From Alphaproteobacteria bacterium (GTDB taxonomy: Bacteria > Pseudomonadota > Alphaproteobacteria > Rs-D84), in contig JAGBXO010000003.1 in assembly GCA_017629245.1 (NCBI GenBank), positions 65,897 to 129,896 of the forward strand: a stretch of 64,000 nucleotides of DNA. The letters run 5' to 3'. Positions 1 through 64,000 of the stretch are shown here, one piece after another. The notes under the pieces were generated by a model. The model did no database searches, was not told the DNA's origin, and saw only the letters and a program-made list of their open reading frames with translations. The position numbers and the translations under genes were made by a program. Numbering within the stretch: the stretch's first letter is position 1; each line of letters begins with the position of its first letter.

Positions 1-223
1 TGCAGAAGAAAAGACAGAATTTAATGTTGTCTTGGCAGAAGTTGGCGCAAACAAATTGGCTGTAATCAAAGCTGTTAAAGAAGCAACAGGCTTAGGCTTG
101 GGCGAAGCAAAAGCTTTGGTTGAATCTGCACCAAAAGCCGTTAAAGAAAACGTTGCAAAAGACGAAGCTGACAAATTGAAAGCCGCGTTGGAAGCAGCAG
201 GTGCAAAAGTTGAATTGAAATAA
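1..223 (+). CDS. rplL: 50S ribosomal protein L7/L12, C-terminal part (5' end lies outside the window)
   Basis: The translation ...[62 protein letters not shown] is the classic L7/L12 C-terminal domain. The reading frame runs to the window start with no stop codon. Confidence 0.9.
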
Positions 224-260
224 TTTGACTTTACCTGAACCGATACGGTTCAAAAATATC

Positions 261-326
261 GTCATATGAAAATATGACAAAACGCCGCCCGCGTGGGATG
301 AAAATTCCATGCGGGCATAACGGCGT
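261..326 (+). promoter_or_regulatory. Structured leader between rplL and rpoB: two hairpins, GTCATAT-gaaa-ATATGAC and ACGCCGCCCGC...GCGGGCataaCGGCGT
   Basis: There is a perfect 7 bp palindrome at 261-278. A long interrupted stem at 282-326 follows it. The position matches the known rplL-rpoB attenuator and RNase III processing region of enterobacteria. No U-tract follows, so neither hairpin is a canonical terminator. Confidence 0.35.
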
Positions 327-524
327 AAAAAGGCGAAAGCCAAAAATAAGAAAACTGCAGGGCAAAAAGGAGATTGTTAGATAAATTGTGCAAAGATAAT
401 TTAATCAGGAAAAACCAAATTTAATTATCTGATATTTTAATAAATTTAATTCACAATTTATTTAAGAATTTTCTTTTTGCCCTGCTATGTTTGCAAAACG
501 CACAGAAAAAAAGGATTAAAACCG

Positions 525-3500
525 ATGGCAGTTATCCAGAAACTTAGAAAATCTTTTGGTAAAAGTTTTTTGCAAACTCCGCTTCCTGATTTAGTTGAAA
601 TTCAATATAATTCCTACAAAGACTTCTTGCAGGCAGATGTTGAACCACAATCCCGCAAAAATATGGGATTGCAAAATGTATTCTCGTCTATGTTCCCTAT
701 CAAAGACTATGCCGGCATTGCCGACCTGGAATTTGTGGAATATACATTGGACAAACCTGTCTATAACGTAAAAGAATGCATGTTGCGCAACATGACATAT
801 TCCAGCAAGTTGAAACTGAAGCTGAGATTGATTTTATGGGATGTCGCAGAAGATGGCAAAAAGACACTGCGTGACATCAAAGAACAAGAAATATTTATGG
901 GCGAAGTGCCGTTAATGACTGAACGCGGCAGCTTTATCGCATCGGGTGTTGAACGCGTTATCGTATCCCAGATGCACCGTGCCCAGGGCGTTGTGTTTGC
1001 AACAACCAAAGAAGCCAAGGTTGCAGGCAATCCAATCACATACACTGCACGTATTATCCCAGAACATGGAGCCTGGATTGATTTCGAAGAATCCAAGGGC
1101 ATAATTTATGTTCGTATCGATCGCCGTCGCAAAGTTCCTGCAACGGTTTTGTTGCGTTGCCTGCCATCTGCCGATGACGAAAAGAAATGGATTGCGGATC
1201 CACGCAAACCTTCTATCAGCGGTATGTCAGATTCTGAAATATTGTCCACCTTCTATAATCGTATAGGTTTGAAATTTGATGGTAAAATGTGGACTGGCGC
1301 AACATCTGACTTCAACGGTTTGGATAAATATCGTCTGAATTATGATTTGTATGCCACCAAAGGTAAAGAAGTCATCGCGTCCAAGGGCGATCGTCTGAAT
1401 GCAAAACGCATGAAGAAGCTGCTGGATGCCAAGACATTTGCTGTCCTGCCAGAATCTTTGATTGGAGAATATCTGTTTGATCCAGTTATGTCTGGTGACG
1501 AAGTTGTATTCCCAGCAGGTACAGAAATCACCGAAGAAGTTTTGAACGATTTGGATAAAATGAACATCAAAGAAATCAGTCTGATTTCTATTGATAATGC
1601 TACAATCAGCGCGCATATGCGCAACACATTGTTGGCAGATAAAACAACAAATCGCGAAGAAGCCTTGATTGAAGTTTATAACATCATCCGTCCAGGTGAA
1701 CGTCCAACACTGGAGGCCGCAATCAATCTGTTTATGCGCCAGGGCTTTGAACCCGCATACTATGATTTGTCGGCGGTTGGTCGTTTCAAGATGAACAAGC
1801 GTTTAAAGATTGATTCTGGCAAAAAACCAGAAGATGAACGTCTGTTGACCAAATCTGATTTCTTGGCGGTATTGAAAACATTAACAAATATTATTGACCG
1901 CAAAGACAATGTTGATGATATTGATAACCTGTCAAATCGTCGCGTCCGTACAGTTGGCGAATTGTTAGAACAGAATTTCCGCACAGGTATGGTTCGCATT
2001 GAACGTTTGGTTCGCGAAGCACTGTCTTCACCAAACATTGCAAATATGCAACCCCAGGATGTAATCAATGTAAAACCATTGATGTCATTGGTATCTGAAT
2101 TCTTGGGAACATCTCAGTTGTCTCAGTTTATGGATGCATATAATCCTTTGTCTGAATTGGAACATAAGCGTCGTATTTCTGCTTTGGGACCTGGTGGACT
2201 GAACCGTGAACGTGCCGGCATTGATGTCCGCGACGTTCATCCAACACACTATGGTCGTCTGTGTCCAATTCACACCCCAGAAGGTGCGAACATTGGTCTG
2301 ATTAACCACTTGTCATCATATGCACGTGTAAATCCATATGGTTTTATCGAAACACCATATTACGTTGTTGAAAATGGTCGTGTAACAGACAAAATGGTTT
2401 ACCTGACAGCCGACGAAGAATTGGGACATAAAATTGCCCAGGGTAATACCCCAACAACCAAAGACGGTGCATTGGCCGAAGATATCGTAACGGCGCGTGT
2501 TGATGGCGAATTTACCATGGTTGCCAAAGACGAAGTTGATTTAATCGACGTTGAACCACGTCAGGTGGTGTCTATTGCAACAGGTTTGATCCCATTCGTT
2601 GAAAACGACGACGCGAACCGTGCATTGATGGGGTCTAACATGCAGCGTCAGGCCGTTCCATTATTGCGTGTCCAGGCACCATTGGTCGGTACCGGTATTG
2701 AACGCGAAGTGGCGCGTGATTCACGCACGGGTAAGGTTGCAAAACACAGTGGTATTGTTGAATCTGTTGATGCAAACCGTATCGTTGTAAAATGTATGAA
2801 CAGCCGCAATGTTGTAACAGGTGTAGATATTTACAATCTGGAAAAATTTGAACGTTCCAACAGTGAAACAATCATTCACCAGAAACCTTTGGTCAAGGTT
2901 GGTGATCGTATTTCTGCGGGCGACATCATTGCCGACGGTTCATCTATGAACTATGGTGAATTGGCGTTGGGTCGCAATGTATTGGTTGCATTTATGCCAT
3001 GGCGTGGATACAACTATGAAGACTCTATTGTTATCTCTGAACGTATTTCCCGTGACGATGTATTTACATCTGTAAAAATCGTTGAAAAGGAATTCAAGGT
3101 TCGTGATACTCAGTTGGGGCCAGAATCTTTGACTCGCGACATTCCAAATGTTGGTGAAGAAGCCTTAAAGAATCTGGACGAATCCGGTATTATCTATGTT
3201 GGCGCACGTGTAAAGCAGGGCGACATCTTGGTTGGCCGTGTTACACCAAAATCTGAAACATTATTGACTCCAGAAGAAGCGTTATTGCGCAACATCTTTG
3301 GTGAAAAGGCATTAAATGTTAAGGATACATCACTGCGCGTTGGGCCAAACGAAGAAGGTACAGTTATCGGTGTAAACGTTCTGACCCGTCATGGTGTCAA
3401 GAAAGACGAACGTACCCAGATGATTGAGCTGCAGAAAATCGAAAAAATTAACAAAGACCGCGAAGAAGAAATCGCCATTATTGAAAAAGGCTTTGCAGAC

Positions 3501-4658
3501 CAGATTTTCCAAATTGCAGAAAATATGGAAATCGAAGCTGGCAGTGGCAGTTTGAAACCGTTTATCGGCAAAAAATTGACCAGCGAAGTGTTCGAAGGCG
3601 TCCGTGCAGCCGATGTCAAGAAATTGGTTGTTAAAAACAAAGAAGCGCAAGCCAAGATTGATGAACTGCGTGAACAGCATGTTCTGAAATTAAAGTTGCT
3701 GAACGAAAAGGCTGATGCAGAAGTATCCAAGGCAACAGAAAGCAATTCTTTGAACGCAGGTGTATTAAAAGAAGTAAAAGTATACATCGCACACAAGATG
3801 AAATTGCAGCCTGGTGACAAAATGGCGGGGCGTCACGGGAACAAGGGTATTGTGTCCAAGGTTGTTCCTGTTGAAGACATGCCACACTTGGCCGACGGTA
3901 CACCGGTTGACCTGGTGCTGAATCCATTGGGTGTGCCTTCGCGTATGAATATCGGTCAGATTCTGGAAACCCACCTTGGTATGGCGGCACGCACATTGGG
4001 TGCCCAAATTGGTGCGGTTCTGGACGAAGTCAAGGCTAAACGTGCCGTTACAGACGATTTGCGTAATGTAATGGGCTGTGTGTATGGTGCCGAGGTTGCT
4101 GAAAAACTGGAAAAGATGACAGACACAGATGTTCGCGCCCAGGCAGCTCTGTTGCGTGATGGTGTTCCAATGGCGACACCAACATTCGACGGTGCGACAC
4201 CAGAAGATATTCGTTCAATGTTGAAATTGGCGAAGTTACCAGAAACAGGCCAGTTTGACCTGTATGACGGTATGACAGGCGAAAAGTTTGCACGTCCGGT
4301 CACAGTTGGAATCATGTACATGCTGAAACTGCATCACTTTGTTGATGAAAAGATTCACGCACGTTCAATTGGTAACTATTCATTGGTCACGCAACAGCCA
4401 TTGTCTGGTAAAGCCCACATGGGTGGCCAGCGTTTGGGTGAAATGGAAGTGTGGGCACTGGAAGCCCACGGTGCCGCCCACCTGTTGCGCGAAATGTTGA
4501 CGGTAAAATCTGACGATATCACCGGCCGAAACAAGATGTATGAATCCATCATTTCCGGCAGCAATGATATCCAGACCGGCACACCAGAAGCTTTCAACGT
4601 ATTCGTTCGCGAATTGCGTGGATTGGGTCTGGCAATGACACCAAAGAAAGTAGATTAG
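525..4658 (+). CDS. rpoB: DNA-directed RNA polymerase subunit beta
   Basis: The 1377 aa product has typical RpoB blocks (MAVIQKLRKSFGK..., GPGGL, NMQRQAVP, HGNKG, GGQRLGEMEVWALEAHGAA). The start was moved to Met17 of the ORF (MAVIQK...), which matches conserved RpoB N-termini. Confidence 0.93.
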   Translation: MAVIQKLRKSFGKSFLQTPLPDLVEIQYNSYKDFLQADVEPQSRKNMGLQNVFSSMFPIKDYAGIADLEFVEYTLDKPVYNVKECMLRNMTYSSKLKLKLRLILWDVAEDGKKTLRDIKEQEIFMGEVPLMTERGSFIASGVERVIVSQMHRAQGVVFATTKEAKVAGNPITYTARIIPEHGAWIDFEESKGIIYVRIDRRRKVPATVLLRCLPSADDEKKWIADPRKPSISGMSDSEILSTFYNRIGLKFDGKMWTGATSDFNGLDKYRLNYDLYATKGKEVIASKGDRLNAKRMKKLLDAKTFAVLPESLIGEYLFDPVMSGDEVVFPAGTEITEEVLNDLDKMNIKEISLISIDNATISAHMRNTLLADKTTNREEALIEVYNIIRPGERPTLEAAINLFMRQGFEPAYYDLSAVGRFKMNKRLKIDSGKKPEDERLLTKSDFLAVLKTLTNIIDRKDNVDDIDNLSNRRVRTVGELLEQNFRTGMVRIERLVREALSSPNIANMQPQDVINVKPLMSLVSEFLGTSQLSQFMDAYNPLSELEHKRRISALGPGGLNRERAGIDVRDVHPTHYGRLCPIHTPEGANIGLINHLSSYARVNPYGFIETPYYVVENGRVTDKMVYLTADEELGHKIAQGNTPTTKDGALAEDIVTARVDGEFTMVAKDEVDLIDVEPRQVVSIATGLIPFVENDDANRALMGSNMQRQAVPLLRVQAPLVGTGIEREVARDSRTGKVAKHSGIVESVDANRIVVKCMNSRNVVTGVDIYNLEKFERSNSETIIHQKPLVKVGDRISAGDIIADGSSMNYGELALGRNVLVAFMPWRGYNYEDSIVISERISRDDVFTSVKIVEKEFKVRDTQLGPESLTRDIPNVGEEALKNLDESGIIYVGARVKQGDILVGRVTPKSETLLTPEEALLRNIFGEKALNVKDTSLRVGPNEEGTVIGVNVLTRHGVKKDERTQMIELQKIEKINKDREEEIAIIEKGFADQIFQIAENMEIEAGSGSLKPFIGKKLTSEVFEGVRAADVKKLVVKNKEAQAKIDELREQHVLKLKLLNEKADAEVSKATESNSLNAGVLKEVKVYIAHKMKLQPGDKMAGRHGNKGIVSKVVPVEDMPHLADGTPVDLVLNPLGVPSRMNIGQILETHLGMAARTLGAQIGAVLDEVKAKRAVTDDLRNVMGCVYGAEVAEKLEKMTDTDVRAQAALLRDGVPMATPTFDGATPEDIRSMLKLAKLPETGQFDLYDGMTGEKFARPVTVGIMYMLKLHHFVDEKIHARSIGNYSLVTQQPLSGKAHMGGQRLGEMEVWALEAHGAAHLLREMLTVKSDDITGRNKMYESIISGSNDIQTGTPEAFNVFVRELRGLGLAMTPKKVD

Positions 4659-4717
4659 TTGTTAGCATTGGTGTGGGGGCGTTTCCCCACACCCTAACCA
4701 CTAGCCACACTAACAAC
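4658..4717 (+). promoter_or_regulatory. Nested perfect hairpin in the rpoB-rpoC intergenic region (GTTGTTAG...GGTGTGGGG-loop-CCCCACACC...CTAACAAC)
   Basis: An 8 bp outer stem and a 9 bp inner stem are read directly from the sequence. The structure starts at the rpoB stop codon and lies 30 nt before the rpoC RBS (AAGGAG at 4734). It resembles the RNase III processing or attenuator site known between rpoB and rpoC. Confidence 0.4.
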
Positions 4718-4748
4718 TAAAAACTATTCTATTAAGGAGCAAAAAATA

Positions 4749-7700
4749 ATGAGCAATATGTTGCAAAAGATTTTTGGACAAATTGAAACCAAGGAACAGT
4801 TTGATGCCCTGCGTATCACAATTGCGTCCCCCGAAGAAATTTTGTCCTGGTCCCATGGCGAGGTAAAAAAACCAGAAACCATCAACTATCATTCTATGAA
4901 ACCAGAAGCCGAAGGTTTGTTCTGCCAGCAGATTTTTGGTCCGGTCAAAGACTATGAATGTGCGTGTGGTAAGTATAAAAGAATCAAATTCCGTGGCGTT
5001 GTCTGTGAACGTTGCGGGGTCGAAGTTGGTTCTGCATCTGTTCGTCGTGAACGTATGGGGCACATTAAATTGGCGATGCCTGTTGCGCACACATGGTTCC
5101 TGCGCGAAGGTAAAATCGCAACATTATTAAATAACCTGCCACAAAAGAAATTGGAACAGGTTATCTCTTATGATGCATACATCGTTATTGAACCAGGTTT
5201 AACAAATCTGAAACAGTATGATGTTATCAGCGAAGACGAATACCAGGCTGCGGTCGAAGAATTTGGTGCAGACGCATTCCGCGTTGGCATTGGTGCCGAA
5301 GGTGTCCGCAATATTATCGCGAATTTGGATATGGGCGATGAACGCACTCGTCTGCGTGCAGAATTGCAAGATACTAAATCCGAAGCCAAACGCAAGGCAA
5401 TCATCAAACAGTTAAAATTGGTCGAAGCATTCTTGGATTCCAAGACAGAACCTGCGTGGATGATGCCAGATATTATCCCGGTTATCCCACCAGATATGCG
5501 TCCATTGGTCACATTGGATGCGGGGCATGTTGCGGCATCTGACCTGAATGATTTGTATCGTCGTGTAATCATCCGTAATAATCGTTTGAAACGTTTTATG
5601 GAAATGCATGCACCAGATATCATTATCCGCAACGAAAAACGCATGTTGCAAGAAGCGGTTGATTCATTGTTTGACAACGGTCACAAGGCCCGTCCAATGG
5701 TATCCCAGAACCGTCGTCCATTGAAATCACTGTCTGATTCATTGCGTGGTAAATCTGGTCGTTTCCGTATGAACATGTTGGGTAAACGTGTTGACTATTC
5801 TGGTCGTTCGGTTATCGTATCTGGTCCAACATTGAAATTGCACCAGGTTGGTTTGCCAAAGACAATGGCATTGGAATTGTTCAAACCTTTTGTTTATGCA
5901 CGTCTGTTAGCGGGTGATCATGCAAACACATTGAAAACCGCGCGCAAGATGGTTGAAAACGGCGAAGATGTTGTATGGGAAATCCTGGAACAGGTTATTT
6001 ATCAGCATCCTGTATTGTTAAACCGTGCGCCAACCTTGCACCGTTTGTCATTGTTGGCATTTGAACCAGTTTTGATAGAAGGCAAGGCAATCCGTCTGCA
6101 TCCATTGGTATGTAAGGGCTTTAATGCTGACTTTGACGGTGACCAGATGTCTGTTCACGTTCCAATTTCATTAGAGGCACAATTAGAAGCGCGCACATTA
6201 ATGTTGTCATCTAACAATGTATTGTCGCCTGCAAATGGTGAACCAATGATTGTTCCATCCCAGGACATGGTATTGGGCGTATACTACATTTCATTGATTA
6301 ACGGTGAACATGATGAAAAGTCCCCTCGCTTTGCGAATATGGACGAAGTAAAATTGGCACTGGAAAACAAGACAATTACATTGCACACACCAATTGTTGC
6401 GCGTATCAACGGTAAAATCTATAAAACAACCGCTGGTCGTATGATTTTGGGTGAATTGCTGCCAAAATCTGACAACATGCCATTTGATTTGGTAAACAAA
6501 GTTATGCCAGTAAAAGAAATCAAGGCTTTGTTGGCAACAACATATGAACGTTGCGGTGACAAAGAAACAATTCTGTTGGCGGACGCATTAAAGAACACCG
6601 GTTTTGAACAGGCAGCGCGCAGTGGTATTTCAATTGGTTATGACGATATCGTTATTCCAGAAGAAAAGAAAACACTGATTGCAGAATCTGAAAAATCTGC
6701 CGAAGAAATTGAAGACCAGTATCAAAACGGTTTGTTGTCTGGCGGTGAACGTCACAATAAACTGATTGACTTGTGGCAGAAAACAACCGATAAACTGGGT
6801 GATATGGCGTATGCTGCGCTGGGTAAATCAACAGGTGACAATTGGAATTCTGTATATATGATGGCATTGTCTGGTGCCCGTGGTTCTAAACGTCAGATTC
6901 AGCAGTTGGCGGGTATGCGTGGTATGATGCAGAAACCAGACGGTTCTATTATTGAAGTTCCAATTATTTCGAACTTTAAAGAAGGTCTGACCATGTCTGA
7001 ATACTTTACATCCACCCACGGTGCACGTAAAGGTATGTCGGACACGGCTTTGAAAACTGCTGACGCTGGTTACTTGACCCGTCGTTTGGTTGAATTGGCG
7101 CAGAACACAGTCATTACTGAACACGATTGTGGCACAACAGAATACATCACAGCGAAACCGGTTTATACTGGTTCTACATTGTCTGTTGCGCTGGGTGATG
7201 TTGTATTGGGACGTACCGCGGCCCGCGACATTGTTCATCCAATCAGTAAAGAAGTAATTGTTCCTGCCGGCGAATTGATTACCAAGGCCGCAGCCAAGGC
7301 AATTAATGAATCTGGTCTGCCAAGCGTTGATGTGCGCAGTGTTCTGACATGTTGCAGTGACGGTCTGTGTGCAAAATGTTATGGTATGGATTTGTCTCGT
7401 AATGCATTGGTACATGTTGGCGAAGCGGTTGGTGTTATCGCAGGTCAGTCTATTGGTGAACCTGGTACCCAGTTGACATTGCGTACCTTCCACATTGGTG
7501 GTATTGCGGCTGGTGGTGCAGAAAGTCACTTTATTGAAGTTCCTGTCGCAGGTACTGTAAAACTGGTTGATGTTAACACAATTAAGAACAGTGCAGGCCG
7601 TGTTGTAGTTTTAAGCCGTAACGGCAAAGTTGCAGTTGTTGATGACGAAGGCAAAGAATTGTTCAGCTGTGCATTACCATATGCTGCAATGTTGATTGTT

Positions 7701-8858
7701 AACGAAGGCGATCGCGTCGAAAAAGGCGCCAAGGTTGCAGAATGGGATCCTTATTCTAATACAATCATCGCGGAAAAAGATGGGGTTGTTAACTTTAATG
7801 ACCTGATTGAAAACGTTTCATACCAAGAAGAAGTCGATTCTATGACAGGTATCGTCTCGCGCAAGGTTATTAACTGGAAAACAAACACCAAGAAGGCATT
7901 ACAACCTGCAATCACATTGGTTGACGCAGCAGGTAATGTTATCAACCTGGGCGGTAAAAAGATTGCAGAATACATGCTGCCAATCTATTCTGTTCTGAAT
8001 GTTGCAAATGGTGACACTGTTGTTGCTGGTGACATTTTGGCGCGTATCCCGGTTCAGGCGAAACGTACAGGCGACATTACCGGTGGTTTGCCACGCGTTA
8101 ATGAATTATTGGAAGTTCGTCGTCCAACCAACCCTGCATTATTGGCAGAAGTTGACGGTACAATTGAATTGGAAGATGCCAAGTCCAAGATTATTATTCG
8201 CATTGAACCAAACGATGGTACTGCACCGGTTGAATATGCTGTGCCAAAGGGGACAAACCTGTTGGTTCGCAGCGGAGATGTAGTTAAAAAGGCAGAAAAG
8301 TTGGTTGATGGAGACCCGGTACCTCAGGATATCTTGCGTATCTTGGGCCAAAAAGCCTTGGCAACATTTATGGTTGACCAGATTCAGCAGGTTTATCGTC
8401 TGCAGGGTGTAACCATCAATGACAAACACATTGAAATTCTGATACGTGAAATGACACGTCGTGTTGAAATCACAAACCCAGGTGACACGGGCTTCTTGAT
8501 GGGCCAGGTTGTTGACCGTGTTGATTTCGAAGAAGAAAACGCACGTGTTGCACGCGACAATGGTCGTCTGGCCGAAGCGTCCCAGGTCTTGGTTGGCCTG
8601 ACCCGTGCATCCTTGACATCGCGTTCATTTATTTCAAATGCTTCGTTCCAACAGACAACCAAGGTTCTGGTAGATGCCGCAATTTCCGGTTCAACCGATA
8701 AATTGGTTGGTATCAACGAAAACCTGATTGTTGGTCGTTTGATTCCAATTGGAACAGGTGCTTATGTTCGTCGTGTTCGCGAAATTGCGCGCGAAGAAGA
8801 AAAGGCGGAGCGTTTGGCACGTGAAGGAAATGGTCAACAGCAGTTGCTGGATATCTAA
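4749..8858 (+). CDS. rpoC: DNA-directed RNA polymerase subunit beta'
   Basis: The 1369 aa product carries the NADFDGDQM catalytic motif and a zinc-binding Cys cluster (CACGKYKRIKFRGVVCERCGVEV). A strong RBS precedes the ATG. Confidence 0.95.
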   Translation: MSNMLQKIFGQIETKEQFDALRITIASPEEILSWSHGEVKKPETINYHSMKPEAEGLFCQQIFGPVKDYECACGKYKRIKFRGVVCERCGVEVGSASVRRERMGHIKLAMPVAHTWFLREGKIATLLNNLPQKKLEQVISYDAYIVIEPGLTNLKQYDVISEDEYQAAVEEFGADAFRVGIGAEGVRNIIANLDMGDERTRLRAELQDTKSEAKRKAIIKQLKLVEAFLDSKTEPAWMMPDIIPVIPPDMRPLVTLDAGHVAASDLNDLYRRVIIRNNRLKRFMEMHAPDIIIRNEKRMLQEAVDSLFDNGHKARPMVSQNRRPLKSLSDSLRGKSGRFRMNMLGKRVDYSGRSVIVSGPTLKLHQVGLPKTMALELFKPFVYARLLAGDHANTLKTARKMVENGEDVVWEILEQVIYQHPVLLNRAPTLHRLSLLAFEPVLIEGKAIRLHPLVCKGFNADFDGDQMSVHVPISLEAQLEARTLMLSSNNVLSPANGEPMIVPSQDMVLGVYYISLINGEHDEKSPRFANMDEVKLALENKTITLHTPIVARINGKIYKTTAGRMILGELLPKSDNMPFDLVNKVMPVKEIKALLATTYERCGDKETILLADALKNTGFEQAARSGISIGYDDIVIPEEKKTLIAESEKSAEEIEDQYQNGLLSGGERHNKLIDLWQKTTDKLGDMAYAALGKSTGDNWNSVYMMALSGARGSKRQIQQLAGMRGMMQKPDGSIIEVPIISNFKEGLTMSEYFTSTHGARKGMSDTALKTADAGYLTRRLVELAQNTVITEHDCGTTEYITAKPVYTGSTLSVALGDVVLGRTAARDIVHPISKEVIVPAGELITKAAAKAINESGLPSVDVRSVLTCCSDGLCAKCYGMDLSRNALVHVGEAVGVIAGQSIGEPGTQLTLRTFHIGGIAAGGAESHFIEVPVAGTVKLVDVNTIKNSAGRVVVLSRNGKVAVVDDEGKELFSCALPYAAMLIVNEGDRVEKGAKVAEWDPYSNTIIAEKDGVVNFNDLIENVSYQEEVDSMTGIVSRKVINWKTNTKKALQPAITLVDAAGNVINLGGKKIAEYMLPIYSVLNVANGDTVVAGDILARIPVQAKRTGDITGGLPRVNELLEVRRPTNPALLAEVDGTIELEDAKSKIIIRIEPNDGTAPVEYAVPKGTNLLVRSGDVVKKAEKLVDGDPVPQDILRILGQKALATFMVDQIQQVYRLQGVTINDKHIEILIREMTRRVEITNPGDTGFLMGQVVDRVDFEEENARVARDNGRLAEASQVLVGLTRASLTSRSFISNASFQQTTKVLVDAAISGSTDKLVGINENLIVGRLIPIGTGAYVRRVREIAREEEKAERLAREGNGQQQLLDI

Positions 8859-8868
8859 AACAAAAATA

Positions 8869-8907
8869 CCCGTCCAGGGGTATCTCCTGGACAGGTATAA
8901 ACTTTTT
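8869..8907 (+). terminator. Rho-independent terminator after rpoC
   Basis: A 10 bp stem with one mismatch (ACCCGTCCAGG/CCTGGACAGGT) has a 7 nt loop. A TTTTT run follows 5 nt downstream. Confidence 0.45.
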
Positions 8908-8967
8908 CTTGCAAATGCCTAGAATTTAGATAGAATAGGACAGTTATAAAATAAAAAGGATATAAAA

Positions 8968-9117
8968 ATGGCAACGCCAAAAAGTAAAACAAGTAAAGCA
9001 CGTTCTGCACAGCGTCGTTCACATGATGCATTGTCTGTAATGCCTTGTGGGGTATGCAAAACATGTGGCGAAAAGAAGCGCCCACATCACGTTTGTTCTG
9101 CATGCGGTGCAAAATAA
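8968..9117 (+). CDS. rpmF: 50S ribosomal protein L32
   Basis: This 49 aa ORF is not in the supplied track because it is under 60 aa. Its product is MATPKSKTSKARSAQRRSHDALSVMPCGVCKTCGEKKRPHHVCSACGAK. The RRSHDAL and CxxCGExKRPHHVCxxCG motifs are the L32 signature, and an RBS (AAAGGA) lies 8 nt upstream. Confidence 0.85.
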   Translation: MATPKSKTSKARSAQRRSHDALSVMPCGVCKTCGEKKRPHHVCSACGAK

Positions 9118-9188
9118 TTTAACATAAAATATATGGGCAGAAAAAGGGCAGGGCAAATGTTCATGCCTTTTCTGCTTTTTTATACACA

Positions 9189-10259
9189 ATGTCAGACGAA
9201 AAAAAAATTATTTCAATTGATGCCATGGGCGGGGACAAAGGTCCAAACGCCGTCCTGGGCGGAATGAATCAATATTTATATCAAAATGGCGAAGGTAAGA
9301 TTTTCTTTCGCGTGTTTGGTGATGAAAAGAAATTACGCCGCCTGTTGGCAAAATATCCCCGTGTTTCCCGCAATTGTGAAGTGATTCATGCACCAAATAT
9401 CATCAAACCAACGGACAAGGTTATGGATGTTCTGCGTCATGCACAGGATACTTCTATGTACATGGCAATCAAGGATGTTCGCGAAGGTAATTCGTCTGCG
9501 GTAATCAGTGCGGGTAATACCGGTATTTTGATGTCTTTATCAAAATTGGCTTTAAAGACGATTGATGGTATTTCGCGTCCTGCGATTACAACGATGTTGC
9601 CATCTGGGGCCGGCGACAGTCGTGTGGTTGTACTGGACTTAGGGGCAAATGTTCAATGTGACGAAACAATATTGTTTGATTTTGCCGTTTTGGGCAGTGT
9701 TTATGCCGAAGTGGTCGGCCACATGCCAAAGCCAAAATTGGGTGTTTTGAACATTGGTTCCGAAGAAACCAAGGGGAATGAAACGCTGGTTCATTTGAAT
9801 AAGATTCTGACAGAAAACAAAGATAAATTACCATATGAATATATCGGCTTTGTCGAAGGAAATGACATCAGCGCCGGTCGTGTCCAGGTAGTTGTGACCG
9901 ACGGCTTTACTGGTAATATTGTGCTGAAAACAGTCGAAGGTACTGCACGCCTGGTAAAACGCGTTGTTGTTGAAAATTTCAAGAAATCTGTTTTGGCAAT
10001 AATTGGTGCGTTCTTCCTGATTCATGTCTTTAAAAGATTGAAACACAAAATTGATCCGCGTTCTTATGCAGGTGCAACATTCTTAGGTTTGCGTGGATTT
10101 GCGGTAAAAACCCATGGGAACAGTGATGCATTGGCGTTTGCGAATTCAATTGGTTATACCGCCGAATTAACCAAGGCAAACCTGAATGGTCTGATTGCGG
10201 AACGCGCCCGCGCCTTGGCCGATATTCGCGCAACAATTCATAATGACGGAGGACAATAA
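9189..10259 (+). CDS. plsX: Phosphate acyltransferase PlsX
   Basis: The N-terminus IISIDAMGGDKGP and the overall length of 356 aa match PlsX. The rpmF-plsX pairing is conserved in many bacteria. Confidence 0.85.
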   Translation: MSDEKKIISIDAMGGDKGPNAVLGGMNQYLYQNGEGKIFFRVFGDEKKLRRLLAKYPRVSRNCEVIHAPNIIKPTDKVMDVLRHAQDTSMYMAIKDVREGNSSAVISAGNTGILMSLSKLALKTIDGISRPAITTMLPSGAGDSRVVVLDLGANVQCDETILFDFAVLGSVYAEVVGHMPKPKLGVLNIGSEETKGNETLVHLNKILTENKDKLPYEYIGFVEGNDISAGRVQVVVTDGFTGNIVLKTVEGTARLVKRVVVENFKKSVLAIIGAFFLIHVFKRLKHKIDPRSYAGATFLGLRGFAVKTHGNSDALAFANSIGYTAELTKANLNGLIAERARALADIRATIHNDGGQ

Positions 10260-10262
10260 ATA

Positions 10263-10286
10263 CACCGCCCATATGGGTGGTTTTTT
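10263..10286 (+). terminator. Rho-independent terminator after plsX
   Basis: The hairpin CACCGCCCATATGGGTGG is followed by TTTTTT. Confidence 0.6.
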
Positions 10287-10386
10287 CTTGCAAAATTCAA
10301 AAAGTTATATATAATATTCCTGACTTTGCGGGTGGGCGCAGGGTCGGTCCGATTAACCCCACAAGACCTCGCTGTTATAAAAACAT

Positions 10387-12108
10387 ATGGCGATGGCAAA
10401 CTTTGATGAATATTTTCTTATGAAAGATTTATCCAAAGATTTATTTAATCCATTATCTGGCGAAGATTTTGTCCAGATGTTTGATACAAACTATGGTTCT
10501 CAGGAAACATTACAGGGCTATGCAACCAAGGGTACGGTAAAAGATATCCGTGGTGATTTTGCAATGGTTGATGTTGGCTTGAAATCCGAAGGTCGTGTTC
10601 CATTAAAAGAATTCGGTGCATCTGTGCCATCTGTTGGTGATATTATTGACGTTTTTGTAGAACGTTATGAATCCCGCGAAGGTACTGCTATCTTGTCTTA
10701 TACCAAGGCTCGTGCTGAAAAGGCGTGGAAAGATCTGGAAAAGACTGTTGCCGAAGGCGTTGACCCAGAAGGTACAATTATTGATGTTGTTCGTGGTGGT
10801 TTCACTGTGGATATCAATGGCGTATTTGCATTTATGCCATCATCTCAGGTTGATCATAAACCAATCCGCGATGCAAAATCTTTGATTGGTTTAAAAGACA
10901 AATTCCGCGTATTAAAGATGGATGCGCTGCGTACAAACGCAATCGTATCACGTCGCGCGATTCAGTCTGATACAATTGCTGCTGCACAGAAAGAAGCGAT
11001 GAAGAACATCTCTCTGGGCGCGGTTCTTGAAGGTACAGTCAAGAATATCACAGATTACGGTGTATTCGTTGATTTGGGTGGTATTGATGGTTTGTTGCAT
11101 GTGACAGATTTGTCATGGAAACGCGTAAATCATCCACGCGAATTGGTTCACGTTGGTGAAACAATCAAAGTTAAAGTTATCCAATTCGATCCAGAATCAC
11201 ATCGTATCTCGTTGGGTATGAAACAACTGGAAGAAGATCCATGGGAAACAGCATCGCGTGCATTCAATGTTGGCGATACTGTCACCGGTAAAGTATCTTC
11301 TTTGACAGACTATGGTGCATTTATTGATTTGGGCAACAATATCGAAGGTCTGGTTCACATGTCTGAACTGTCCTGGACAAACAAGAACATCCACCCAAGC
11401 AAAGTTTTGCAAAATGGTCAGGATGTAACTGTTACTGTTTTGGGTATTGACCAGGATAAACGTCGTATTTCATTGGGTTACAAACAACTGCAACCAAATC
11501 CATGGAAACAGTTCGCAGAAACACACAATGTTGGCGATGTAATCACAGGCCCAATTAAAAATACAACAGAATTCGGTTTGTTTGTGGCCCTGACACCTGA
11601 ATTAGATGGTATGGTTCATATTTCCGACCTGTCATGGAATAAACTGGACGAAGAAGAACTGAAAAAGTTCGTTCGTGGCCAGGAAGTGACAGCGAAAATC
11701 TTGGACATCAACCCAGAAAAAGAACGTGTCACATTGGGTATCAAACAATTGACTGAAAGCGCAGAAAACAACGCGGCTTCATTAAAGAAGGGTGCGGTTG
11801 TATGTGGTACAGTTTCCGAAATCACACCTGATGAATTGGTTTTGACATTGGCGGGCGATGTACGCGGTGTTATCCGTCGCACAGACCTGTCACGTGAAAA
11901 ATCAGAACAGGACACATCAAAATACAATGTTGGTGACAGCGTAGAAGCATCTGTTGTTTCTGTTGAAGACAACACTGTTAAATTGTCTGTCCGTGCACTG
12001 CAGGTGACATTGGAAAAGCAGGCCGTTAAAGAATTCTCAAACGAAGCAGACAGTGGTTCTGTTTTGGGCGACATCTTGGGTGCTGCTATTGAAAACAGCA
12101 AAAAATAA
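10387..12108 (+). CDS. rpsA: 30S ribosomal protein S1
   Basis: The 573 aa product has six repeated S1 domains with recurring G.V.G.V...YGAFVDLGG-type segments. The exact start codon is uncertain. Confidence 0.88.
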   Translation: MAMANFDEYFLMKDLSKDLFNPLSGEDFVQMFDTNYGSQETLQGYATKGTVKDIRGDFAMVDVGLKSEGRVPLKEFGASVPSVGDIIDVFVERYESREGTAILSYTKARAEKAWKDLEKTVAEGVDPEGTIIDVVRGGFTVDINGVFAFMPSSQVDHKPIRDAKSLIGLKDKFRVLKMDALRTNAIVSRRAIQSDTIAAAQKEAMKNISLGAVLEGTVKNITDYGVFVDLGGIDGLLHVTDLSWKRVNHPRELVHVGETIKVKVIQFDPESHRISLGMKQLEEDPWETASRAFNVGDTVTGKVSSLTDYGAFIDLGNNIEGLVHMSELSWTNKNIHPSKVLQNGQDVTVTVLGIDQDKRRISLGYKQLQPNPWKQFAETHNVGDVITGPIKNTTEFGLFVALTPELDGMVHISDLSWNKLDEEELKKFVRGQEVTAKILDINPEKERVTLGIKQLTESAENNAASLKKGAVVCGTVSEITPDELVLTLAGDVRGVIRRTDLSREKSEQDTSKYNVGDSVEASVVSVEDNTVKLSVRALQVTLEKQAVKEFSNEADSGSVLGDILGAAIENSKK

Positions 12109-12182
12109 TTTGTATTCGTATGAATTGTTTCACGGTCGTGCAATCTTGCCCGGCCGTGTTTTTTATGATAAAATTATGTATA

Positions 12183-12739
12183 TGACAGAAAAAAAACAAA
12201 TTATTGTAATGATGGGCGGACCCGGCGTAGGCAAGGGGACTTTTTCCGATATGTTAATGGCGCGTCGTCCCTTTAAACATGTTGAGGCCGGTGCCCTGTT
12301 GCGTGCCATGCCGGCTGATTCCGAAATTGGTAAATTGATTTCTGCGGGTGATCTGGTGCCAGATAATTTGGTTTGTGATTTGATGGTGGCGCAAATTACA
12401 GATGACGATATTATAATGGACGGTTTTCCGCGTACGATTGGCCAGGCAAAATGGCTGGTAAAAAATTATGCAAATAAATACGATGTTCAAATATTATTTT
12501 TAAATACAGACGATGAAACATTAGTTCGTCGTATTCAAAAGCGTGTCCGCACCGGCAGTCATCGCGCCGATGATGCGGCAATGAAAACAATTTGTCATCG
12601 TTTGGAAAATTTTCATAAAACAACAATGCCGGCAGTTGATTGGTTGCGTACTGCACCCGGGATAACTTTTTCTGAAATAGATGCGGCCGGTGATGTTAAT
12701 GATAATTTTGCAGATATCACGTCTGCATTGGGGATGTAG
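12183..12739 (+). CDS. adk: Adenylate kinase family nucleoside-monophosphate kinase (short form)
   Basis: MTEKKQIIVMMGGPGVGKGTFSD is the P-loop (GxPGxGKGT). The DGFPRT substrate motif and RADD are also present. The 5' extension of the ORF overlaps rpsA, so the start was set at the ATG at 12183. Confidence 0.7.
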
Positions 12740-12749
12740 TTTGAAATAT

Positions 12750-13064
12750 TTATTTTCCAAATATAAAACTGTTATTTTGTGACAGTTCGATAATTGCATC
12801 TATATTATCGTCGTCACATGTGCGCTGGCGTTTAGTCTTGCCACATTTTTCACACTTGTGTGTGATAATAAAGCGCGCGCCATCACCTTCAATCGAAATT
12901 GGGCACATCATGCCACCGCATGTTGCCGCGCGGTCACCTGGGTTATTGTCAACATGTCGTGACCACAGACAGTTTGGACAGTGGTTTGTGTATCCATTTC
13001 CATGAACAACTGCGCCACAGTGGGCGCAGTTAAAATCTTCGACTGTTTTTGTAAAGCCCTTCAT
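12750..13064 (-). CDS. RNHCP domain-containing protein
   Basis: NGYTNHCPNCLWSRHVD matches the RNHCP signature, and further Cys pairs are present. The start codon overlaps the upstream stop by 1 nt as TAATG. Confidence 0.55.
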   Translation of the reverse strand: MKGFTKTVEDFNCAHCGAVVHGNGYTNHCPNCLWSRHVDNNPGDRAATCGGMMCPISIEGDGARFIITHKCEKCGKTKRQRTCDDDNIDAIIELSQNNSFIFGK

Positions 13065-13312
13065 TATATCCCCAATGCGTTGCGATACATCTGGGTCAGT
13101 TCATCCGCTTCGTCCAATTCATCTGGGTCCAATTTACGCAAACGTATCATCTGACGGATGTATTTTGGATCAAATCCTGCGGATTTTGCTTCGGAATAAA
13201 TTTCCTTAATATCCGCAGCGATTGCTGCTGTATCTTCATTCAGCTTTTCAATTCTTTCAATAATACTGATCAATTGTTGATTATCTATTGCGCCGTGATT
13301 TGCCTGTTTCAT
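13064..13312 (-). CDS. gapR: GapR-like nucleoid-associated protein (DUF2312)
   Basis: The 82 aa product IERIEKLNEDTAAIAADIKEIYSEAKSAGFDPKYIRQMIRLRKLDPDELDEADELTQMYRNALGI matches the alphaproteobacterial DUF2312/GapR family. Confidence 0.7.
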   Translation of the reverse strand: MKQANHGAIDNQQLISIIERIEKLNEDTAAIAADIKEIYSEAKSAGFDPKYIRQMIRLRKLDPDELDEADELTQMYRNALGI

Positions 13313-13403
13313 TTTCTGTTTTCCCCTTGTTTATTTGTAAAACTTATGATATACAATAAATCGTAAAAATCAAGAAAACAAATTTAACACGGGATGTGAA
13401 AAA

Positions 13404-14774
13404 ATGAAAAGATTTACAAAAATTACTGCATCAATTGGTCCGAACAGCGAAGAGCGCGAAGTTTTAACCCGTATGATTTCTGCGGGTGTTAATATGTGTC
13501 GTTTGAATTTTAGTCATGATACCGGTGATGTTCAGGGGCGCAAGATTGATATGATACGCGAAATATCTGCGGAATTAAATATGCCAGTTGCAGTTATGGT
13601 TGACCTGCAGGGGCCCAAACATCGTATTGGTAATTTCGAAACCGAAGATAAATATCCATTAACAATTGGTCAAAAATTTACATTTGATACAGATCCAACC
13701 CCGGGCAATTCGTCGCGTGTTCAGTTGCCTGATTCTGATGTTTTAGGGTCATTAAGTGTTGGTGATCGTATTTTATTAAACGACGGTAAAATTGAAATGC
13801 GCGTTGAATTTGCGTCCCCTGACCGGGTTGACGCAACGGTTGTGCGTGGTACAGAAATTTGGTCGCGTCGTGGGTTTAATTTACCAGATACAGAAATTGC
13901 AACATCTGTCCTGACCAAGAAAGACCGGGCCGACCTGGAATATGCAATTACAAAAAATCCAGATTGGGTTGCGATTTCATTTGTGCAAAAACCCGAAGAT
14001 ATTGCCGAGGTTCGTGACTTTATCACCGAACGTACGTCGCATCCGATTAAAATTATCGCAAAAATAGAACGTCCAAATGCGGTTGCGCGTATTACTGATA
14101 TTGCCGCTATTGCAGATGGTATTATGATTGCGCGCGGTGACTTGGCGGTTGAGGTACCATATGCCGAAGTGCCGGCGATTTCGCGTCATATCATTCGCGA
14201 ATGTCGCAAAATGAACAAACCTGTAATTGTTGCAACACAAATGTTGGGCTCAATGGTAAACAGTGAATTCCCAACGCGTGCAGAAATCACTGATGTTGCA
14301 AACACGGCGTACCTGCGTGCAGATTCAACTATGACATCCGAAGAGACGACAATCGGTATGAATCCGGTTAATGTTATTGAAACGATGTCAAACATCTTGT
14401 CGCATGCAGACTCTGACACAATTGCAAATCCGTACGATTGGTCGCGTGTTGAAAATGTTCCAGAAAACGATTGGTCGCGTTCTGTTGCGTCAATGGCATA
14501 TTTGAACAAGGCCTCTGCAATCGTGGTCTTTGCACGCGATACAATAACCGCAACCGAAATTTCATGCCGTAAACCTGATATTCCGGTTATCGCGGTATGC
14601 AACGAAGCGGTAATTGCGAACCAATTGTGTCTGGCGCGTGGCGTATTCCCAATTTATGACAATGAATTGTTCGGTATGCGTGATGCGTTTAATGCGGCTC
14701 GTCGCTTTAATATAAATATGGGTAAGTTGGTTATCGTGGACGAAGAAAGAATCAGCCTGCGAACATTGGATTAA
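13404..14774 (+). CDS. pyk: Pyruvate kinase
   Basis: KITASIGP...NMCRLNFSHD, MVDLQGPKHRIG and IIAKIERP are conserved pyruvate kinase blocks. The product is 456 aa. Confidence 0.85.
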   Translation: MKRFTKITASIGPNSEEREVLTRMISAGVNMCRLNFSHDTGDVQGRKIDMIREISAELNMPVAVMVDLQGPKHRIGNFETEDKYPLTIGQKFTFDTDPTPGNSSRVQLPDSDVLGSLSVGDRILLNDGKIEMRVEFASPDRVDATVVRGTEIWSRRGFNLPDTEIATSVLTKKDRADLEYAITKNPDWVAISFVQKPEDIAEVRDFITERTSHPIKIIAKIERPNAVARITDIAAIADGIMIARGDLAVEVPYAEVPAISRHIIRECRKMNKPVIVATQMLGSMVNSEFPTRAEITDVANTAYLRADSTMTSEETTIGMNPVNVIETMSNILSHADSDTIANPYDWSRVENVPENDWSRSVASMAYLNKASAIVVFARDTITATEISCRKPDIPVIAVCNEAVIANQLCLARGVFPIYDNELFGMRDAFNAARRFNINMGKLVIVDEERISLRTLD

Positions 14775-14781
14775 TAATAAA

Positions 14782-14806
14782 TCCCCCAGATGGGGGAATT
14801 TTTTTA
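14782..14806 (+). terminator. Rho-independent terminator after pyk
   Basis: The hairpin TCCCCCAGATGGGGGA is followed by a T7 run. Confidence 0.65.
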
Positions 14807-14815
14807 TATCTTTTT

Positions 14816-15265
14816 TTATTCGCCTAATTTTAAATTGGGGCGCGCGGCGCGTAAATTGCTTAATGATTTTTCTTGGGCGGCGCGGAATGCGTCTGGGTTC
14901 CATATTTGAAAACTGTTGCCGCGACCAACGAATATCGCACTGTCTGTAATTCCGGCGTGCGCCAACATATCTGATGGAATGACGATGCGACCCGTCACAT
15001 CAAACGCCAATTGGCGTGCGTCTGCAAACAGCATTGCTGTCAAATCATCCAGTTCGCTGTCAAAAATGCCCATTTTATCGGTTGCTGCGGCCATTTGTTC
15101 CATGCGTGACATGGTCATGCCTTCGATACAGTTGTTTGTAAAAGAACGGAAAAGAACAACGCCTGCGAATTTTTCATTGCTGACCGAAGCCCGGAAAGAG
15201 GCGGGAACAGAAACGCGTCCCTTGGTATCCAAACGATTTTCATAAGATGAGAGAAACAATGACAT
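14816..15265 (-). CDS. mraZ: Transcriptional regulator MraZ (orphan; not followed by rsmH or the dcw cluster)
   Basis: MSLFLSSYENRLDTKGRVSVPASFRA plus a second DxxGR-like half identify a duplicated MraZ fold. The product is 149 aa. Confidence 0.8.
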   Translation of the reverse strand: MSLFLSSYENRLDTKGRVSVPASFRASVSNEKFAGVVLFRSFTNNCIEGMTMSRMEQMAAATDKMGIFDSELDDLTAMLFADARQLAFDVTGRIVIPSDMLAHAGITDSAIFVGRGNSFQIWNPDAFRAAQEKSLSNLRAARPNLKLGE

Positions 15266-15340
15266 TTTATGATTTTCTTTAATTGGGATTGTTTGTGCCC
15301 TCTCTTTCCTTTTGCTTCAAACGGAATGTAGCACGGTATT

Positions 15341-15390
15341 TTATGGTTGTCAATGACAATTTATGGTTTTTTTATGGTATTTTATGGTTT
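15341..15390. promoter_or_regulatory. Four TTTATGGT direct repeats with 10-11 bp phasing, plus the palindrome TTGTCAaTGACAA, upstream of mraZ
   Basis: TATGGT occurs at 15342, 15362, 15373 and 15383, about 80-120 bp upstream of the mraZ start. It resembles the phased TGG-containing direct repeats that MraZ binds in other bacteria. Confidence 0.4.
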
Positions 15391-15650
15391 TTCAAAATAA
15401 AAGTAAAAAAATTAAAATAAAATTAAAATAAATGCATTTTATGCTTGACCTGCGATTCGTTTTTGTTCTAAGATGTTTGTATAGACAAGGGAAAAAGAAA
15501 TAAAAGTCCCAGAAAGCCGCAAGAGTATCGGATTTTTGGGAAAAACAAAAAACAAAAATGAAAACTGTTTCTCTGATTTGTAAATACGTTGGTATTTACA
15601 CGGAAAATGGCGGTTTTCTACAACATACGCCCATAAGGAGGGGAACGCGC

Positions 15651-15986
15651 ATGCCAAAAAACATCAAAGAAATTATGATTGCATTAAACCAGGTTTTAAC
15701 AACAACAGTTTGGGTTAACGAAGATCGTCAGATTGTTTCCCTGGCAGATGAATTGAAAATTGGTCATAATAATGCGCCACGTTCTATCGAAGATTTATCT
15801 CGTCCTTCGTTGGTTGGTGCGTATGTTTCTTTACAAATTCGTACAGATAATTTTGATGTTGCGGCCGAAAGCTTGGAGACGCGTGATTTGGCATTGCGTG
15901 TAAAAGAGTTGGTGTTTGCTGAGGCGAAAAAAATCATGGATGTGTCAGATTCCTCTGCTAAATCCGGTGTTGCAAAGGCTGCGTAA
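15651..15986 (+). CDS. Hypothetical protein (111 aa)
   Basis: A strong RBS (AGGAGGGG) sits 7 nt before the ATG at 15651. A hairpin and T-run terminator follow at about 16030-16065. No recognisable domain was found. Confidence 0.5.
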   Translation: MPKNIKEIMIALNQVLTTTVWVNEDRQIVSLADELKIGHNNAPRSIEDLSRPSLVGAYVSLQIRTDNFDVAAESLETRDLALRVKELVFAEAKKIMDVSDSSAKSGVAKAA

Positions 15987-16112
15987 TACATCACAACAGT
16001 TTCCGTTTATCGGAAGGAAGGGAGCGACCGTCATCGAGTGATCGTTGACGGTTTTTTGTTTATAATTATTTTGTTAAATAAAAGTTTTTAATTCTCTTCT
16101 AATGCTAACTGC

Positions 16113-17702
16113 CTACACAAATTTTTCTGGTATCAGATTACAAATGTTTTTCCAAATTCTGCGCAGTATGCTGGTGTCTGGGGCGTGTTTGTGTACGCGG
16201 GGTGTTGTGTCGCCTGGGCGACTGCCGGTCCAAACGGGTTTGTTGTTTTTGTTCAGTGTGACGCGCCATGATGTTTGTGTGTCTTTTATAATCATTTCAC
16301 GCAGTTTATCTGCGAAATCTGCGCTTTCAAAAATTGCGACATTTTCTGTGTTATAGTATGCGCTGCGTGGGTCCAGATTAAAACTGCCGATCCATGAAAT
16401 ATTGTCGTCAAAGACCATTGTTTTGCTGTGTAATACTGAAAAGCTGGATTGCTTTCTTTCGCGGTCATGTTCTTTGCCGCGCAGGTTTTCAGCAGATACC
16501 ATAAATTCATAAACGTCTGCGCCTGATTGTATTAATTGTTCGCGATATTTTTCCCATTTTGCGTAAACGGTTGGCGCGTTTGTAGAGGCTAGCGAGTTTG
16601 TTACAATCGTCATATGGACGCCGGACTTTTCTTCTTGCAACATATGCTCCAGTCCGCCTTGGCCTGGTACAAAGTATGCGGCAGACATATATACTGAATT
16701 TTTGGTTTTGTTCCACAGGTGTTGCAGTGCCAAAATGATGTCACTACGATAATTTTCCTTTTCTGTCATTGTCATTTCGACTTTTTCTGGTGGGTCGGCC
16801 AAGAATTTTCCGCGCCCCCAGCTGAAGTCGAATTTTTTCTGTTTAAAATCGCGTATTGCCATTGATATAATGGTGTTGTATCTGCGTACGTTTTCTGTGC
16901 TATGTTCTTCTAGGTTTGCAAAAGTTTTTTCCAGTTTTCGCATTGCGCGCTTTGATTTTGCTTTTGGGAAAACGGATGCAGGTATCGCCAGGTGATGATT
17001 CCAGTATTCGTTAAAACTCATTGTGGCGTATCGTGTCATGTCCCCCAGGAATAAAACGTCTGTGTCTGAAAAGTTAGATGCGGTTTCTGGATAGAAATAA
17101 TTGCTGCCAACGTTTCTGCCGCCAGTAATATATGCGATGTTGTCGACAATAAACAGTTTGTTGTGCATGCGTGAGTTTAGTCGATTAAAATCTGTTAAAA
17201 ATTGTGGGTAATACAGCAGTTTTGAACGGTTTGCGACTGTGTTAAAAATCTTGACTTCTATGTTCGGGTGTTGGTTCAACAGTGTTACATCAACAATATC
17301 TGATTTGGTGCCGTAATCGTCCAATAGTATTCGTATTTTGACCCCGCGGTCAGCTGCGTTTTTTAGTTCGCCAATCAAAACCTTGGATGTGAAGTCGTTA
17401 CTGTAAATATATGTTTGTAAATCAATTGTTTTTGTTGCCATTCGTGCAAAGGCGGATCGTATAATAAATGCGGATAGTCCGTCGTCAATCAGTGTTGCGC
17501 CCGATGTTTCGTTGTCTTGTTTCAGGTCTGTTGCGTAGTATTGTGCAATTGGTGTTTTGTATGGATTGTAATTGAAGTCGTTTGTGGTCACCTTTGGTGT
17601 GTATCCGTTTAGTCGTGTGTCGTTTGTTGTTGTTGGCACGGTTGTGCATCCCATCAGGGGCAGGGCTAAAATCCATATGGCGACTTTTTTTATCAGTGAC
17701 AA
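16113..17702 (-). CDS. Phospholipase D / cardiolipin synthase-family lipoprotein (two HKD motifs)
   Basis: The N-terminal lipobox is ALPLMGC. The HKD motifs are HNKLFIVD...GGRN and HSKTMVFDD...GSFNLD. Confidence 0.75.
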   Translation of the reverse strand: MSLIKKVAIWILALPLMGCTTVPTTTNDTRLNGYTPKVTTNDFNYNPYKTPIAQYYATDLKQDNETSGATLIDDGLSAFIIRSAFARMATKTIDLQTYIYSNDFTSKVLIGELKNAADRGVKIRILLDDYGTKSDIVDVTLLNQHPNIEVKIFNTVANRSKLLYYPQFLTDFNRLNSRMHNKLFIVDNIAYITGGRNVGSNYFYPETASNFSDTDVLFLGDMTRYATMSFNEYWNHHLAIPASVFPKAKSKRAMRKLEKTFANLEEHSTENVRRYNTIISMAIRDFKQKKFDFSWGRGKFLADPPEKVEMTMTEKENYRSDIILALQHLWNKTKNSVYMSAAYFVPGQGGLEHMLQEEKSGVHMTIVTNSLASTNAPTVYAKWEKYREQLIQSGADVYEFMVSAENLRGKEHDRERKQSSFSVLHSKTMVFDDNISWIGSFNLDPRSAYYNTENVAIFESADFADKLREMIIKDTQTSWRVTLNKNNKPVWTGSRPGDTTPRVHKHAPDTSILRRIWKNICNLIPEKFV

Positions 17703-17893
17703 TTTTGTCTTCCTTATCTTTTTGCGCGATTATAGTCCAAGGTTATCACGGTCGCAATAAAAATTCATTATATTTTTTAATAAATTGTGAAATGGTTCCT
17801 GTTGTCTAATAAATTGTGAATTTTTTTGTTTGTATAAATTTGTAATAAGTGTTAAAATTAATAACAAGAAATTATGGAAAGGAAGATTTTATC

Positions 17894-20143
17894 ATGAAAA
17901 GATTTGTTGCGGTGCTCGCTGGGTTGTTGACTTTACCTGCATTTGCAGAGGATGCGATTATATACAAAGAAGACGGTGTGCGTTCTGATGTTGTGTCGCG
18001 TAATATTGATGTGCCTGCATCTGCGACGGCGGCGGGGCGTACGTCTGGTCGTTCTGGTGCGGCGTCTCGTGGGGCGATATCGCGTGTTGTGCCTGCGGCG
18101 GCATCTGATATGACGACGGCGAATCGTAACGCGGCGTCTGGTCGTGTTATCGCCGCGGGGCGTGCGGGTGTTGCGGCACCGTCCGTCTCTGCGCGCAAGG
18201 CAGCGGCACGTGATGGTGCGGTCGTTTCGCGTACGGCGGTCGGTCAAGTGGGGGCAAAGCCTGCTGTGGCTGCACGTGTTGCAGCGCCATCGGCGCCACG
18301 TGTTCGTGCGCGTGCTGCGACAATGACGACAAATGTGTCCAAGGGCGACAATGTTGTGTCTGTGAATAATTCTTCCGATGCTCCGGCCGAAGCGGCTGCA
18401 ACTCCGGCCAGTGTCACTGCTGCAATGGAAAATTCGGCGGCACTGACATCATTTTGCAAGGCGCAATATACAGAATGTATGGATAATTTCTGTAATGTTT
18501 TGGATGATAACCAGGGGCGTTGTTCTTGTTCGAAAAATATTAAAAATTATGAAAAGACAGAAAATGCATTAAAGGCTGCGACCGAATCTTTACAGGATGT
18601 TGCACAGCAGATTCAGTATATTGGGTTAAGCAAAGACGAAATTGAAACCTTGTTCTCTCAGACCGAGGCTGAAATCCAAATGCAGGCAACAAGTGATAAT
18701 TCGCAGATAAAGAATGATTTGGACAAGATTAAGGGATTGATTGTTCAGGTGAAATCTGGTACTGCATCGTCAACAGAAATTGATACAGGTCTGTCCATGG
18801 ATTTGTCGGGCCTAATGAATTTTAATATCAGCAGTGCTGGTTTTGATTTGGGGTCCTTGTTTGGTACACAAACAGCAAATACAGGTTCGATCAGCAATCA
18901 GCGTGGTGAACAATTATATAAAACCGCGGCTGCGCGTTGTAAAACGGCGGTGTTGAATGATTGTCAGAGCCAGGGTGTTGATATATCGATTGTATCCAAT
19001 GCGTACGATATGGAAATTGATAAACAGTGTGTCGCGTATGAACGTTCTTTGACCGACGCAAACGAAGAAATGGTTCAAACGGTTCGCAATGCAAAAAGTG
19101 TGCTGCAGCGCGCGCGCTTGATGGTGGCCCAGCAAAAGAATGCATATGATTTGCGCGGTTGTGTAAATGCATTGGACGCATGTATGCAGGATGACTTTGT
19201 TTGTGGCAATGATTATGAAAATTGCCTAGATCCATCTGGTAAATATATTGTTGACGGCGAAGTTGTGGTTGGCTCAATGCCAGGGCAGACAGATTTGAGT
19301 GATTATTCTGGTATGTCTGGTGCAATGTACAGTGCCGACGGGTTGTATTCTACGTGGAATTATGGCAGTAGTAAAAATGCGTGGGGGGCGTCATCTGGTT
19401 ATGCCGAAGGCAGTCTTAACGAATATGTAACCAGCACGATGGGCGCCACACCGACCGGTGTTGGGGATACTATGTCCGAGTATTTACAGTACAAGATTGG
19501 CTATATCAAAGATAACAAAAGTTACGGTATGTGCGCATCTGTACTAAATAAATGCCAGGATTATACATATTCTAATGGTTCGTATTCACCAAAGAATCGC
19601 GTTGTCGAAGAATATTTAATGCGGACATTGGTAAAAATTAAAAATGCCCAGGATAACGTCTTGGCTGATTATGCAGAAACATGTATTGCCGATGTTTCGT
19701 CATGTCTGGGTGAAAATAATTATGATGAAACTGCCACTAACAGCAGCAAGTCCAAAATTGCAATCAACGCATGCCGTTCACAGATTATCACATGTATGTC
19801 TGTAAACGGTCGTGCGGATGCGGATCCAACACCTGCGGGAATGGCTGGCTGGGTCAGCAGTATTATGACAGAAACTGGTGGTGTCGGCGGTGGTGGCGTT
19901 ACTAACTGCGCGTCTGGGGGATCGAATTGTTATATTACAACACATTTGAATGCTTCTGGACAACCAACGTGTTCCGGTCTTGAAGCTTACTCTGTGCTGG
20001 AAGCGGGTGGAATATGTCCACCAACAGGAACCAGTTGTGCTGCGGTTGGAGGAATATGGTCAAATAATACATGTTATTGTACTGGTTCGTGGAAGGTGTC
20101 GCCGAATAGTCAACAAGGTTACACTGGCTATAAGTGTAGTTAA
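17894..20143 (+). CDS. Secreted Cys-rich protein, paralog A (signal peptide, Arg/Ala/Ser-rich low-complexity N-region)
   Basis: The signal peptide is MKRFVAVLAGLLTLPAFAE. The GC-rich repetitive region is followed by a conserved block FCKAQYTECMDNFCNVLDDNQGRCSCSKNIKNYEKTE and many conserved Cys. The start was moved from the ORF start to the signal-peptide Met. Confidence 0.7.
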   Translation: MKRFVAVLAGLLTLPAFAEDAIIYKEDGVRSDVVSRNIDVPASATAAGRTSGRSGAASRGAISRVVPAAASDMTTANRNAASGRVIAAGRAGVAAPSVSARKAAARDGAVVSRTAVGQVGAKPAVAARVAAPSAPRVRARAATMTTNVSKGDNVVSVNNSSDAPAEAAATPASVTAAMENSAALTSFCKAQYTECMDNFCNVLDDNQGRCSCSKNIKNYEKTENALKAATESLQDVAQQIQYIGLSKDEIETLFSQTEAEIQMQATSDNSQIKNDLDKIKGLIVQVKSGTASSTEIDTGLSMDLSGLMNFNISSAGFDLGSLFGTQTANTGSISNQRGEQLYKTAAARCKTAVLNDCQSQGVDISIVSNAYDMEIDKQCVAYERSLTDANEEMVQTVRNAKSVLQRARLMVAQQKNAYDLRGCVNALDACMQDDFVCGNDYENCLDPSGKYIVDGEVVVGSMPGQTDLSDYSGMSGAMYSADGLYSTWNYGSSKNAWGASSGYAEGSLNEYVTSTMGATPTGVGDTMSEYLQYKIGYIKDNKSYGMCASVLNKCQDYTYSNGSYSPKNRVVEEYLMRTLVKIKNAQDNVLADYAETCIADVSSCLGENNYDETATNSSKSKIAINACRSQIITCMSVNGRADADPTPAGMAGWVSSIMTETGGVGGGGVTNCASGGSNCYITTHLNASGQPTCSGLEAYSVLEAGGICPPTGTSCAAVGGIWSNNTCYCTGSWKVSPNSQQGYTGYKCS

Positions 20144-20147
20144 TAAA

Positions 20148-20172
20148 ATGCCCCACTTGGGGCATTTTTTGC
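20148..20172 (+). terminator. Rho-independent terminator after paralog A
   Basis: The hairpin ATGCCCCACTTGGGGCAT is followed by TTTTTT. Confidence 0.65.
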
Positions 20173-20230
20173 TTGTTCTATATTTGGGAATGTGATAGAA
20201 TAAAAGCAATCAAAGGAAAGAGAGTCTATC

Positions 20231-22456
20231 ATGAAACGATTTGTTGTATGTCTGGCCGGTTTGCTTGCGTTGCCTGCTTTTGCTGAAATTGCGCCACTCT
20301 ATTTTGAAGAATTTGAAGCGGTGGATACAGCCACAGTTGTACCAGCCGAAGAAGTGGTGACGGAACAAAAGGTGGCACCACAGACATCACGCAACAATCC
20401 GCGTGGTCGTGTCGCATCTCGTGATGCTGCGTCTGTGTCAAATCGTTCTGCAGCGGCAACGGGCCGTGCAAATGTTGCAACCCGTGCATCACGCAGTGGT
20501 GTTGTGTCACGTAACGCTGTGAATGGCGTGGCCGCGCGTAACGCGACCGCACGCAGTGCATCAAATGTTGCAGCGCGTCCATCACGTAATGCTGCGTCAA
20601 CAAATCAAATTGCGACAACACGTCGTGCAATGCAAAATGGTTCTGCAAATGTTGCGCGTGCAGGTGTCACAACAAATGATACGGTAAATGCGCCTATTTA
20701 TTCTGGAAACAGCAAGGCTAGCAATGTTGTTGCGCGCGCCAGTATGCGTGCCGGTTCGGGCGGGGCGGTTCGTGCGCGTATCCCAACAATTTCCGCATCT
20801 GTTGATAATACGGCGTCAACCGCTGTATCGGCGCCTGTTGCGACAAATGCGGCCAGTGCAACTGCCGCTATGGATGAATTGGCCCAGGTAACCGCATTTT
20901 GCAAGGCGCAATATACAGAATGTATGGATAATTTCTGTAATGTTCTGGATGATAACCAGGGGCGTTGTTCGTGTTCAAAAAATATTAAAAATTACGAAAA
21001 AACAGAAGTTGCATTAAAAGAGGCTACCGAAGCGTTGCAAGATGTTGCACAACAGATTCAGTATATCGGCCTGACCGGTGATGAAATTGAAACATTGTTC
21101 ACCCAGACCGAGGCCGAAGCCGCCATGTCTGCAAATACAGATAACAGCCAGTTGAAAAATGATTTGGATAAAATCCGTGGTCTGTTGGTTGGTGTAAAAT
21201 CTGGCACTGCCTCATCGACTGAGGTTGCAGATGGCCTGTCCATGGATTTGTCTGGTTTAATGAACTTTAATATTGACAGCACTGGTTTCAATTTGGGCTC
21301 ATTGTTTGGAAATACAACAACAGCAAACACAAATTCAATCAGCAATCAACGCGGTGAACAGTTGTACAAAACTGCGGCTGCGCGATGCAAGGCGGCGGTC
21401 TTAACGGATTGTCAGGCCCAAGGTGTTGATATCTCGGTTGTTTCTAATTCATATGATTTGGAAATTGATAAACAATGTGTTGCATACGAACGTTCATTGA
21501 CCGATGCGAATGACGAAATGAATCAAACCGTTCGCAATGCGAAAAGTGTTCTGCAACGCGCCCGCTTGATGGTTGCGCAACAGAAAAATTCATATGATTT
21601 GCGTGGTTGTGTAAATGCATTGGATTCATGTATGCAGGATGATTTTGTTTGTGGCAATGAATACGAAAACTGTCTGGACCCATTTGGCAAATATATTGTT
21701 GAAGGTGAAGTGGTGTTGGGTTCTGCGCCTGGTCAGAACAGCTATTCCGGTGCAGTTGTAGCGCCACAGTATTCGAAGGATGGGTTGTATTCTACATGGA
21801 ATTTTGGCAGTAATAATAATGCCTGGGGCAGCAACAACGGTGATTCACTGACTGCGTATATCGCCGATACAATGCCAGAAAAGGCTGACGGTTATATAAC
21901 CGAAACCAGTACGATTATGTCTGAATACTTACAGTACAAAATCGGCTATCATGAAGCTTCGACAAACAAAAATCATGGTATGTGTATGTCTGTCTTGAAC
22001 AAGTGTCAAGATTACACATATGACAATGGTGTATATCAGGCAAATAACCCGGTTGTACGTGAATATCTGACGCGCACACTGGTTCAGATCAAGGCCAAGC
22101 AGGATGAAATAATCTCGTCCTATGCCGAAGGTTGTATTGCAGATGTGTCATCATGTTTGGGTGAAAATAACTATGATTCTGTAAATGTTAATTCAACCAA
22201 ATCTAAGATTGCGATTAACGCATGTCGTTCGCAGATTATCACATGTATGTCTGTAAACGGTGATGCGACTGCTGATCCAACGCCAGCCGGTATGGCAGAA
22301 TGGGTTAACAATGTAATGGTCTCTTGTCCCGAAGGTACCAGTGTTGCAGCCGGCGGCATTTGTATTTGGCCAAATGCAATAACTAAGACCGAATGTGACG
22401 GATATTCTGGTGTATGGAATTCTGCATCGGGATATTGTGCATACAAGAAAATTTAA
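20231..22456 (+). CDS. Secreted Cys-rich protein, paralog B
   Basis: The signal peptide is MKRFVVCLAGLLALPAFAE. The central ~450 aa is nearly identical to paralog A, while the N-terminal repeats and the C-terminal ~70 aa have diverged. Confidence 0.7.
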   Translation: MKRFVVCLAGLLALPAFAEIAPLYFEEFEAVDTATVVPAEEVVTEQKVAPQTSRNNPRGRVASRDAASVSNRSAAATGRANVATRASRSGVVSRNAVNGVAARNATARSASNVAARPSRNAASTNQIATTRRAMQNGSANVARAGVTTNDTVNAPIYSGNSKASNVVARASMRAGSGGAVRARIPTISASVDNTASTAVSAPVATNAASATAAMDELAQVTAFCKAQYTECMDNFCNVLDDNQGRCSCSKNIKNYEKTEVALKEATEALQDVAQQIQYIGLTGDEIETLFTQTEAEAAMSANTDNSQLKNDLDKIRGLLVGVKSGTASSTEVADGLSMDLSGLMNFNIDSTGFNLGSLFGNTTTANTNSISNQRGEQLYKTAAARCKAAVLTDCQAQGVDISVVSNSYDLEIDKQCVAYERSLTDANDEMNQTVRNAKSVLQRARLMVAQQKNSYDLRGCVNALDSCMQDDFVCGNEYENCLDPFGKYIVEGEVVLGSAPGQNSYSGAVVAPQYSKDGLYSTWNFGSNNNAWGSNNGDSLTAYIADTMPEKADGYITETSTIMSEYLQYKIGYHEASTNKNHGMCMSVLNKCQDYTYDNGVYQANNPVVREYLTRTLVQIKAKQDEIISSYAEGCIADVSSCLGENNYDSVNVNSTKSKIAINACRSQIITCMSVNGDATADPTPAGMAEWVNNVMVSCPEGTSVAAGGICIWPNAITKTECDGYSGVWNSASGYCAYKKI

Positions 22457-22460
22457 AAAT

Positions 22461-22482
22461 TGCCCCTTTTGGGGCATTTTTT
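22461..22482. terminator. Bidirectional hairpin terminator (TGCCCCTTTTGGGGCA + T-run)
   Basis: It lies between the paralog B stop and the stop of the convergent minus-strand gene. Confidence 0.55.
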
Positions 22483-22810
22483 AATGGTGTGATATAAAAT
22501 GTAAAATCAAACTGGTAATAAATATAATTGTTATTACCCCCAGAATAATCTTTTGCGCATGGTGTGATTTATTGCCATCGCAGTGTTCACAATCGCATCC
22601 GCATTCACGGCCCACCATCCACCAAGATACCCCCAGCATTACGCCTGAGAATATAAACAGCCATGGTTCCATCCAGTGTGGCAATATATGAAAATGTGCC
22701 GCATCTGGCGCAATTAATCCAATGATGGCCAGAATCAATGGTAATCCACAGCAAAATATGTGTGGTGCAATTGTTGCAATTATTCCAATTTTAACAGCTT
22801 TATTCTTCAT
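22481..22810 (-). CDS. Small membrane protein with Cys-pair motifs (MerT/MerF-like metal-transporter candidate)
   Basis: The 109 aa product has three predicted TM helices. The first TM helix holds a CC pair (HIFCCGLPL) and a cytoplasmic-like CGCDCEHCDGN cluster follows. Confidence 0.4.
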   Translation of the reverse strand: MKNKAVKIGIIATIAPHIFCCGLPLILAIIGLIAPDAAHFHILPHWMEPWLFIFSGVMLGVSWWMVGRECGCDCEHCDGNKSHHAQKIILGVITIIFITSLILHFISHH

Positions 22811-22886
22811 GTAAAACCTTTTTTAGGTGCAATTATAATACGAATGTATAATTTATCAAACAATAAAATATTGACAATATCCCCAT

Positions 22887-23771
22887 TTGTGGTATAAAGA
22901 CGCCGTGTCAAAGAATTCTGATTTTTATATATCTACTGATTATGCATTCCAGGATGAATCCTCGGTATATCTGTTTACAAATGAAAATATTGCAGGATAC
23001 ATTCAGGGGTTAAATCCGGGGCGTGTATTGACAGTCGCATCATCTGGTGACCATGCGTTTGAAGCGTATCTGGCGGGTGCAACTCATGTTGATACCTTTG
23101 ATATTAATTCGTACCAGCGACATGTACTTGAACTAAAAACACATATGATACGTGGCCTGCCATATCATGATTTTATGGATTTCTTTTTTGATAAGAAAAA
23201 TTTTTTTAATCCAAAAATTATTGCAACGATATCCGATAATTTTTCCAAGGGGCTGCGACATTTTATGACCAAGTGCCAGGACAGTGGTACAAATATGTTT
23301 AAATATCATGCATCAATATCGCCAAATTATGATTTGCGTAATCTCTCATACGCATCCGAGGAATCTAAATACAATAAATTGCGTGAATTGTTACCCGAAC
23401 GCATAAACTTTCATCACTGTAAACTGGAACGTGTTTCGGCAAAATTTAATCAGCGTTATGATTTAATAATGCTGTCCAACATTTTTTATTATATGTATTC
23501 TGAAGAAACAATAACAGAATGTCGATTTGAACGATTTTATCACGAGGTTTTATATCCTTTGGCACGCAACAACCTGACCGATAATGGTAAAATTTGCTTT
23601 CAGTACATTTGGGGGGCAAAGCCCGGTGATTGGACAAATTTTATGGATTATTTTCAGTCGCAGCGTATAAAAAATGAATCGGTTAAATTTGCATCGCGCA
23701 CAGTTCTGTCGGCATTGCGGGATACGAATTGGGACAGTGTATTGATAATGTCGCGTCAACCCCAGAAATAA
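22887..23771 (+). CDS. DUF3419 (BtaA-like, SAM-dependent methyltransferase fold) family protein
   Basis: VLTVASSGDHAFEAYLAGATHVDTFDINSYQRHVLELKTHMIRGLPYHDF matches my recollection of the DUF3419 consensus block. Confidence 0.45.
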   Translation: MWYKDAVSKNSDFYISTDYAFQDESSVYLFTNENIAGYIQGLNPGRVLTVASSGDHAFEAYLAGATHVDTFDINSYQRHVLELKTHMIRGLPYHDFMDFFFDKKNFFNPKIIATISDNFSKGLRHFMTKCQDSGTNMFKYHASISPNYDLRNLSYASEESKYNKLRELLPERINFHHCKLERVSAKFNQRYDLIMLSNIFYYMYSEETITECRFERFYHEVLYPLARNNLTDNGKICFQYIWGAKPGDWTNFMDYFQSQRIKNESVKFASRTVLSALRDTNWDSVLIMSRQPQK

Positions 23772-23775
23772 TAAT

Positions 23776-23851
23776 TGGCATCCCCAGCAGGACTTGAACC
23801 TGCATCTAATTCTTAGGAGGAACTTGTTCTATCCTGTTGAACTATGGGGAC
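23776..23851 (-). tRNA. tRNA-Arg(CCU)
   Basis: The reverse complement GTCCCCATAGTTCAACAGGATAGAACAAGTTCCTCCTAAGAATTAGATGCAGGTTCAAGTCCTGCTGGGGATGCCA folds as a cloverleaf. It has a 7 bp acceptor stem, a D-arm, an anticodon loop CTCCTAA (anticodon CCT), a T-arm GCAGG-TTCAAGT-CCTGC and a terminal CCA. Confidence 0.8.
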
Positions 23852-23943
23852 ACAACACGGCAATATTAAATTAAAGCGAAAAAATATTCAACCGTTTTGT
23901 TACGCGGTATTGACAAAAATAAAAACTGTATTACACTATAAGT

Positions 23944-25686
23944 GTGAATAATAAAAGGCAAAAAATGACAAAAAATACAGGTATGTATCACGCTACAATA
24001 AAACAGGATGAAGAAATATCAGAAATAATTGTGGATATTTTTAATCTGCCCTATGATAAATTTGACGGTGAAAATCCCCTGATTATACACGGTGATGTTG
24101 TATTGCGTGGCAGACGTGGTCGCACATTTCCTTTGTTGCGTAATGTTGTTATTTTGGGTACGTTGGATATCCGCGATTTTGATTTAACGCCAGATACTAT
24201 CTTGCCTGATAGGCTGGAAGAATTAAAGTGCGAATATTCTATAAAGTCATTGGCCGATTTGCCTGAAATTTTGCCTGCAAAAATTAAGAAAATCACAATA
24301 CGTCGTGCCTTGTTAAATAATATTAAAAAGGACAAGGATGACGCCTTGCGTATTGCGCGTCGCTTTGCCAATGCGCATCCGCGCATCGTTGTGACCGATG
24401 GAAAAACAACCTTGCGCGATTTATTGCGTGAAATAGAGTTGTCCTCAAACAAAGGGCCTCAACCTGTTGCACCTAGCACTAAAATAACACCGATTATTGA
24501 ATTACAGGCCAAGACAGATGAATACCTGTCAACAGATGAACTGTTAATGGCGTGTCGTTCTGCGTCCCAGGATTTATCTGGTATAAGTGATGCAGAACTG
24601 ACGCGTTATATTAAAAAAGCACGCTCTGCCAAGGCGAATTTGAAATTAGAACCTGTTGATTTAAAACGTGAAGATGGCGCGACAATTGTTTGTGTGCATA
24701 AAAAGTATCTTGATACGATTATTGATTATATATTGGCGCAAATTGAATCTGACCAGGCACGTAAAACAATAAAAAATACTGTAAAGAAACCCAAAAAAGC
24801 AAAAGTGGATGTGTTGGCTAATGAAAAAGTTAAAGAAAAAGTTGGGTATCAAATTGACGGAAAAACAGTTGTTGAAAAACAGATCAAGAAATATATTCCA
24901 AAGCAAGAATGGGGCAAAATCTGCAAGGCGTGTGGTGATGATAAAAAAATGCTGTTGGAAATTTTGCGTGATGTTGATTTTATAAACATAAACCCAACAG
25001 ATACTGCTGGAAAAAAAGTATATTATATCCAAGATGGGCAAATAAAAACATCTCGTACGCTGGAATTTAAAAGTGCAACATGTCTGTCCCAGGGCTTCAA
25101 AAGTCTTAACAGTAAACAGCGCATTGTTTGGGCGGTTTCTGGTGATGCCTTTGTGTGTATAGATTTTTTCCCAGAACATGAACATTCAATAGATGAATAT
25201 AAGGGCGTTATTCGTGATGCGCGCATTGATTTATCAAAAATGGATTTGGCGTCATTTTATAATGTTGCGGATTTAATCCGCGAATTGACCGATGATGGTA
25301 ATGGTGGGCCTGATTTTCCACCCGCTGGTCCGCAACCTATGGATGCGCCAAAAATTGATACATCGAATGTCGGGGGAACAGACGATAAAAGCGACGCAAA
25401 AATAAAAAAGGAACCAATTGATATTTCAAAGACAAATTTTGTTTGGACAGAATTGTTTACCATGAATATGCGTTTGGTACAGAATATAAAATACACAGAC
25501 ATGGCACGTGATGCGCTGTTGAAAAAGATGCAGAAAGAAACAAGTACAGAAAAGTTACTGTGTATGGCAGATGATTTGACAAAAAATTTGCAGCGCAAAA
25601 AAGCATATGAAGATGCGATAGCCAAACTGAATTTGTTAAATAATCAGTTGAAGGAATTGAAAATTGACCTGGAAAAAGAACGTTAA
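23944..25686 (+). CDS. Hypothetical protein with a C-terminal coiled coil (580 aa)
   Basis: The ORF is long and has a terminator hairpin at 25694-25720. No recognisable domain was found, the central region is Lys-rich, and there is no signal peptide. Confidence 0.5.
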   Translation: MNNKRQKMTKNTGMYHATIKQDEEISEIIVDIFNLPYDKFDGENPLIIHGDVVLRGRRGRTFPLLRNVVILGTLDIRDFDLTPDTILPDRLEELKCEYSIKSLADLPEILPAKIKKITIRRALLNNIKKDKDDALRIARRFANAHPRIVVTDGKTTLRDLLREIELSSNKGPQPVAPSTKITPIIELQAKTDEYLSTDELLMACRSASQDLSGISDAELTRYIKKARSAKANLKLEPVDLKREDGATIVCVHKKYLDTIIDYILAQIESDQARKTIKNTVKKPKKAKVDVLANEKVKEKVGYQIDGKTVVEKQIKKYIPKQEWGKICKACGDDKKMLLEILRDVDFININPTDTAGKKVYYIQDGQIKTSRTLEFKSATCLSQGFKSLNSKQRIVWAVSGDAFVCIDFFPEHEHSIDEYKGVIRDARIDLSKMDLASFYNVADLIRELTDDGNGGPDFPPAGPQPMDAPKIDTSNVGGTDDKSDAKIKKEPIDISKTNFVWTELFTMNMRLVQNIKYTDMARDALLKKMQKETSTEKLLCMADDLTKNLQRKKAYEDAIAKLNLLNNQLKELKIDLEKER

Positions 25687-25786
25687 ATATCAGTCCCCAT
25701 ACAACAGTGGGGATTTTTTATGTTGGGTTTGACATTATTAAATACATTGTATAAAATATGGCGGATAAAAATAAAAAGGGAAAAAT

Positions 25787-26077
25787 ATGGCAACAATAAC
25801 AAGAAGTGATTTTGCAGAAAGATTGCGTGAACGTTTTGGCTTGACGACTGCCGATGCGTACAAAATGGTTGATGTTGTTTTTGATGAAATACGTGATGCC
25901 TTGGTTAATAATGAAGAGGTTAAATTTGCAGGTTTTGGCAGTTTTAAGATTTTAAAGAAAAGTGCACGTATGGGTCGTAATCCAAAGACAGGGCAAAGTG
26001 CGGTTATTTCTGCCCGTCGTGTTGCGACATTCCGCCCCAGCAATGAATTTCGCGAACGTGTCGCAAACCATAAATAA
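25787..26077 (+). CDS. ihfA: Integration host factor subunit alpha-like DNA-binding protein (HU/IHF family)
   Basis: GFGSFKILKKSARMGRNPKTGQSAVISARRVATFRPSNEFRERV matches the HU/IHF arm. ARRVxTF(R/K)P favours IHF alpha. Confidence 0.75.
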   Translation: MATITRSDFAERLRERFGLTTADAYKMVDVVFDEIRDALVNNEEVKFAGFGSFKILKKSARMGRNPKTGQSAVISARRVATFRPSNEFRERVANHK

Positions 26078-26081
26078 AAAA

Positions 26082-26108
26082 ACGCCCATTGGGGCGTTTT
26101 TTTTTACC
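26082..26108. terminator. Bidirectional terminator hairpin AACGCCCATTGGGGCGTT + T9
   Basis: It lies between ihfA and the convergent peptidase gene. Confidence 0.6.
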
Positions 26109-28086
26109 ATAACTTCACGCGCTTTTCCGGTATCAGATACATCTTGTTATCTGGTTTAATTTCAAACGCATCATACCACGCGTTGATGTGTGGCAAAATT
26201 CCATTTACGCGATTTTTTCCCAGCGAATGTTCGTCAACCTTGGTCAGGCGCAGTTCTTCGTCGGCCCGAATGTTCTGGGCCCATGCGCCGGCATATGCGA
26301 TAAAGAAGCGTCTGTCTGCGCTCAGGTTTTCCGCCATGTCGGATGGTGTGCCAAAGTTTTTATATGCATCAAACGCAATTGTCACACCACCGTAATCAGC
26401 CAAATTTTCACCCAGTGTAAATTCGCCATTTGCGTTTACTTCATCGTTAATTTTAATGTTATTGAAAAATTCTTTCATAACATTTGCGCGTACCTCAAAC
26501 CCTGTGGCATCTGCTGCGGTCCACCAATCTTTCATATTTCCGTCTTTATCAAAGTGACGGCCGGAATCATCAAATCCGTGTGTCATTTCATGACCAATAA
26601 CCGCGCCGATTGCGCCATAGTTAAACGCGTCATCTGCCCCCATGTCAAAGAAGGGATATTGCAAGATTCCTGCTGGGAAACAAATTTCATTTGTTGAAGG
26701 ATCGTAATATGCATTCACTTCGTGGGCATTCATATACCACAGTGTTGGATCTTTTTCTTTGCCGATTTTTTCCAGCCAGAACGCATCTTCAAATTGTGCA
26801 ACACGCACCATATTTTCCCACAACGAATCATTTTTGATTTCCAGATTGCTGTAATTGCGCCATTTGTCTGGATATCCAATTTTTGCACGGAAAGTGGACA
26901 GTTTTTCTAACGCTTTTTGTTTGGTCTCAGACGACATCCAGTCCAGTTTTTCAATACGCATTGCATACGCGCGTTGCAGATTTTTTACCAACATCTGCAT
27001 GCGTTCTTTGGCGTCTTCTGAAAAGTATTTATCAACATACAGTCTGCCAACTTCTTCGCCCAATGCGCCATCAATCATTGCAACTGCGCGTTTCCAACGT
27101 GGTTTTTGTTCTTTTTGTCCCGCCATTGTCCGGTTATAGAAATCGAACGATATTTCGTATGTTTTGTCGTCCAAGACGGTATCAGCCGCGCTGACAATAC
27201 GATATTTCAAATATGTTTTAATTAATTCAAAATCAGTGTCGTTCATAATCGCAATTGATTCTGCAATTGCCTCTGGCTGGGCAATATTAATATATTCTGC
27301 CGCCGTCGCACCGCGCGCCCCCAGGAAAGCGTCCCAATCAAAGCCGGTAAATTTTTCTTTTACCTCGGCAGTGCTCATTTTATGATAATTGGCATGTGGG
27401 TCACGCAGTTTTTCCTTTGGATAGAAAGATTTTGCCATGCGTTCTTCCAGTGCATACAGTTTATCGACATCTACATCAATGCCGAAGTTTTTCATCTGTT
27501 TGGCAATAAATTCTTTATACTTTTTGCGAATTTCAACAGATTTTGCGTCGCTGTCAAAATAATAGTCGCGCGACAGCCCCAATCCGCCCTGGCCAATATT
27601 GTACAGGAAATGTTCGCTGTCCATTTCGTCTAATCCAACCCCGTCGCCCCAGAATGCAGATGAATATGTAAACATTTTGCCCATATATTTTTCCAGACCG
27701 TCGCGCGTCAGCGTATCAATTTCTGCCAACTGCTTTGCGACCGGTTTTGTTGCATCTGCATTTAATTTTTCGGCATTCATCGCAACAGAATACAGCGTCC
27801 CAATTTTACCAGTATCTTTTTCTGCGATTTCGCGCGTACGTTCCAGATTTGTATTGCGCAATACTTCAAACGCGCCATATCTGCTGTAATCATCAGGCAT
27901 TGGGTTGCGAACCTGCCATCCGCGTGTGGCGTATTCATAGAAATCGTCACCTGGGTTAATTGTTATATCCATGTTTTCTATTTTTATACCTGCGTTCACT
28001 ACTTTCTCCTTTTGTGATGCATTTGCCCAAAAAATTGCAGCCACAACCGCAACAATCCCAACAATGTTCAAGAACTTATTTTCCAT
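26104..28086 (-). CDS. pepO: M13-family zinc metallopeptidase (PepO/neprilysin-like)
   Basis: The HExxH zinc motif is VIGHEMTHGFDD. NAYY, an N-terminal signal/anchor and a length of 660 aa fit the family. Confidence 0.8.
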   Translation of the reverse strand: MENKFLNIVGIVAVVAAIFWANASQKEKVVNAGIKIENMDITINPGDDFYEYATRGWQVRNPMPDDYSRYGAFEVLRNTNLERTREIAEKDTGKIGTLYSVAMNAEKLNADATKPVAKQLAEIDTLTRDGLEKYMGKMFTYSSAFWGDGVGLDEMDSEHFLYNIGQGGLGLSRDYYFDSDAKSVEIRKKYKEFIAKQMKNFGIDVDVDKLYALEERMAKSFYPKEKLRDPHANYHKMSTAEVKEKFTGFDWDAFLGARGATAAEYINIAQPEAIAESIAIMNDTDFELIKTYLKYRIVSAADTVLDDKTYEISFDFYNRTMAGQKEQKPRWKRAVAMIDGALGEEVGRLYVDKYFSEDAKERMQMLVKNLQRAYAMRIEKLDWMSSETKQKALEKLSTFRAKIGYPDKWRNYSNLEIKNDSLWENMVRVAQFEDAFWLEKIGKEKDPTLWYMNAHEVNAYYDPSTNEICFPAGILQYPFFDMGADDAFNYGAIGAVIGHEMTHGFDDSGRHFDKDGNMKDWWTAADATGFEVRANVMKEFFNNIKINDEVNANGEFTLGENLADYGGVTIAFDAYKNFGTPSDMAENLSADRRFFIAYAGAWAQNIRADEELRLTKVDEHSLGKNRVNGILPHINAWYDAFEIKPDNKMYLIPEKRVKLW

Positions 28087-28092
28087 TTCCTT

Positions 28093-29160
28093 CTACCGTA
28101 TTAAATTTAAAATCACATCATCTAATACCAGCATTCCCTGTTTTGTTGCGCTGATACAGTTGTTGTGTATATTAACTAACATTGGATGATTGCTCACCCA
28201 TTCTATATCAATAACGCTTTTTACATCGTCTGTCAATTGACAACCGCGAACAGTTCTCAGACCTGTTATGATTTTTTCTGTGGCGCGCACACTGTTCGAT
28301 ATTTTTTCAAAGCGCGCTCCGTTCCCCAGTTGGTCATACCATTGATTGTTCATATATATGCGCCCTGCTGCGCCATTCCCAATGCCAATATAGGGCGCGC
28401 CACCCCACACATTCATATTATGCCGGCATTCATGACCGGGTGCGCAATAGTTTGAAACTTCATACCGGGGCAGGGCGATATGATTATCTATTGCAACATA
28501 CATCTGGGCCATTTCAGCATTTGTTGGCATGTCCAAATTCATTTTTCCAAACGGGGTGTTTTCTTCAATCGTCAGTTCATACATTGATAAATGGTTTAAT
28601 CCAATTTGATTTATCTGGTCGCACATTTCAATCACAGATTTTTCTGTATCCCCCGGCAGTCCATAAATAAAGTCGGCCGACACCCGCAGTCCCATTTTTT
28701 GCGCGGCACCGATTAAATCCAATGCGTCCTGCGCAGTGTGTCGCCGCCCCAGGAATCGCAGTTTATCATCATCTAAACTTTGTACCCCGATTGACAGGCG
28801 ATTCATGCCTGCGCACCTAAAATCATTTAGTTCCTTTTCATCCAGTGTCCCTGGGTTGGATTCCAGTGTTATCTCGGCCTCGGTCAGCAGGTTAAAGTTA
28901 TCACGAATTGTATTAATTATTTTTTCAAAAGTACTGACTGGCATCAGTGATGGTGTGCCGCCGCCAAAAAATATTGTTGGCACATCAATTCGCCCCAGTT
29001 TGTCGGCCCAAAATTCTATCTCGCCACAGATTTTATTTTCATATTCGCCCCAGTCTGGCGCACTGCATGCGCGTGAAAAGAATGCACAGTAATTGCACTT
29101 TGACATACAGTATGGAACATGAATATATATATTGTGCGCTGGGTTTTGCATAGTGCCCAT
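28093..29160 (-). CDS. hemW: Radical SAM heme chaperone HemW / oxygen-independent coproporphyrinogen oxidase-like
   Basis: HVPYCMSKCNYCAF is the CxxxCxxC radical SAM motif in the HemN/HemW context. The product is 355 aa. Confidence 0.8.
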   Translation of the reverse strand: MGTMQNPAHNIYIHVPYCMSKCNYCAFFSRACSAPDWGEYENKICGEIEFWADKLGRIDVPTIFFGGGTPSLMPVSTFEKIINTIRDNFNLLTEAEITLESNPGTLDEKELNDFRCAGMNRLSIGVQSLDDDKLRFLGRRHTAQDALDLIGAAQKMGLRVSADFIYGLPGDTEKSVIEMCDQINQIGLNHLSMYELTIEENTPFGKMNLDMPTNAEMAQMYVAIDNHIALPRYEVSNYCAPGHECRHNMNVWGGAPYIGIGNGAAGRIYMNNQWYDQLGNGARFEKISNSVRATEKIITGLRTVRGCQLTDDVKSVIDIEWVSNHPMLVNIHNNCISATKQGMLVLDDVILNLIR

Positions 29161-29253
29161 ATTTTACCGCCTGAATTCTTTCGTGCAAGTGATAAATGAA
29201 AAACACTTTTATGTGATTTGTTTTTATGATATAATAATCACAACATTGATACG

Positions 29254-30768
29254 ATGAAGGTCAGGACAATTTCATTTTTAACGGGTATTTTTGCGCCTTT
29301 GGCGGTGCTTGCCGCGAACGAAGGTGTTCCCGCATACTATCAAATGACCGCCGCACCAACTGCAAACCAGGCGGCTTATGAACGTTATGCAGCCCGTGGA
29401 TACACAAAATATGTTGGTCAGTCTGGATCAAAACAGGTTTTAAATTCTCAAACGTATTCATATCAGGTTCCGCGCGCCCAGGTGCCAACAATTGCGGGCA
29501 CAATGACCCCAAATGGTATTGCGCTGCCTGCGGAAAATGAACACGCAACACATATTTATGCGGGTTATTCACGTCGTTTTGCGGATTTTGAATTTGAAAC
29601 GGGTGTAAATTCCATTCTGGAATGGGATGACATGATTTGGAACGAAATTCGTGTCGGTGCCAAACATAATTTCAGTCTGCGCGATTTTGATATGTCTGTA
29701 TTTGGCGAATATGCCTATGGTGACATGTCACATGGCGGATTGTCTATGGACTATGACCTAAAGCCTTTTGATGAAGCGGATCAGACATATGGGATTTTTA
29801 CAATTTCTATGGGTGACCAATCTGGGCGCAGCAATCATTTTCGCTTTGGAATATCGGCGCATCATGTATGGGATATTGGCGGATGGAAGTTGTCGCCGAC
29901 ATTTGGCTATGAAATATTCAAACACAACTTGGAAATGTCCAATCATTACTATCCGAACCCTGGGGTATATCTGCCATTAATGACGGATAAAGGGGAATAT
30001 GTCTTTGGTGATGATGTTGGTAATTATTATTCAGTTATTCCGGGCACTGCAACCCCTGATACCTGGTACCAGGTGTGTATGTCCCCAGAAGATATAAAGG
30101 TTGTCACAAATTCACCAAACGGTTATTACGACGGTTTTGGTCAGTTGGGGGATACGCTGTACACTGGTGACTATGAAATTGCGATGGGTACGGTACCATG
30201 GGGGGTAAGTGCCGGCGAATGCGTAATTATTGGTGGTGACGGCCCCGTTATTGTAGAAGGGACAACGCATATCTATAACACAACTTGGTCTGGATTTTTT
30301 GTTGGGTTGGAAATTGAAAAGCAGATGACATTAAAAGATAATCTGCGCATGTATGTTCAGTTTGGTCTGCCCAAATATTCATCAGAAGGTATCTGGCCAA
30401 ATCGTACCGACTGGCAACAAAACCCCAGTTTCCTGGACGAAGGCAGCAATGGCGCATATTCATACTCTGCAGAACTGGAATACAACTACAAATTATCCGA
30501 CCGCGTAAAATTATCGCTAAAGGTTGATACAAATTTATTCCATGTTGGCAATATCGGTGGTGAATTATATGTCGCAGAATACAGTCAGTATGCCGTTGAT
30601 GAAAACGGTCAATATATAACCCAAGAAATTATTGGTGATGATGGGAATATCTATTATATCCCTGTGCTGGAAACATATCCGGCCTATACCGAACAGGTAT
30701 CTGATTCCTTAAAGCGCGCCACATGGCAGTCGTTTGGTCTGCATCTGGGCGTTAAGTATGCGTTTTAA
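29254..30768 (+). CDS. Putative outer-membrane beta-barrel protein
   Basis: The signal peptide is MKVRTISFLTGIFAPLAVLAA. The C-terminus ...GLHLGVKYAF ends in an aromatic residue and the protein has alternating hydrophobic strands. Confidence 0.5.
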   Translation: MKVRTISFLTGIFAPLAVLAANEGVPAYYQMTAAPTANQAAYERYAARGYTKYVGQSGSKQVLNSQTYSYQVPRAQVPTIAGTMTPNGIALPAENEHATHIYAGYSRRFADFEFETGVNSILEWDDMIWNEIRVGAKHNFSLRDFDMSVFGEYAYGDMSHGGLSMDYDLKPFDEADQTYGIFTISMGDQSGRSNHFRFGISAHHVWDIGGWKLSPTFGYEIFKHNLEMSNHYYPNPGVYLPLMTDKGEYVFGDDVGNYYSVIPGTATPDTWYQVCMSPEDIKVVTNSPNGYYDGFGQLGDTLYTGDYEIAMGTVPWGVSAGECVIIGGDGPVIVEGTTHIYNTTWSGFFVGLEIEKQMTLKDNLRMYVQFGLPKYSSEGIWPNRTDWQQNPSFLDEGSNGAYSYSAELEYNYKLSDRVKLSLKVDTNLFHVGNIGGELYVAEYSQYAVDENGQYITQEIIGDDGNIYYIPVLETYPAYTEQVSDSLKRATWQSFGLHLGVKYAF

Positions 30769-30786
30769 CTAATTTTGGGGGTATGT

Positions 30787-31833
30787 ATGAAGACCAAGTA
30801 TCTGTCGTGGTTGACGGCATGCGTATTATTTTTTCCATATTCTGCAAATGCCATGCGTGGTGAATTTAATGTTGATCGTTGGTATGAAATGCTGGAATCT
30901 GTACGTACACGCGCCACAGCCGATGGTATTTCTGCAGATACTATAAATTCAACCCTGCGCAGTCCTGCTTTTATCCCATCAATTGTTCGCAGCGATAAAA
31001 ATCAGGCAGAATTTAAATTAACCCTGGATGGCTATCTGGCGCGTACAGTAAATTCTACGCGTATTGCCCAGGGACAAAAGATGCGTGCAACATATCCAAC
31101 AATGTTGTCGCGTGTTGAAAATAAATATGGTGTGCCACCACATATCATGTTGGCGTTTTGGGGTATGGAATCAAATTACGGTGCGGTAAAATCACGACAC
31201 AAATTAACAGATGCCTTTTTTACGCTAATGTATGATGGTCGTCGTGAAACATTCTTTACAAACCAGTTAGTGGCCTTGATGAAGATTGCAGATAAAAATA
31301 AACTGGACATAAATAATATCTATGGTTCTTGGGCGGGTGCGATGGGCCATTTTCAGTTTATCCCCACAACCCTGCAACAATATGGCGCAGACGGCAGTGG
31401 TGACGGGCGTATCGATATTATAAACAATATCGGTGACGCAATGTTCAGTGCCGGAAATTACCTGAATAAACTGGGCTGGGACAAAAATCAGCGTATCGTT
31501 CGCCAGGTAATATTACCTGCTGATTTTGATATATCCCTGTTGGACGGCAAAACAAAATTCACACTACCCCAGTGGGCGGCCATGGGGGTGACAAATCCTG
31601 ATGGTTCGGCTATTCCGCAAAATGAAATGCTGGCAGGTCTGGTTGCAGATGTTGCCGAAATCACCAACATGCGTGCCCAGGCATCCCAGACTGCCGCGCC
31701 AGACACAGATGTTGCGCCAATGCCGGTTATAACCGCATACCTGACATACCCAAATTTTTATCGGATTAAAAAGTGGAATAATTCTAATTGGTACGCCATC
31801 GCAATTGCTACCCTGGCTGACCAATTGCATTAA
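30787..31833 (+). CDS. mltB: Lytic murein transglycosylase (MltB family)
   Basis: The signal peptide is MKTKYLSWLTACVLFFPYSANA. The MESNYG catalytic motif and GQFQFIPTT are present. Confidence 0.7.
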   Translation: MKTKYLSWLTACVLFFPYSANAMRGEFNVDRWYEMLESVRTRATADGISADTINSTLRSPAFIPSIVRSDKNQAEFKLTLDGYLARTVNSTRIAQGQKMRATYPTMLSRVENKYGVPPHIMLAFWGMESNYGAVKSRHKLTDAFFTLMYDGRRETFFTNQLVALMKIADKNKLDINNIYGSWAGAMGHFQFIPTTLQQYGADGSGDGRIDIINNIGDAMFSAGNYLNKLGWDKNQRIVRQVILPADFDISLLDGKTKFTLPQWAAMGVTNPDGSAIPQNEMLAGLVADVAEITNMRAQASQTAAPDTDVAPMPVITAYLTYPNFYRIKKWNNSNWYAIAIATLADQLH

Positions 31834-33026
31834 GAATTATTCTTTGTTCTGGCTTCTTCTAGACATTGCTTCATTATATCCAAAGCTTTATATCCGTATC
31901 TGGTTGTAGGTTCCAGGATTGCGCCTTCTGCCCATTCGTTCCAGGCATTTATATAGACATATTGATTATTTTTTTTATTATTTTGTTTTGTCCATTGTAA
32001 AATATCCGTCAACCATAATTTAAAATCTTCATATGTCATATCAAAGCAAGTTCCATGCGAGTACGCTTTGCGAGGACAGTTGTCCCATGATGGAAAACAG
32101 GCCTTAAACAGAGTGTAGTCTGGTGTGTTCATATGTTGTTTTTGTTTTAAATATTTGTTCAGATTTAGCACATTAAAATTAACTGTTTCCGATATTTTAT
32201 TTTTATAAACGCTGTCACATTTTGAAAATAATACATGTGGTGGAAATTCTATTATTCCTTGGAATCCCAGTTGCAGTGGTTGATTAAATCCCATTGCGTT
32301 TGAAGCCATCCAAAATATGCCATCAAATCCAACCTGTTTTGCAAAGAATTCTATTTTTTTCATAAAATCGGTCAATTGATTTTGTTCAAATACTTCAGGT
32401 CTATAAATCATTAGCAACGGTTTATTATCAATTTTCTCGTATCTATTGTCTTGTACAAATGGCAATAAATCTGCCCAGAATTTTTCTGCATCATCTGGAT
32501 TGATTTTTTGTTCTAATATAATTTCCTTATTCCCGCCATCCCATAATTTTGACCAGTTTTCATTTGCCCAACACAGATGAAAATGCATATCTATATCTGA
32601 ATTCAAAAAATTATATAATGGTTTTTCCAGGACTTTCTTTCCAGAAAACCAATAATAGTAAAAACAAAATCCATACAACCCATATGCCTGTGCAATTTCT
32701 GCTTGGCGTCTCATAACATTTATGTCTGTTAAATTATAAAAGCCCAGGTCGTATGGAATTTTGGGTTGATAATGTCCATCAAAATATGGTGCACATGATG
32801 CGACATTTGTCCATTCTGTGAACCCCTTGCCGTGTGCGGAATCGTTTTCTGGAATTGGGTGAAATTGTGTCAGATAATATGCAAATATTTTAATGTCATC
32901 ATCTGTGCGCAAAAAGGGTTTGTCTGTGAACGCGACAAACTGGGATGTGTCGTGTTTCAGTTGACTTAACCATCTGGCGTACAGGTTTATGTAATTTTGT
33001 TTGTTTATTTTTTTTATCCATCTCAT
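31830..33026 (-). CDS. WbsX-family glycosyltransferase / glycan biosynthesis protein
   Basis: FAYYLTQFHPIPENDSAHGKGFTEWTNV matches the Glyco_tran_WbsX N-terminal signature. Confidence 0.6.
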   Translation of the reverse strand: MRWIKKINKQNYINLYARWLSQLKHDTSQFVAFTDKPFLRTDDDIKIFAYYLTQFHPIPENDSAHGKGFTEWTNVASCAPYFDGHYQPKIPYDLGFYNLTDINVMRRQAEIAQAYGLYGFCFYYYWFSGKKVLEKPLYNFLNSDIDMHFHLCWANENWSKLWDGGNKEIILEQKINPDDAEKFWADLLPFVQDNRYEKIDNKPLLMIYRPEVFEQNQLTDFMKKIEFFAKQVGFDGIFWMASNAMGFNQPLQLGFQGIIEFPPHVLFSKCDSVYKNKISETVNFNVLNLNKYLKQKQHMNTPDYTLFKACFPSWDNCPRKAYSHGTCFDMTYEDFKLWLTDILQWTKQNNKKNNQYVYINAWNEWAEGAILEPTTRYGYKALDIMKQCLEEARTKNNS

Positions 33027-33035
33027 ATTAGTACC

Positions 33036-33854
33036 TTATTTATAGTATTGAATTTTTATTAAAGGAATAAATCCAAATAATTTAAGTACTTTTTTAATTT
33101 TTTTTGTTTTTTGTCTTCTTTTCCATTCATCGTAATAAATTGGATATTTTTCTCGTGCCTGATTAATCATAATTGGTAAAATATCATACATTTTTTGCCA
33201 TGTTCGCGTTGTTGTATTATCGCCATGCCATACATACTGTAATACCACATCAGGAATATTGTGAAAACAAGTGTGATTGATTAAATCCAGCCATAAAGAA
33301 TGGTCCTCTGCGGGTGTCCATTTTTCATCATATTTTATGTTGTTTTGTTTTAATACAGATGCGCGTATCATTGCGGTTGGGTGGTTCGGGGTACATATAT
33401 ATGGTTCATTAATCAATGATATTTTTATATCGTTGTCATTGGTTGGAAAGTTAGTTTTTGATATTATTTTATTGTCTTTTATTTCGTACATATTTCCGCC
33501 CACAACCCCAATGTGTGGATTTTTATCTAAAATTTCTGCTTCCAATTCGAATCTTTTTGGCATTGAAATGTCATCATGGTCTACCACCGCCAGGTATTCG
33601 CCTGTTGCCATATTGATTAATTTGTTTCGTGATTTTGTAATTCCCATATTATATTCGTTTACAAAAAACTTTATGCGCGAATCATCGTATGATTTAACAA
33701 TTTTTTCAATCTCGGTATTTTCTGGACTGTCGTTTAATATCAGAAATTCAAAATCCTCATATGTTTGGCCCAGAATGCTTTCTATCATTGCGCGCAATTG
33801 GATCGGTTTAGTATTATATAATGGTGTCAGTACAGATATCTTTGGATGTGTCAT
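33036..33854 (-). CDS. Glycosyltransferase family 2
   Basis: ISVLTPLYNTKPIQLRAMIESILGQTYEDFEFLILNDSPENT is a GT2 N-terminal block, and a DxD motif is present. Confidence 0.75.
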   Translation of the reverse strand: MTHPKISVLTPLYNTKPIQLRAMIESILGQTYEDFEFLILNDSPENTEIEKIVKSYDDSRIKFFVNEYNMGITKSRNKLINMATGEYLAVVDHDDISMPKRFELEAEILDKNPHIGVVGGNMYEIKDNKIISKTNFPTNDNDIKISLINEPYICTPNHPTAMIRASVLKQNNIKYDEKWTPAEDHSLWLDLINHTCFHNIPDVVLQYVWHGDNTTTRTWQKMYDILPIMINQAREKYPIYYDEWKRRQKTKKIKKVLKLFGFIPLIKIQYYK

Positions 33855-35068
33855 AGTGTTTGCCTTTGTGTCTTGATAAAGTTTATAATGTCGTTCAGGT
33901 TTTGTTTTGGAGAAATCGTATTCAGTACCAGTCCGTATTTGTACTTTGATACGCGCTCGGCCGGTGCACCAATGTCAAAGCACGCAACGGGCAACCCCAT
34001 TGATATTGCCTCAGACGTGGTATATGAAAATGTTTCTGGCCAAATGGATGGTATAAATACTAAATCAATTTGTTCACGTTCCATTATTTTTGGCAAATGT
34101 TTTGGCTTGTACCTGCCGGATACATATATATTTGCGGGCGCATTTTTCATTGTGCCAATAATTTTAATTTTTACATTATCTGCCAAATGGTGCGCCATAT
34201 CACGAATAACACCTGCACCTTTTTGTTGTGATATTGCCCCCAGGACAGCAATATTTATATCGTTGTGTGGTTTTATTCTGGCGACCTTGAATTTGCGTAC
34301 AGTGTGCGGAATAACGGATATTTTATTTTTTATGTTCGGATAAGCCATTGTAAAAATATCTGCAATTTTTTCTGAAAAGATAACTATACAATCCGCTGTG
34401 TTTTCCAGAAAATCCCACCATGCGTGCCGCCAACTACAAATACTTGTTGCGCCCGACTTTAATGCCTTGTCTGATTTTTTATTGTTTGCTAACCGAATTT
34501 TTCCCCAGCATTGTTCGCACCCGCCGCCATATTGCAGTCTGCAGTATTTTCCATCGCAGTTAATTAAATTAAAACTGGGGCAAATGCAGTGAAAATCATG
34601 CCCCCGGAATGATACGCGTGGGCAATATGGATTGTTTTGCTTAATTGCACGGATTAGAAGCAGGGTGTCTGTTGTGCTTTTATACGCCACCAGATTATTG
34701 ATTACAATTTCATGTAAATCTAAATCGCAGAACAAATTATATATCCGATATATATATTTGGTCTTAAAAACACGATGCCGGTTTGTTGCCCATGTCATAT
34801 GATATAAACCCGTCGCAGGAAAATGTTGCACCCTGATAATATCGAAATTTTTTTTCAGAGTTTTTATTTGTTGCTTTGAATAAACTTCGGTTCCGCCCCC
34901 CAATGCATGATCAAACCATACTATAACAGGTTTGCCGGTCAGATGTTTGGTAACAGCTTTTGGAACATTTATATACGCATTCCATTTGTTTTTAAGGTAT
35001 CTGCGTAATGGCCGTCGCAGTGATGATATTGGTATAACCAGGCATATAATGCTAATTATGGCTTTCAT
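33851..35068 (-). CDS. Glycosyltransferase family 1/4-like
   Basis: The C-terminal block ...EAISMGLPVACFDIGAPAERV is GT1-like. The product is 405 aa and the gene overlaps the downstream GT2 start by 4 nt. Confidence 0.5.
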   Translation of the reverse strand: MKAIISIICLVIPISSLRRPLRRYLKNKWNAYINVPKAVTKHLTGKPVIVWFDHALGGGTEVYSKQQIKTLKKNFDIIRVQHFPATGLYHMTWATNRHRVFKTKYIYRIYNLFCDLDLHEIVINNLVAYKSTTDTLLLIRAIKQNNPYCPRVSFRGHDFHCICPSFNLINCDGKYCRLQYGGGCEQCWGKIRLANNKKSDKALKSGATSICSWRHAWWDFLENTADCIVIFSEKIADIFTMAYPNIKNKISVIPHTVRKFKVARIKPHNDINIAVLGAISQQKGAGVIRDMAHHLADNVKIKIIGTMKNAPANIYVSGRYKPKHLPKIMEREQIDLVFIPSIWPETFSYTTSEAISMGLPVACFDIGAPAERVSKYKYGLVLNTISPKQNLNDIINFIKTQRQTL

Positions 35069-35072
35069 AATA

Positions 35073-35900
35073 TCAGTCTTTGATTTTTACCAGTGGTATA
35101 CAGTCAAACAGTAATGCCCATTTATTTTTGATTTTTATCAATGGGATTTTTCCAAACAGCCTGATGCGTATCCGTCGCAGACTTCGTTCAAATGCCAATC
35201 TGTACATTGGGTATTTGTTGCATATTTGCATTTTGATTGATTCATGCACGATATTAACGCGCCGTCTGTTTTGATTTGAAGTGTTTGTGTTTTCCCATCT
35301 GTATTCAACCAAAACTTCTTGCAAATTGTGAAAATCAGTGCACGCCATCAGTTGTCCCCATAACCGATAATCTTCTGCAGGCGTATATTGTTCTTCGTAT
35401 TTTATGTTGTTTTTTATCAGCACAGATTTTCTTATCATCGCGGTTGTGTGCATAATTGCACACACATCGGTCAGTCGTATTTTTATATCTGTATCAAATT
35501 CTGGATTTTTTCGTATAAAGTCTTTTTCTCCGAACCAGTGCGCCCATGCACCAACTACCCCAACATATGGATTTGCGTCTAGAAACTTAACCTGTTTTTC
35601 CAGTCGCGATGGGTGTGATATATCGTCATGATCAAAAATTGCCAAATACTTACCGCGCGCTAAATCAATCAGTTTATTTCGCGATGCAGAAATCCCGATG
35701 TTTTTATCATTGCAGACATATTTTATCCGCGCATCATTGTATGATTTAACAATCTGACCCAGTTCGGTATTTTCCGGACTGTCATTCAAGATTATAAATT
35801 CAAAATCAGCGTATGTCTGATTCAGAATTGATTCAATACACGCGCGTAAATGTGCATGGTTTGTATTATATATTGGGGTCAGTACGGATACTGTTGGCAT
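35073..35900 (-). CDS. Glycosyltransferase family 2 (paralog of 33036-33854)
   Basis: MPTVSVLTPIYNTNHAHLRACIESILNQTYADFEFIILNDSPENT is a GT2 block. The start was set at the internal Met, which has an RBS (AAGGAAAAGG) and aligns with the paralog N-terminus. The ORF itself extends to 35996. Confidence 0.65.
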   Translation of the reverse strand: MPTVSVLTPIYNTNHAHLRACIESILNQTYADFEFIILNDSPENTELGQIVKSYNDARIKYVCNDKNIGISASRNKLIDLARGKYLAIFDHDDISHPSRLEKQVKFLDANPYVGVVGAWAHWFGEKDFIRKNPEFDTDIKIRLTDVCAIMHTTAMIRKSVLIKNNIKYEEQYTPAEDYRLWGQLMACTDFHNLQEVLVEYRWENTNTSNQNRRRVNIVHESIKMQICNKYPMYRLAFERSLRRIRIRLFGKIPLIKIKNKWALLFDCIPLVKIKD

Positions 35901-36296
35901 GTGAAAACCTTTTCCTTCTTTTGTGCCATCAGCGTAGCTGTTTTTATTCACATATGCACTAGGACAGTTTTCTGCTTTTCTTTTTTTTGTGTACATTTGT
36001 TTGCTCCACCTTTAAAAAAAACACCAAGAAAAAACTTGGTGGTTGGAGCTTGAGAACAATACCGAGGATTGCATGCCTTATTCAATATATTCAGCATACT
36101 CCAACCAATTACGATGGAGAGTTGTCCACGTTTCCGTGGACACTCGGTTCTGGGTTCTCACGCCCATCGCAGAAACACCCTGCGACAACATTTATAATAA
36201 TTTGTATTATTTCAAAAATCAATACAAATAAAATCATTGAATATTCAGCGTTTGTTTGGTATTCTTTCCCCTGTACAGTATATAAAGGATGTATTA

Positions 36297-37256
36297 ATGG
36301 CTATCAAAATACGCGATTTCGAAGTTCGCCTAACGCGCAGCAAAGAAGAACGAAAACAGGTTCGTCAATTGCGCTATCAGGTTTTCTGTCTGGAAGAGGG
36401 GGCAGGTGCAACTGAAGAGCAGCGTGCCCTGGGCGAAGAGTATGATGCCTATGACCGTTTTGCTGAATACATGGCGGTATTTCATAATGGTCGTGTGGTT
36501 GGTACATATCGTATCATCGACAGACGGGCCGCCGAAAAGATGGATGGTTTCTATACAGAAAACGAATTTAATATATCCAAGATAAAAAAATATCGTGGCA
36601 ACATTGCTGAAATGTCGCGCGCATGTGTTGATCCAGAATATCGTGATAACGCATTGGTTTTGCGTATGTTGTGGGCAGGTTTGGGTGAATTAATTGTGCG
36701 TCGTAAAATTGGTGTTGTGTTTGGTGTGGCGTCGTTCGTTGGAACAAAGCCTGCGCGCAGTGCCCAGGCAATATCATATTTGTACTATAACCATTTATCG
36801 CCATCACGTCTGCGTGCAACTGTGTTGCCTGAAAAATTTGCAGAAGGTGTAAACCCAAAACTGGCGCGCATGAATATTTTTCCACGTGAATTTGTTGATG
36901 CAGCAGATGCGCGCACTGAAATGACCCCATTGATTAAGGGGTATTTGCGCCTGGGGGCATCATTTGGTCGTGGTGTATTCGTTGATGTGCCGTTTAATTC
37001 ATACGATGTGTTCGTTGTTGTTGAAACACGCAAAATGGATGCGGCGTATCAAAAGCATTTCTTGGGCCGCGAGAATGCGCTGGGCGCACCAGAAGATGAA
37101 AAAGAAAAAATCATCAAAACAGTGGGAAAAATTCTAACATTCCCAGTTGTTGGTCCGTTCAAGGCGGTGCGTGCTGTTGTTGACTTCTTGTTGCGCGAAG
37201 ATGCAGATGATGCAGAATATATCGAAGATATCGAAAAATCAGAAACCGAAGAATAG
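36297..37256 (+). CDS. olsB: Ornithine lipid N-acyltransferase OlsB-like (GNAT/Acetyltransf_5)
   Basis: The start MAIKIRDFEVRLTRSKEERKQVRQLRYQVF and the length of about 320 aa fit OlsB. An olsA-like gene lies immediately downstream. Confidence 0.6.
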   Translation: MAIKIRDFEVRLTRSKEERKQVRQLRYQVFCLEEGAGATEEQRALGEEYDAYDRFAEYMAVFHNGRVVGTYRIIDRRAAEKMDGFYTENEFNISKIKKYRGNIAEMSRACVDPEYRDNALVLRMLWAGLGELIVRRKIGVVFGVASFVGTKPARSAQAISYLYYNHLSPSRLRATVLPEKFAEGVNPKLARMNIFPREFVDAADARTEMTPLIKGYLRLGASFGRGVFVDVPFNSYDVFVVVETRKMDAAYQKHFLGRENALGAPEDEKEKIIKTVGKILTFPVVGPFKAVRAVVDFLLREDADDAEYIEDIEKSETEE

Positions 37257-37260
37257 TATC

Positions 37261-38082
37261 ATGGCAAAATTACGCAAACAAAATATATTTAATACAACAA
37301 CCGCGGCAATTAAGTTTGTGCTGTTTTGGATAATGGTTGTGGTCCAGTTGCCAATATTGCTATTGTTGCCACGCGGTGATTTATCTGTGCGCTATATGCG
37401 TGTATTTATGTGGGTTTTGGTAAAACTGGCGGGGGTGCGCGTTATTGTTCATGGTAAATTGTCTGATGCGCGTCCACTGATGATTGTATCTAATCATATT
37501 TCTGTGTTTGAAATTGCGACATTTCCATCTGTTTTCCGGGGCAGTTTCATTGCCAAAAAAGAAATGGAAAATTGGCCATTGGTCGGTTGGGTTGCGCGAA
37601 AGTTTGGTGTAATCTTTGTTGACCGTCGTCCATCGCATGCGCGTGATGCGCTGGCGGTGGTGCAACGTGCGGTCCAAACCGTTAAGTATCCGATGATTTT
37701 ATTTCCCGAAGGAACAACGACAAACGGCGCATATGTAAAACCATTTAAAAGTACATTATTTAACTTTGTTGAAAATTCTAATGTGACTGTGCAACCAATG
37801 GCAATGCACTATCGCTATCGTGACGGTTCTGTAATTGATGAACAGACACTTGCTGATCACTTCGCATATTTTGATAACAAGAAAATGGATGTGGGGCCAA
37901 AATGCAAACGCGAACGCAGTGCCTTTGGCCAGGTGTTTCATATAATGATGTTGGGCGGATTTACGGTTGAAATAACATTGCTGCCACCACCACCCCTGAC
38001 GGGGTTGGACAGAAAGCAGATTGCTGACATACTGCAAAAACAAGTGTCAGAAAAATACATGGAATTAAAAGATAAAAAATAA
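37261..38082 (+). CDS. olsA: Lyso-ornithine lipid O-acyltransferase OlsA-like (PlsC family)
   Basis: The acyltransferase motifs SNHISVFE (HX4[D/E]) and FPEGTTTNG are present. The gene is adjacent to olsB, as in the rhizobial olsBA operon. Confidence 0.6.
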   Translation: MAKLRKQNIFNTTTAAIKFVLFWIMVVVQLPILLLLPRGDLSVRYMRVFMWVLVKLAGVRVIVHGKLSDARPLMIVSNHISVFEIATFPSVFRGSFIAKKEMENWPLVGWVARKFGVIFVDRRPSHARDALAVVQRAVQTVKYPMILFPEGTTTNGAYVKPFKSTLFNFVENSNVTVQPMAMHYRYRDGSVIDEQTLADHFAYFDNKKMDVGPKCKRERSAFGQVFHIMMLGGFTVEITLLPPPPLTGLDRKQIADILQKQVSEKYMELKDKK

Positions 38083-38111
38083 TAACAATAAAAAATAAAG
38101 AGATTTAGAAA

Positions 38112-39392
38112 ATGAAAATTGAAAATTTATGTGTTCGCCGTTTGATTGGTGATGTTGCCGGCGCAACGACACACGGTCATAAAATGGCAATCAAGGGTGG
38201 TTATATCTATCAAACATTCCAAGGTGGCTATACATTGTCACCATTGGGTTGGCGTGTGGTTCGTAATATTGAAAACATTATTCGCCAGGAAATGGACGGT
38301 ATTGATGGCCAAGAAATTTTAATGCCGGTTGTATCTGGTGCAGATATTTGGCGTGAAAGTGGTCGTTATGACACTGTTGATGTTCTGGCAAAGTTCAAGG
38401 GGCGTTCTGGTACAGACTATGTATTAAATCCAACGCACGAAGAAGTTGTTGTGGATTATGTTAAATCTGTGTTGGAAACATACCGCCAAATGCCATTTAT
38501 GGTTTATCAGATTCAAACAAAATTCCGCGATGAATTGCGTGCGCGTGCAGGTTTGATTCGTACCCGTGAATTTATAATGAAAGACGCATACTCTTTCCAC
38601 GAAACGCAATCTGACCTGGAACAGTATTATGACCGTTGTCTGCATGCCTATGAACGCGTTTTTGCGCGCTGTGGCCTGAAAAATGTGGTCAGTGTAATGT
38701 CCTCTACTGGTGATATGGGCGGCAGTGTTGCGCATGAATTTCAGTTAATAAACGATATGGGTGAAGATACTTTGTTCTTGTGCGAATGTGGTTTTAACAC
38801 AAACAAAGAATTGGTTGACGATGAAACGGAAACTTGCCCAAAGTGTGGTAAAAAAATGCGCCGTGTTCGTGGTATTGAAATTGGTAATATATTCCAACTT
38901 GGTACCAAATATTCAAAATCAATGAATTTAACCTATACTGCATCTGATGGTGAATCTATGCACCCAATAATGGGCTGTTATGGTATTGGTGTTGGTCGTA
39001 CAATGGCCGCAATAATGGAAGAAAGTGCAGACGACAAGGGACCAATTTGGAATATGGTAACCGCGCCATTTGCCGTTCAGGTTATTGGTCTGCCTGACAA
39101 AGACGGGAAAACATTACCTTTGGCCGAAGAAATATATAACAATCTGAAACAGGCCGGCATAGAAGTTTTGTTAGATAATCGTGATGCGCGTGCGGGTGAA
39201 AAATTTGCAGATGCAGATTTGATTGCTGCACCAATTCGCATAATTGTATCTGCCAAAAATCTTGCAAATAATGTGTTAGAGGTTAAGTATCGTGTAAATG
39301 ATGTTGATACCACTGATTTCAAGACTGTATTTGGTCTGGATACTTATATGTCAGAAACAGTTGACACAATATTAAAATTATTGGGGAAATAA
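38112..39392 (+). CDS. proS: Proline--tRNA ligase (short eukaryote/archaea-like form)
   Basis: The class II motif 2 is FRDELRARAGLIRTREFIMKDAYSFH. The N-terminus GYTLSPLGWRVVRNIENIIRQEM fits ProRS. At 426 aa the protein lacks the bacterial INS editing domain, as is typical for alphaproteobacteria. Confidence 0.75.
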   Translation: MKIENLCVRRLIGDVAGATTHGHKMAIKGGYIYQTFQGGYTLSPLGWRVVRNIENIIRQEMDGIDGQEILMPVVSGADIWRESGRYDTVDVLAKFKGRSGTDYVLNPTHEEVVVDYVKSVLETYRQMPFMVYQIQTKFRDELRARAGLIRTREFIMKDAYSFHETQSDLEQYYDRCLHAYERVFARCGLKNVVSVMSSTGDMGGSVAHEFQLINDMGEDTLFLCECGFNTNKELVDDETETCPKCGKKMRRVRGIEIGNIFQLGTKYSKSMNLTYTASDGESMHPIMGCYGIGVGRTMAAIMEESADDKGPIWNMVTAPFAVQVIGLPDKDGKTLPLAEEIYNNLKQAGIEVLLDNRDARAGEKFADADLIAAPIRIIVSAKNLANNVLEVKYRVNDVDTTDFKTVFGLDTYMSETVDTILKLLGK

Positions 39393-39396
39393 CCAA

Positions 39397-39420
39397 ACGG
39401 GGTGCATGCCCCGTTTTTAT
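39397..39420 (+). terminator. Rho-independent terminator after proS
   Basis: The hairpin ACGGGGTGCATGCCCCGT is followed by TTTTT. Confidence 0.6.
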
Positions 39421-39492
39421 TTTTTTATTCCCAATACAAATCATCTTTTTTTATGGTATAATGTCACTGATAATAAAACACCAGGGGGGAAT

Positions 39493-40425
39493 ATGAAAAT
39501 TTCAATTATTGGTATTGGTTCTGTTGGTTCTGCGGTTGCAACGGCGGTTGCGAATACTGGTCTGGCACATGAAATCGTTTTGTTTGATCGTGATGGCATT
39601 CGCGCACGCGCCGCCGCCGAAGACTTGGGCCACGCCGCCGCATTTTCGTATGATATCAAGATAACTGCGGTAAATACTTATCGTGCAATTCGTGGTTCTG
39701 AAATTGTAATCATTGCCGCCGGCGCGAACCAGCGACCGGGCGAAACGCGCACAGATTTGCTGAATGCGAACGCCGCGGTAATTTCAGATGTTGTACCGCG
39801 TGTAATGGCAAATGTTGATGCCAAGATTGTAAAACTAATCATTGTCACAAACCCGCTGGATGTTATGGTTATGTTGGCGCAAAAGTTATCAAAATTGCCA
39901 CCGTCCCGCGTTATTGGTACGGGCACAATGCTGGATTCTGCGCGCCTGCGCACAATTCTGTCACGCCAGTTATCTGTATCAACCCAGTCTATTAATGCAT
40001 ATGTTCTGGGCGAACATGGCGACAGCAGTATGATTGCCTGGGGCGCAGCGTGCATTGGTGGCGTTGATTTAAACAGTTTCTGTCGTCAGACGAAAATCAG
40101 TCTGCCCCAAACCACGCGCAAGACGATTGAACATCGCGTACATAATGCGGCATACGAAATCATTCGCGGTCGTGGCGCAACATGGGACGGAATCGCGGGC
40201 GCGGTTGCCGACCTGGTGCGTTGTATTGCCAATGACGAACATCGTATTTTAACTGTGTCTGTCGTAGATGGGCTGGGGGACAAGGGGCTGTCAATGTCAC
40301 TGCCGCGTATTGTGGGTGGTTCTGGTGTTGTTGCGACCCTGATGCCAAAACTGGACGCAACAGAATCCGCCGCCCTGCGACGCAGTGGGAAAATAATTCG
40401 CAAGAATTTTGATACAATCAAATAA
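39493..40425 (+). CDS. ldh: L-lactate dehydrogenase
   Basis: MKISIIGIGSVGSAVATAV is the Rossmann fold. The LDH active-site signature GEHGDS is present. The gene appears more GC-rich than its flanks by eye. Confidence 0.75.
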   Translation: MKISIIGIGSVGSAVATAVANTGLAHEIVLFDRDGIRARAAAEDLGHAAAFSYDIKITAVNTYRAIRGSEIVIIAAGANQRPGETRTDLLNANAAVISDVVPRVMANVDAKIVKLIIVTNPLDVMVMLAQKLSKLPPSRVIGTGTMLDSARLRTILSRQLSVSTQSINAYVLGEHGDSSMIAWGAACIGGVDLNSFCRQTKISLPQTTRKTIEHRVHNAAYEIIRGRGATWDGIAGAVADLVRCIANDEHRILTVSVVDGLGDKGLSMSLPRIVGGSGVVATLMPKLDATESAALRRSGKIIRKNFDTIK

Positions 40426-40428
40426 AAA

Positions 40429-40452
40429 ATGCCCACCCGGGCATTTTTTATT
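40429..40452 (+). terminator. Rho-independent terminator after ldh
   Basis: The hairpin ATGCCCACCCGGGCAT is followed by TTTTTT. Confidence 0.6.
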
Positions 40453-40502
40453 TGGAATACAGTCGTATTTAAAAATATTTTTGCGCATGATATATTTGTT
40501 GT

Positions 40503-40805
40503 ATGTCTGATGAAATAAAGTATTTTGTATTACCAGAACGCGATGGATTCGAAGCCGTCTTTCACGGCCAACGCATTGGCGAAATAACATTTGTTCGTGT
40601 CGGCGCAGATAAATTGATAATAGATTACACCGCCGTTGCACCAGAATTTAGAAAGCGCAATGTTGGGCTAACCCTGGTTCGCAATGTTGCGAATATGGCG
40701 CGTGCTCAACATCGTCATGTAATAACCCTGTGTCCATTTGCACGTGCGATGTTCAATCGCTTTTCCGAATTTGATGACATCAGATTAATGAATGTTCATC
40801 AATAA
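40503..40805 (+). CDS. Small GNAT-family N-acetyltransferase (YjdJ-like)
   Basis: The 100 aa product contains ...YTAVAPEFRKRNVGLTLV..., a GNAT core-like block. Confidence 0.5.
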   Translation: MSDEIKYFVLPERDGFEAVFHGQRIGEITFVRVGADKLIIDYTAVAPEFRKRNVGLTLVRNVANMARAQHRHVITLCPFARAMFNRFSEFDDIRLMNVHQ

Positions 40806-40868
40806 ATCAATTGCGCTGGCTTGTGTTTTTTACTAGCATGTCTGTTGCAAAATTTATTGGGGGAAGGT

Positions 40869-42251
40869 ATGCAGAAATTATCACGCGCAACATTAATATT
40901 TTTAATATTCTTGAACGGTTATGTTAGTCTATCTTTAGAATTATCCATTCTGCGTCAGTTGTCATTTTATGTCGGGTCCAGTGCCGTTGTAACCAGTATT
41001 ATAATGGCAATATTTCTAGGGTTTATGTCACTGGGGTATTTTGTTGGCGAATCAGAACGCATAAACAATAACAGAATCAGAAATACTTTAAACGTCAGTT
41101 TTCTGATTATTGCCGCCCTGTCTGTCGTCGCGGCCAGTTTCCCATTAATCACAAATTATTTCGCATTAATGTATTCTGGTGGGCTTACATCTGGTGTGGT
41201 TCAGACATTTACTTATTCGCTGTTGTTTTTATCGGTTGGGCCATTTTTGTTTGGTTTTAATACAACATTACTGTCGCGCCAATTGCATTGTTATTCCGCA
41301 AAAAGCACCGGCTGTATCATGGCATGGGATACAATTGGGTCTGTGTTTGGCTCGATTGCAACAACATTATTGTTAATGCCATTTATGGGGGTAAATTACA
41401 CGGTTGTATTAATAACCGTCTTGTCCGTCATTGCGGGCCTGATTTTGCGTCGTCGTTGGTGGGTGTGGATTGTGTGTGCATTTGTGTTGGGGTTGTCTTT
41501 ATATATAAACAGTAATTCATATCAGAAAAATCGCCTGGGGATTTTGGTAAACAATGCAAATTCTACGATATCGGTTATTGATTATACAGATGCGCGCGTT
41601 TTGTATATGAATGGCCTGCCGATGTCTGTATATCGTCGTGACAAATCAGGCATGGCAGAATATATAGATTACCTGAATGAAAACTTTATAAACACAATGC
41701 CTGCGGATAAAAAGTATAAAATCTTGGTGCTGGGGGCAGGGGGCTTTACACTGGGGCTGAACGATACACATAACGATTATACATTCGTAGATATTGAGCG
41801 CACCCTGAAAGATGTATCTGAAAATCACTTTTTGAAACAGAAGTTAACACCAAACAAACGCTTTATTGTTGCCGATGCCAGCCAGTATTTAAAAAACACA
41901 CCCGAAATGTATGACTTTATATTGCTGGATGTGTATTCAAATTCGTACCAGGTGCCTGAATCCTTGATAACGGTTGAATTTATGCAGCGCCTGAAATCAC
42001 GCATTGCACCAAATGGGATTATTGCGTTGAATATGATTGTTTATCCAGAATTTGCAGATAAATATTCGCGCGTGTTTGATAATACTTTTCGCACGGTGTT
42101 CCCATATAACACATCGCGCCAGGTTATTGGCACCTTTTCCCCATGGCGAAACATAGATGGTGCGGCAAATGTTATCTATACATATTACAACATTGAAAAC
42201 GACGGTCGCGTTTATACGATAAATAAAACCCCGGTTATATACGACCGATAA
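40869..42251 (+). CDS. Polytopic membrane protein fused to a spermidine-synthase-like methyltransferase-fold domain
   Basis: The protein has about 7 N-terminal TM helices. The C-terminal KILVLGAGGFTLG...ILLDVYS resembles the spermidine synthase fold. The start was set at the internal Met (MQKLSRATL). Confidence 0.45.
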   Translation: MQKLSRATLIFLIFLNGYVSLSLELSILRQLSFYVGSSAVVTSIIMAIFLGFMSLGYFVGESERINNNRIRNTLNVSFLIIAALSVVAASFPLITNYFALMYSGGLTSGVVQTFTYSLLFLSVGPFLFGFNTTLLSRQLHCYSAKSTGCIMAWDTIGSVFGSIATTLLLMPFMGVNYTVVLITVLSVIAGLILRRRWWVWIVCAFVLGLSLYINSNSYQKNRLGILVNNANSTISVIDYTDARVLYMNGLPMSVYRRDKSGMAEYIDYLNENFINTMPADKKYKILVLGAGGFTLGLNDTHNDYTFVDIERTLKDVSENHFLKQKLTPNKRFIVADASQYLKNTPEMYDFILLDVYSNSYQVPESLITVEFMQRLKSRIAPNGIIALNMIVYPEFADKYSRVFDNTFRTVFPYNTSRQVIGTFSPWRNIDGAANVIYTYYNIENDGRVYTINKTPVIYDR

Positions 42252-42280
42252 AAAAAGGGGAGTGCCCCTTTTTTTTATTT
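42251..42280. terminator. Bidirectional terminator (A-run, GGGGAGTGCCCC hairpin, T-run)
   Basis: It lies between convergent genes, with an A-tract on one side and a T-tract on the other. Confidence 0.55.
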
Positions 42281-42868
42281 ACGCAGATTTTCTGCAACAA
42301 AATCCCAATTGACCAGATTGTCCAGAAAGTTATCTATAAAATCTGCCCGCTTGTTCTTATAGTCCAGATAGTATGCGTGTTCCCAGACATCCAGATTCAG
42401 CAACGGTTTCATATTATAAACTATTGGCGTGTCTGCATTTGCAGTGTTAATAATTTTCAGCCTGTCACCATCACGAACCAGCCATGTATATCCACTGCCA
42501 AACAGACTGGTTGCGGCGGACTTAAATTGTTCCTTAAAGTCTTCTTCGCTGCCAAATGCTGCGATTATTTCCACAGGCATTTGTGTTTCGCATTTTGGAC
42601 ACATTCCCTGAAAGAAAAAGTTATGGTTATAAATTTGCGCGGCGTTATCAAAAATCTTTTTTTCTGATGTCTTGCCCGCAGATTGCACAATAATTTCATC
42701 CAGTGATATTTCTTCGTACGGCGTATTTTCAATTAATTTATTCAGATTGTCTATATATGTCGCCACATGTTTGCCATGATGTGTTTCCAGTGTTTCTTGG
42801 GAAATATATGGCGCCAACGCGTCCGTCGCATATGGCAGTGGGAATTGTGTTATTGTGAACATTTGCAA
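42275..42868 (-). CDS. sodB: Fe/Mn superoxide dismutase
   Basis: The N-terminus FTITQFPLPYATDALAPYISQETLETHHGKHVATYIDNLN fits the family, as does the DVWEHAYYLDYKNKRADF metal-binding region. The product is 197 aa. Confidence 0.85.
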   Translation of the reverse strand: MQMFTITQFPLPYATDALAPYISQETLETHHGKHVATYIDNLNKLIENTPYEEISLDEIIVQSAGKTSEKKIFDNAAQIYNHNFFFQGMCPKCETQMPVEIIAAFGSEEDFKEQFKSAATSLFGSGYTWLVRDGDRLKIINTANADTPIVYNMKPLLNLDVWEHAYYLDYKNKRADFIDNFLDNLVNWDFVAENLRK

Positions 42869-42994
42869 TATCTCCTTTGCCTAAATTTTGCGTCAGCCTT
42901 ATACAAATATCAACAGGAATAAATTTTTTTATATAAAAGCACTTGCGCCCCCATTAAAATATTTTCTATAATCAAACCACGAAAGGAGTCTTAA

Positions 42995-43591
42995 ATGAAA
43001 AAATTATCAATATTATCTGCAATTTTTGGTTTATCATTTATCGGTGCAGCATCTGCGGCAAATATCACAATTTATCATTCGCCACATTGCCCGCATTGCC
43101 ATCATGCACGTGAATTTATTTCCAGTACATTGATTTATGAATACCCAGAATTGACCGTGACAGAAGTTAATGTTATGGAACCTGCAAACCAGGAACAATT
43201 CCAGGCCGCGTTAAAGAAATGTGAATTTGAATCTGGTGGTGTGCCAGTATTGGTAATTGGTGACAAATGTGAACAGGGCTATGCCGATTTTATGCAAGAT
43301 AGCCTGCGTCAGCATATCGAAGCAGACATGACAGATGAACAAAAGGCAGTCGCAGCTGAAAATAAAAAAGCAATGGCTGCTGATGCAGAAAAATTCAAAT
43401 CAGAACACGCAGACCGCATCAAAGCGATTTCTGAATTCTCGGTCGCTGCAGAAACTGCGCAGCAGCCTGTTGCAGAATCTGAAAAAAAAAATAGCCCTCA
43501 GGGCAGTACCGTTTGGTTCTGGGCGTTGTTGATTGTCTTGGTTGCAGGGCTGGGGTATGTTCTGGCGCGTGGTGACAACAAAAAGAAATAA
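42995..43591 (+). CDS. Exported thioredoxin-fold thiol:disulfide oxidoreductase with a C-terminal membrane anchor
   Basis: There is a signal peptide, a CPHC active-site motif (DsbA-like), GVPVLVIGDKC (cis-Pro region) and a C-terminal hydrophobic helix. Confidence 0.5.
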   Translation: MKKLSILSAIFGLSFIGAASAANITIYHSPHCPHCHHAREFISSTLIYEYPELTVTEVNVMEPANQEQFQAALKKCEFESGGVPVLVIGDKCEQGYADFMQDSLRQHIEADMTDEQKAVAAENKKAMAADAEKFKSEHADRIKAISEFSVAAETAQQPVAESEKKNSPQGSTVWFWALLIVLVAGLGYVLARGDNKKK

Positions 43592-43609
43592 TTATAAATC
43601 GGAATCGAT

Positions 43610-44356
43610 ATGTTTGATTTAACGATACTTGATTATATCTATGTAGGTGTCATTTTAGCATCTACAATATGGGCGACAATTCGTGGCGGTGTGTTTGAAA
43701 CCATTGCCACATTGTCGTGGGTTGTGGCGGCAATATCAGCGCGCTTTGCATCCCCTTGGCTGGATAAATTATTTCAGTCTTGGTTTGATTTGTCTGAATC
43801 AACTGTTGGTACATTGGTTGCGTCATACTTTATTGTGTTTTTTGCAGTGTTGATTTTGGTCGGGTTTGTAAATCAAAAGTTGCGCGATAAAATTCAAGAC
43901 AGCATAATGAATGTCACCGACAGAACATTGGGGGTAATATTTGGTATTATTCGTGGTGTTGTTGTTATGGGGGGCTTTTATTGGGGGGCATTATGGTATT
44001 ATTCTGATATGCCACATCTGCCACAATGGCTGTCCCAGGCGCGTACACGCCCAATTATGCAAATAACCGCGGTGAAATTGGACGAATGGTTCTTCCCTGG
44101 GCCTGAAAACAAATTGCTGGCGCGCGATATGGCAGGTACACGCCAGGCGATTGAGATCTATAATAACCTGATAAATCCCGCAATAGTATCGCATGCCAAG
44201 CAGACAGAAAAACAAGGCGAAACTGAAACCGGTTATAAATCGTCTGAACGTGCAGCACTAGAAAACCAATTGTTGCAAATTGAAACGGTTGCCCGCGTGG
44301 TAGAAGAACACGAATCTGCCGAACCTGATGACGCAGACGCGTCCGCGGATGAATAA
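43610..44356 (+). CDS. cvpA: CvpA-family membrane protein (colicin V production protein homolog)
   Basis: The N-terminus is MFDLTILDYIYVGVILASTIWATIRG. The protein has 4 TM helices and a length typical of CvpA. Confidence 0.65.
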   Translation: MFDLTILDYIYVGVILASTIWATIRGGVFETIATLSWVVAAISARFASPWLDKLFQSWFDLSESTVGTLVASYFIVFFAVLILVGFVNQKLRDKIQDSIMNVTDRTLGVIFGIIRGVVVMGGFYWGALWYYSDMPHLPQWLSQARTRPIMQITAVKLDEWFFPGPENKLLARDMAGTRQAIEIYNNLINPAIVSHAKQTEKQGETETGYKSSERAALENQLLQIETVARVVEEHESAEPDDADASADE

Positions 44357-44362
44357 TTTTTG

Positions 44363-44388
44363 CCCCGCAATTGCGGGGTGTTTTTTTA
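44363..44388 (+). terminator. Rho-independent terminator after cvpA
   Basis: The hairpin CCCCGCAATTGCGGGG is followed by T7. Confidence 0.65.
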
Positions 44389-44462
44389 TCGGAATTCATA
44401 CCTGCTGACATATATAGCCTTTTTAGTTATTATAATTGCGTATACTTTAACGGAGAGAGCCT

Positions 44463-44963
44463 ATGTTGTTACGTTCAAAAATATGTTTTACTGTCTTGGC
44501 CATTTATGAAATGGTCGCGGTATCCATGCTGCATTTTCAGCGTGTATGTGATGCGATATTTACGCCCATCTTTTGTGATGGTTGGTATCGTTATTTCTTG
44601 TTTTGTGTGATTGTTCCACTGCTTATCGGATTGATATTGATGTGGATACGCGAAATTGTTCGTGCGCATCGTCGTCGCAAATTCTTTCGTCGTGCTCGCA
44701 ATACGGTACGCAGTGTCATTTCAACAATCCGTGGTCGTGTGTCCGAAAATATAGATATGCGCGACATGGAAAAGATTGTGACAGCTGCTGTTCTGGTTGG
44801 AATTAAGCGCTATGCAGACAATCATCCAAACCTGCGTCGCAATGTAAATCGCATTATGGATATTGCCAATGGTGATGCTGAAATAGATATTATGGCAACC
44901 GATGAAGAGCAGACCGTACCATCGCACCCTAAGAAAGCGATTAAGAAAAAATTGAAAAAATAA
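44463..44963 (+). CDS. Hypothetical membrane-anchored basic protein (166 aa)
   Basis: The ORF has hydrophobic N-terminal helices and an Arg/Lys-rich segment. A terminator follows at 44984-45009. Confidence 0.4.
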   Translation: MLLRSKICFTVLAIYEMVAVSMLHFQRVCDAIFTPIFCDGWYRYFLFCVIVPLLIGLILMWIREIVRAHRRRKFFRRARNTVRSVISTIRGRVSENIDMRDMEKIVTAAVLVGIKRYADNHPNLRRNVNRIMDIANGDAEIDIMATDEEQTVPSHPKKAIKKKLKK

Positions 44964-44983
44964 GTTTCCTTTCTCACGCCCCA

Positions 44984-45009
44984 CACCGCCCAAACGGGCG
45001 GTGTTTTCT
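44984..45009. terminator. Bidirectional terminator of the ACCGCCC-N4-GGGCGGT family
   Basis: The hairpin CACCGCCCAAACGGGCGGTG is followed by TTTTCT. It separates convergent genes. Confidence 0.6.
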
Positions 45010-45469
45010 ATAACTGCCGAACTAAATCAAAGATGGTAAGTTTTGAAATCACGGCGTTCGGATTATTTAATTTGCTGTTCCTTATCTGGTCAAACGCAGG
45101 TCGCGCCAACCCCAGGAACTGCAATTTGCCATTGTTATATCGTCCTGATTCGAATGTTTTTGTGTCGGCGTTATACCAATGTGTGGTATTCATACCACTC
45201 AACGGTGTTCCGATTATGTTGTAATAATATCTGTTGCCATCATGCCATTGTGTATCGGACCATAATTTTAATATGTCACCCAGTCTTATTTTATACATCC
45301 CGACATACAGTCCGCCGACATACAGTCCTGGTATTTGAATGTTGCTAAATTCTGGCGTGCCCCAGATTTTATTACGGTTGGTATTTATCAGATTCAGATT
45401 TTCAAATAAGCATGAATTTGCACCTTTATCAGTGGTTGGTGCCACCACCACATGTTTTAATGTTGACAT
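45008..45469 (-). CDS. Hypothetical protein (153 aa)
   Basis: The start was set at MSTLKHVV, which has a strong RBS (AAGGAG) 8 nt upstream. The ORF extends further 5'. No recognisable domain was found. Confidence 0.4.
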   Translation of the reverse strand: MSTLKHVVVAPTTDKGANSCLFENLNLINTNRNKIWGTPEFSNIQIPGLYVGGLYVGMYKIRLGDILKLWSDTQWHDGNRYYYNIIGTPLSGMNTTHWYNADTKTFESGRYNNGKLQFLGLARPAFDQIRNSKLNNPNAVISKLTIFDLVRQL

Positions 45470-45573
45470 AAAATACTCCTTTTTTAGTCCATTAACGCAG
45501 GACAAGTTAGGATTTAAATCCGCGGTCGTTGCAACACTATTGTTACAATACATTTTTATACTATAGCTAAAAT

Positions 45574-45611
45574 GAAAAAAAATCAAATAAAAACGCACCG
45601 ATCGGTGCGTT
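45574..45611 (-). terminator. Rho-independent terminator after the 45620-46705 gene
   Basis: On the minus strand the hairpin AACGCACCGATCGGTGCGTT is followed by a T-rich run. Confidence 0.55.
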
Positions 45612-45619
45612 GGTTTTAA

Positions 45620-46705
45620 TTATTTGCCTCTTTCTTGTTCAATATGCTCTATTAATTGGCGCATATTGTTAATACCACTGCTGCCAATACCGATGCGCAG
45701 TCTTTTTGCAGCGTCTATCATTTGTTTGTTGTACTTTCTTTCTTGTTTCAGTTTTTCTGATTTTATTTCATTAGTCTTTGTTTGCTTTTCTATTTCTGCC
45801 TGCGCCTGTTCCAGTGCGTGTGTTGTCTGTGACAGTTTCTTGGATGTGGCGTTTAATTCCTTTTGTTGTTCTTCAACCTGAGATGTCAGTTCTACTATTT
45901 TCAGGCTTGCAGATTCTTCAACTGTTTCCAGGTATTTTGCTAAATCTTCTTCGCCATAATCTGGTGTTGTGTCATATATTTTCTGTATCTGATTGAACAG
46001 TTGTTCATCAATGTATTTTGCAGCCCCATACAATATATCTTTTCCGTTCTTAACTTTTTGTATGTCGGGTAATCTTTTTTTGCTTTCTTCTTTGATAATT
46101 TCTTTTACTTTTTTCTCCAGTGCGGAAAACAGCTTTTTTACTGTCGGGTCATCCTTGGGCAGTGCCATTATCGCCTGATAAAAATCGTATGGTACCACAT
46201 TAGGATTTTTAATTATTTTTGCCCATATTCCTTTTTTTATTGCGACTGTAAGTTCATTCGAGAATCTTGAAACCAAGAAACGTAAAGAGTCGTACTTAAC
46301 TTTTTCATCTTTTATATCACTGTCAATCAGTTTCAGAAAAGTGTTCAGCATTTCGATTGGCTTAACAGGGGCGTATTGAATATTTGCCATTGTTGAATCT
46401 ATGCACAATCTAGTCCCTATAATAATCTGTGCGCTTTCCAGGAAACTTCTGGCTTCTGGGTTATTTTGGTTTTTCTTGGCGTGTTGAATTTGTTTAAATA
46501 TTTCATCTAATTTTTTATCTGCTTCACTGTACTGGTTTTGTATCGTATATGCTGTATCTAGTTCATGTTGATTTAATATTGTGCCGGTCATTATATTATA
46601 CACTGTACCCAGTTCTTTGTTGCGTCCCATTCTATCTGTCGCCCGTCGGTTTAATAAAAATCCGGCCAATTCCTCCATCGTCATATATGATTTTTTTTCT
46701 GCCAT
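45620..46705 (-). CDS. Hypothetical protein with a long C-terminal coiled coil (361 aa)
   Basis: An RBS (AGGGAGAAA) precedes the ATG. The C-terminal ~90 aa contain heptad-rich Glu/Lys/Gln sequence. No known domain was recognised. Confidence 0.5.
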   Translation of the reverse strand: MAEKKSYMTMEELAGFLLNRRATDRMGRNKELGTVYNIMTGTILNQHELDTAYTIQNQYSEADKKLDEIFKQIQHAKKNQNNPEARSFLESAQIIIGTRLCIDSTMANIQYAPVKPIEMLNTFLKLIDSDIKDEKVKYDSLRFLVSRFSNELTVAIKKGIWAKIIKNPNVVPYDFYQAIMALPKDDPTVKKLFSALEKKVKEIIKEESKKRLPDIQKVKNGKDILYGAAKYIDEQLFNQIQKIYDTTPDYGEEDLAKYLETVEESASLKIVELTSQVEEQQKELNATSKKLSQTTHALEQAQAEIEKQTKTNEIKSEKLKQERKYNKQMIDAAKRLRIGIGSSGINNMRQLIEHIEQERGK

Positions 46706-46796
46706 ATTTTGTTTCTCCCTTTTTATTGTCTTGCTATGAATTGTAGCATAATTCAGGCGTTATTCCAAATAAATACCGCCCAGTCGGGCGGTGGGG

Positions 46797-47819
46797 TTAT
46801 TTTGCTTTTTCTATCCGTTTAATAATTACTTGATTTTGCAGCAGGCTTGCCTTTATCATTTGCTGTACGGCGGATGTATGTGATTCTGTATCGTTCAGTT
46901 TTGTTATAACATGATTTTGTAGTTCATAAACTCGTTTCATACTATCCAGTACATTATTCTTTGGCTGTGCCTTTGGCAACAGGGTTATTTTATCGTCTGG
47001 CTTCATATATTGAATTGCGTTACCGTTTTTTTGAACAAATATTCCGCCCAATCCTTTGTTGATATCATAGCAATGTTGTTGAACATATGGTACATCATAG
47101 AACGGGTTAGGTGTATATTGTTTAAAGATTGGTTGATATAAAACGGTCTTGTTTGTGCCATCAATATTCATAACAACTGGATGTACGGTCCTATTTATGC
47201 CTTTGGTCAGTGTGGCGGTTGCGCCACGATATCCAGTTGATGTTAATTTTGATAATCTGGGAAAGCCCAGTTTCCCACTAACCAAGCCATCGGTTGATGC
47301 ATTTGTGATTAAAATATCATTGAACCATACCTGGAACACGCATGGAGAATACAAAAATATATTTGTGTCATTTCCGACCAGTCCTAAACCATTGCCCATG
47401 TCTTTTACTCGTTCGATAATCAGCATACGGTCTTTGGCGCCAACGCGATCGTTTATATAAAAATTAGGATCCATTAAATCCAGTTTCTTCTGCAGTGTCA
47501 ACTGTCCCAACCATAATCCTACGCGCAACTTATCAAACCAGTCCATTAATGTGCTGATTTCTTGACCTGTCACAGATTTAGAATTCATCAGTTTTTCAAC
47601 CACAGCCTTGGCTTCACCTTCCAGTTTTGAATCTGCGTCATTGCATGCTTTACATGCCGGGAAGGTAAGTTTAGCAAATGTTATCTCATAATCTGTTGCG
47701 CCTGGTACGGTGCATACAGAATTATAGCGCCCCAGGTATTTGCTTAACCATTGTGGTATAACGTGTTCTTTGTTTTTTTGCTGCGGCTTGTTACCGCAAA
47801 AAATACACTTTTGTGCCAT
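46797..47819 (-). CDS. HNH-endonuclease-domain protein with an uncharacterised C-terminal domain
   Basis: The N-terminal CIFCGNK...KEHVIPQWLSKYLG...FPACKACND is the CxxC...EH(V)IP...CxxCN HNH/zinc-finger nuclease signature. The product is 340 aa. Confidence 0.5.
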   Translation of the reverse strand: MAQKCIFCGNKPQQKNKEHVIPQWLSKYLGRYNSVCTVPGATDYEITFAKLTFPACKACNDADSKLEGEAKAVVEKLMNSKSVTGQEISTLMDWFDKLRVGLWLGQLTLQKKLDLMDPNFYINDRVGAKDRMLIIERVKDMGNGLGLVGNDTNIFLYSPCVFQVWFNDILITNASTDGLVSGKLGFPRLSKLTSTGYRGATATLTKGINRTVHPVVMNIDGTNKTVLYQPIFKQYTPNPFYDVPYVQQHCYDINKGLGGIFVQKNGNAIQYMKPDDKITLLPKAQPKNNVLDSMKRVYELQNHVITKLNDTESHTSAVQQMIKASLLQNQVIIKRIEKAK

Positions 47820-47982
47820 AAAAAATCCTTTTAAAATATAAGTATATTATAGTTGACAAAATTCATTTTTCAACAACAAAAAATAGCTGAGTTATTACGG
47901 TTGTTGCTCTTTATATGTGTCAAAGACAGGGCGGCAATATGTATCTGTATAGTCGTTTCCAATCTGCTTTGTAAGTTTTTTA

Positions 47983-48888
47983 TTATTCAAACATTTCCAG
48001 TGGAATATCATATTCCTTGCAAAATTCATAAAAGAATTCAAGGAACGCTTGAACTTTTGGAGTTTTTACGGTCAGTGGATTCCCAATTCCCGTTAAAATA
48101 TACTCATAATCAAAATCGATGTTTGGAACCTCTACCAAGCGTTCATTTCGCATGGTGCACCATTCTGGCATCAAAGATATCCCTGCGCCATCAGATACCA
48201 ACTGATACAAAATAGAAGCAGAATCTGCTGTAACATTCAATCTTTTTGCTTTCTTTAATATAAAATTACATTCCGGCAGATGTAAAAATTTTTGACGAAT
48301 ACATAAATCAAAGTTCTCTAGCATGTCGGCCATATCGTGTGGTGTGCCGTGTTTGTTTAAATATTCGCGTGTTGTATAGAATTTAGTTTTTGTTTTAAAT
48401 TTGAATAATGAAACAGACCCCGGGATCTTTGACAAAGAGCGTATATCTATAATAGAAATATCCGGATTTGACATGTTCATATGGTGGTTGGTTAGAATGT
48501 CTAAACGAATTTTAGGATGTTTTGCATATAATTTATTTAACTCGGTAAATAATTTGCTGCCTGCAAAACCTTCTTCCGTCCAAATAGAAATGTGGCCCGT
48601 CAGTTCATCTGGTCCCGTAATATTATGTAGAATATTATCAAGTGCATTTGATATATTTTCAATATCTGCATATAATTGACGTGTTGTATTGGTTGGTACA
48701 CTGCCTGCGGAACTGCGTATCAACAATCGTGCTTTAAACCTGGATTCCAAATCTGAAATCATTTTTGACATATTAGAATGTTTTATGCCATTACGTTCGG
48801 CCGCTGCCTGAATTTGCCCCAAATCAATAACTTCCTTTAATGCTAACAACTCGCGTAAAAAAGCAATTTTTGTTTTAATAGTTGGCAT
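47983..48888 (-). CDS. LysR-family transcriptional regulator
   Basis: An N-terminal HTH-like segment (IAFLRELLALKEVIDLGQIQAAAERNGIKHSNMSKMISDLE) is followed by a roughly 200 aa effector-binding-like domain. The start was set at MPTIKTK. Confidence 0.55.
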   Translation of the reverse strand: MPTIKTKIAFLRELLALKEVIDLGQIQAAAERNGIKHSNMSKMISDLESRFKARLLIRSSAGSVPTNTTRQLYADIENISNALDNILHNITGPDELTGHISIWTEEGFAGSKLFTELNKLYAKHPKIRLDILTNHHMNMSNPDISIIDIRSLSKIPGSVSLFKFKTKTKFYTTREYLNKHGTPHDMADMLENFDLCIRQKFLHLPECNFILKKAKRLNVTADSASILYQLVSDGAGISLMPEWCTMRNERLVEVPNIDFDYEYILTGIGNPLTVKTPKVQAFLEFFYEFCKEYDIPLEMFE

Positions 48889-49140
48889 AATCTTCCTTTT
48901 TTGACAATGTTTCCCCAGGATACACCAGGAAAAAGTTCTAAACAATAGTTATTTTTATAGGAAAAAATATGTAAAAATCCGATCGTTTTTTTGTGAAAAA
49001 TCCTTGAAAAGTATAGTTTTGATGTCTTTCCAGTCCCTTTTTTATACATTGCCTGGCGTAAAAAGAGTATAAAACAAAACATAAAAACCTAGTCTATAAT
49101 TCCTTCGTGTCCAACAACAAATGAAACAAGGAGTTTTTAA

Positions 49141-49395
49141 ATGACACACGCAGATGTTTGGTTCGCTATTGATTCGTTCGCTAAAGATCACAATGTATCC
49201 TGTTCGGGACTTGCAAGACGTAGCGGATTAGACGCAACAACGTTTAATAAAAGTAAACGTTATTCAAAATATGGACAGCCTCGTTGGCCATCTACCAACA
49301 GTATTGCAAAGATATTGGAAAGTACTGGTGCTTCTCTTTATGACTTTACAAAATATTTTTCAACACCTTCATCTTCAGCGCAACAAGCGATATAA
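49141..49395 (+). CDS. CI/LexA-repressor-like HTH protein (N-terminal DNA-binding domain only; no S24 peptidase domain)
   Basis: VWFAIDSFAKDHNVSCSGLARRSGLDATTFNKSKRYSKYGQPRWPSTNSIAKILESTGASLYDF matches the N-domain of alphaproteobacterial phage-repressor/S24 family proteins. The ORF ends after 84 aa. Confidence 0.5.
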   Translation: MTHADVWFAIDSFAKDHNVSCSGLARRSGLDATTFNKSKRYSKYGQPRWPSTNSIAKILESTGASLYDFTKYFSTPSSSAQQAI

Positions 49396-49419
49396 TAATG
49401 CAGATAAAACAAATAAATC

Positions 49420-49442
49420 CCGCCCGATAGGGCGGTTTTTTA
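49420..49442 (+). terminator. Rho-independent terminator (CCGCCCGATAGGGCGG + T6)
   Basis: It is read directly from the sequence, 25 nt after the HTH gene stop. Confidence 0.65.
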
Positions 49443-49631
49443 TTGATATATCACAGTTTTTAGTTTTTTTTAGTGCATGGGGCAGAATTGGATGGATTTT
49501 TAAACTCTGGTTAAAATAAAAAACAACCGCACCCCAATAAAACTGTACCCAATACAAAAATCAAACGGGCAGAGAAATCTAAACAAAAAAACACACAGTT
49601 TGGTGTGTTTTTAAGCGGTTATCTCTTGTTA

Positions 49632-49725
49632 GGATACTAAGGCAAGTCTAAAGTTCCAGATTGCCAATAGTTTCAGACAGTTGGTTTCTAGGCCTGCATC
49701 ACATATCGCCTCGCATAGCATTTTT
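49632..49725. repeat. Repeat R, copy 1 (~94 bp; ~83% identical to 54191-54283)
   Basis: The two copies were aligned by eye and share CCAATAGTTTCAGACAGTTG...CTGCATCACA...CCTC.CATAGCATTTT. The repeat precedes the gene at 49850. Confidence 0.7.
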
Positions 49726-49849
49726 CCAAGTATTATTCAGTTTGTACACGTTTGTTTATTGCTTCGCTACACCAACATCATTATGTTCGCTTCATTTGAT
49801 TTGTTTATTTATTTGTGTTACAATATAGACAAATAAAAAAGGAGAAAAG

Positions 49850-50362
49850 ATGTTTAAAAAAGCTATCAACAAAGTTGAAACCATGAATCAGCTAGAGCAG
49901 ATGCAAAAAGAATTGTCTAAATTGGGTCCCGTGCCAAACGGTAAAGAAATATATGATTATGCAGTCAAATTTTTTAACGTAATTGTAAAGTTTCAAGATA
50001 ATTTTGCCTTGAATATTGATATGTTCCCTAAAACGGTAAAGTCAGCAGAGACTTTAAGACTACATATTACTAATGCTGGACGCGATGAATATGGTTGGGT
50101 TCGTGCCAAACGTGGCGAGCCTGTAACCTTGCATAATCTGTATCTGGGTAATGTATATGGCATTTGGACTGGTACGGCGGCATCGTTCAAAGAATCTTCT
50201 GATAAAGATACTCAACAAATTATTCAAAATCAGATAAAAAGTTTTATAAACAGTCATCGTGAACCTATGATAAGTCTGATTTCAGAAGTCCTGCAAAAAA
50301 ATAACAAACCAGATAATATTTTGGTAAAAGCAGCAATAAAAATGAAATCAAACTCAAAATAA
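49850..50362 (+). CDS. Hypothetical protein (170 aa)
   Basis: An RBS (AAAAGGAG) precedes the ATG. A terminator follows the stop (AAAGAAAGCACCATTTGGTGCTTTCTTT + T-run). No domain was recognised. Confidence 0.45.
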   Translation: MFKKAINKVETMNQLEQMQKELSKLGPVPNGKEIYDYAVKFFNVIVKFQDNFALNIDMFPKTVKSAETLRLHITNAGRDEYGWVRAKRGEPVTLHNLYLGNVYGIWTGTAASFKESSDKDTQQIIQNQIKSFINSHREPMISLISEVLQKNNKPDNILVKAAIKMKSNSK

Positions 50363-50417
50363 AAGAAAGCACCATTTGGTGCTTTCTTTTTAATGATTAC
50401 TCTTTGGTGTAAAAAGT

Positions 50418-50455
50418 TTTTTATTCCTACATCACACAACGCCTCACATAGCATT
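50418..50455. repeat. Repeat R, partial copy 3 (3' 37 bp)
   Basis: CTACATCACACAACGCCTCACATAGCATTTTAACAAG matches the 3' end of R1 (CTGCATCACATATCGCCTCGCATAGCATTTTTCCAAG). Confidence 0.55.
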
Positions 50456-50583
50456 TTAACAAGTTATTTGCACATTGTACATGTCTTTATAAACAAATTA
50501 CTTGGCAGTTTCCTGTAATTATTTAGCCCACAAATTATACCACAATGTATCACAATATGTTTATACGACAACTGTATTATTCG

Positions 50584-50607
50584 ACAAAAACCGCCCATAT
50601 GGGCGGT
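50584..50607 (-). terminator. Rho-independent terminator after the autotransporter gene (ACCGCCCATATGGGCGGT family)
   Basis: On the minus strand the hairpin is followed by TTTTT, directly after the autotransporter stop. Confidence 0.6.
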
Positions 50608-50620
50608 AGTGCCATAATTG

Positions 50621-53600
50621 TTAGAACACATATCTCATCGATAGTGTACCTGCGTGTGAAGTATAATCAGCGTGCCAATTAAAATCATAATTCACACCGA
50701 TTTGCAACCTGTCTATAACTTCGACAGATATACCGCATCCAAACTCAATCCCAAGTTCTCTGTCCAAATCATTGTCAATATATAACTGATTTGCATTTGG
50801 TAGTTGAATTAGTGTCTTTCCGCCATCTACCAATGCGTTATAGGTCGCATTAATGTATAAATTTTGATTTATAGACGTATTATTCACTTTTACAACATCT
50901 GTTAAGCCAACCCCTGCAACCAATGTCATAATATCGCTGTTAGTTTTATCGTGCTTAATCTTCAACGTGTCTGTATAATCATTCTGTGTGATATGGTACA
51001 CTCTAACGCCAGCATTTGGTATGATTGCAATATTGCGTTTGGCCGCCACATCCGTAAACATATGTCCAACGGACAATTGCAGCCCAAACGTATCTGTATC
51101 ATATGATGAATTTAGTGCACGATTCAGCAGATTCTGATTTTGTTGAAAATCAGACATTTCATACATCGCCATTGCGTTATATATCCAATTATCATGATTG
51201 TATTTACCATATGCAAAGAAATTATTGCTATCAACCTGACTATCTGTGACATTTGCGTGCATATTAGTTTTCGAAAAACTATACCCTAAGCCAACAGTTA
51301 AATTTTTTGATATACGACTATCTGCACCAATCATAACACCAAATCCATCCGCATCAAAAGAGATTTTATTATTATGTTTGAATGTTTGGTATAGACCACG
51401 CACCCATAAATCAGGCTGTACGTTATATATATCGCCACCAGAACGACCGTTAGCACTACTATTATCCATAAGCAATAATTGCAATGTATTAAATAGTGTG
51501 TCTGCATGTTGAATCAACATTGTCGTTGTTGTCGCTGACAAATCTCCAATATCACGCATTATAGCACCAATAGTATTATCTCCTAATTGGGCCATGCGAT
51601 TAATATCCTTGGCTACAGAATTAAAGTCTTCATTATTTTCAGATTGTGGCAACATCGCCATCAATATTGCCGCACCTGTTTCTGTAGTGTTAAGTGCATC
51701 TGCAACCTCCGATATGGATTTACGGTTATAAGAAATATTCAATACATTACCTGCATTGGTTATATCCATCGTAACATCGTAGATTGAATTATTTGACTGT
51801 ACAATATTCCAGTCCCCATCTGACAAATCAACACTATTTGCAATAGTGTGTGTTAATTGGCCCGATATAGTGCCATCAAATAAAACACCAACATTCAAAT
51901 TGTTTGTTCCCTGTAATGCGATATTGCCATCAACACTAATGCTATCAGATTGTGCATCAATATACATAGCCAATGTTGCTCCGTCTGACATATTTATATT
52001 GTTTCCAGAGACATTTGCACCATTAATATTTAAGGTCGCATTTTGTGCAATATTGATGGTGCCATCATTCCCCGTCATACCACCATTAATGTTTAACGTC
52101 GCATCTTGTGTCACATTGATAGTACCAGAATTAAAGATATCATTATCGTATACTGACGTACCAATTTGTGTCTTGTTGTTCATAAAATTATTTTGCCCAC
52201 GCATGGTTATTGTGCCAGAATTCCAAATCGCACCACCGCCTGTTAGTGTATCTTGTGAACCAATAACACCGTTATTTAAAAAGGTTGAATCTGTCATGGA
52301 AATTGTACCCATATTCCAGATTGCGCCACCTTGAGCAGTTCCTTGTTTTGCGTTGGCATAGTTTCCATTAAATGTCGCGGTCATATTGTTGATGTTTGCA
52401 ACCGCAGAGCCGTTATGTATCGCACCGCCCTGTGCCCACGATTTGCCATGCTTATTTTCTGCATAATTATCAATAAAATCACCAGACAATTCGCCAATTA
52501 CGCCGTATGAATATATTGCTCCACCCAATCCTGCAACCACATTGTCTGTATCCCAGTTTCCCGATGCATAGTTACCTCGGAACATTACATCCTGCATTGA
52601 TTTGACGGTTGTTGCAGCATTTGAAGCAGTATAAGACGTTGAATAAGCACCACCATATGCGACACCGTTACTATTTACTGCACGGTTTTCAATAAAATCA
52701 ACATTTTTTATCAGGTTAATTAATCCGATCGCACCATTATTCGTTGCAAAGGAATTCTTTATACCACCACCCATCGCGGGTGCATTTTTACTTTCTGTCT
52801 CTGCGACATTCCCTTGGAACAAAGAATTAGAAATTTCTCCGATTATGTTATAGTTGTCTAATGCTCCACCCGACGCATGACCTTCGGGTGCGTTTGTGCC
52901 AGGTTTATATGTTTTATTGTCGATAAATCGTGTATTTGTAATAACACCTATTTCAGAATACTGATTGTTGTCAATAGTTGTGCCGTGTCCACCGCCCTTG
53001 AAATTGGCCTGTGCTGTCATGACATTATCGATAAAATCTACATTTTCAATTCTACCTATTTTGGATGCATTATATATAATTGCACCGTGCGGAGCACTTT
53101 GTGCCGTTTCAAATCGATTGCCTGTAAAAACGGTATCCTTGATAGTAGCAATTTCACCAGCACCCAAATTTGAAATAAGACCACCCCATAAGTCATTTTT
53201 TGGAATAGATCCAACAAAATTATCATTGAACCTAGAGTTTGATATTTCTAAAATTTTACCTTTGTTCAAAATGGAGGCACCACCCCCGACTTCACCAGAA
53301 GACACAAATAATGTATTGTTCAATATCCCAACATTATCTAATGCCAATGTGCCATTATTTATAATCATACGTGGCGTAACGATATCAATTGCAGCCGCTG
53401 GATTGGTCCATGATGTAATATTTTTCAACACAACAGATTGAGATGCAGCAATATCTATATTGGCGGACACTTCAGAAGTGGTTGTAGACATATCCAACAC
53501 AACATTTGCATCCATTTCACTAAGTGCAGCTTTTAATGCCTCGAAAGACGTTAATGTATCGGTCGCATAGCATGGTGCTGCCATTATAGTCAATGCTGTA

Positions 53601-53629
53601 AACGGCATAACAATTCTTGCAATTTTCAT
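50621..53629 (-). CDS. Autotransporter with a Pmp-like GGAI-repeat passenger domain
   Basis: The signal peptide is MKIARIVMPFTALTIMAAPCYA. GGA[IL] repeats recur (GGAIYS, GGAIHN, GGAIWN, GGALDN). The C-terminal beta-barrel ends ...MRYVF. The product is 1002 aa. Confidence 0.75.
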   Translation of the reverse strand: MKIARIVMPFTALTIMAAPCYATDTLTSFEALKAALSEMDANVVLDMSTTTSEVSANIDIAASQSVVLKNITSWTNPAAAIDIVTPRMIINNGTLALDNVGILNNTLFVSSGEVGGGASILNKGKILEISNSRFNDNFVGSIPKNDLWGGLISNLGAGEIATIKDTVFTGNRFETAQSAPHGAIIYNASKIGRIENVDFIDNVMTAQANFKGGGHGTTIDNNQYSEIGVITNTRFIDNKTYKPGTNAPEGHASGGALDNYNIIGEISNSLFQGNVAETESKNAPAMGGGIKNSFATNNGAIGLINLIKNVDFIENRAVNSNGVAYGGAYSTSYTASNAATTVKSMQDVMFRGNYASGNWDTDNVVAGLGGAIYSYGVIGELSGDFIDNYAENKHGKSWAQGGAIHNGSAVANINNMTATFNGNYANAKQGTAQGGAIWNMGTISMTDSTFLNNGVIGSQDTLTGGGAIWNSGTITMRGQNNFMNNKTQIGTSVYDNDIFNSGTINVTQDATLNINGGMTGNDGTINIAQNATLNINGANVSGNNINMSDGATLAMYIDAQSDSISVDGNIALQGTNNLNVGVLFDGTISGQLTHTIANSVDLSDGDWNIVQSNNSIYDVTMDITNAGNVLNISYNRKSISEVADALNTTETGAAILMAMLPQSENNEDFNSVAKDINRMAQLGDNTIGAIMRDIGDLSATTTTMLIQHADTLFNTLQLLLMDNSSANGRSGGDIYNVQPDLWVRGLYQTFKHNNKISFDADGFGVMIGADSRISKNLTVGLGYSFSKTNMHANVTDSQVDSNNFFAYGKYNHDNWIYNAMAMYEMSDFQQNQNLLNRALNSSYDTDTFGLQLSVGHMFTDVAAKRNIAIIPNAGVRVYHITQNDYTDTLKIKHDKTNSDIMTLVAGVGLTDVVKVNNTSINQNLYINATYNALVDGGKTLIQLPNANQLYIDNDLDRELGIEFGCGISVEVIDRLQIGVNYDFNWHADYTSHAGTLSMRYVF

Positions 53630-54007
53630 CTCTTCTCCATTTTTTTATTTTTAATAACAGCCAATTGAATATTGGAGGTCTGGGAGTTAATAAATCAGAA
53701 CATTGTTGAACCCAAAGCCCCAAGTAGAATCCTATTGGATTTAGTTGATATTTTAACACCAATAGGAACAAAAGTCCAATAATGGACTGTTTTTTATTTC
53801 CAACATGAATATTCCGGTACAATGATTCAGGCGTATTCTGATCGTTTTTACCAATTTAACATTGTGTAATTTGGATTAGTCATCATTAAAGGTTAACTTG
53901 ATTTGCTTTAATAATGTTCTGATAGCATTTCTTTTCTGGGTTGTTTCTTGTTCACAGTTGTTTGCTTTATAATAAAACACGTTATTTCTTAGCCAGATAT
54001 TACCTAA

Positions 54008-54029
54008 TGCATCACAGTTTGCATCACAC
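54008..54029. promoter_or_regulatory. Tandem direct repeat TGCATCACAGTT-TGCATCACAC (copy 1 of 3)
   Basis: A 9 bp motif is repeated with 12 bp phasing, 167 bp upstream of the 17 bp att-like core at 54175. Confidence 0.5.
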
Positions 54030-54174
54030 TTTATCATGCTTTTACTCTTGTTTTTGTTGTCCGGTGCGTCAAAGGCTTGGAAAACTAACCTTTTTTGATG
54101 TGATGGCTAAAACTGAAATTGTCTGAAAATAATAAAAAAATCCAACAAAAGTGCTGGATTTCTAAGAAAAATTA

Positions 54175-54191
54175 CTGGTGCCGGTTGTCGG
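54175..54191. repeat. 17 bp att-like core CTGGTGCCGGTTGTCGG (identical to 56080-56096; the 3' end of a tRNA acceptor region)
   Basis: It is an exact 17/17 direct repeat of the core adjacent to the tRNA-Thr fragment near the integrase gene. Confidence 0.7.
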
Positions 54192-54283
54192 GATGTCAAG
54201 GCGAGTCCAAAGTCCAAGATTTCCAATAGTTTCAGACAGTTGATTTCTCAGTCTGCATCACACTTAGCCTCACATAGCATTTT
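54191..54283. repeat. Repeat R, copy 2
   Basis: See copy 1. It immediately follows the att-like core and precedes the gene at 54328. Confidence 0.7.
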
Positions 54284-54327
54284 GATAAAAAATATGATAA
54301 AATAAATGGGATAAAAAAGATTTACAA

Positions 54328-55104
54328 ATGAAATTATTGAATAAGTCTGAAATTTTAAGTGCCTTATCAAAACATCCCATTGGTCGAGGAACCGAGGCGA
54401 CTACATACGATGCTGGTCGCTATGTTGTGCGTGTGCCGCATACTGTAAAAATTGATAAAGCATTCAGGGAAAATCTATCCAACGGTACATACAACTATCA
54501 AAAGGTTGATAATATACACGGTCGCCGCAATTTTGGTCAGCCATTGTATAATTTAACAGACCCAATGTCCGGAACTGTGATGTTGTCTGTTTGTAAAAAG
54601 GTGGATGGAATTACTACAAACGATTTGGTCGAAGAACCATTGACGACAAAACAAAAATCCGATGCGATGGCTGTGGCAATTGAAAAGATGCGCATAATGG
54701 CATCTGCACCACAAAAATCTTATCGCAGGCTGGTTGATGATTTGAATCATCTGGCCGGCACAAACTTTACCATCGACCCGTGCGAGGGGAATATGTTGAT
54801 AAACCCAACCACTGGGCGGTTTTACATTATTGATTTGCGACCTGTTAAAAATGTACGCAATGTGGGTGATTTGATTTTGTTATTGCTGACAGATATTCCA
54901 GACATGCCTGATAATGCCGAGTATTTTGAACTGGAACAAAAGATTGTAAATAAACTGATGCGTGCGGCGCAGTCATGTGGTTTGTCTGTTCCGGAACAGT
55001 TAAAACTGAAACCGCGTGCATTAGAGGTTATAAAATCAGAGGCAGCACGCCAGTTGTATAAAAACAATTATCAGAATATCGCATTACATACGCATTCAAA
55101 ATAA
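54328..55104 (+). CDS. Hypothetical protein with weak protein-kinase-like motifs
   Basis: IGRGTEATTYDAGRYVVRV is Gly-rich-loop plus VAIK-like. NMLINPTTGRFYIIDL is catalytic-loop plus DFG-like. A terminator follows at 55107-55131. Confidence 0.4.
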   Translation: MKLLNKSEILSALSKHPIGRGTEATTYDAGRYVVRVPHTVKIDKAFRENLSNGTYNYQKVDNIHGRRNFGQPLYNLTDPMSGTVMLSVCKKVDGITTNDLVEEPLTTKQKSDAMAVAIEKMRIMASAPQKSYRRLVDDLNHLAGTNFTIDPCEGNMLINPTTGRFYIIDLRPVKNVRNVGDLILLLLTDIPDMPDNAEYFELEQKIVNKLMRAAQSCGLSVPEQLKLKPRALEVIKSEAARQLYKNNYQNIALHTHSK

Positions 55105-55106
55105 CT

Positions 55107-55131
55107 ACCGCCCAATTGGGCGGTGTTTTTA
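55107..55131 (+). terminator. Rho-independent terminator (ACCGCCCAATTGGGCGGT + T5)
   Basis: It is read directly from the sequence. Confidence 0.65.
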
Positions 55132-55136
55132 TTCGT

Positions 55137-55157
55137 GCATCACACTTTGCATCACAG
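55137..55157. promoter_or_regulatory. Tandem direct repeat TGCATCACACTT-TGCATCACAG (copy 2 of 3)
   Basis: It lies between the 3' ends of two convergent genes. Confidence 0.45.
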
Positions 55158-55160
55158 TTT

Positions 55161-55838
55161 TTACCGTTCGAATTTCATATTGTTTTTCAGCCATTCCCCA
55201 GCCTTGTTTAACTCATCAAGTGGCATATTTGATGTTTTATACTCTTGTTGAAATAATTCCTTGCGCAGTTTTTCTGGCATTGCGTCCAGCATTGCTTGCT
55301 GGTCGCCTCTTATATATGCGTCTACAACTGCCTGCAAAGCATGTCCGTGTTCTCGCAACAAGCTCATAAAAGCTCTCGGTAATACGTCAGACCCGATATA
55401 CCCCCCGTCTTTATACCCATGTTTTTGTGCAATTGCATGCGGATGCAAACCGTTTGGTGCCATGCGACAAATGCATCTGTTTCGAATTGAGTTTACAGGT
55501 TTGTGTTGAAATGCTTTATATTTGCTAAGCTCGTTGTCTGTTATGTTTGCGCCTATATAGTCCAGAATCATGTCTTTTGCAGGTTGGAACTTTTTTTCCT
55601 CTGGTTGATATGAATCAAAAATATAATCAACAAATTTAGCCAGTAACTTTGTTAGTTTTGGATTGTTATACGACATGATAACTTGTTCATAAATTTCCGG
55701 CTTAAAATAGCCAGAAGCGGAATATATCAGTCCAACTTTTGGAAATATTTTTTTAGTTTTGTTAAGTTTATCCGCGAAATCCTTCAAGGATATGATATTT
55801 TCCGTGCCTATTGAAAGCTTATTTTTTTTATCGTTCAT
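55161..55838 (-). CDS. Hypothetical protein (225 aa)
   Basis: The ORF begins MNDKKNKLSIG.... No domain was recognised. Confidence 0.45.
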   Translation of the reverse strand: MNDKKNKLSIGTENIISLKDFADKLNKTKKIFPKVGLIYSASGYFKPEIYEQVIMSYNNPKLTKLLAKFVDYIFDSYQPEEKKFQPAKDMILDYIGANITDNELSKYKAFQHKPVNSIRNRCICRMAPNGLHPHAIAQKHGYKDGGYIGSDVLPRAFMSLLREHGHALQAVVDAYIRGDQQAMLDAMPEKLRKELFQQEYKTSNMPLDELNKAGEWLKNNMKFER

Positions 55839-55899
55839 ATTTAATACTCCTATGTATATCCATGCACTAATTTTTTTATTTTATGTAACTATACCACAC

Positions 55900-55921
55900 C
55901 GCATCACTGTTTGCATCACAG
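55900..55921. promoter_or_regulatory. Tandem direct repeat CGCATCACTGTT-TGCATCACAG (copy 3 of 3)
   Basis: It lies 180 bp before the att core at 56080 and about 60 bp upstream of the minus-strand gene start at 55838. Confidence 0.5.
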
Positions 55922-56079
55922 TTTTTGGTGTTTTGGGGTCGTGGGGCGATATTAGGTTGGAATTGCACACCCCGAATAAAATAAAAACTATCTGCCCCGC
56001 AATAAAATTACGATTGGTGCAAAACTCAAAAGAGCAGGAAAACCCAACGAAAAAACGCACCATTTGGTGCATTTTAATT

Positions 56080-56125
56080 CTGGTGCCGGTTGTCGGACTT
56101 GAGCCAACGACCTACTGATTACAAA
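56080..56125 (-). other. tRNA-Thr(UGU)-like 3'-half fragment (anticodon loop through CCA) plus the 17 bp att core; no 5' half
   Basis: The reverse complement TTTGTAA-TCAGT-AGGTC-GTTGG-CTCAAGT-CCGAC-AACCGGC-A-CCA has an anticodon loop (TGT), a 3' anticodon stem, a variable loop, a T-arm and an acceptor 3' strand. The expected 5' partners (ACTGA, GCCGGTT) are absent upstream. Confidence 0.65.
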
Positions 56126-56226
56126 CCGCCCAAACGAGTGTTGAATAACGTTTGTCAACGTTGAATTTTGCTTAGTATTCTGGGCTTTACAGCGGATTTT
56201 AAATTTATTATACTTAAATAAAAATC

Positions 56227-56279
56227 GGTAGCAAAAACTAAAATTTCATACCTGCGGTAGCAAATACGTAGCAAAAAAA
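56227..56279. promoter_or_regulatory. Three GTAGCAAA direct repeats upstream of the integrase gene
   Basis: GGTAGCAAAAA is at 56227, GGTAGCAAATA at 56256 and GTAGCAAAAAAA at 56268, about 30-80 bp before the integrase ATG. Confidence 0.45.
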
Positions 56280-56304
56280 TGGATGAAAAAGGCATCTGAA
56301 AAAT

Positions 56305-57474
56305 ATGAAATCGAACCGCTTTAATTTTACTGAACGTGCACTGGCCGCATTGCCAGTTCCGACGACTGGTTCGGCGGTCTATTATGATGCCGGCTCAATG
56401 GACGGCCTGTGTGTTATTGTAACCTATGGCGGGACCAAAACATACTATGCCTATATGAAGTTCCAGGGTGTTCCCCGTCGCGTTAAAATTGCCCGTGTCG
56501 GTCAGATGAAGTTGATAGAGGCACGAATGAAAGCGCATACACTAAAAGAACGTTCCCTGCGTGGAGAAGACCCGTCGGCCGAACGGCGTGATGCATTGAA
56601 AGACATGACCCTGCGCCAGTACTATGAAAACATTTATGTGCCACAACATTCAATGGTTCATAAAAAGCCTGCGACCGTATACGATGACAACGGACTGTTC
56701 CGTCGCAATATGAAGCCGTTTCATAATCGCCAGATGCGAACGATATCTCAACTGGAGGTATCCCAACTGCACGGTTCCTTGAAACGTAAATGCGGCCTGT
56801 ACAGCGCCAACCGAACCCTGGGCCTGTTGCGCCACATGTATAACAAGGCGTACGAACTGGGCTATCCACGTCGCCTGGAAAATCCGGCACAATATGTCAA
56901 AGCTTTTAAAGAAAAAAGTCGCGACCGCTTTATGTCTCGGGCCGAGCTGGCACGCTTTTTCGAAGCACTTCAATATGCCGAACCCCGTTTCCGTCACTAC
57001 ATCTTGCTGTCATTGTTCCTGGGGCAACGGCGCAGTAGTATCTTGGCATTGCGCTGGGGCGATATAGATTTTGAAAACGATATTGTGCGATTTGTTGATA
57101 CCAAGAATGGCGATACTGTTAACACACCCATGACGGACCAGGCCCGTGAAATACTGATACAAATGTACAGAACAGCTGGGGATAATCCGTGGCTGTTCCC
57201 CAGCAGCACCAGCAAAAGTGGCCATATCGAAGAGCCTAAACGTGCGTGGAATGCACTGCTGAAACGTGCGAATATTGAAAACCTTCGCATCCATGACCTG
57301 CGCCGCACAATGGGCAGTTACCAGGCCATCACCGGATCCAGCCTGCACATCATCGGCCAGTCGCTGGGGCATCGGTCCACCGCCGCCACCCAAATCTATG
57401 CCAGATTATCCTGTGATCCGGTCCGTGAATCCATGCAACGCGCCACCAATTCAATGCTGGGATTGTTGGGATAA
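56305..57474 (+). CDS. int: Tyrosine site-specific integrase (P4-type)
   Basis: The N-terminal arm-binding-like region is MKSNRFNFTERALAALP...YYD. The C-terminal catalytic residues are R...HDLRRT...GHRSTAATQIYARL (R-H-R-Y). Confidence 0.85.
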   Translation: MKSNRFNFTERALAALPVPTTGSAVYYDAGSMDGLCVIVTYGGTKTYYAYMKFQGVPRRVKIARVGQMKLIEARMKAHTLKERSLRGEDPSAERRDALKDMTLRQYYENIYVPQHSMVHKKPATVYDDNGLFRRNMKPFHNRQMRTISQLEVSQLHGSLKRKCGLYSANRTLGLLRHMYNKAYELGYPRRLENPAQYVKAFKEKSRDRFMSRAELARFFEALQYAEPRFRHYILLSLFLGQRRSSILALRWGDIDFENDIVRFVDTKNGDTVNTPMTDQAREILIQMYRTAGDNPWLFPSSTSKSGHIEEPKRAWNALLKRANIENLRIHDLRRTMGSYQAITGSSLHIIGQSLGHRSTAATQIYARLSCDPVRESMQRATNSMLGLLG

Positions 57475-57591
57475 ATGAATATCGATCAATAGTTTGTGGT
57501 TGTGTTTGTTGAATAAGGTTTTTTAATTCCTTGAAAAATGTGCTTTTATGATTGATTATAGGCTTATAATTACTAAAGGTTTTATAACGGC

Positions 57592-59106
57592 ATGAAAGAT
57601 ACGTCTAATATTTTTAAATTACCACCGAAAGAACTGGAAACAAAAAAATCTTCTTTAGATGTGTTGTGGGATGATACCGCACCAGAAATAGTAGATTTTG
57701 CAAGAAAATTACAAGGATTATTACAAAGTGTTGATACCCCATATGTCATCGGTTTGGACGGTGGATATGGTACAGGAAAAACGCATTTTGCAACCAGGTT
57801 TGCGGCACAAATGCATGAACAAATCAAAACAATATATTTTAGTGCCTGGGAAAAGGACTATGAAAAAGAGCTGATAACGGTTTTTCTAGAACAAATCGCC
57901 AATTTAATAAAGACGGACAAGAAATATATTGAAAGCAGCCAAATAAAAAACATAAAGTCTCTTCTAAAATCACTATGGGTTGCTATCGAAAGCATATCCG
58001 TAAATAGTCCTATTACAAAATTCCCCATAAGTATGACATTCAATGTTGAGCATTTTAGAAGACAATTAAATAAGTTAACTATTAAGGAAGATATGTTACA
58101 AAATGCTAAACGTGAATTAGCTAATTATATAAAGTCTTTGCCGCATGAAAAAATGGTTCTTATAGTGGATGACTTGGATAGATGTAGACCTGATACAGCG
58201 GTCAAGATCTTAGAAACGGTAAAACATTTTTTTGATATTGATGGCCTGATTGTTGTGATGCCTATAAATCAATCTAGGTTGCGACAATATATAGATGCTT
58301 TTTATGGTATTGGCGGCACGGCGGAACAAAAAGGTGTTGTTGCAGAAGATTATTTGCAAAAATTCTTTAATGACATAATAGATATTCCGAATTTAAATTA
58401 CGAGAAAATATGTGCAGACCGTATTACAGAAGAAGAGTTTAGAAGTAACTTGGTTTATGAGGGTGATAGTTACAATAATATTCAAGAATTGCGGAAATGG
58501 ATTGCCGAGTATGCAAAAAAATCGCATTTTTCCTACCGGGAAACGGTCGAACTAATAAACAGAGCAAAATTGTTTTGTAATACGTATCATGAACCTATAA
58601 GATGCAGACTGTTGGCTTATCAGTTGTGTAATCGTTTACATAAAGAAAAAAACAAAATGCGGCACGAATATAACGATATAGATTATGGTGAAGATAATGT
58701 TTATAAGGATTGTCCACAAAATACAAAGAAAAAATTATTTTCCCATCACCCTGCCTATCAGCCCCTTAGTTCAATAAACAACAGATTTGGCCACTTGGCT
58801 CGCATTAGATTACGTGCTTATGTGTCTACAGCTGGACAGATTCATGACACATATGCAGATGTGTACAAGCAGATAAAGCATTTAATTAAATTGGTGTCAG
58901 ATATTTCTGAAACGGATTTTAGGAACAAGACAGCATATAACAATTATATAAAACCAGAACTAGAGGTAGTAGTGCCCGCTCTGAAAACGCTATATAAAGA
59001 ACTGAGAGAATTTCAAAGAAAACATGGTTCTGATGATTCTGATCTAGATAGAGCAAAAGATTATGAGCTTAAGGTTTATAACCCTCATTTGTTAGGGGAC
59101 AAATAG
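57592..59106 (+). CDS. KAP-family P-loop NTPase
   Basis: VIGLDGGYGTGKTHFATRFA is the KAP-type Walker A. LIVDDLDRCRPD is the Walker B/DRC motif typical of KAP NTPases. Confidence 0.65.
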   Translation: MKDTSNIFKLPPKELETKKSSLDVLWDDTAPEIVDFARKLQGLLQSVDTPYVIGLDGGYGTGKTHFATRFAAQMHEQIKTIYFSAWEKDYEKELITVFLEQIANLIKTDKKYIESSQIKNIKSLLKSLWVAIESISVNSPITKFPISMTFNVEHFRRQLNKLTIKEDMLQNAKRELANYIKSLPHEKMVLIVDDLDRCRPDTAVKILETVKHFFDIDGLIVVMPINQSRLRQYIDAFYGIGGTAEQKGVVAEDYLQKFFNDIIDIPNLNYEKICADRITEEEFRSNLVYEGDSYNNIQELRKWIAEYAKKSHFSYRETVELINRAKLFCNTYHEPIRCRLLAYQLCNRLHKEKNKMRHEYNDIDYGEDNVYKDCPQNTKKKLFSHHPAYQPLSSINNRFGHLARIRLRAYVSTAGQIHDTYADVYKQIKHLIKLVSDISETDFRNKTAYNNYIKPELEVVVPALKTLYKELREFQRKHGSDDSDLDRAKDYELKVYNPHLLGDK

Positions 59107-59241
59107 CATTTAATTATACATCCCCCACAACATTTCAAACCGATTGGTGTATTCTTGCGCTGGGAGGGTCAGGAAGATACAGTTTTTACTGTTATATTTA
59201 TGGGCATAACAAAATTTGGCTAATAAAGACAAAAGAAATAG

Positions 59242-59658
59242 CTAGTAATTCTGTTTTTTATAATATTGAAACAGTAGTACCAATATAGCATAGCATAAAA
59301 AACAAAAAAGTAGACCACCAGACAGTATCAATGCATTTTCTAATCCATCTAGTACAGCTAGAATAATTGTTAGAAATGCAACAGCCAGTAAAGCAGTACA
59401 ATAGGATTTTATGTGGTTGTGTATTGATGATTTTATTTGGTTATAAGCATATATAAAAAAACTACATGCATGCTTGATAAGCTTAGGGATGTTTCTCAAA
59501 AAAATAGCAATTCCATTAAAAAGAAGCACAAAAACAAAAACTGCTATTGGGATTTTGATAAATACAGTAAGTAGAATATCAAGCATTGGTTTGCTCTTTA
59601 TTATTGCTGCACAAGACGACTTTTTTGATGTCGCTTGTGCAATTACTTGCACACACAT
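59242..59658 (-). CDS. Small hypothetical membrane protein (possibly shorter, starting at MLDILL)
   Basis: The ORF has 3-4 hydrophobic helices and lies between the KAP NTPase gene and hsdR. Confidence 0.3.
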   Translation of the reverse strand: MCVQVIAQATSKKSSCAAIIKSKPMLDILLTVFIKIPIAVFVFVLLFNGIAIFLRNIPKLIKHACSFFIYAYNQIKSSIHNHIKSYCTALLAVAFLTIILAVLDGLENALILSGGLLFCFLCYAILVLLFQYYKKQNY

Positions 59659-59718
59659 ATTCTACACCATTTATTGAAAAAATCAATTGATAAACAAAGC
59701 CCCATTTTGGGGCGTTGT

Positions 59719-62700
59719 TTAATCGATTTCCATCAGGTTATCAGTCCATAATTCACACTGGGTCATAACAGTCTGAATAGCATCATCTTCGCCCTCTGGT
59801 GGATATTTATGCTTGCGTAAAAGCCGCTTTATTGTCATTCGCATTGCAGCACGAGCATCATCTTTGCGTTGCCAGTCTACAGTCTTATTTTTCTGCAGCG
59901 CCTCGGTCAGTTCCTTTGTGATGGCAATAAGCTCATCGTTTTCATAGAAGTCTTTAACGGCTCGTGGTTTTGTCAGAGCATCATAGAATGCCAATTCCTC
60001 AGGACTCAAACCAAGATCCTCACCTTCCTGCTGTGCCGTTGTAATTTGTTTAGCCAGGTTCATCAATTCAGCGATAACTTCTTCATTGGTTAGCATGCCA
60101 TTCAGGTACTTATTCATAACTGTTTGAATGATTTCGCTAAATTTTTCTGATTTTACAATATTGGTTCTGCGATATACCTTAATTTGCTCCGCAATCAGTT
60201 TTTTCAGCAATTCAACGGCGATATTGCGTTCCTTCATCTTGGAAATTTCATCCAAGAATTTTGGGTCAAATAAAGAGAAACCGTCTGACACATTCGTAGA
60301 GAAAAGGTTTATCACCCCATCGCTTTTAATGCTCTGTTTTAGCATTTCATTGATTTTCTCATTCAATTCCTTTAATGACATTTTCTTGCCACCAGAACCA
60401 GCAAACATCATGCGCTGAATCAATACACGTATTGTTTCAAAGAATGCTGCTTCAAAGCGCATGTCTTTTTGGACCATAGAAGAACATAATGATAGAGCTT
60501 GGTTCAACATTAAAGCTTCCTTGCGGAATGACTCCTTGGTGTCATTGCGTGACGGTTCCAGCAAGAAATTCAAACCACCACTAATTGTTGTGGCTTTTTC
60601 AAGCGGAGTGCCTGTAAAGAACAACTGATAATCGTAACCATGCATCAGTGAACGGCAAACATCTAATTTTTCCAAAAACTTTGGATATGCTACTTTACCA
60701 ATGTCGGGGTCGCCAAATTTCTTCTTATCACGGGTTGTATAGTCGTTCATCGCCTGTTTAAGAGCAGCCGCAATACCGATATAGTCGACCACCAAACCAC
60801 CTTCCTTGTCCTTAAATACGCGATTAACACGTGCGATAGCCTGCATCAGATTATGGCCTGACATTGGTTTATATACATACATGGTCGCCAATGACGGAAC
60901 ATCAAATCCAGTTAGCCACATGTCAACCACAATAGCGATTTTTAACGGACTGTTATTATCCTTGAACTTGGTGGCCAGTTCTTCACGATGAGCCTTGTTG
61001 CCGATGATTTTGCGCCATTCTTCAGGATCCTTGTTTTCATCTGTCATGACAACTGCGACTTTATCAGTCCAAGTCGGACGTAATTCCATGATACGATTAT
61101 ATATTTTCATAGCAATTGGACGAGAATAAGCCACAATCATAGCCTTGCCAGTGAGCAAATCAGCACGGTTATTTTCATAGTGAGCAAGAATATCTGTTAC
61201 AAGGGAATCAATAGTGTTGTCATTACCCAAAACGGCTTCCATTTGACCAATTTGTTTCTTGCTCTGTTCCAAGACTGCAGGATCAACGGCATCAGCTAAG
61301 GCGTCATACTGTTCGTCAATTTCTTTGATGACTTTTTCGTCTAATTTTAGTTTCACAACCCGACTTTCATAATATACAGGACGAGTCGCACCATCTTCAA
61401 CAGCCTGTGTCATATCATAAACATCAATATAATTACCAAAGACCTCACGTGTGTTACGATCCTTGATAGAAACAGGTGTGCCAGTAAAGCCAATATAGGT
61501 AGCATTAGGTAGGTTGTTACGGATAATACGGGCTGCCCCTACAACTCGCTTTGTGATATCATTACCATCGGCATCCTTGGTCATTTTGATTTTTTCAGTT
61601 AAGCCATACTGACCACGATGTGCTTCATCAGCCATTACAATAATATTGGTCCGTTCTGACAGTGGCTCATCTGATTCCTCGAACTTTTGCATGGTTGTGA
61701 AGATAATACCATTGGCAACACGGCCGTCTAACCAATCTTTTAAGCCTTTTCTGCTAGTGGCTTGGACAGGTTCCTGGCGCAAGAAGTCCTTACACTTGGC
61801 GAATTGTCCGTATAATTGATCGTCCAGGTCGTTTCGATCAGTAATAACGACAACAGTTGGGCTTGTCAGGGCAGATTGCAATAACTTGGCATAAAATACC
61901 ATTGAAAGTGATTTGCCACTTCCCTGGGTGTGCCAAAAGACCCCGGCCTTACCATCATTGCCGACAGCGTTTTCTGTCGATGTGATCGCCTTGCGAACAG
62001 CAAAATACTGATGGTATCCAGCAAGGATCTTAACATCTTGCTTACTTTCCTTAGAGAAACAAATAAAATTCTTTAAGATATCCAGAAAACGTGTTTGCTC
62101 AAACATGCCGATAAAGAATGTATCAAACTGAGCAGCCTTTGTATTTTCGTAAGAGCCATCAGTAGTCTTCCACTCCATGTAACGGTCTTCGCCAGCGGTG
62201 ATAGTACCTGCCTTAGAGGTCAATTGGTCACTCATGACACAGAAAGCATTATAAATGAACATTGATGGAATTTCCTGCATATAATTACGCAGCTGACGAT
62301 ATGCCTCGGAAACCTCCGTTTCTTCTCTAGAGGGTGATTTTAACTCCATTAAGACAACCGGAATACCATTAAGGAACACTATCAGATCAGGTCTTTTTTC
62401 GCTATTTTCAATAAATGTCCACTGATTAGCGATAATGAAAGAGTTGTTTCCTAGATCAGAGTAGTCAACAATGCGAACCAATTCAGTCCTGGATTCGCCA
62501 TTTTCAACGAATGGAACTTCAATACCATTCTGAAGATAATTAGTAAATGCCTCGTTGCGCTGGATCAGGTCGCCATTATCAAAGTATTTGATCTTGTTAA
62601 AAGCCCCCTCAAGAATCTTTTCAGAGGTAAACGGATTGAGTCTCTTAAGTTGGGATTTAAGAATATCTTCATACAATGGACTGGTGTAGTCACGGACAAC

Positions 62701-62790
62701 ATCAGGACCATAAACATGCTGATATCCCAGTTGTTGGAACAGTTCTATAATAGATACTTCATAACTATTTTCGTTAAATATAGTGCTCAT
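59719..62790 (-). CDS. hsdR: Type I restriction enzyme R subunit
   Basis: The 1023 aa product has the Walker A motif FWHTQGSGKS and the DEAH box IVMADEAHRGQ. The N-terminal nuclease and C-terminal helical regions are typical of HsdR. Confidence 0.9.
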   Translation of the reverse strand: MSTIFNENSYEVSIIELFQQLGYQHVYGPDVVRDYTSPLYEDILKSQLKRLNPFTSEKILEGAFNKIKYFDNGDLIQRNEAFTNYLQNGIEVPFVENGESRTELVRIVDYSDLGNNSFIIANQWTFIENSEKRPDLIVFLNGIPVVLMELKSPSREETEVSEAYRQLRNYMQEIPSMFIYNAFCVMSDQLTSKAGTITAGEDRYMEWKTTDGSYENTKAAQFDTFFIGMFEQTRFLDILKNFICFSKESKQDVKILAGYHQYFAVRKAITSTENAVGNDGKAGVFWHTQGSGKSLSMVFYAKLLQSALTSPTVVVITDRNDLDDQLYGQFAKCKDFLRQEPVQATSRKGLKDWLDGRVANGIIFTTMQKFEESDEPLSERTNIIVMADEAHRGQYGLTEKIKMTKDADGNDITKRVVGAARIIRNNLPNATYIGFTGTPVSIKDRNTREVFGNYIDVYDMTQAVEDGATRPVYYESRVVKLKLDEKVIKEIDEQYDALADAVDPAVLEQSKKQIGQMEAVLGNDNTIDSLVTDILAHYENNRADLLTGKAMIVAYSRPIAMKIYNRIMELRPTWTDKVAVVMTDENKDPEEWRKIIGNKAHREELATKFKDNNSPLKIAIVVDMWLTGFDVPSLATMYVYKPMSGHNLMQAIARVNRVFKDKEGGLVVDYIGIAAALKQAMNDYTTRDKKKFGDPDIGKVAYPKFLEKLDVCRSLMHGYDYQLFFTGTPLEKATTISGGLNFLLEPSRNDTKESFRKEALMLNQALSLCSSMVQKDMRFEAAFFETIRVLIQRMMFAGSGGKKMSLKELNEKINEMLKQSIKSDGVINLFSTNVSDGFSLFDPKFLDEISKMKERNIAVELLKKLIAEQIKVYRRTNIVKSEKFSEIIQTVMNKYLNGMLTNEEVIAELMNLAKQITTAQQEGEDLGLSPEELAFYDALTKPRAVKDFYENDELIAITKELTEALQKNKTVDWQRKDDARAAMRMTIKRLLRKHKYPPEGEDDAIQTVMTQCELWTDNLMEID

Positions 62791-62903
62791 CTGTTTTCTC
62801 GTTTTTACTTTTTTTTCTTAAAATGTTTGACAAGCTATTTTTATTATGTCATCATAATATCAGAGGTTCGGCTGAGGGGTTGCTAATGGTGGCTCCAACT
62901 GCA

Positions 62904-63788
62904 TTACCTCTTTTTTCTTGTCTGATACGGGCTCTTATGCAGCTTTATGCTCTCTAATACTTTTCGCTGTCCCTTTATGGTCTTATAGCCTTTATATTGC
63001 AGGCGTGCAATTTTGTTTTCATACCGTTCTTGTATTTCTGAACGTGCGGGCGCATGCATACCCTGAGATCTTCTGTACCCTGTATTTATGATATAAATAC
63101 AAACATCTGCTACCTGTATCAAATAATTTATATCTGATTCTATAAATAAAGGCTCAGGAACAATCCAATTGGCGTGTTGTTGTCCTGAAATAGTTTTCGA
63201 AAAATAGTTCGTTAGCTGTCTTTTAAACTTTTTATCGTATTCTTTTTCACATTGATCCATTATCAATAGACCGTCTTCTCGCTGTCTTGCCAAGAAATTT
63301 GCGAAAATTTCCATCAAAAACACATGGTCTTTACGTAGATAATCATCAAATTCAAAATTTAGAGGTTTCTTAACACCTTTTTCGATTAGGCATGCAAAGA
63401 CTTTCGCCTTGTATTTTTTTAGCAGACCAAGAATAGTGTCTGCCATCTCTAATGATGCTTGACCAAATGCGGTAAAGTCTTGTCTGGTGGGACTTCTTTT
63501 TTCTAGGCATGCGGTTAAAAAACGCCTACACCCCTTTTGGCGATCTTCTTTGGAGAGCTTTTTATCCTGAGCGGCCCATTTAAAGCGCTCTTTTTCCAAC
63601 AGTTTAGATCCTTTAATTTCTGTTTTAAATTCTGATAACCTACAGCCAAAAATTTTTTCTTCTGAACATTGAATATCTTTTAGAAAGTTGAAAACATTAA
63701 CAGAAGCAATAGAGATCCCACCACGAACTTCGTAATTCATGTTTTTATGGTCATGTCCACTTTCATCCATAAACAATAAATAACTCAT
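62904..63788 (-). CDS. DUF3800-like protein inserted between hsdS and hsdR
   Basis: The N-terminus is MSYLLFMDESGHD, the (Y/F)xDESG start characteristic of DUF3800. The product is 294 aa. Confidence 0.45.
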   Translation of the reverse strand: MSYLLFMDESGHDHKNMNYEVRGGISIASVNVFNFLKDIQCSEEKIFGCRLSEFKTEIKGSKLLEKERFKWAAQDKKLSKEDRQKGCRRFLTACLEKRSPTRQDFTAFGQASLEMADTILGLLKKYKAKVFACLIEKGVKKPLNFEFDDYLRKDHVFLMEIFANFLARQREDGLLIMDQCEKEYDKKFKRQLTNYFSKTISGQQHANWIVPEPLFIESDINYLIQVADVCIYIINTGYRRSQGMHAPARSEIQERYENKIARLQYKGYKTIKGQRKVLESIKLHKSPYQTRKKR

Positions 63789-63853
63789 TTTTGCTCCTTT
63801 TTAGGCCTATTATATTTGATGATGCAGCTAAATCAAAGAAAATAACCCCATTT

Positions 63854-64000
63854 TTACTCCGTTTCTTCGCTAAACAATAATTTATCTAAGTAACTTGGGT
63901 CAGAAATATCGACCTTTGACACGTCAATTTCGCCACTCATCAGCTTAGGCAATAACGCATCACGGATCGCCGCCAGGTGTGATGATTCTACCGTGTTTCT
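63854..64000 (-). CDS. hsdS: Type I R-M specificity subunit, C-terminal end (gene continues beyond the window)
   Basis: The minus-strand translation ends ...AAIRDALLPKLMSGEIDVSKV...*. LLPKLMSGEI is the conserved HsdS C-terminal repeat motif. Confidence 0.55.
   Translation of the reverse strand, partial: RNTVESSHLAAIRDALLPKLMSGEIDVSKVDISDPSYLDKLLFSEETE

Follow-up and report, generated by a model that had tools for sequence, protein, structure and literature searches.

The chlamydial proteins OmcB and OmcA are Sec-exported, Cys-rich envelope proteins of a small-genome, host-dependent diderm, and the basic N-terminal segment of OmcB has been implicated in the binding of a polyanion (heparan sulfate). 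Two adjacent genes in the window analysed here (the whole 64,000-nucleotide stretch of contig JAGBXO010000003.1 from an uncultured gut alphaproteobacterium of the Candidatus Enterousia group) encode proteins that are similar in these general respects. However, the family to which they belong has no sequence or domain similarity to OmcB/OmcA, and no chlamydial Cys-rich or DUF11 hit was found in Pfam. Moreover, OmcB is beta-rich whereas the core of the window proteins is helical, and the Cys pattern of the window proteins would fit a set of intramolecular helix staples better than a lattice of intermolecular cross-links. An elongated, disulfide-stabilized helical bundle also characterizes the three-helix-bundle surface proteins of trypanosomes, which are eukaryotic and GPI-anchored. 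Among the Foldseek PDB matches listed, the highest target-normalised TM scores were those of 5vtl (metacyclic invariant surface protein) and 4e40 (haptoglobin-haemoglobin receptor), both non-significant (E = 1.8 and 9.1, probability 0.33 and 0.08, target-normalised TM 0.30–0.32, rmsd 15–16 Å). Any relation to these proteins would be at most an analogy of fold class.

Colicin-type bacteriocins and polymorphic toxins have the same order of parts (disordered N-terminus, long helical body and variable C-terminus). In contrast to them, the window proteins have a signal peptide and 18 Cys and lack both a toxin domain and an immunity gene; their family (family A) is chromosomal and conserved, and many of its members carry no C-terminal extension (tip). 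A Pfam scan of 17 long-tailed homologues detected Listeria-Bacteroides (Flg_new, PF09479) repeats above the Pfam cut-off in the C-terminal tails of 6, and Ephrin_rec_like Cys-rich modules in 2; both domain types are typically found on the cell surface or extracellularly. The two window proteins differ from Flg_new surface proteins in having no such repeats, and the N-terminal tail and core that define the family show no relation to surface proteins of the internalin type or of Bacteroides. Finally, Cys pairs that recur at a distance of one or two turns along long helices recall the twin Cx3C/Cx9C staples of CHCH-type proteins; the family, whose Cys pairing is putative, differs from these in spacing (x6), size and compartment and has no homology to them.

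The gene pair and its neighbourhood

Gene 1 (positions 17894–20143, + strand; MBO5739706.1, J6R52_01410) and gene 2 (20231–22456, + strand; MBO5739707.1, J6R52_01415) are both labelled 'hypothetical' in public records and encode proteins of 749 and 741 amino acids, respectively. The original prediction had described tandem paralogs of 764 and 741 amino acids; the tandem paralogy, the coordinates and the second length hold, but the length of 764 results if translation is taken to begin further upstream, with the GTG at 17849. The true start of gene 1 is almost certainly the ATG at 17894, since a strong ribosome binding site (RBS) precedes it (GGAAAGGAAG, 17876–17885, + strand, 8 nt 5' of the ATG), the GTG lies inside a probable extended −10 element and the public annotation also gives 749 amino acids. 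In line with this RBS, a k-mer of the AGAAGGGAAG type is conserved in 35–38 of 67 loci. As read from the sequence, TGTTAAAAT (17850–17858, + strand) is probably the extended −10 promoter element of gene 1; 52 of 67 intergenic regions of related loci have its counterpart, TGATAAAAT, and the related 8-mers TGATAAAA and GATAAAAT are present in 50–52 of the 67 regions that separate the phospholipase D (PLD)-family gene described below from the family gene. Each gene of the pair has an RBS and a terminator of its own: an intrinsic terminator (20145–20176, + strand; 10-bp stem with 5 GC pairs, T-run) lies 3' of gene 1, gene 2 has the RBS AAAGGAAAGAGAG, and a bidirectional terminator hairpin (22461–22476) is found between gene 2 and a convergent gene for a small membrane protein. 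The two genes are separate transcription units. Their products are 57% identical overall, and the best explanation is that the duplication took place before the closest relatives sampled split and that the copies differ mainly in the length of the N-terminal tail and in the tip module carried.

The PLD-family lipoprotein gene expected upstream on the opposite strand is present (16113–17702, − strand) and encodes a 529 amino acid protein with an LMGC lipobox. The protein matches Pfam PLDc_2 (2.6e-34) and PLDc, the two PLD-domain matches including both HxKxxxxD (HKD) motifs intact; on the NCBIfam cardiolipin-synthase models it falls far short of the cut-offs. This gene is the sole conserved neighbour of family A within Enterousia: in 65 of 73 related loci it stands next to the family A gene in divergent orientation, while the other neighbours all change from locus to locus. 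The adjacency is missing for extra family-A copies and in a more distant clade, and because of the latter it may represent lineage-specific synteny rather than functional coupling. A deeper paralog family (family B) adjoins a gene for the lipid A deacylase PagL in all 3 loci examined; on the basis of family assignment, both the PLD and the PagL neighbours are predicted to be envelope-lipid enzymes. Downstream of the pair, the convergent gene (22481–22810, − strand) encodes a Cys-rich membrane protein of 109 amino acids with weak MerT/MerC-like matches; it has a CGCDCEHC cluster and, within the first of its hydrophobic stretches, a CC pair. In related loci this gene is upstream on the + strand (25 loci) or elsewhere (about 15 loci), often beside the PLD gene, so any link to the pair would be loose. 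The chromosomal context is of the housekeeping kind (rpoBC, plsX, rpsA, pyk and mraZ; rplU-rpmA in the other clade).

Layout of the two proteins

Export of both proteins had been proposed, and each indeed begins with a Sec-type signal peptide, neither having a lipobox. The two peptides (MKRFVAVLAGLLTLPAFA, 17894–17947, + strand, Sec/SPase I type, in gene 1; MKRFVVCLAGLLALPAFA, 20231–20284, + strand, in gene 2) are near-identical, with 16 of 20 residues matching, and their LPAFAE motif is conserved family-wide. The Cys at position 7 of the gene 2 peptide has no lipobox context and is missing in 71 of 83 homologues. There follows an Arg-rich, low-complexity segment. In gene 1 this segment (residues 19–180; 17948–18433, + strand; 16 R, 4 K, pI 11.2) opens with a short acidic head, EDAIIYKEDG; in gene 2 (residues 19–216; 20285–20878, + strand), an acidic head (EIAPLYFEEFE...) precedes a stretch containing 20 R and 1 K (pI 12). 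Taken together, the segments have 160–200 residues and a pI of 11–12; counted over residues 19–180 and 19–216, they hold 16–20 R, 2–4 K and no Cys, with a pI of 11.2–11.4. All 229 full-length homologues examined possess such a segment, of conserved length (174 ± 29 amino acids) and composition (R 10.7% versus K 1.3%, no Cys, modal R–R spacing of 5). In the cores, on the contrary, K exceeds R, which indicates that arginine is specifically selected in the N-terminal tail. Of the degenerate repeats initially described, what stands is a compositional periodicity, with an Arg each 4–6 residues; true tandem repeats do not, Tandem Repeats Finder having detected none in the DNA of the N-terminal regions. 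AlphaFold gave pLDDT values below 50 in the Arg-rich tail and above 90 over most of the core; in the full-length gene 2 model, residues 14–205 are below 50 and have no secondary structure.

The DNA encoding these segments was correctly recognized as GC-rich in low-GC surroundings (0.61 in gene 1 and 0.54 in gene 2 versus about 0.42 both in the cores and in nearby genes). It is codon positions 1 and 2 that carry the excess (0.63–0.69; GC1/GC2 of 0.69/0.67 in the gene 1 segment), whereas GC3 (0.35–0.46; 0.46 in the gene 1 segment) is that of the genome at large; the GC richness therefore follows from the Ala, Arg, Gly and Val content. It gives no indication of a foreign origin. The antisense ORFs in the GC-rich stretch are best read as by-products of its stop-poor composition.

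The conserved central block that had been noted comprises about 480 amino acids with 78% identity between the two proteins (gene 1, residues 181–659, 18434–19870, + strand, pI 4.5; gene 2, residues 217–694, 20879–22312, + strand, pI 4.45). The estimate of more than 20 conserved Cys was roughly right: there are 18 in each core, and up to about 4 more can be aligned in the tips. The gene 1 core opens with a C-x6-C-x4-C-x9-C-x-C motif and is mostly helical, its AlphaFold model consisting of long helices with pLDDT mostly above 90. Across 83 sequences, and down to about 30% identity, there is essentially no variation in the 18 core Cys; in one homologue, two of them have been lost together. Several of the 18 are spaced i/i+7 (core positions 8/15, 243/250/257/264, 367/374, 417/424 and 447/454). 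This invariance and this spacing suggest that the core is probably rigidified by nine disulfides; against this reading counts the fact that the organism is anaerobic and has no respiratory chain.

The tip of gene 1 (19871–20140, + strand) has 90 amino acids with 8 Cys, a Gly-rich linker and a knot motif, CAAVGGIWSNNTCYC; that of gene 2 (22313–22453, + strand) has 47 amino acids with 4 Cys and the knot motif CDGYSGVWNSASGYC. The tips had been thought mutually unrelated, which this shared small motif contradicts. The AlphaFold models give a pLDDT below 50 for the gene 1 tip and about 61–72, with small beta-hairpins, for the gene 2 tip. Family-wide, the knot motif occurs in 31 of 64 mid-length C-terminal tails and in no core, and the number of Cys in the tails is almost always even. 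The tail is essentially absent in 71 of 159 members and reaches about 1,670 amino acids in other homologues. Tips are swapped or lost among orthologues that are 83–96% identical: a comparison of gene 1 with its L003 orthologue gives 96% identity for the core (dS 0.54) and just 43% for the tip (dS 2.5), and in the L004 orthologues the tips are entirely missing. The tips thus vary by replacement, gain and loss of modules and not by accelerated point substitution. When dN/dS was computed per region (Nei–Gojobori), values of 0.04–0.13 were obtained for the core, 0.12–0.5 for the N-terminal region (0.12–0.14 in the closest comparisons) and 0.19–0.5 for the tips. Purifying selection on the core is strong. 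A conserved core with variable termini had been taken as a sign of diversifying selection; the core and the modular tips are there, but such selection is not supported, dN/dS never exceeding 1 in any region.

Distribution of the family

Searches of Pfam, NCBIfam, PHROGs and PDB sequences, and Foldseek searches of PDB and BFVD, gave no match to a known domain, in agreement with the original prediction; the searches turned up no housekeeping family, and for the N-terminal region both a frameshift and a faulty assembly are rejected. Clustering at 90% identity divides the family into 1045 groups, and at 50% into 601; at least 575 loci lie in species-representative genomes. The matches listed (80 of 80) are metagenome-derived bins, belonging to Enterousia or to unnamed Alphaproteobacteria/Rickettsiales barring a small number of titles that are generic or look mis-binned; the named hosts among them are gut or termite-gut alphaproteobacterial genomes (Enterousia/order Rs-D84). 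Host genomes are about 0.9 Mb and may contain several paralogs with differing tips. The organism of the window itself is a diderm with LPS-type genes, having genes for an autotransporter, a Pom porin and SLT, together with a glycosyltransferase cluster that includes a WbsX-family enzyme. Core identity across the genus is 60–70%, comparable to that of neighbouring housekeeping genes. The best explanation is that family A is specific to the reduced-genome gut alphaproteobacteria of the Candidatus Enterousia/Rs-D84 group, whose genomes of about 0.75–1.0 Mb encode a very limited metabolism and few standard transporters and for which a partner-dependent lifestyle has been proposed (PMC12306168).

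Possible roles of the proteins

We favour, with a probability of roughly 45%, the view that the two products are Sec-exported, lineage-specific envelope or surface proteins, tethered by their tails and displaying variable tips; their exposure at the surface is plausible. Against this count the short (47 and 90 amino acids), poorly modelled tips of the window proteins, and the fact that no lipobox, beta-barrel or known sorting signal could be recognized as an outer-membrane translocation or anchoring device in family proteins, which leaves the route of a Sec-exported helical protein to a diderm surface unexplained. A Sec signal alone would suit a periplasmic scaffold or tether, a somewhat unlikely alternative in which the Arg-rich tail would bind peptidoglycan or an anionic membrane face, the helical body would provide a spacer or strut and the C-terminal modules would bind periplasmic or outer-membrane partners, the whole standing in for Lpp-, OmpA- or Pal-type tethers in a minimal genome. 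The housekeeping-level conservation of the core, the housekeeping context and the many members without a tail argue for it. Fast tip swapping in near-identical orthologues is, however, hard to square with a purely internal strut; very long tails with extracellular-type Flg_new and Cys-knot repeats also count against it, and several differently tipped paralogs per 0.9-Mb genome fit it poorly.

The conserved neighbours raise the more doubtful prospect of a lipid-handling partner, whose apolipoprotein-like body and cationic tail would bind membranes or LPS in cooperation with PLD (family A) or PagL (family B), either remodelling the cell's own outer membrane or capturing lipid from a partner or host membrane. 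Retention of the divergent PLD gene amid shuffling neighbours, the independent PagL adjacency, and the intact HKD motifs and lipobox of the PLD protein point this way; so do the preference for Arg over Lys, arginine chemistry being suited to phosphate binding, and the limited metabolism and transport of the lineage. Yet this is guilt by association: the PLD link is not general, similarity to any lipid-binding family was not detected and the PLD protein stays far under the cardiolipin-synthase cut-offs. That the proteins are released effectors or toxins of colicin-like design, in which the disordered segment would serve translocation, the helical body would bind a receptor and the variable C-terminus would be the 'warhead', is very improbable and largely refuted. 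The three-part layout and variable C-termini resemble colicins and polymorphic toxins superficially, but a Sec signal peptide is present, the tips consist of tiny Cys knots or of repeats of the adhesin type in which Pfam finds no toxin domain, many members have no tip, and the gene is conserved and syntenic on the chromosome; gene 1 is followed by a paralog and gene 2 by the convergent membrane-protein gene, with no immunity-like gene. As for the GC jump and the several antisense ORFs, which could have betrayed N-terminal stretches that are mis-assembled, frameshifted or non-coding low-complexity DNA, such an artefact is refuted by identical proteins on 6 contigs (the two places that were read belong to separate assemblies), by the conserved length and composition of the segment in all 229 full-length homologues examined, by the same architecture in over 1000 homologues, by the normal GC3 and low N-terminal dN/dS, and by a frame that continues from the signal peptide into the core.

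Each protein has four parts: a cleavable signal peptide, a disordered polycationic segment of about 170 amino acids, an acidic helical body of about 480 amino acids and an optional C-terminal extension, made of small modules of the Cys-knot or adhesin type that are gained, lost or swapped among close relatives. If the proteins are displayed envelope proteins, as we favour, the Arg-rich tail would hold them to a polyanionic component of the envelope, most likely phosphate groups of LPS or of lipid A, or anionic outer-membrane phospholipids, and the body, putatively stapled by disulfides, could serve as a stalk resistant to proteases. The extension may then be the exposed ligand-binding end with which these bacteria touch a partner cell, a host surface or mucus.

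Gene pair and the proteins it encodes

The two tandem paralogs, gene 1 and gene 2, correspond to same-strand open reading frames (ORFs) at 17849/17894-20143 and 20231-22456 of the window, and their products (MBO5739706.1 and MBO5739707.1) are 57% identical overall, high identity being almost unbroken from FCKAQYTECMDNFCNVLDDNQGRCSCS to ...TPAGMA.WV (BLASTP). The original prediction gave the gene 1 product as 764 aa, which corresponds to a start at GTG 17849. However, this codon falls inside an extended -10 element (TGTTAAAAT, 17850-17858), the counterpart of which is the most conserved k-mer in homologous intergenic regions (52 of 67), whereas ATG 17894 is preceded by a strong Shine-Dalgarno sequence, GGAAAGGAAG. 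Judged on these signals, ATG 17894 is the most likely start; the resulting length, 749 aa, is also that of the public record MBO5739706.1 and is favoured here. A terminator with a 10-bp stem follows gene 1 directly, and gene 2 has its own ribosome binding site (RBS) and a bidirectional terminator at its end; the two genes are therefore separate transcription units. The RBS and terminators of the pair are strong, and the possibility that the pair is an artefact was rejected. The PLD-family lipoprotein gene noticed upstream (hereafter PLD) is indeed present on the opposite strand (16113-17702, 529 aa). The divergent PLD/gene 1 promoter region contains two exact copies of a 14-bp direct repeat, TAATAAATTGTGAA, at 17778-17791 and 17807-17820 (29 bp apart); as a conserved operator it was rejected, since its TTGTGA half-sites are not kept at that position in the 12 other loci inspected.

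Both proteins start with an 18-residue Sec signal peptide (MKRFV..LAGLL.LPAFA), whose ...LPAFA end is followed by an acidic/aromatic head; the consensus among 83 aligned homologues is MK..LL.LPAFAEVAP. A lipobox ([LVI][ASTVI][GAS]C) was not found at the signal-peptide end of either one: the gene 1 signal peptide has no Cys, and that of gene 2 contains FVVC at residues 4-7, in the wrong context for a lipobox and with a Cys that is missing in 71 of 83 homologues. The Cys-free segment after the head extends to residue 180 in gene 1 and 216 in gene 2, and it contains 16-20 Arg and only 2-4 Lys (pI 11.2-11.4; 12.0 for gene 2 when the acidic head is left out). Such a Cys-free, disordered segment of ~150-280 aa before the core, with R far above K, characterizes family A, the family of the two genes. 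In a full-length AlphaFold2 model of gene 2, residues 14-205 have pLDDT < 50 and no secondary structure, which supports the view that the Arg-rich segment is intrinsically disordered.

As predicted, the DNA encoding these N-terminal stretches is GC-rich (0.61 and 0.54 versus about 0.42). The rise can be attributed to Ala/Arg/Gly/Val content, since it lies wholly in codon positions 1 and 2 (0.63-0.69); GC3 is like that of neighbouring genes (0.35-0.46), and a foreign origin of the stretch was rejected for this reason. Given the amino-acid-driven composition and the evidence of a real sense frame, the antisense ORFs, already suspected to be artefacts, are best read as by-products of a stop-poor composition. 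The degenerate VASRN/AAR repeats proposed for this region stand as a compositional periodicity (modal Arg-Arg spacing of 5; ASR, AAR, SSR and VSR as commonest triplets in 229 homologues) but not as true tandem repeats, because Tandem Repeats Finder returned no repeat in the N-terminal DNA.

The core (~480 aa) is acidic (pI 4.5, net charge -21 to -25) and richer in Lys than in Arg. Where more than 20 positionally conserved Cys had been noted in the central block, both cores hold 18 invariant ones, open with C-x6-C-x4-C-x9-C-x-C and reach HMM scores of 856 and 886 bits. These 18 Cys are essentially invariant among 83 sequences, down to about 30% identity: the sole substitutions occur in one homologue, where two are lost together (positions 224 and 394, gene 2 numbering), and the remaining apparent losses come from a single homologue gapped at the last four Cys columns. 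The Cys number is even, many core Cys are spaced seven residues apart (i/i+7) on helices, and from sequence and model we infer that nine intramolecular disulfides probably staple a helical bundle. An AlphaFold2 model of the gene 1 core and tip, based on an 89-sequence alignment, has pLDDT > 90 over most of the core; the predicted fold is essentially helical: its helices include very long ones (model residues 184-233 and 389-427), and a small insert contains strands. One core stretch, G.S.DLSGL..F.....GFDL.SLFG...SISNQRG (about residues 295-335 of gene 1 and 330-375 of gene 2), is strongly conserved yet modelled at pLDDT < 50. Conservation without apparent structure makes it a candidate partner-binding/interaction or membrane-contact loop.

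The C-terminal tips had been described as unrelated to each other, but both carry a C-x3-[GS]G-x-W-x(5)-C knot motif. A looser version (C-x2-5-[GSN]G-x-W-x3-9-C) occurs in 31 of 64 mid-length C-terminal tails and in none of the cores, and tail Cys counts are almost always even. Between gene 1 and its orthologue at the related locus L003, the core is 96% identical (dS 0.54) and the tip 43% identical (dS 2.5). The replacement tip of this orthologue is also found in a close homologue (P0002) and resembles the gene 2 tip (..CPSGTYSVGGIC.. versus ..CPEGTSVAAGGIC..), and the orthologues at another related locus, L004, have no tips. In these comparisons the tips behave as cassettes.

Distribution and evolution of family A

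Family A is real, exported, lineage-specific and strongly constrained. Core matches fall into 1045 clusters at 90% identity and 601 at 50%; when one genome was scanned for each species, at least 575 loci encoding the family were found. All 80 that were listed among these come from metagenome-derived bins, most of them titled Candidatus Enterousia, 'Alphaproteobacteria bacterium' or 'uncultured Rickettsiales' (a few titles are generic or obviously mis-binned); where an isolate name includes a source, it suggests gut material from ruminants, other mammals, birds or humans. Unnamed 'Rickettsiales' or alphaproteobacterial MAGs make up a more distant branch, at 33-40% identity. Every named family member is a 'hypothetical protein' with no Pfam or NCBIfam model, no mention of the family was found in the literature on Enterousia and Rs-D84, and the family is undescribed.

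Its members share a disordered, Arg-specific tail and a helical body with 18 Cys, and their C-terminal ends are modular. Nearly all full-length members have a core that starts between residues 170 and 300, which means that the Arg-rich segment is never missing. The extension after the core varies from 4 to 1,672 residues. Long C-terminal tails are extremely Cys-rich (up to 121 Cys), with reiterated units such as TACTNAGGTWNGTTCEC; among 17 that were scanned, 6 contain Listeria-Bacteroides (Flg_new) repeats and 2 contain Ephrin_rec_like modules, domain types that are typically extracellular.

We compared dN/dS by region (pairwise Nei-Gojobori). It is lowest in the core (0.04-0.13), reaches 0.12-0.14 in the closest pairs and up to 0.5 in deeper pairs for the Arg-rich segment, and is 0.19-0.5 in the tips. 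No region has dN/dS > 1, with synonymous sites saturated in the deeper comparisons, and the diversifying selection originally proposed is thus unsupported rather than excluded. The variation that can be demonstrated takes the form of tail indels and of exchange of modules at the C-terminal end.

Most genomes have a single copy at the position of the pair and some have extra copies elsewhere. Tandem pairs are found solely in the closest clade (L001-L008) and, separately, in L042. The window pair is an old tandem duplicate. In a neighbour-joining tree of cores (no support values), gene 1 and the first copies of L003 and L004 form one clade and gene 2 and the second copies another, which places the duplication before the divergence of these species. 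In the same tree, the two copies of L006, L007 and L042 cluster within each genome. Copy 2 retains the family-typical head (AEIAPLYFEE...) in these three loci too, an observation more in line with gene conversion of the cores than with repeated duplication, as far as sequences and a tree without support values can indicate.

Genomic neighbourhood and family B

PLD divergently adjoins the family gene in 65 of the 73 related loci with enough upstream sequence, and no other neighbour holds one position in more than 25 of them. The PLD protein has both HKD motifs and scores far below the cut-offs of cardiolipin-synthase models. The association is not universal, PLD not being adjacent in the distant clade. 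That clade contains family B, a group of much more divergent paralogs (E 3e-22 to the family A profile) of about 690-740 aa, which share the Arg-rich segment and the opening Cys pattern of family A (genes at L082 4660-6732, L084 7001-9214 and L085 5214-7379, all outside the window). Family B is widespread (1169 matches, including Ca. Enterousia intestinigallinarum) and is adjoined by a gene for a PagL lipid A deacylase in 3/3 loci examined. An extra family A copy follows rplU-rpmA in L082 and L084; for PLD-less extra copies so placed, tblastn gave no matches among 81 loci. The presence of a predicted envelope-lipid hydrolase gene beside each of two paralogous families is suggestive of a functional link, by guilt by association.

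The window itself is ordinary chromosome (rpoB, rpoC, plsX, rpsA, an adenylate-kinase-family gene, pyk and mraZ), with genes for an M13 peptidase, a radical SAM enzyme and a Pom-type porin further along. The organism is a diderm, with an SLT and a glycosyltransferase gene cluster (one of the WbsX family). The porin-like gene (Pom, Protochlamydia outer membrane protein, family; 29254-30768, + strand) belongs, in many related loci, to a conserved block that also holds the genes for the M13 peptidase and the radical SAM enzyme. Two overlapping genes (36237-37256 and 37147-38082, + strand) encode a GNAT Acetyltransf_5 protein (OlsB/FeeM-like N-acyl amino acid synthase) and a PlsC-type acyltransferase, a pairing typical of ornithine-lipid synthesis that bears on the envelope lipids of the organism.

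Adjoining the pair are a gene for a small membrane protein (22481-22810, - strand; 109 aa, with a CC pair in the first hydrophobic stretch, a CGCDCEHC cluster and weak MerT/MerC-like matches), which in related loci is usually right beside PLD in varying orientation and on either side, and a DUF3419-family (methyltransferase-like) gene (22887-23771, + strand), of which related genomes (L035, L036, L066 and L071) have between one and three copies in tandem. The latter is followed by tRNA-Arg(CCT) (23776-23851, - strand) and by a gene for a 580-aa protein (23944-25686, + strand) with no Pfam/NCBIfam match and one weak PHROG match (E 9e-4). Its syntenic counterparts are only 23-50% identical, versus 60-90% for flanking genes, which marks it as a fast-evolving lineage-specific gene. 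At the window end, a phage-type integrase gene (56305-57474, + strand) and a gene for a type I restriction enzyme R subunit (59719-62790, - strand) may represent a small mobile or defence island.

Affinities and possible role

Consistent with the initial failure to recognize a known domain, neither window protein had a significant match in Pfam, NCBIfam or PHROGs, and phmmer and family-profile searches of PDB sequences gave nothing significant; weak matches to FTA4, LcrG and SMC were below cut-offs and were dismissed as coiled-coil noise. The core also lacked a significant structural match in the libraries searched. Its kind is a familiar one nevertheless: an exported, modular, Cys-rich envelope/surface protein with variable ends. 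Several known classes of protein were considered. A type V (autotransporter) identity was rejected for lack of a Pfam Autotransporter match, a true autotransporter being detected in the same window (50621-53629, - strand; 1002 aa, beta-domain E 6e-30); the latter shows that the organism is a diderm and has a conventional type V route for surface display, one not used by the Cys-rich pair. The AlphaFold models of the window proteins are helical, with few short strands and no beta-barrel translocator. A colicin-like or polymorphic toxin (bacteriocin-like) was rejected as well: Pfam detects no toxin domain, the downstream genes are the paralog and then the convergent membrane-protein gene, with no immunity gene, and 71 of 159 family members have no tip. 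The proteins differ from the chlamydial OmcB type in having no DUF11-type repeat or homology match (Pfam/NCBIfam, E <= 1), and from trypanosome-type three-helix-bundle surface proteins in giving no significant structural superposition. For an S-layer or surface coat protein, which would be highly abundant, assemble itself into a lattice and be anchored non-covalently to LPS, there are indirect hints only, in the strong RBS and terminators and in the polycationic tail.

How such a protein might work can be read from its parts. The Arg-rich tail would tether it to a polyanion of the envelope, with LPS or anionic lipid phosphates as the preferred targets because of the PLD and PagL links; the disulfide-stapled helical body would serve as a stalk and the C-terminal modules as an exposed binding end. 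The principal rival is a periplasmic scaffold, since neither a path across the outer membrane nor a means of attachment to it is apparent for this protein. A bolder form of the surface reading, which we consider improbable (about 0.12), holds that families A and B are a new class of surface proteins on LPS/anionic lipids and constitute, with PLD/PagL, an attachment and lipid-acquisition apparatus. The Arg-rich tail would then fasten the stapled stalk to LPS or anionic lipids of the cell itself, and PLD (family A) or PagL (family B) would tune this anchoring or act on the membrane of a partner.

Enterousia belongs to the order Rs-D84, has genomes of 0.75-1.0 Mb, lacks the TCA cycle and respiration, has few standard transporters and has been proposed to depend on a partner (PMC12306168). 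If the apparatus reading is true, it would let alphaproteobacteria with 0.9-Mb genomes live off another cell in the gut. Candidatus Enterousia/Rs-D84 are widespread uncultured gut alphaproteobacteria, and a family kept in several 2-7 kb copies in genomes of < 1 Mb is an obvious candidate for envelope/contact machinery, a candidacy strengthened by a body conserved at housekeeping level and an outer end that is freely swappable. Of wider interest are a helical fold with 18 invariant Cys that has no significant match in the libraries searched, two independent neighbourhood links to outer-membrane lipid enzymes, and a clear natural case in which an AT-rich genome shows selection for Arg, and not for Lys, in a long disordered region outside the cytoplasm. 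Even if the family is only a lineage-specific structural protein, its definition would name more than 1000 'hypothetical proteins'.

Follow-up and report, generated by a model that had tools for sequence, protein, structure and literature searches.

The window, the whole 64-kb stretch of DNA analysed, comes from a Candidatus Enterousia-like gut alphaproteobacterium of the order Rs-D84, whose genomes are smaller than 1 Mb. All five open reading frames described in the initial annotation (HNH, 361-aa, 153-aa, LysR and 84-aa HTH) are present, and the core flanks that it named, sodB and cvpA, are confirmed, together with a glutaredoxin-like gene. The features of the locus, in window coordinates, are the following.

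43610..44356, plus strand: cvpA, a core gene that serves as the slot's conserved anchor (Pfam Colicin_V, E = 7e-23; synteny in 49 loci)
44463..44963, plus strand: p166, encoding a predicted 166-aa membrane protein; found next to cvpA in 48 loci, with which it makes up one conserved slot border
44983..45004, no strand assigned: bidirectional terminator hairpin, common to the convergent 153-aa and 166-aa genes
45008..45469, minus strand: 153-aa ORF of a small clade-restricted family, its start backed by the N-termini of homologues
45592..45611, minus strand: terminator hairpin 3′ of the 361-aa gene
45620..46705, minus strand: 361-aa ORF, near-orphan neighbour of the HNH gene
46775..46792, minus strand: intrinsic-terminator hairpin ACCGCCC-N4-GGGCGGT, right after the HNH stop codon
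46797..47819, minus strand: HNH-type gene, an ORF of 340 aa and the core feature of the locus
47846..47873, minus strand: sigma-70-type promoter-like site of the HNH gene, TTGAAA-16-TATAAT, 11/12 matches, a consensus match only
47983..48888, minus strand: LysR-family regulator, from Pfam
49141..49395, plus strand: 84-aa Cro/CI-type HTH gene, homologous to the N-terminal domain of S24 regulators

The HNH, 361-aa and 153-aa genes each have a separate ribosome-binding site (AAGGA, GGGAG and AGGAG are seen in the sequence) and a separate hairpin terminator (46792-46775, 45611-45592 and 45004-44983), as had been described for the 361-aa and 153-aa genes. The ACCGCCC-N4-GGGCGGT terminator family noted previously has six copies in the window, versus none expected, and 15 terminator-like sites are found in the region, compared with 4.3 expected from shuffles. 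Sites equivalent to the promoter-like site of the window, TTGACA-17-TATTAT, are located 5′ of the HNH genes at two other loci, L078 and L086. With the orthologues at locus L013 as reference, dN/dS is 0.15 for the HNH gene, 0.10 for the 361-aa gene and 0.12 for the 153-aa gene. These values show that all three are under purifying selection and are thus real coding genes, and that the HNH gene is being maintained.

The HNH signature reported for the 340-aa protein is borne out, since C5xxC8..E18H19..C56xxC59N60 is present and is the sole such motif in the window. An alignment of 48 diverse family members shows no or almost no variation at C5, C8, E18, H19, C56, C59 and N60; E67 is also part of the motif set of this N-terminal zinc-stabilised His-Me finger. 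The window protein scores 15.2 bits (E = 0.021) against Pfam HNH_5 (PF14279), short of the gathering threshold of 27.5, with residues 5-25 aligned to model positions 1-23 of 56, and sub-threshold matches are seen in 39 of the 48 members (best E = 6e-4). A visible cause of the restriction to the first half of the model is the spacing between the EH and the second CxxC, which is about 36 residues in this family versus 15 in a 396-aa HNH_5 protein from locus L106, with which the motif of the window protein also aligns. An hhalign comparison with a Septu PtuB, itself a PADLOC match at E = 9e-114, spans the full CxxC..EH..CxxCN motif with E = 1.5e-4, at a probability of only 51%. The AlphaFold model of the 340-aa protein (pLDDT 91.3, pTM 0.91) has strands at 17-19 and 52-54 and a helix at 57-78, and this predicted secondary structure fits a beta-beta-alpha-metal core. 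The family thus has the predicted catalytic and zinc motif of a His-Me finger, namely CxxC, (D/E)H on a strand and CxxC(N/H) where a helix begins, and by its sequence the N-terminal domain is a putative zinc His-Me finger of the HNH_5/PtuB type.

The C-terminal domain of about 260 residues is strongly conserved, with invariant W94, D96, K97, R99, R125, D130, R131, Y228-Q229-P230 and G256xG258; the 48-sequence alignment has 24 invariant residues, and 18 invariant residues are C-terminal. A Foldseek search of the 340-aa model against the PDB and BFVD gave no match, and the window protein together with four diverse homologues hit no family in PADLOC-DB v2 at E ≤ 0.1. Furthermore, no Pfam, NCBIfam, PADLOC or PHROGs model is significant for the family. 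It comprises about 575 clusters at 50% identity (E ≤ 1e-30), and every one of 223 matches is full length. At least 131 matches are in species-representative genomes, and most of the 80 listed are from Rs-D84-type gut alphaproteobacteria. Five longer homologues carry extra N-terminal residues, which by eye resemble upstream read-through and not added domains. This is a widespread, unannotated family of proteins of about 350 aa.

The initial annotation had joined the HNH gene with its 361-aa and 153-aa neighbours in one defence or abortive-infection system, run by the LysR and CI-like HTH regulators. The three genes are contiguous on one strand in the window and in L013; each is uncharacterised, and purifying selection acts on each. 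However, of 91 loci carrying an HNH homologue, L013 alone also has the 361-aa gene, and the 153-aa gene is present at just three, L008, L012 and L013, which are the closest relatives. The 361-aa gene is situated between the HNH and 153-aa genes in the window and L013, but the intervening segment is swapped or missing in the next-closest relatives; L008 has an amine-oxidase-like gene and an unrelated 343-aa gene there, and L012 has nothing. Both neighbours also have homologues elsewhere without the HNH gene. The 361-aa protein has only four homologue clusters in 5.8 billion sequences, and a 39%-identical homologue adjoins frr-uppS-cdsA-rseP-bamA, with no HNH gene in the 7 kb of its contig that were covered. 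E, K and Q are abundant in residues 251-350 of the 361-aa protein, where matches to coiled-coil proteins are only weak, and family searches with it gave no match. The 153-aa protein has 32 homologue clusters, and a 56%-identical member adjoins an ABC-F ATPase gene and hisS, without an HNH gene; its AlphaFold model (pLDDT 90.7) has no match in the PDB. That every gene ends in its own terminator, and that the HNH gene has a near-consensus promoter, also speaks against a three-gene module, and PADLOC gave no match to any of these genes. Co-occurrence at these loci is confined to the closest relatives, the outcome that the initial annotation had itself named as counting against its module. The 361-aa and 153-aa genes are thus neighbours, not partners, of the HNH gene, and their distribution across loci leaves a three-gene system close to refuted.

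The two regulators likewise do not belong to such a system. The LysR identity is confirmed by Pfam HTH_1 (E = 2.8e-11) and LysR_substrate (E = 3.8e-8), both above their gathering scores. Hyphomicrobiales regulators of 210-218 aa share 50-60% identity in their N-terminal part with the 84-aa protein, and their C-terminal half is Peptidase_S24 (E = 2.7e-13 and 5e-26). Thus, as had been proposed, the 84-aa protein consists of an HTH with no peptidase, while a LexA/CI-like S24 repressor combines both parts. It is not a recent truncation, since all 23 Rs-D84 homologues found have 78-102 aa. The divergent LysR/HTH pair recurs in L016, L019, L021, L039, L043, L044, L049, L052, L074 and L106, and its distance to the HNH gene varies across loci. 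The pair is conserved independently, which argues against these two genes as regulators of a module; it forms the other border of a variable slot.

In Rs-D84, the HNH gene is located in one long-lived variable slot after cvpA-p166, with either LysR/HTH or tRNA-Thr/U32 peptidase on the far side. The 361-aa, 153-aa, LysR and 84-aa HTH genes are independent occupants or borders of this slot, and not system components. The orientation and exact position of the HNH gene within the slot vary. In a cvpA-anchored sample, whose loci were not chosen for HNH presence, roughly a dozen loci were informative; only L109, L110 and L117 have the HNH gene, and L113, L115, L116, L125 and L133 lack it within 10 kb. 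Clean empty sites, in which p166 is followed by tRNA-Thr, are seen in L118, L125 and L127, and filled sites, with p166, HNH and tRNA-Thr, in L035, L078, L083, L086 and L089; flanking repeats and an integrase are absent from these sites. In L106, where cvpA is 86% and LysR 93% identical, the slot holds the unrelated 396-aa protein mentioned above, which has a bona fide HNH_5 domain (43.5 bits vs the gathering score of 27.5). The HNH gene evolves faster than its flanks, with HNH identity down to 40% where cvpA is 85% identical. The correlation between HNH and flank pairwise identities is 0.41-0.55, compared with 0.77-0.88 among the flanking genes, and the HNH genes form discrete allele classes whose ranges of flank similarity overlap.

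Outside the Rs-D84 clade, HNH homologues are found on plasmids, an ICE, prophages and phages. On a viral contig, a homologue lies beside complete Septu PtuA/PtuB genes and directly upstream of a lambdoid-type antiterminator Q gene; the PtuAB pair of L098 is a separate, complete system. An Agrobacterium pusense plasmid has a homologue near genes for a HEPN-nucleotidyltransferase, a methyltransferase and a restriction endonuclease, and on a Rhizobium rhizogenes plasmid the neighbours include DUF262 and a PDC-S35/TIR protein. An Abi family protein is encoded about 6 kb from the homologue on a Vibrio pectenicida plasmid, amid conjugation genes of the integrative-conjugative-element type. A Vibrio fluvialis prophage carries the homologue together with two RelA_SpoT (toxSAS) genes and a Panacea-domain gene, the latter genes lying between the prophage integrase and the S24 repressor. 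AbiJ_NTD4 is near the homologue in a Fibrobacterota genome, PDC-S02 is near that of Pseudomonas sp. H9, and in an SU10-like phage genome the homologue is between structural genes. In a raw, uncontrolled tally, defence neighbours occur at about 8 of the roughly 17 loci from outside the clade. No neighbour is conserved across the family in the 91 loci and the plasmid and viral loci. In the window, no recognised defence gene is near the HNH gene, and the surroundings are housekeeping genes of a reduced genome; known defence systems have been reported at low prevalence in Enterousia (bioRxiv 10.1101/2024.04.04.588093).

Could the HNH protein be a toxin, whether secreted as an HNH DNase in the manner of a colicin or acting as the toxic member of a toxin-antitoxin or addiction pair? 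HNH DNases are known as warheads of bacteriocins and polymorphic toxins (PMC5714182), and small uncharacterised ORFs adjoin some homologues (136 and 121 aa in Vibrio fluvialis, 92 aa in L010). However, there is no conserved small immunity gene beside HNH across loci, and by eye no signal peptide or delivery domain is seen in the window protein or the aligned homologues. The catalytic domain is also N-terminal, unlike the architectures of colicins and polymorphic toxins, and we consider a toxin very improbable.

The use of one slot across the whole order also fits an old, vertically inherited and often lost gene of the lineage. This would be an Rs-D84 housekeeping nuclease, acting in repair, recombination or nucleic-acid turnover, inherited beside cvpA and repeatedly lost in genome reduction. 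The grx-cvpA-p166 neighbourhood does carry the gene from Enterousia to rumen lineages in which cvpA is only 63-67% identical, mobility genes and att repeats are absent, and both the purifying selection and the predominance of Rs-D84-type genomes among the 80 listed of at least 131 species-representative matches are consistent with such a role. Yet the gene is missing from most cvpA-anchored loci, an unrelated HNH_5 protein replaces it in L106, and its divergence is far above that of the flanks, with discrete allele classes. Given also the homologues beside defence genes on plasmids, an ICE, prophages and phages, a housekeeping function appears improbable.

Free-standing phage HNH and GIY-YIG genes spread by cut-and-repair copying, and presence/absence polymorphism at one site between conserved genes, as found here, is typical of homing endonucleases. 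The HNH gene might therefore encode a free-standing selfish enzyme of this type, which cuts alleles without the cassette near cvpA/p166 or tRNA-Thr and is copied in by repair. It is a lone HNH gene that carries a promoter and a terminator of its own and has conserved genes on both sides, and clean empty and filled sites are both found, without flanking repeats or integrase. The variable orientation and slot position, the different HNH_5 gene in the same slot of L106, the SU10-like phage homologue between structural genes and an HNH phylogeny partly discordant with the flanks all agree with homing. However, in homing enzymes the DNA-binding parts diverge to suit the target, whereas the full 340-aa protein, its 18 invariant C-terminal residues included, shows conservation across phyla and unrelated insertion contexts. 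NUMOD, IENR and HTH modules were absent in Pfam scans of the 48 members, and the dN/dS of 0.15 shows purifying selection at a fixed chromosomal site. Furthermore, the contexts outside the clade have no common neighbouring gene to carry a target site. We regard homing as unlikely.

We prefer to view the HNH protein as a stand-alone defence nuclease. It is stand-alone because it has no family-wide neighbour, its gene carries a separate promoter and a separate terminator, and the long homologues, judged by eye, have no added domains. Its accessory distribution, its fast evolution, its replacement by an HNH_5 gene in the slot and the defence neighbours outside the clade make it a credible candidate for a defence nuclease. 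Thus, the defence proposal of the initial annotation survives for the HNH protein alone, as a credible, unannotated, stand-alone candidate, but not for a three-gene module with regulators. The anatomy of the gene, its family, its stand-alone character, the pattern of presence and absence and the neighbourhoods are direct observations. Nuclease activity, target and defence role we infer, and we see an even chance that the gene is a self-contained single-gene nuclease cassette, probably for defence against mobile elements.

In the mechanism that we suggest, the two CxxC pairs would hold zinc, and the general base and metal ligands would come from E18-H19 on the first strand and N60/E67 on the next helix. 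The N-terminal finger of about 80 residues is predicted to pack on the C-terminal domain of about 260 residues, which has no detectable structural relative. The 340-aa protein would work alone as a DNA nuclease, with the C-terminal domain either supplying substrate recognition or restraining the nuclease. Its most likely role would be to attack or exclude invading phage or plasmid DNA, as a single-gene defence akin to modification-dependent HNH restriction enzymes or self-sensing nuclease effectors.

How does the family compare with known systems? It shares with free-standing phage HNH homing endonucleases, such as the T4 Mob proteins and I-HmuI-like enzymes, the intergenic single-gene cassette, the presence/absence polymorphism and, in one case, a place in a phage structural-gene region. 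It differs from them in a C-terminal sequence conserved across unrelated contexts, in having no NUMOD/HTH modules and in its long maintenance at a chromosomal site. An adjacent cognate methyltransferase, as in type II restriction-modification, is missing: there is none among the ORFs Pfam-scanned in 42995-50362, and no methyltransferase cluster is kept beside the family. McrA is a stand-alone modification-dependent (type IV) HNH restriction enzyme. Enzymes of this type resemble the window protein in being encoded by a single gene without a methyltransferase partner and in joining HNH to a second domain, and family members on prophages and plasmids likewise occur among restriction genes. However, the domain order is reversed, HNH being N-terminal in the 340-aa protein, and Foldseek with its model gave no known modified-base reader fold.

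The HNH_5 (PF14279) proteins, which include the uncharacterised 'group 8' of the His-Me finger classification (PMC5714182), have the same N-terminal motif and zinc-binding cysteines, and a true HNH_5 protein occupies the L106 slot. The window protein differs in scoring below the gathering threshold, and the C-terminal domain of the L106 protein is unrelated.

PtuB of Septu is an HNH nuclease whose partner is the PtuA ATPase. Its His-Me finger motif aligns with that of the family in hhalign, and one family member directly adjoins a complete Septu system. In contrast to Septu, a PtuA-like ATPase is absent in the window and at most loci, and none is conserved beside the family; PADLOC gave no match to an adjacent AAA15/21-type ATPase among the window neighbours. 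PtuB also lacks the conserved C-terminal domain of about 260 aa, and the PADLOC PtuB models do not match the window protein. It is possible, although we hold this only tentatively, that the family represents a new kind of nuclease, acting against phages or plasmids as a single protein, in which the C-terminal domain recognises a cue of infection or a feature of the DNA and then permits the fused PtuB-type finger to act. If so, the slot would be a dedicated one where alternative HNH_5 genes get exchanged, and the HNH gene would belong to the small number of immune genes that gut symbionts with genomes below 1 Mb retain. The protein itself would then be a 'Septu without an ATPase', with a C-terminal fold new to solved structures.

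The gene content of the 44.4-49.4 kb segment, by ORF calls and Pfam, is exactly as given in the initial annotation, including the LysR-type regulator upstream of the HNH gene. The features are:

45008-45469 (-), uncharacterised ORF of 153 aa, with an ATG start that agrees with the N-termini of 28 homologues
45620-46705 (-), uncharacterised ORF of 361 aa, from the ORF call
46797-47819 (-), HNH-family ORF of 340 aa, from the ORF call
47873-47846 (-), near-consensus promoter of the HNH gene, TTGAAA-16-TATAAT, from the consensus match
47983-48888 (-), LysR-family regulator (Pfam HTH_1, E 2.8e-11; LysR_substrate, E 3.8e-8)
49141-49395 (+), HTH protein of 84 aa, from the ORF and its homology to the N-terminal part of S24 regulators

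One flank carries sodB, a glutaredoxin-like gene (grx), cvpA, and the gene for a 166-aa predicted membrane protein (p166), as expected for the core-gene border proposed on this side, and on the opposite flank are two ORFs, one of 170 aa and one of 1002 aa that is autotransporter-like. The HNH, 361-aa, and 153-aa genes, all on the minus strand, each have a Shine-Dalgarno sequence and are followed by a G+C-rich hairpin with a T-run, confirming that each has its own ribosome-binding site and terminator. Terminator-like sites are abundant in the region (15 vs 4.3 expected). The ACCGCCC-N4-GGGCGGT hairpin, already recognized as a terminator family here, occurs six times in the window (10264, 44985, 46775, 49419, 50590, and 55107) vs 0 expected, and five of these copies are within the variable region at 44.9-55.2 kb. 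A second near-identical terminator hairpin family, AACGCACC-N4-GGTGCGTT, is found at 45588, 49586, 50362, and 56050. Against the orthologues in locus L013, dN/dS is 0.10-0.15 for the HNH, 361-aa, and 153-aa genes, which marks all three as genuine coding genes. Between 42000 and 56500, Rfam gave nothing at E≤0.1, which makes a retron-like or other known RNA partner unlikely.

Two other observations concern this region. The dS values against L013 are higher for the slot genes (45008-47819; 0.58-0.88) than for the core genes sodB, grx, and cvpA (42275-44356; 0.30-0.51), a difference that may reflect recombination with lineages further away or weaker codon constraint. An intergenic repeat of about 99 nt is present at 49626-49724 and 54185-54283 (82% identity), with a partial third copy at 50418-50491, and the 170-aa ORF, the autotransporter gene, and a 258-aa ORF have a reiterated motif, GCATCACA..TTTGCATCACA, on their upstream side. 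Further positions of this repeat and motif set are 54009, 54255, 55137, and 55901. The set looks like a common regulatory or intergenic element, and it may be what had been described as an att-junction array.

The initial annotation had proposed the HNH, 361-aa, and 153-aa genes as a three-gene defence or abortive-infection module. We collected 91 loci with an HNH homologue, used every protein of the window region as a query against them, and clustered all their ORFs. The 361-aa gene was found again in only one of the 91 (L013) and the 153-aa gene in only three (L008, L012, and L013), and these three loci are the closest relatives. Furthermore, what separates the HNH and 153-aa genes differs even among them: both the window and L013 have the 361-aa gene there, L008 has an amine-oxidase-like gene plus an unrelated gene of 343 aa, and L012 has nothing in between. 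With four homologue clusters in a search of 5.8 billion sequences, the 361-aa protein is close to an orphan, and a 39%-identical relative adjoins frr-uppS-cdsA-rseP-bamA. The 153-aa family is small and clade-restricted (32 clusters), and one homologue adjoins an ABC-F ATPase gene and hisS without an HNH gene. The AlphaFold model of the 153-aa protein is confident (pLDDT 90.7) and has no PDB match; nothing useful came from PDB searches with the single sequences of the 84-aa and 361-aa proteins. Scans of all region genes with Pfam, NCBIfam, PHROGs, and PADLOC assigned none of the HNH, 361-aa, and 153-aa proteins to a family at a significant score, so that PADLOC recognized none of the proposed module members. 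The homologues of the three genes thus essentially never co-occur elsewhere, and the variable slot carries the 361-aa and 153-aa genes as further cargo beside the HNH gene. This negative result matters because a three-gene system was suggested by adjacency in a single genome and is not borne out by the comparative data, making it one of the less likely readings.

The HNH protein itself belongs to a large family. A word-indexed search gave 223 full-length relatives, and a profile search of 1.84 billion cluster representatives gave 575 clusters (50% identity) at E≤1e-30 and 2,021 at E≤1e-3. Nearly all of the profile-search matches are 340-400 aa in length, and none has a precomputed Pfam domain. 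Possible domain fusions in five longer homologues were discounted, since the extra N-terminal residues look, by eye, like upstream read-through. In an alignment of 48 members, the mean column identity is 37% and 24 positions are invariant. Those in the N-terminal 80 residues include E18, H19, P22, W24, L25, P54, C59, N60, and E67, and those beyond residue 80 include W94, D96, K97, R99, G101, R125, D130, R131, G185, P187, P214, Q229, G256, and G258. Since E18, H19, C59, and N60 are invariant and C5, C8, and C56 nearly so, the family signature is C-x2-C, nine residues, EH, about 36 residues, and C-x2-C-N. AlphaFold gives a single compact model (pLDDT 91.3, pTM 0.91), in which strand 17-19, strand 52-54, and helix 57-78 follow the order of a beta-beta-alpha-metal core, and a mixed alpha/beta body and two long C-terminal helices come after it. 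A PDB profile search with the family found nothing even at E≤10, and the C-terminal domain has no match among solved structures. Because this domain is confidently predicted, strongly conserved, and without a match to a solved structure, it could be a new recognition or regulatory module, and it would then recognize the target of the predicted N-terminal nuclease or control its activity.

An identical HNH protein is encoded in an NCBI MAG recorded as 'Alphaproteobacteria bacterium'. The great majority of related loci are from Candidatus Enterousia and other Alphaproteobacteria of the gut and rumen in the order Rs-D84, whose genomes are mostly <1 Mb (PMC12306168). In about 50 of the loci chosen for carrying the gene, the HNH gene adjoins grx-cvpA-p166. 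This association spans Enterousia to rumen lineages with cvpA 63-67% identical, in the orders cvpA>HNH>p166 and cvpA>p166>HNH as well as an inverted form. A second sample was anchored on cvpA. In this sample, the HNH gene is present in 3 of about 12 loci with enough downstream sequence (L109, L110, and L117) and absent within 10 kb in L113, L115, L116, L125, and L133. The cvpA-anchored sample overturns the idea of a near-universal core gene of the clade, the approximately 50 loci having been selected for presence. A lineage-specific housekeeping nuclease is a further rival explanation, to be weighed with both the wide cvpA-p166 association and these absences in view.

In the rumen lineages, the empty site consists of p166, tRNA-Thr(UGU), and a U32 peptidase gene, and in the filled site the HNH cassette, with its own promoter (TTGACA-17-TATTAT), sits precisely between p166 and the tRNA-Thr(UGU) 3' end. 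Both versions exist. The tRNA-Thr(UGU) sites, in rumen and other Rs-D84 lineages, are:

L125:11253-11328, tRNA-Thr(UGU)
L078:11061-11136, tRNA-Thr(UGU)
L086, L089, L083, L035, L118, and L127, further loci with this tRNA

Neither att-like flanking direct repeats nor an integrase was found around the HNH cassette beside tRNA-Thr, and an integrase-mediated islet was rejected because of the negative direct-repeat search. The closest cvpA-anchored relative, L106 (cvpA 86% and LysR 93% identical), has a 396-aa protein (L106:11901-13091(+)) between p166 and LysR, the slot that corresponds to 45000-47980 of the window. This protein has a significant Pfam HNH_5 match (E 3e-11) and a C-terminus unrelated to that of the window HNH protein, showing that the slot swaps different HNH_5-type genes. 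The HNH gene also diverges faster than its flanks: where cvpA identity is 95% or more, HNH identity is 64-78%, and where cvpA is at 85%, HNH identity falls as low as 40%. The correlation of HNH pairwise identities with those of the flanks is 0.41-0.55, vs 0.77-0.88 among the flanking genes, and the HNH genes form discrete allele classes that overlap in flank similarity. Given the presence and absence in Rs-D84, the swap in L106, and the faster divergence, the HNH gene has long been an accessory resident of a variable slot, whose borders are cvpA-p166 on one side and LysR/HTH or tRNA-Thr/U32 on the other.

A contig labelled Bacteroides fragilis (L034, CAVGNU010000013.1) has the synteny grx-cvpA-p166-HNH-U32, with cvpA 74% identical to that of the window, and is probably a mis-binned alphaproteobacterial contig. 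On a pig-gut contig, a 385-aa gene (L141:5797-6951(+)) with its own C-terminal PF01844 HNH domain (E 4e-5) ends 46 bp upstream of an HNH-family member. This could be a two-nuclease pair, or another multi-nuclease slot.

The LysR and 84-aa HTH genes are a recurring divergent pair at a variable distance from the HNH gene (L016, L019, L021, L039, L043, L044, L049, L052, L074, and L106). Identity between the 84-aa protein and the N-terminal part of Hyphomicrobiales regulators of 210-218 aa (L155:1498-2130, L156:1498-2154), which carry a C-terminal Peptidase_S24 domain, is 50-60%. It had been described as a truncated CI-like regulator, and the HTH-only form without the peptidase holds, but the truncation is not specific to this locus. 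All 23 Rs-D84 homologues are 78-102 aa, so the peptidase domain was lost long ago. Such HTH-only paralogues are numerous in Rs-D84 genomes (23 in 20 loci), and some adjoin Slam-like or autotransporter genes.

The HNH family extends across Alpha- and Gammaproteobacteria, Fibrobacterota, Nitrospirota, Bdellovibrionota, and further groups, and occurs on plasmids and in prophages and phages. Outside Rs-D84, its contexts are:

Vibrio fluvialis prophage, between integrase and S24 repressor; adjoins two RelA_SpoT (toxSAS) genes and a Panacea-domain gene
Fibrobacterota genome, adjoins an AbiJ_NTD4 protein
Rhizobium rhizogenes plasmid, adjoins a DUF262 protein and a PDC-S35/TIR protein
Agrobacterium pusense plasmid, flanked by a HEPN-nucleotidyltransferase gene and a methyltransferase/restriction-endonuclease pair
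Vibrio pectenicida plasmid, cargo among conjugation genes of integrative-conjugative-element type; Abi family protein about 6 kb off
Pseudomonas sp. H9, adjoins a PDC-S02 candidate
Legionella plasmids, HNH homologue cut short by IS256
SU10-like phage (IMG/VR), between capsid/metallophosphatase genes and the adaptor gene
L098:8001-11897 (IMG/VR viral contig), immediately upstream of lambdoid-type antiterminator Q

The gene in L098 adjoins a complete Septu system (PtuA, E 2.9e-192; PtuB, E 9.4e-114). A total of 149 neighbour proteins were batch-scanned with PADLOC, and the matches were then assigned protein by protein. A recognized or candidate defence gene lies within about 6.5 kb in about 8 of 17 out-of-clade loci, a count without a matched control, and no neighbour is shared among these contexts. 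In V. fluvialis (L002), ORFs of 136 aa and 121 aa (5446-5853 and 7237-7599) lie on either side of the HNH homologue, and Pfam matches neither of them. Each of the three contigs has the 121-aa ORF, and both of those that reach far enough upstream have the 136-aa ORF as well. Ten IMG/VR viral contigs carry HNH homologues, and tblastn against 50,697 GenBank phage records gave no family match. The main rival explanation is a selfish homing-type free-standing endonuclease, for which the copy located inside a phage genome and the clean empty and filled sites both speak; however, the sequence of the C-terminal domain is strongly conserved across unrelated contexts, which argues against homing. A toxin is less likely.

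The HNH gene is a single, self-contained accessory gene, fast-evolving under purifying selection; its slot exchanges HNH_5-type genes, and its family is repeatedly found beside defence systems. The proposal of a novel defence candidate keeps its footing for the HNH gene by itself, but not in the form of a three-gene module. The reading best supported is a stand-alone nuclease cassette, with a predicted nuclease that most likely acts against invading DNA, and the gene makes a reasonable candidate for an HNH nuclease that works on its own, accessory or defensive in role, and carries a new accessory domain. Neither Pfam, NCBIfam, and PHROGs annotation nor PADLOC v2, the sole defence catalogue tested, covers this family, and no description of it was found in the literature on PF14279 or HNH_5 and defence. 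A survey of His-Me fingers gives an uncharacterised HNH_5 group without discussing it (PMC5714182). Should this prove to be a defence gene, the known repertoire would gain a compact single-gene system of about 1 kb, and the gene would help to explain how reduced gut bacteria such as Candidatus Enterousia (<1 Mb) cope with phages. Known defence systems are reported to be few in Enterousia (bioRxiv 10.1101/2024.04.04.588093), which adds modest relevance.

How does this protein compare with known nucleases? The HNH-type signature read from the sequence is near-invariant in the 48 members, but Pfam HNH_5 matches the window protein below threshold (15.2 vs 27.5 bits), over the first 23 of 56 model positions, and 39 of the 48 members show the same weak match. 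Residues E18, H19, and N60 are probably the catalytic and metal-binding residues, as predicted by analogy with D40, H41, and N62 of T4 endonuclease VII. The partial HNH_5 match is likely due to the spacing between EH and the second cysteine pair, which is about 36 residues in the HNH family and 15 in the bona fide HNH_5 protein of L106. In Septu PtuB, the whole motif can be aligned with that of the HNH family by hhalign (E 1.5e-4, probability 51%), the PtuB used being itself identified by PADLOC at E 9e-114.

Follow-up and report, generated by a model that had tools for sequence, protein, structure and literature searches.

The attP sites of lambda, P2 and P4 type have a core flanked by arm-type integrase sites, with sites for bending proteins in between. 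P2 has two direct arm repeats per arm, and the integrase sites of P4 overlap its integrase promoter. Site-specific tandem accretion has been reviewed as a model for the ICESt1/ICESt3 family of Streptococcus thermophilus (PMC5704250). In Prochlorococcus, the tyrosine-recombinase elements known as tycheposons insert at tRNA genes, newcomers push earlier ones inward, and the resulting islands retain fragmented integrases and partial tRNAs with the oldest material farthest from the tRNA (bioRxiv 10.1101/2020.12.28.424599). Genomic islands built by tandem accretion, CIME-like decay and tycheposon-like growth are thus already known, and the locus described here, which lies in a 64-kb stretch of DNA (the window) from Candidatus Enterousia, an uncultured gut alphaproteobacterium of a genus with small genomes, is another instance; what is new is that accretion at tRNA-Thr is done by an integrase family so far unnamed. 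The segment from 49.4 to 56.1 kb is very probably a pile of decayed integrative elements of one family, inserted serially at the 3' end of tRNA-Thr(UGU). The target of the accreted elements is the final 17 bp of this tRNA, and the remnants mostly lack an integrase. Tandem accretion had been proposed in a first-pass annotation of the window; that interpretation proves to be essentially right, and three of the tests it suggested were run, all with favourable outcomes.

The anatomy of the locus is directly observed. The motif TGCATCACA occurs in eight exact copies in the 64-kb window against 1.4 expected, a number reached in 0 of 100 shuffles, and seven of the eight lie on the plus strand inside 49695-55920 (6.2 kb). 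Tandems with a 12-nt period are found at 54008/54020 and 55136/55148; in the tandem at 55900/55912 the first unit, CGCATCACT, has two mismatches and the second is exact. The 17-mer core CTGGTGCCGGTTGTCGG is present in the window only at 54175 and 56080, even with three mismatches allowed, and a third, degenerate core identical to it at 9 of 17 positions (CGGTTATCTCTTGTTAG) can be placed at 49616-49632. Tandem-to-core distances are 167, 180 and about 166 nt (164-180 bp had been claimed), and the degenerate single tandem copy previously noted is the decayed arm unit ATATCACAG at 49448-49456, which aligns with the tandem of the other junctions. Repeat R, claimed for two junctions, is 82% identical across 99 nt between 49626-49724 and 54185-54283. 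All of the features in the first-pass annotation (repeats, cores, spacing, R, tRNA half and integrase) are therefore present in the sequence. Its list lacked a second arm pair that belongs to R itself, TGCATCACA-N4-GCCTCRCA, at 49695-49715 and 54254-54274, a partial R at 50418-50491, and the minus-strand terminator hairpin that a hairpin scan placed after each core, at 54163-54136 and 49612-49587. For the third junction the scan gave a plus-strand hairpin (GCACCATTTGGTGC, 56057-70), the minus-strand form and its T run being read from the sequence.

Each tripartite junction is composed of two element ends meeting at the 17-bp core, namely the attR arm (R) of a newer element and the attL arm (D) of an older one, D containing a terminator and a TGTGATGCA tandem; arms and cores are all assigned to the minus strand. 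The oldest, degenerate attL-type flank, D1 (49447-49615), comprises the terminator, a spacer and the single decayed arm unit, can be aligned end to end with D from other junctions and other species at 70-75% identity, and abuts the terminator of a conserved 84-aa HTH gene. The repeat alignment places the degenerate core of junction 1 (49616-49632) in register with 54175-54191, and the adjoining attR-type arm, R copy 1 (49633-49724), has the arm pair TGCATCACA (49695-49703) and GCCTCGCA (49708-49715); it is homologous to 20 R copies of other genomes, in which the pair-to-core distance is 82-85 nt. At junction 2, the attL-type arm D2 (54008-54174) contains the terminator, a spacer and the TGCATCACA arm pair at 54008 and 54020, which counted from the tRNA end lies at +147/+159 and corresponds to codons 4-10 of an integrase that we term Int-T. 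The core of this junction (54175-54191) exactly duplicates the terminal 17 bp of the tRNA-Thr locus, from the T-stem 3' strand to CCA, plus G, and the attR-type arm R copy 2 (54192-54290) carries its arm pair at 54254-54262 and 54267-54274 together with a conserved block, AAATCAACTG. The attL-type arm of the newest unit, D3 (55900-56079), holds the terminator hairpin at 56057-56070, a spacer and an arm pair that is exact at 55912-55920 and has the two mismatches at 55900-55908, with no integrase gene behind the arm. The 17-bp core of junction 3 (56080-56096) is the end of a displaced tRNA half.

Loci fetched from related genomes, designated by L-numbers, were compared with the window. D2 is 97-100% identical to the DNA immediately following an intact tRNA-Thr (L029, L033, L077, L118) or a tRNA fragment (L088, L102). 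The intact tRNA is joined directly to the junction-2 flank at 99-100% identity in the first four of these loci; in the other two, a P4 integrase and tRNA fragment directly adjoin that flank. All six lack the 1.9-kb unit and join exactly at the core. Because the tRNA or its fragment is joined straight to junction 2 in these relatives, the 1.9-kb unit between the exact cores represents a precise presence/absence polymorphism, which is observed directly. The comparison proposed earlier as a check on accretion thus gives empty sites bounded by the core in six loci, and unit numbers differ among the arrays of other species. The tandem motif is found downstream of tRNA-Thr, on the tRNA strand, in 36 genomes of Ca. 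Enterousia and related organisms, with both tandem units at about +160/+172 in 19 of the 36; the dispersal that had been named as a counter-result is not seen. Among 40 copies of D, the two arm units are among the best-conserved blocks. The minimal array (L084) consists of tRNA, core, D, a single gene, R, core and D', and L039, L054, L098, L057 and L097 each have an additional exact second core at a distance of 1.0-5.6 kb downstream. A variant core, CCGACAA followed by AGGCTACCCG, is seen at at least 10 junctions; it could not rebuild the tRNA and is unexplained by a simple accretion model. Rfam searches at gathering and permissive thresholds returned only chance-level matches for R, D and the core, and R is not a known RNA. 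A structured hairpin in D (GCGGGGCGG ... CCGCCCCA) was considered and rejected; its boxes are conserved, but the changes, judged by eye, break the pairing with no compensation.

The cargo lies between these junctions. The older segment contains a gene for a 170-aa protein (49850-50362, plus strand), which is also cargo in the L097 and L038 arrays, and an autotransporter gene (50621-53629, minus strand, 1002 aa; Pfam PF03797, E=6e-30). The newer segment contains a gene for a 258-aa protein (54328-55104, plus strand) and one for a 225-aa protein (55161-55838, minus strand). Searches of Pfam, PADLOC and PDB sequences gave no match for cargo proteins other than the autotransporter (Pfam and PADLOC for the 170-aa protein, all three for the 258-aa protein). 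The 258-aa gene together with R recurs at 96-97% identity in L097 and L119 but next to other D flanks, and the module at 55924-55136, which includes the 225-aa gene, is 97% identical in L081 in another context. Cargo modules are 96-97% identical between genomes in which the flanking chromosomal genes are only 72-84% identical, and so look to have been transferred horizontally.

Two further sites on the minus strand are best read as collapsed junctions. At 50418-50491, an R-type arm pair (50428-50436 and 50441-50448) runs directly into a right flank of D type, GGAATAAAAAAC, and the R-proximal part, core and D are missing. L097 provides the uncollapsed counterpart, with core, D, pair and CGAATAAAAAAC followed by the 170-aa gene, and L015 and L016 part from the window exactly at the outer edge of 50418-50491. 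The second site (55136-55156) is an arm pair without a core, the left flank of which matches the boundary between the 225-aa gene and R seen in L081, and the right flank of which, CGAATAAAAAC, is a D type found ahead of reversed cargo. The first-pass annotation had recognized the tandem accretion and counted two units; the accretion stands, and with these collapsed junctions (marked by the 55137 tandem and, at 50418, by the partial R) the number of units is probably four.

Behind junction 2 on the minus strand (53840-54037) lie two fragments of the Int-T gene, likewise absent from the earlier list, which amount to 68 of 415 codons. Using the L029 integrase as a tblastn query, these align at 54037-53963 (96% identity) and 53968-53840 (91%), and represent residues 1-25 and 96-138 of 415. 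An intact 415-aa tyrosine recombinase (Pfam PF00589, E=5e-11) is present behind the same D2 flank in L029 and L102. The protein begins MIK-CDANCDA-LGNIW in both loci, and the TGTGATGCA tandem is therefore its codons 4-10; more generally, TGTGATGCA tandems sit within the first codons of tyrosine integrases of 415-550 aa. This cognate family and its arm layout are directly established. It comprises 169 database homologues and has no NCBIfam model, the matches being to Pfam PF00589 and, weakly, DUF6538, with no other curated family. The N-terminal tandem with its 12-nt period was present in 32 of 32 full-length N-termini among 34 homologues inspected, the remaining two (P0039 and P0066) being retrieved sequences that lack the N-terminus. 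The two tandem units usually encode the same or nearly the same triplet, which varies by integrase subgroup (CDA/CDA, CMA/CMA and CNT/CNT, with one mixed subgroup, CMT/CNT).

Complete islands of the family are found at four other tRNAs: tRNA-Lys (L161), tRNA-Gly (L152), tRNA-Leu (L164) and tRNA-Pro (L167). Each has a tRNA-end direct repeat of 19-31 nt and an arm pair about 95 nt ahead of the distal core. The pair at the integrase 5' end, at +147/+159 or +160/+172, is clear in three of the four and degenerate in L152, which, like the older segment of the window, has an autotransporter beside its integrase. The motif GTGTAATAC of L161 is identical on both arms, the sole such case among the complete islands; the motifs of the two arms are related in L152, L164 and L167, and in L164 and L167 they are similar yet non-identical. 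The earlier suggestion that the tandems are arm-type sites is supported by these complete relatives, in which a tandem lies on both arms at a fixed distance from the core and the motif tracks the integrase; the tandem is presumably bound by the integrase N-terminal domain.

These observations suggest a mechanism in which the attP of the circular element would consist of R, the 17-bp core and D. R would provide two arm sites, TGTGAGGC-N4-TGTGATGCA, about 83 bp ahead of the core, the core would be identical to the tRNA from the T-stem 3' strand through CCA, and D would supply the terminator of the rebuilt tRNA, about 100-115 bp of spacer and a further pair of arm sites, TGTGATGCA-N3-TGTGATGCA, at +147/+159 or +160/+172 and within the opening codons of the tyrosine integrase that the element encodes. 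When an element integrates at the core, the tRNA would be rebuilt with the incoming D behind it and the older element pushed outward, so that each internal junction would read R(new), core, D(old). Subsequent loss of the integrase gene would leave CIME-like units of arms, core and one or two cargo genes. Recombination between an R pair and the next D pair, which are about 260 bp apart in the same orientation, would delete cores and give the lone tandems at 55136 and 50428. Later, a P4-type island with its own arm sites would have split the tRNA in the anticodon loop, leaving a 45-nt half at 56081-56125. This order of events is deduced from sequence comparison and is accordingly provisional.

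Intact Int-T was found neither in the window nor beside R in about 30 arrays examined, and any present-day mobility of the integrase-less units, presumably by an integrase supplied in trans, is therefore putative. A metagenome scan for R gave seven further junctions, none with an integrase adjoining R, and a local profile search of all fetched loci found no recombinase beside R, although it did return several other integrase families at tRNA-Thr with the arm motifs TGGTCCA and TGGGGCA. The integrase-less units may be fossils shuffled by homologous recombination. It is also conceivable, although we consider it doubtful, that the one- and two-gene units make up a working cassette system at tRNA-Thr, in which each would have a complete attP equivalent (R-core-D) with outward promoters, be exchanged among Enterousia species and be moved by a family integrase acting in trans. 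Were this so, the system would be a functional analogue of the integron in which lambda-type att sites with arm sites replace attC hairpins.

An unlikely alternative is that the junction units are regulatory modules, each with a terminator, two outward promoters and operator repeats for, e.g., the 84-aa HTH protein, and that the array grew by homologous recombination among them after DNA uptake, with no site-specific integration involved. As a rule, D terminates in an extended -10-like box, TGTGATGCG-gtgTGgTATAAT, R ends with a conserved, outward-facing TGaTAAAAT box, and certain breakpoints (those of the 225-aa module and the collapsed junctions) lie at the tandems, away from the core. In addition, a pair of genes, HTH84/LysR, flanks the array in at least six genomes: the 49445-47984 region of the window has matches in L037, L038, L065, L100, L101 and L119, and there are HTH84 protein hits as well. 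Regulatory modules fail to explain, however, why each unit terminates in a perfect repeat of the tRNA's final 17 bp, why the unit between cores places a D of its own beside the tRNA while the former D stays in place, or why the tandem recurs within the 5' codons of an integrase family and, in complete islands at four other tRNAs, about 95 nt ahead of the distal core. The motif has opposite orientations relative to the two putative promoters, and the HTH84/LysR intergenic region lacks the tandem motif as a possible operator. Moreover, a promoter scan did not rise above shuffled expectation, and the promoters therefore remain putative. Homologous exchange probably adds to the shuffling of the units.

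The tandems, which the first-pass annotation likened to integrase arm-type sites, do not belong to the adjacent P4-type integrase; they belong to another family, of which only a remnant is left in the window. The P4-type tyrosine integrase (56305-57474, plus strand; Pfam PF13356, Arm-DNA-bind_3, and PF00589, Phage_integrase) has an arm-binding domain and adjoins junction 3 and its tRNA-derived att site, which might suggest that it built the whole array using TGCATCACA tandems. We regard this as very unlikely and contradicted by the data, since the P4-type island has its own TTTGCTAC(C) repeats on both arms: three at 56227-56275 on the minus strand (TTTGCTACC twice and TTTGCTAC once) and two at +85/+97 past the intact tRNA at the far island end in L042 and L046. 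A 50%-identical relative of the integrase has TTTGCTATG on both arms. The island also duplicates the 45-nt segment from anticodon loop to tRNA end rather than the 17-mer, and TGTGATGCA arrays lie behind intact tRNAs in genomes where this integrase is absent from the locus. The P4-type integrase belongs to a distinct island that arrived later and interrupted the tRNA within its anticodon loop. Its attR is the displaced 3' half of tRNA-Thr(UGU) (56081-56125, minus strand, 45 nt), which has the T-loop CTCAAGT where relatives have TTCAAGT and a 41-mer of which matches the 3' part of intact tRNA-Thr(UGU), identified by ARAGORN, at about 65 of roughly 80 scan loci. An intact tRNA-Thr of the window's own genome was found neither in the window nor within 10 kb beyond it. 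In a relative with a 99.2% identical P4-type integrase, an intact tRNA-Thr closes the same island type 28.2 kb away on the same contig, with matching arm repeats. The intact gene with a matching 3' end that had been proposed as a check is therefore present in that relative and widespread in the genus.

It is similarly improbable, to about the same high degree, that the tandem is kept only as the coding sequence of a needed N-terminal peptide (CDANCDA) of the integrase and that its non-coding copies are neutral leftovers. In L029, L102 and L151 the motif does form codons 4-10 of the integrase reading frame, and the peptide repeat is present in every one of the 32 full-length N-termini, but the tandem also occurs in the clearly non-coding attR arms of complete islands, and both units are among the best-conserved blocks in D relics that lack an ORF. 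Most subgroups, moreover, have the same triplet in both units and a triplet that differs between subgroups, as expected for paired DNA sites read by one protein. Finally, that the repeats are generic, genome-wide REP/MITE-like elements is hardly credible and is contradicted within the data examined, because, although the window does contain an unrelated family of similar terminator hairpins (ACCGCCC-N4-GGGCGGT, eight copies), seven of the eight exact copies of TGCATCACA fall on one strand inside 6.2 kb, the 17-mer occurs just twice in the window, units in other genomes always lie downstream of tRNA-Thr rather than being scattered in many copies over unrelated sites and both strands, and viral contigs scanned for the tandem and the R/core edge gave only chance matches.

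Our understanding of how genomic islands form is unchanged by the present case, which offers a worked example of one tRNA gene seeding a variable gene array common to several species. It also ties an abundant, uncurated integrase family to an att-site layout that includes arm sites within the integrase's own first codons, and this layout allows islands of the family and their decayed remnants to be spotted from sequence alone, an aid to island annotation in metagenome-assembled genomes. The locus has the features of a tRNA-targeting tyrosine-integrase element, with a recombinase by the att site (L029 and L102; fragments in the window), a tRNA-end direct repeat, empty and occupied sites, and arm repeats at fixed positions, +147/+159 or +160/+172 in one arm and 82-95 nt from the core in the other.

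The segment bounded by the exact cores matches the definition of a CIME as known from the ICESt1/ICESt3 family of S. thermophilus (PMC5704250): 54175-56096 keeps both exact cores plus an R and a D arm, and 54192-56079 contains no recombinase, a remnant being present only in the older unit (49633-54174), the distal core of which is degenerate (9/17). That the 258-aa gene and R meet a different D flank in each of the window, L097 and L119 would be in keeping, indirectly, with mobilization by a neighbouring element's integrase. Unlike ICESt1/ICESt3, the elements here inhabit an uncultured gut alphaproteobacterium, target a tRNA end and lack conjugation genes; many units have shrunk to a gene or two, and a single locus hosts the array throughout the genus. 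All of the listed features of tRNA-island growth in tycheposons are shared by the tRNA-Thr stack, a likeness of island layout, but here most junctions still have their arm sites and a conserved block, attP-like and about 300 bp long. The array resembles an integron in that small, horizontally shared gene units lie on one orientation-defined platform with old units far from the insertion point. In contrast to an integron, there is no integrase gene at the insertion point (no recombinase was found on the tRNA 5' side or beside R, and upstream of the tRNA lies a conserved gene of 416 aa with no assigned function), the sites appear as attP-like stretches some 300 bp long that bear direct arm repeats, unlike attC hairpins, and many units appear to have their own promoters. 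Like lambda-, P2- and P4-type attP sites, those described here have a pair of direct repeats on each arm, set at fixed distances from the short core, and an A/T-rich conserved block (AAATCAACTG) between arm and core; they differ in that one putative arm pair lies inside the integrase reading frame, at codons 4-10.

The repeats, cores and tRNA-Thr half listed in the first-pass annotation are real features of the window. Samples containing this exact sequence include ERZ27256948, ERZ27256965 and SRR12529113. Eight exact copies of TGCATCACA are present compared to the 1.4 expected, seven of them on the + strand between 49695 and 55920, and arm tandems having a 12-nt period are located at 54008/54020, 55136/55148 and 55900/55912, with two mismatches in the unit at 55900. 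The arm-unit motif of these tandems is TGTGATGCA. Even when three mismatches are tolerated, the 17-mer core CTGGTGCCGGTTGTCGG is found in the window only at 54175 (junction 2) and 56080 (junction 3). The two copies of R, an attR-type arm, at 49626-49724 and 54185-54283 are 82% identical across 99 nt, and a partial R lies at 50418-50491. ARAGORN calls no tRNA at 56081-56125; this segment is the 3' half of tRNA-Thr(UGU), and a 41-mer from it forms the 3' part of the intact tRNA-Thr(UGU) in about 65 of the approximately 80 loci tested, which were drawn from a scan of species-representative genomes and are hosted by Candidatus Enterousia and related gut Alphaproteobacteria. Two Flavobacteriaceae contigs (L030 and L031) also contain the exact 41-nt 3' half, as a fragment next to an integrase. 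On the - strand, which is that of the tRNA, a terminator-like hairpin lies downstream of every core. Near-alike terminators of a hairpin family, ACCGCCC-N4-GGGCGGT, are located at gene ends at 10264, 26081, 44985, 46775, 49419, 50590 and 55107, and one related locus (L016) has a 1.3-kb insertion precisely at the 44985 copy. At 17849-22456, two adjacent paralogous genes of about 740-764 residues form a tandem duplication of ~2.45 kb with roughly 80% identity.

The proposal that related genomes would differ in the presence of individual units is borne out for the 1.9-kb segment at 54192-56096. In four loci (L029, L033, L077 and L118), an intact tRNA-Thr abuts the flank of junction 2 (54191-53968) with 99-100% identity, and in two others (L088 and L102) the P4-type integrase (98-100% identity) and the tRNA fragment abut the same flank (97-99% identity). 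These direct joins reveal that the window has an extra unit placed exactly at the 17-bp core. The attL-type arm of this unit (D, comprising terminator, spacer and arm tandem) adjoins the tRNA, the older D having been displaced away from it; this is the order that integration of an R-core-D circle predicts. Insertion at the tandem is excluded because the old D would then have remained beside the tRNA. Cargo is different again in two close strains (L015 and L016) having flanks that are 97-98% identical. Moreover, genomes whose neighbouring chromosomal genes are only 72-84% identical share cargo modules at 96-97% identity, which points to recent transfer of these modules between species.

Similar arrays lie downstream of tRNA-Thr in other genomes when every locus is oriented by the tRNA and distances are counted from its 3' end. 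Nineteen genomes have the TGTGATGCA tandem at about +160/+172, three have it at +147/+159, and several more have it close to +61/+73; it is almost always on the tRNA strand, and further copies of the tandem and of R are located farther downstream. A second exact core is seen 0.7-5.6 kb downstream in six genomes. The simplest array (L084) consists of the tRNA, core, D, one small gene, R, core and a near-identical D. D extends for ~185 bp from core to tandem and can be aligned over 40 copies, its most conserved blocks including the terminator and the two 9-mers. R is alignable over 20 copies and carries its own pair, TGTGAGGC-N4-TGTGATGCA, constantly 82-85 nt from the core. These arrays are bounded by tRNA-Thr, the upstream neighbour of which is a conserved 416-aa gene, and by a conserved 84-aa HTH gene together with a LysR gene; the seven that can be bounded using the HTH gene range from 1.5 kb to 6.7 kb, the array in the window being the longest. 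Flank motifs read in the first 250 nt after tRNA-Thr, TGGTCCA in L085/L117 and TGGGGCA in L109/L056, accompany two further integrase families, so that at least four integrase families compete for one tRNA-Thr gene in the genus.

The tandems are most likely arm-type sites, given that the motif is present in attR arms and in relics of D, but the adjacent P4-type integrase (56305-57474) is not their owner. The P4-type gene is adjoined by TTTGCTAC(C) repeats (56227-56275), which also occur at +85/+97 past the intact tRNA in relatives for which the far island end is recorded (in one of these, intact tRNA and fragment are 28.2 kb apart on one contig), and for a 50%-identical integrase TTTGCTATG is present on each of the two arms. 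We therefore rejected the TGTGATGCA tandems as sites for this enzyme. In two loci (L029 and L102), the D2 flank at junction 2 continues without a break into Int-T, a 415-aa ORF encoded on the same strand as the tRNA and beginning MIK-CDANCDA-LGNIWLRNNVFYY, which means that the tandem corresponds to codons 4-10. Int-T is a tyrosine recombinase (Pfam PF00589, E=5e-11) with a weak match to DUF6538 and no NCBIfam model. Remnants encoding residues 1-25 (54037-53963, 96% identity) and 96-138 (53968-53840, 91% identity) persist in the window. The window has no intact Int-T-family integrase, and none adjoins R in the roughly 30 arrays examined.

A protein search gave 169 homologues, mostly of about 500 residues and 40-55% identical. 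We retrieved 34, two of which (P0039 and P0066) lack the N-terminus, and all 32 full-length N-termini encode a tripeptide pair with a 12-nt period. The triplet is specific to the subgroup (CDANCDA, CMANCMA, CNTRCNT, CMAKCMA) and is the same or nearly so in both units within most subgroups, one being mixed (CMTYCNT). Because the motifs are found again in attR arms that are non-coding, and are conserved in D relics having no ORF, they are read as DNA sites; they are most likely arm-type integrase sites, to which we infer that the integrase binds, and the peptide encoded by the tandem may be incidental.

Islands of the Int-T family at other tRNAs have the same layout. The tRNA-Lys island (L161, 7.07 kb) has the pair GTGTAATAC at the integrase 5' end (+147/+159) and an identical distal pair about 95 nt ahead of a 24-nt copy of the tRNA end. 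At tRNA-Gly (L152, 9.9 kb) the integrase pair is degenerate (GGGATGCA / TGTGATTCA) and the distal pair is perfect TGTGATGCA. Related distal pairs are found in the islands at tRNA-Leu (L164, about 10.7 kb, integrase pair at +147/+159) and tRNA-Pro (L167, about 7 kb, +160/+172), and an integrase beside a tRNA-Gly fragment (L151) has an exact TGTGATGCAaacTGTGATGCA pair, with no distal pair seen. Recurrent cargo of complete islands (L151-L168) includes a replication protein of the REP_ORF2-G2P type, DNA methylases, type I restriction genes, adhesins or autotransporters, and the toxin genes HipA and Fic; this gene content suggests plasmid-like replication after excision.

Read from right to left along the tRNA strand, the window contains the 45-nt tRNA half, D3, a 225-aa gene and the lone tandem at 55136, followed by a reversed 258-aa gene, R and the core of junction 2. 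D2 with the Int-T remnant, the autotransporter gene and the partial R at 50418 come next, and then a reversed 170-aa gene, R, the degenerate core of junction 1 (49616) and a degenerate D1, the array being ended by the conserved HTH gene. Each of the lone tandems (55136 and 50418) is flanked by R-type sequence on the left and by D-type sequence on the right, and uncollapsed counterparts of the two occur in L081 and L097. They are probably junctions from which recombination between two arm pairs of the same orientation stripped the R-proximal part, core and D, and on this reading the array would comprise four accreted units. Cores farther from the tRNA are more decayed (exact, exact, 9/17), which fits accretion with the newest unit nearest.

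At least ten R-core-D junctions (in L038, L064, L067, L081, L082, L106, L146, L148 and L150) have a variant core, CCGACAA followed by AGGCTACCCG in place of CCGGCACCAG; with this variant the acceptor stem of the tRNA could not be re-formed. Two other loci (L047 and L097) break at or just past CCGACAA, and this common breakpoint hints at the place of strand exchange. D and R both have conserved promoter-like boxes at their outer ends; a simple promoter scan gave no excess over chance.

The P4-type island would have split the tRNA in the anticodon loop, leaving the 45-nt half, which has a T-loop change that was not observed in relatives. When 59110-59660 is compared with 12860-13597 of L009, a phospholipase-D-like gene that is intact in L009 survives in the window only as its last ~100 nt (about 59110-59220), and a 138-aa membrane-like ORF takes the place of the remainder, so the island is itself mosaic. 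The KAP-family NTPase (57592-59106) beside the integrase matches PDC-S20, a candidate defence family, with E=6e-52. At 59719-63788 and, in L007, at 3101-9935 lies a type I restriction system in which a Xer-like recombinase sits among several hsdS genes or fragments of them; hsdS order is unlike among L007, L008 and L009, and the locus looks like a specificity-switching shufflon.

The att layout in the window is akin to that of lambda/P2/P4-type attP sites. An integron was rejected because the insertion point has no flanking integrase and the sites are not hairpins, and it is possible that the single-gene units work in an integron-like manner. The published accretion model for cis-mobilizable elements (CIMEs) has three steps, and the process in the window array matches it (PMC5704250). 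In tycheposons, elements that arrive later displace earlier ones into the island, leaving integrase fragments and partial tRNAs, and the window array shares this tRNA-seeded island growth (bioRxiv 10.1101/2020.12.28.424599).
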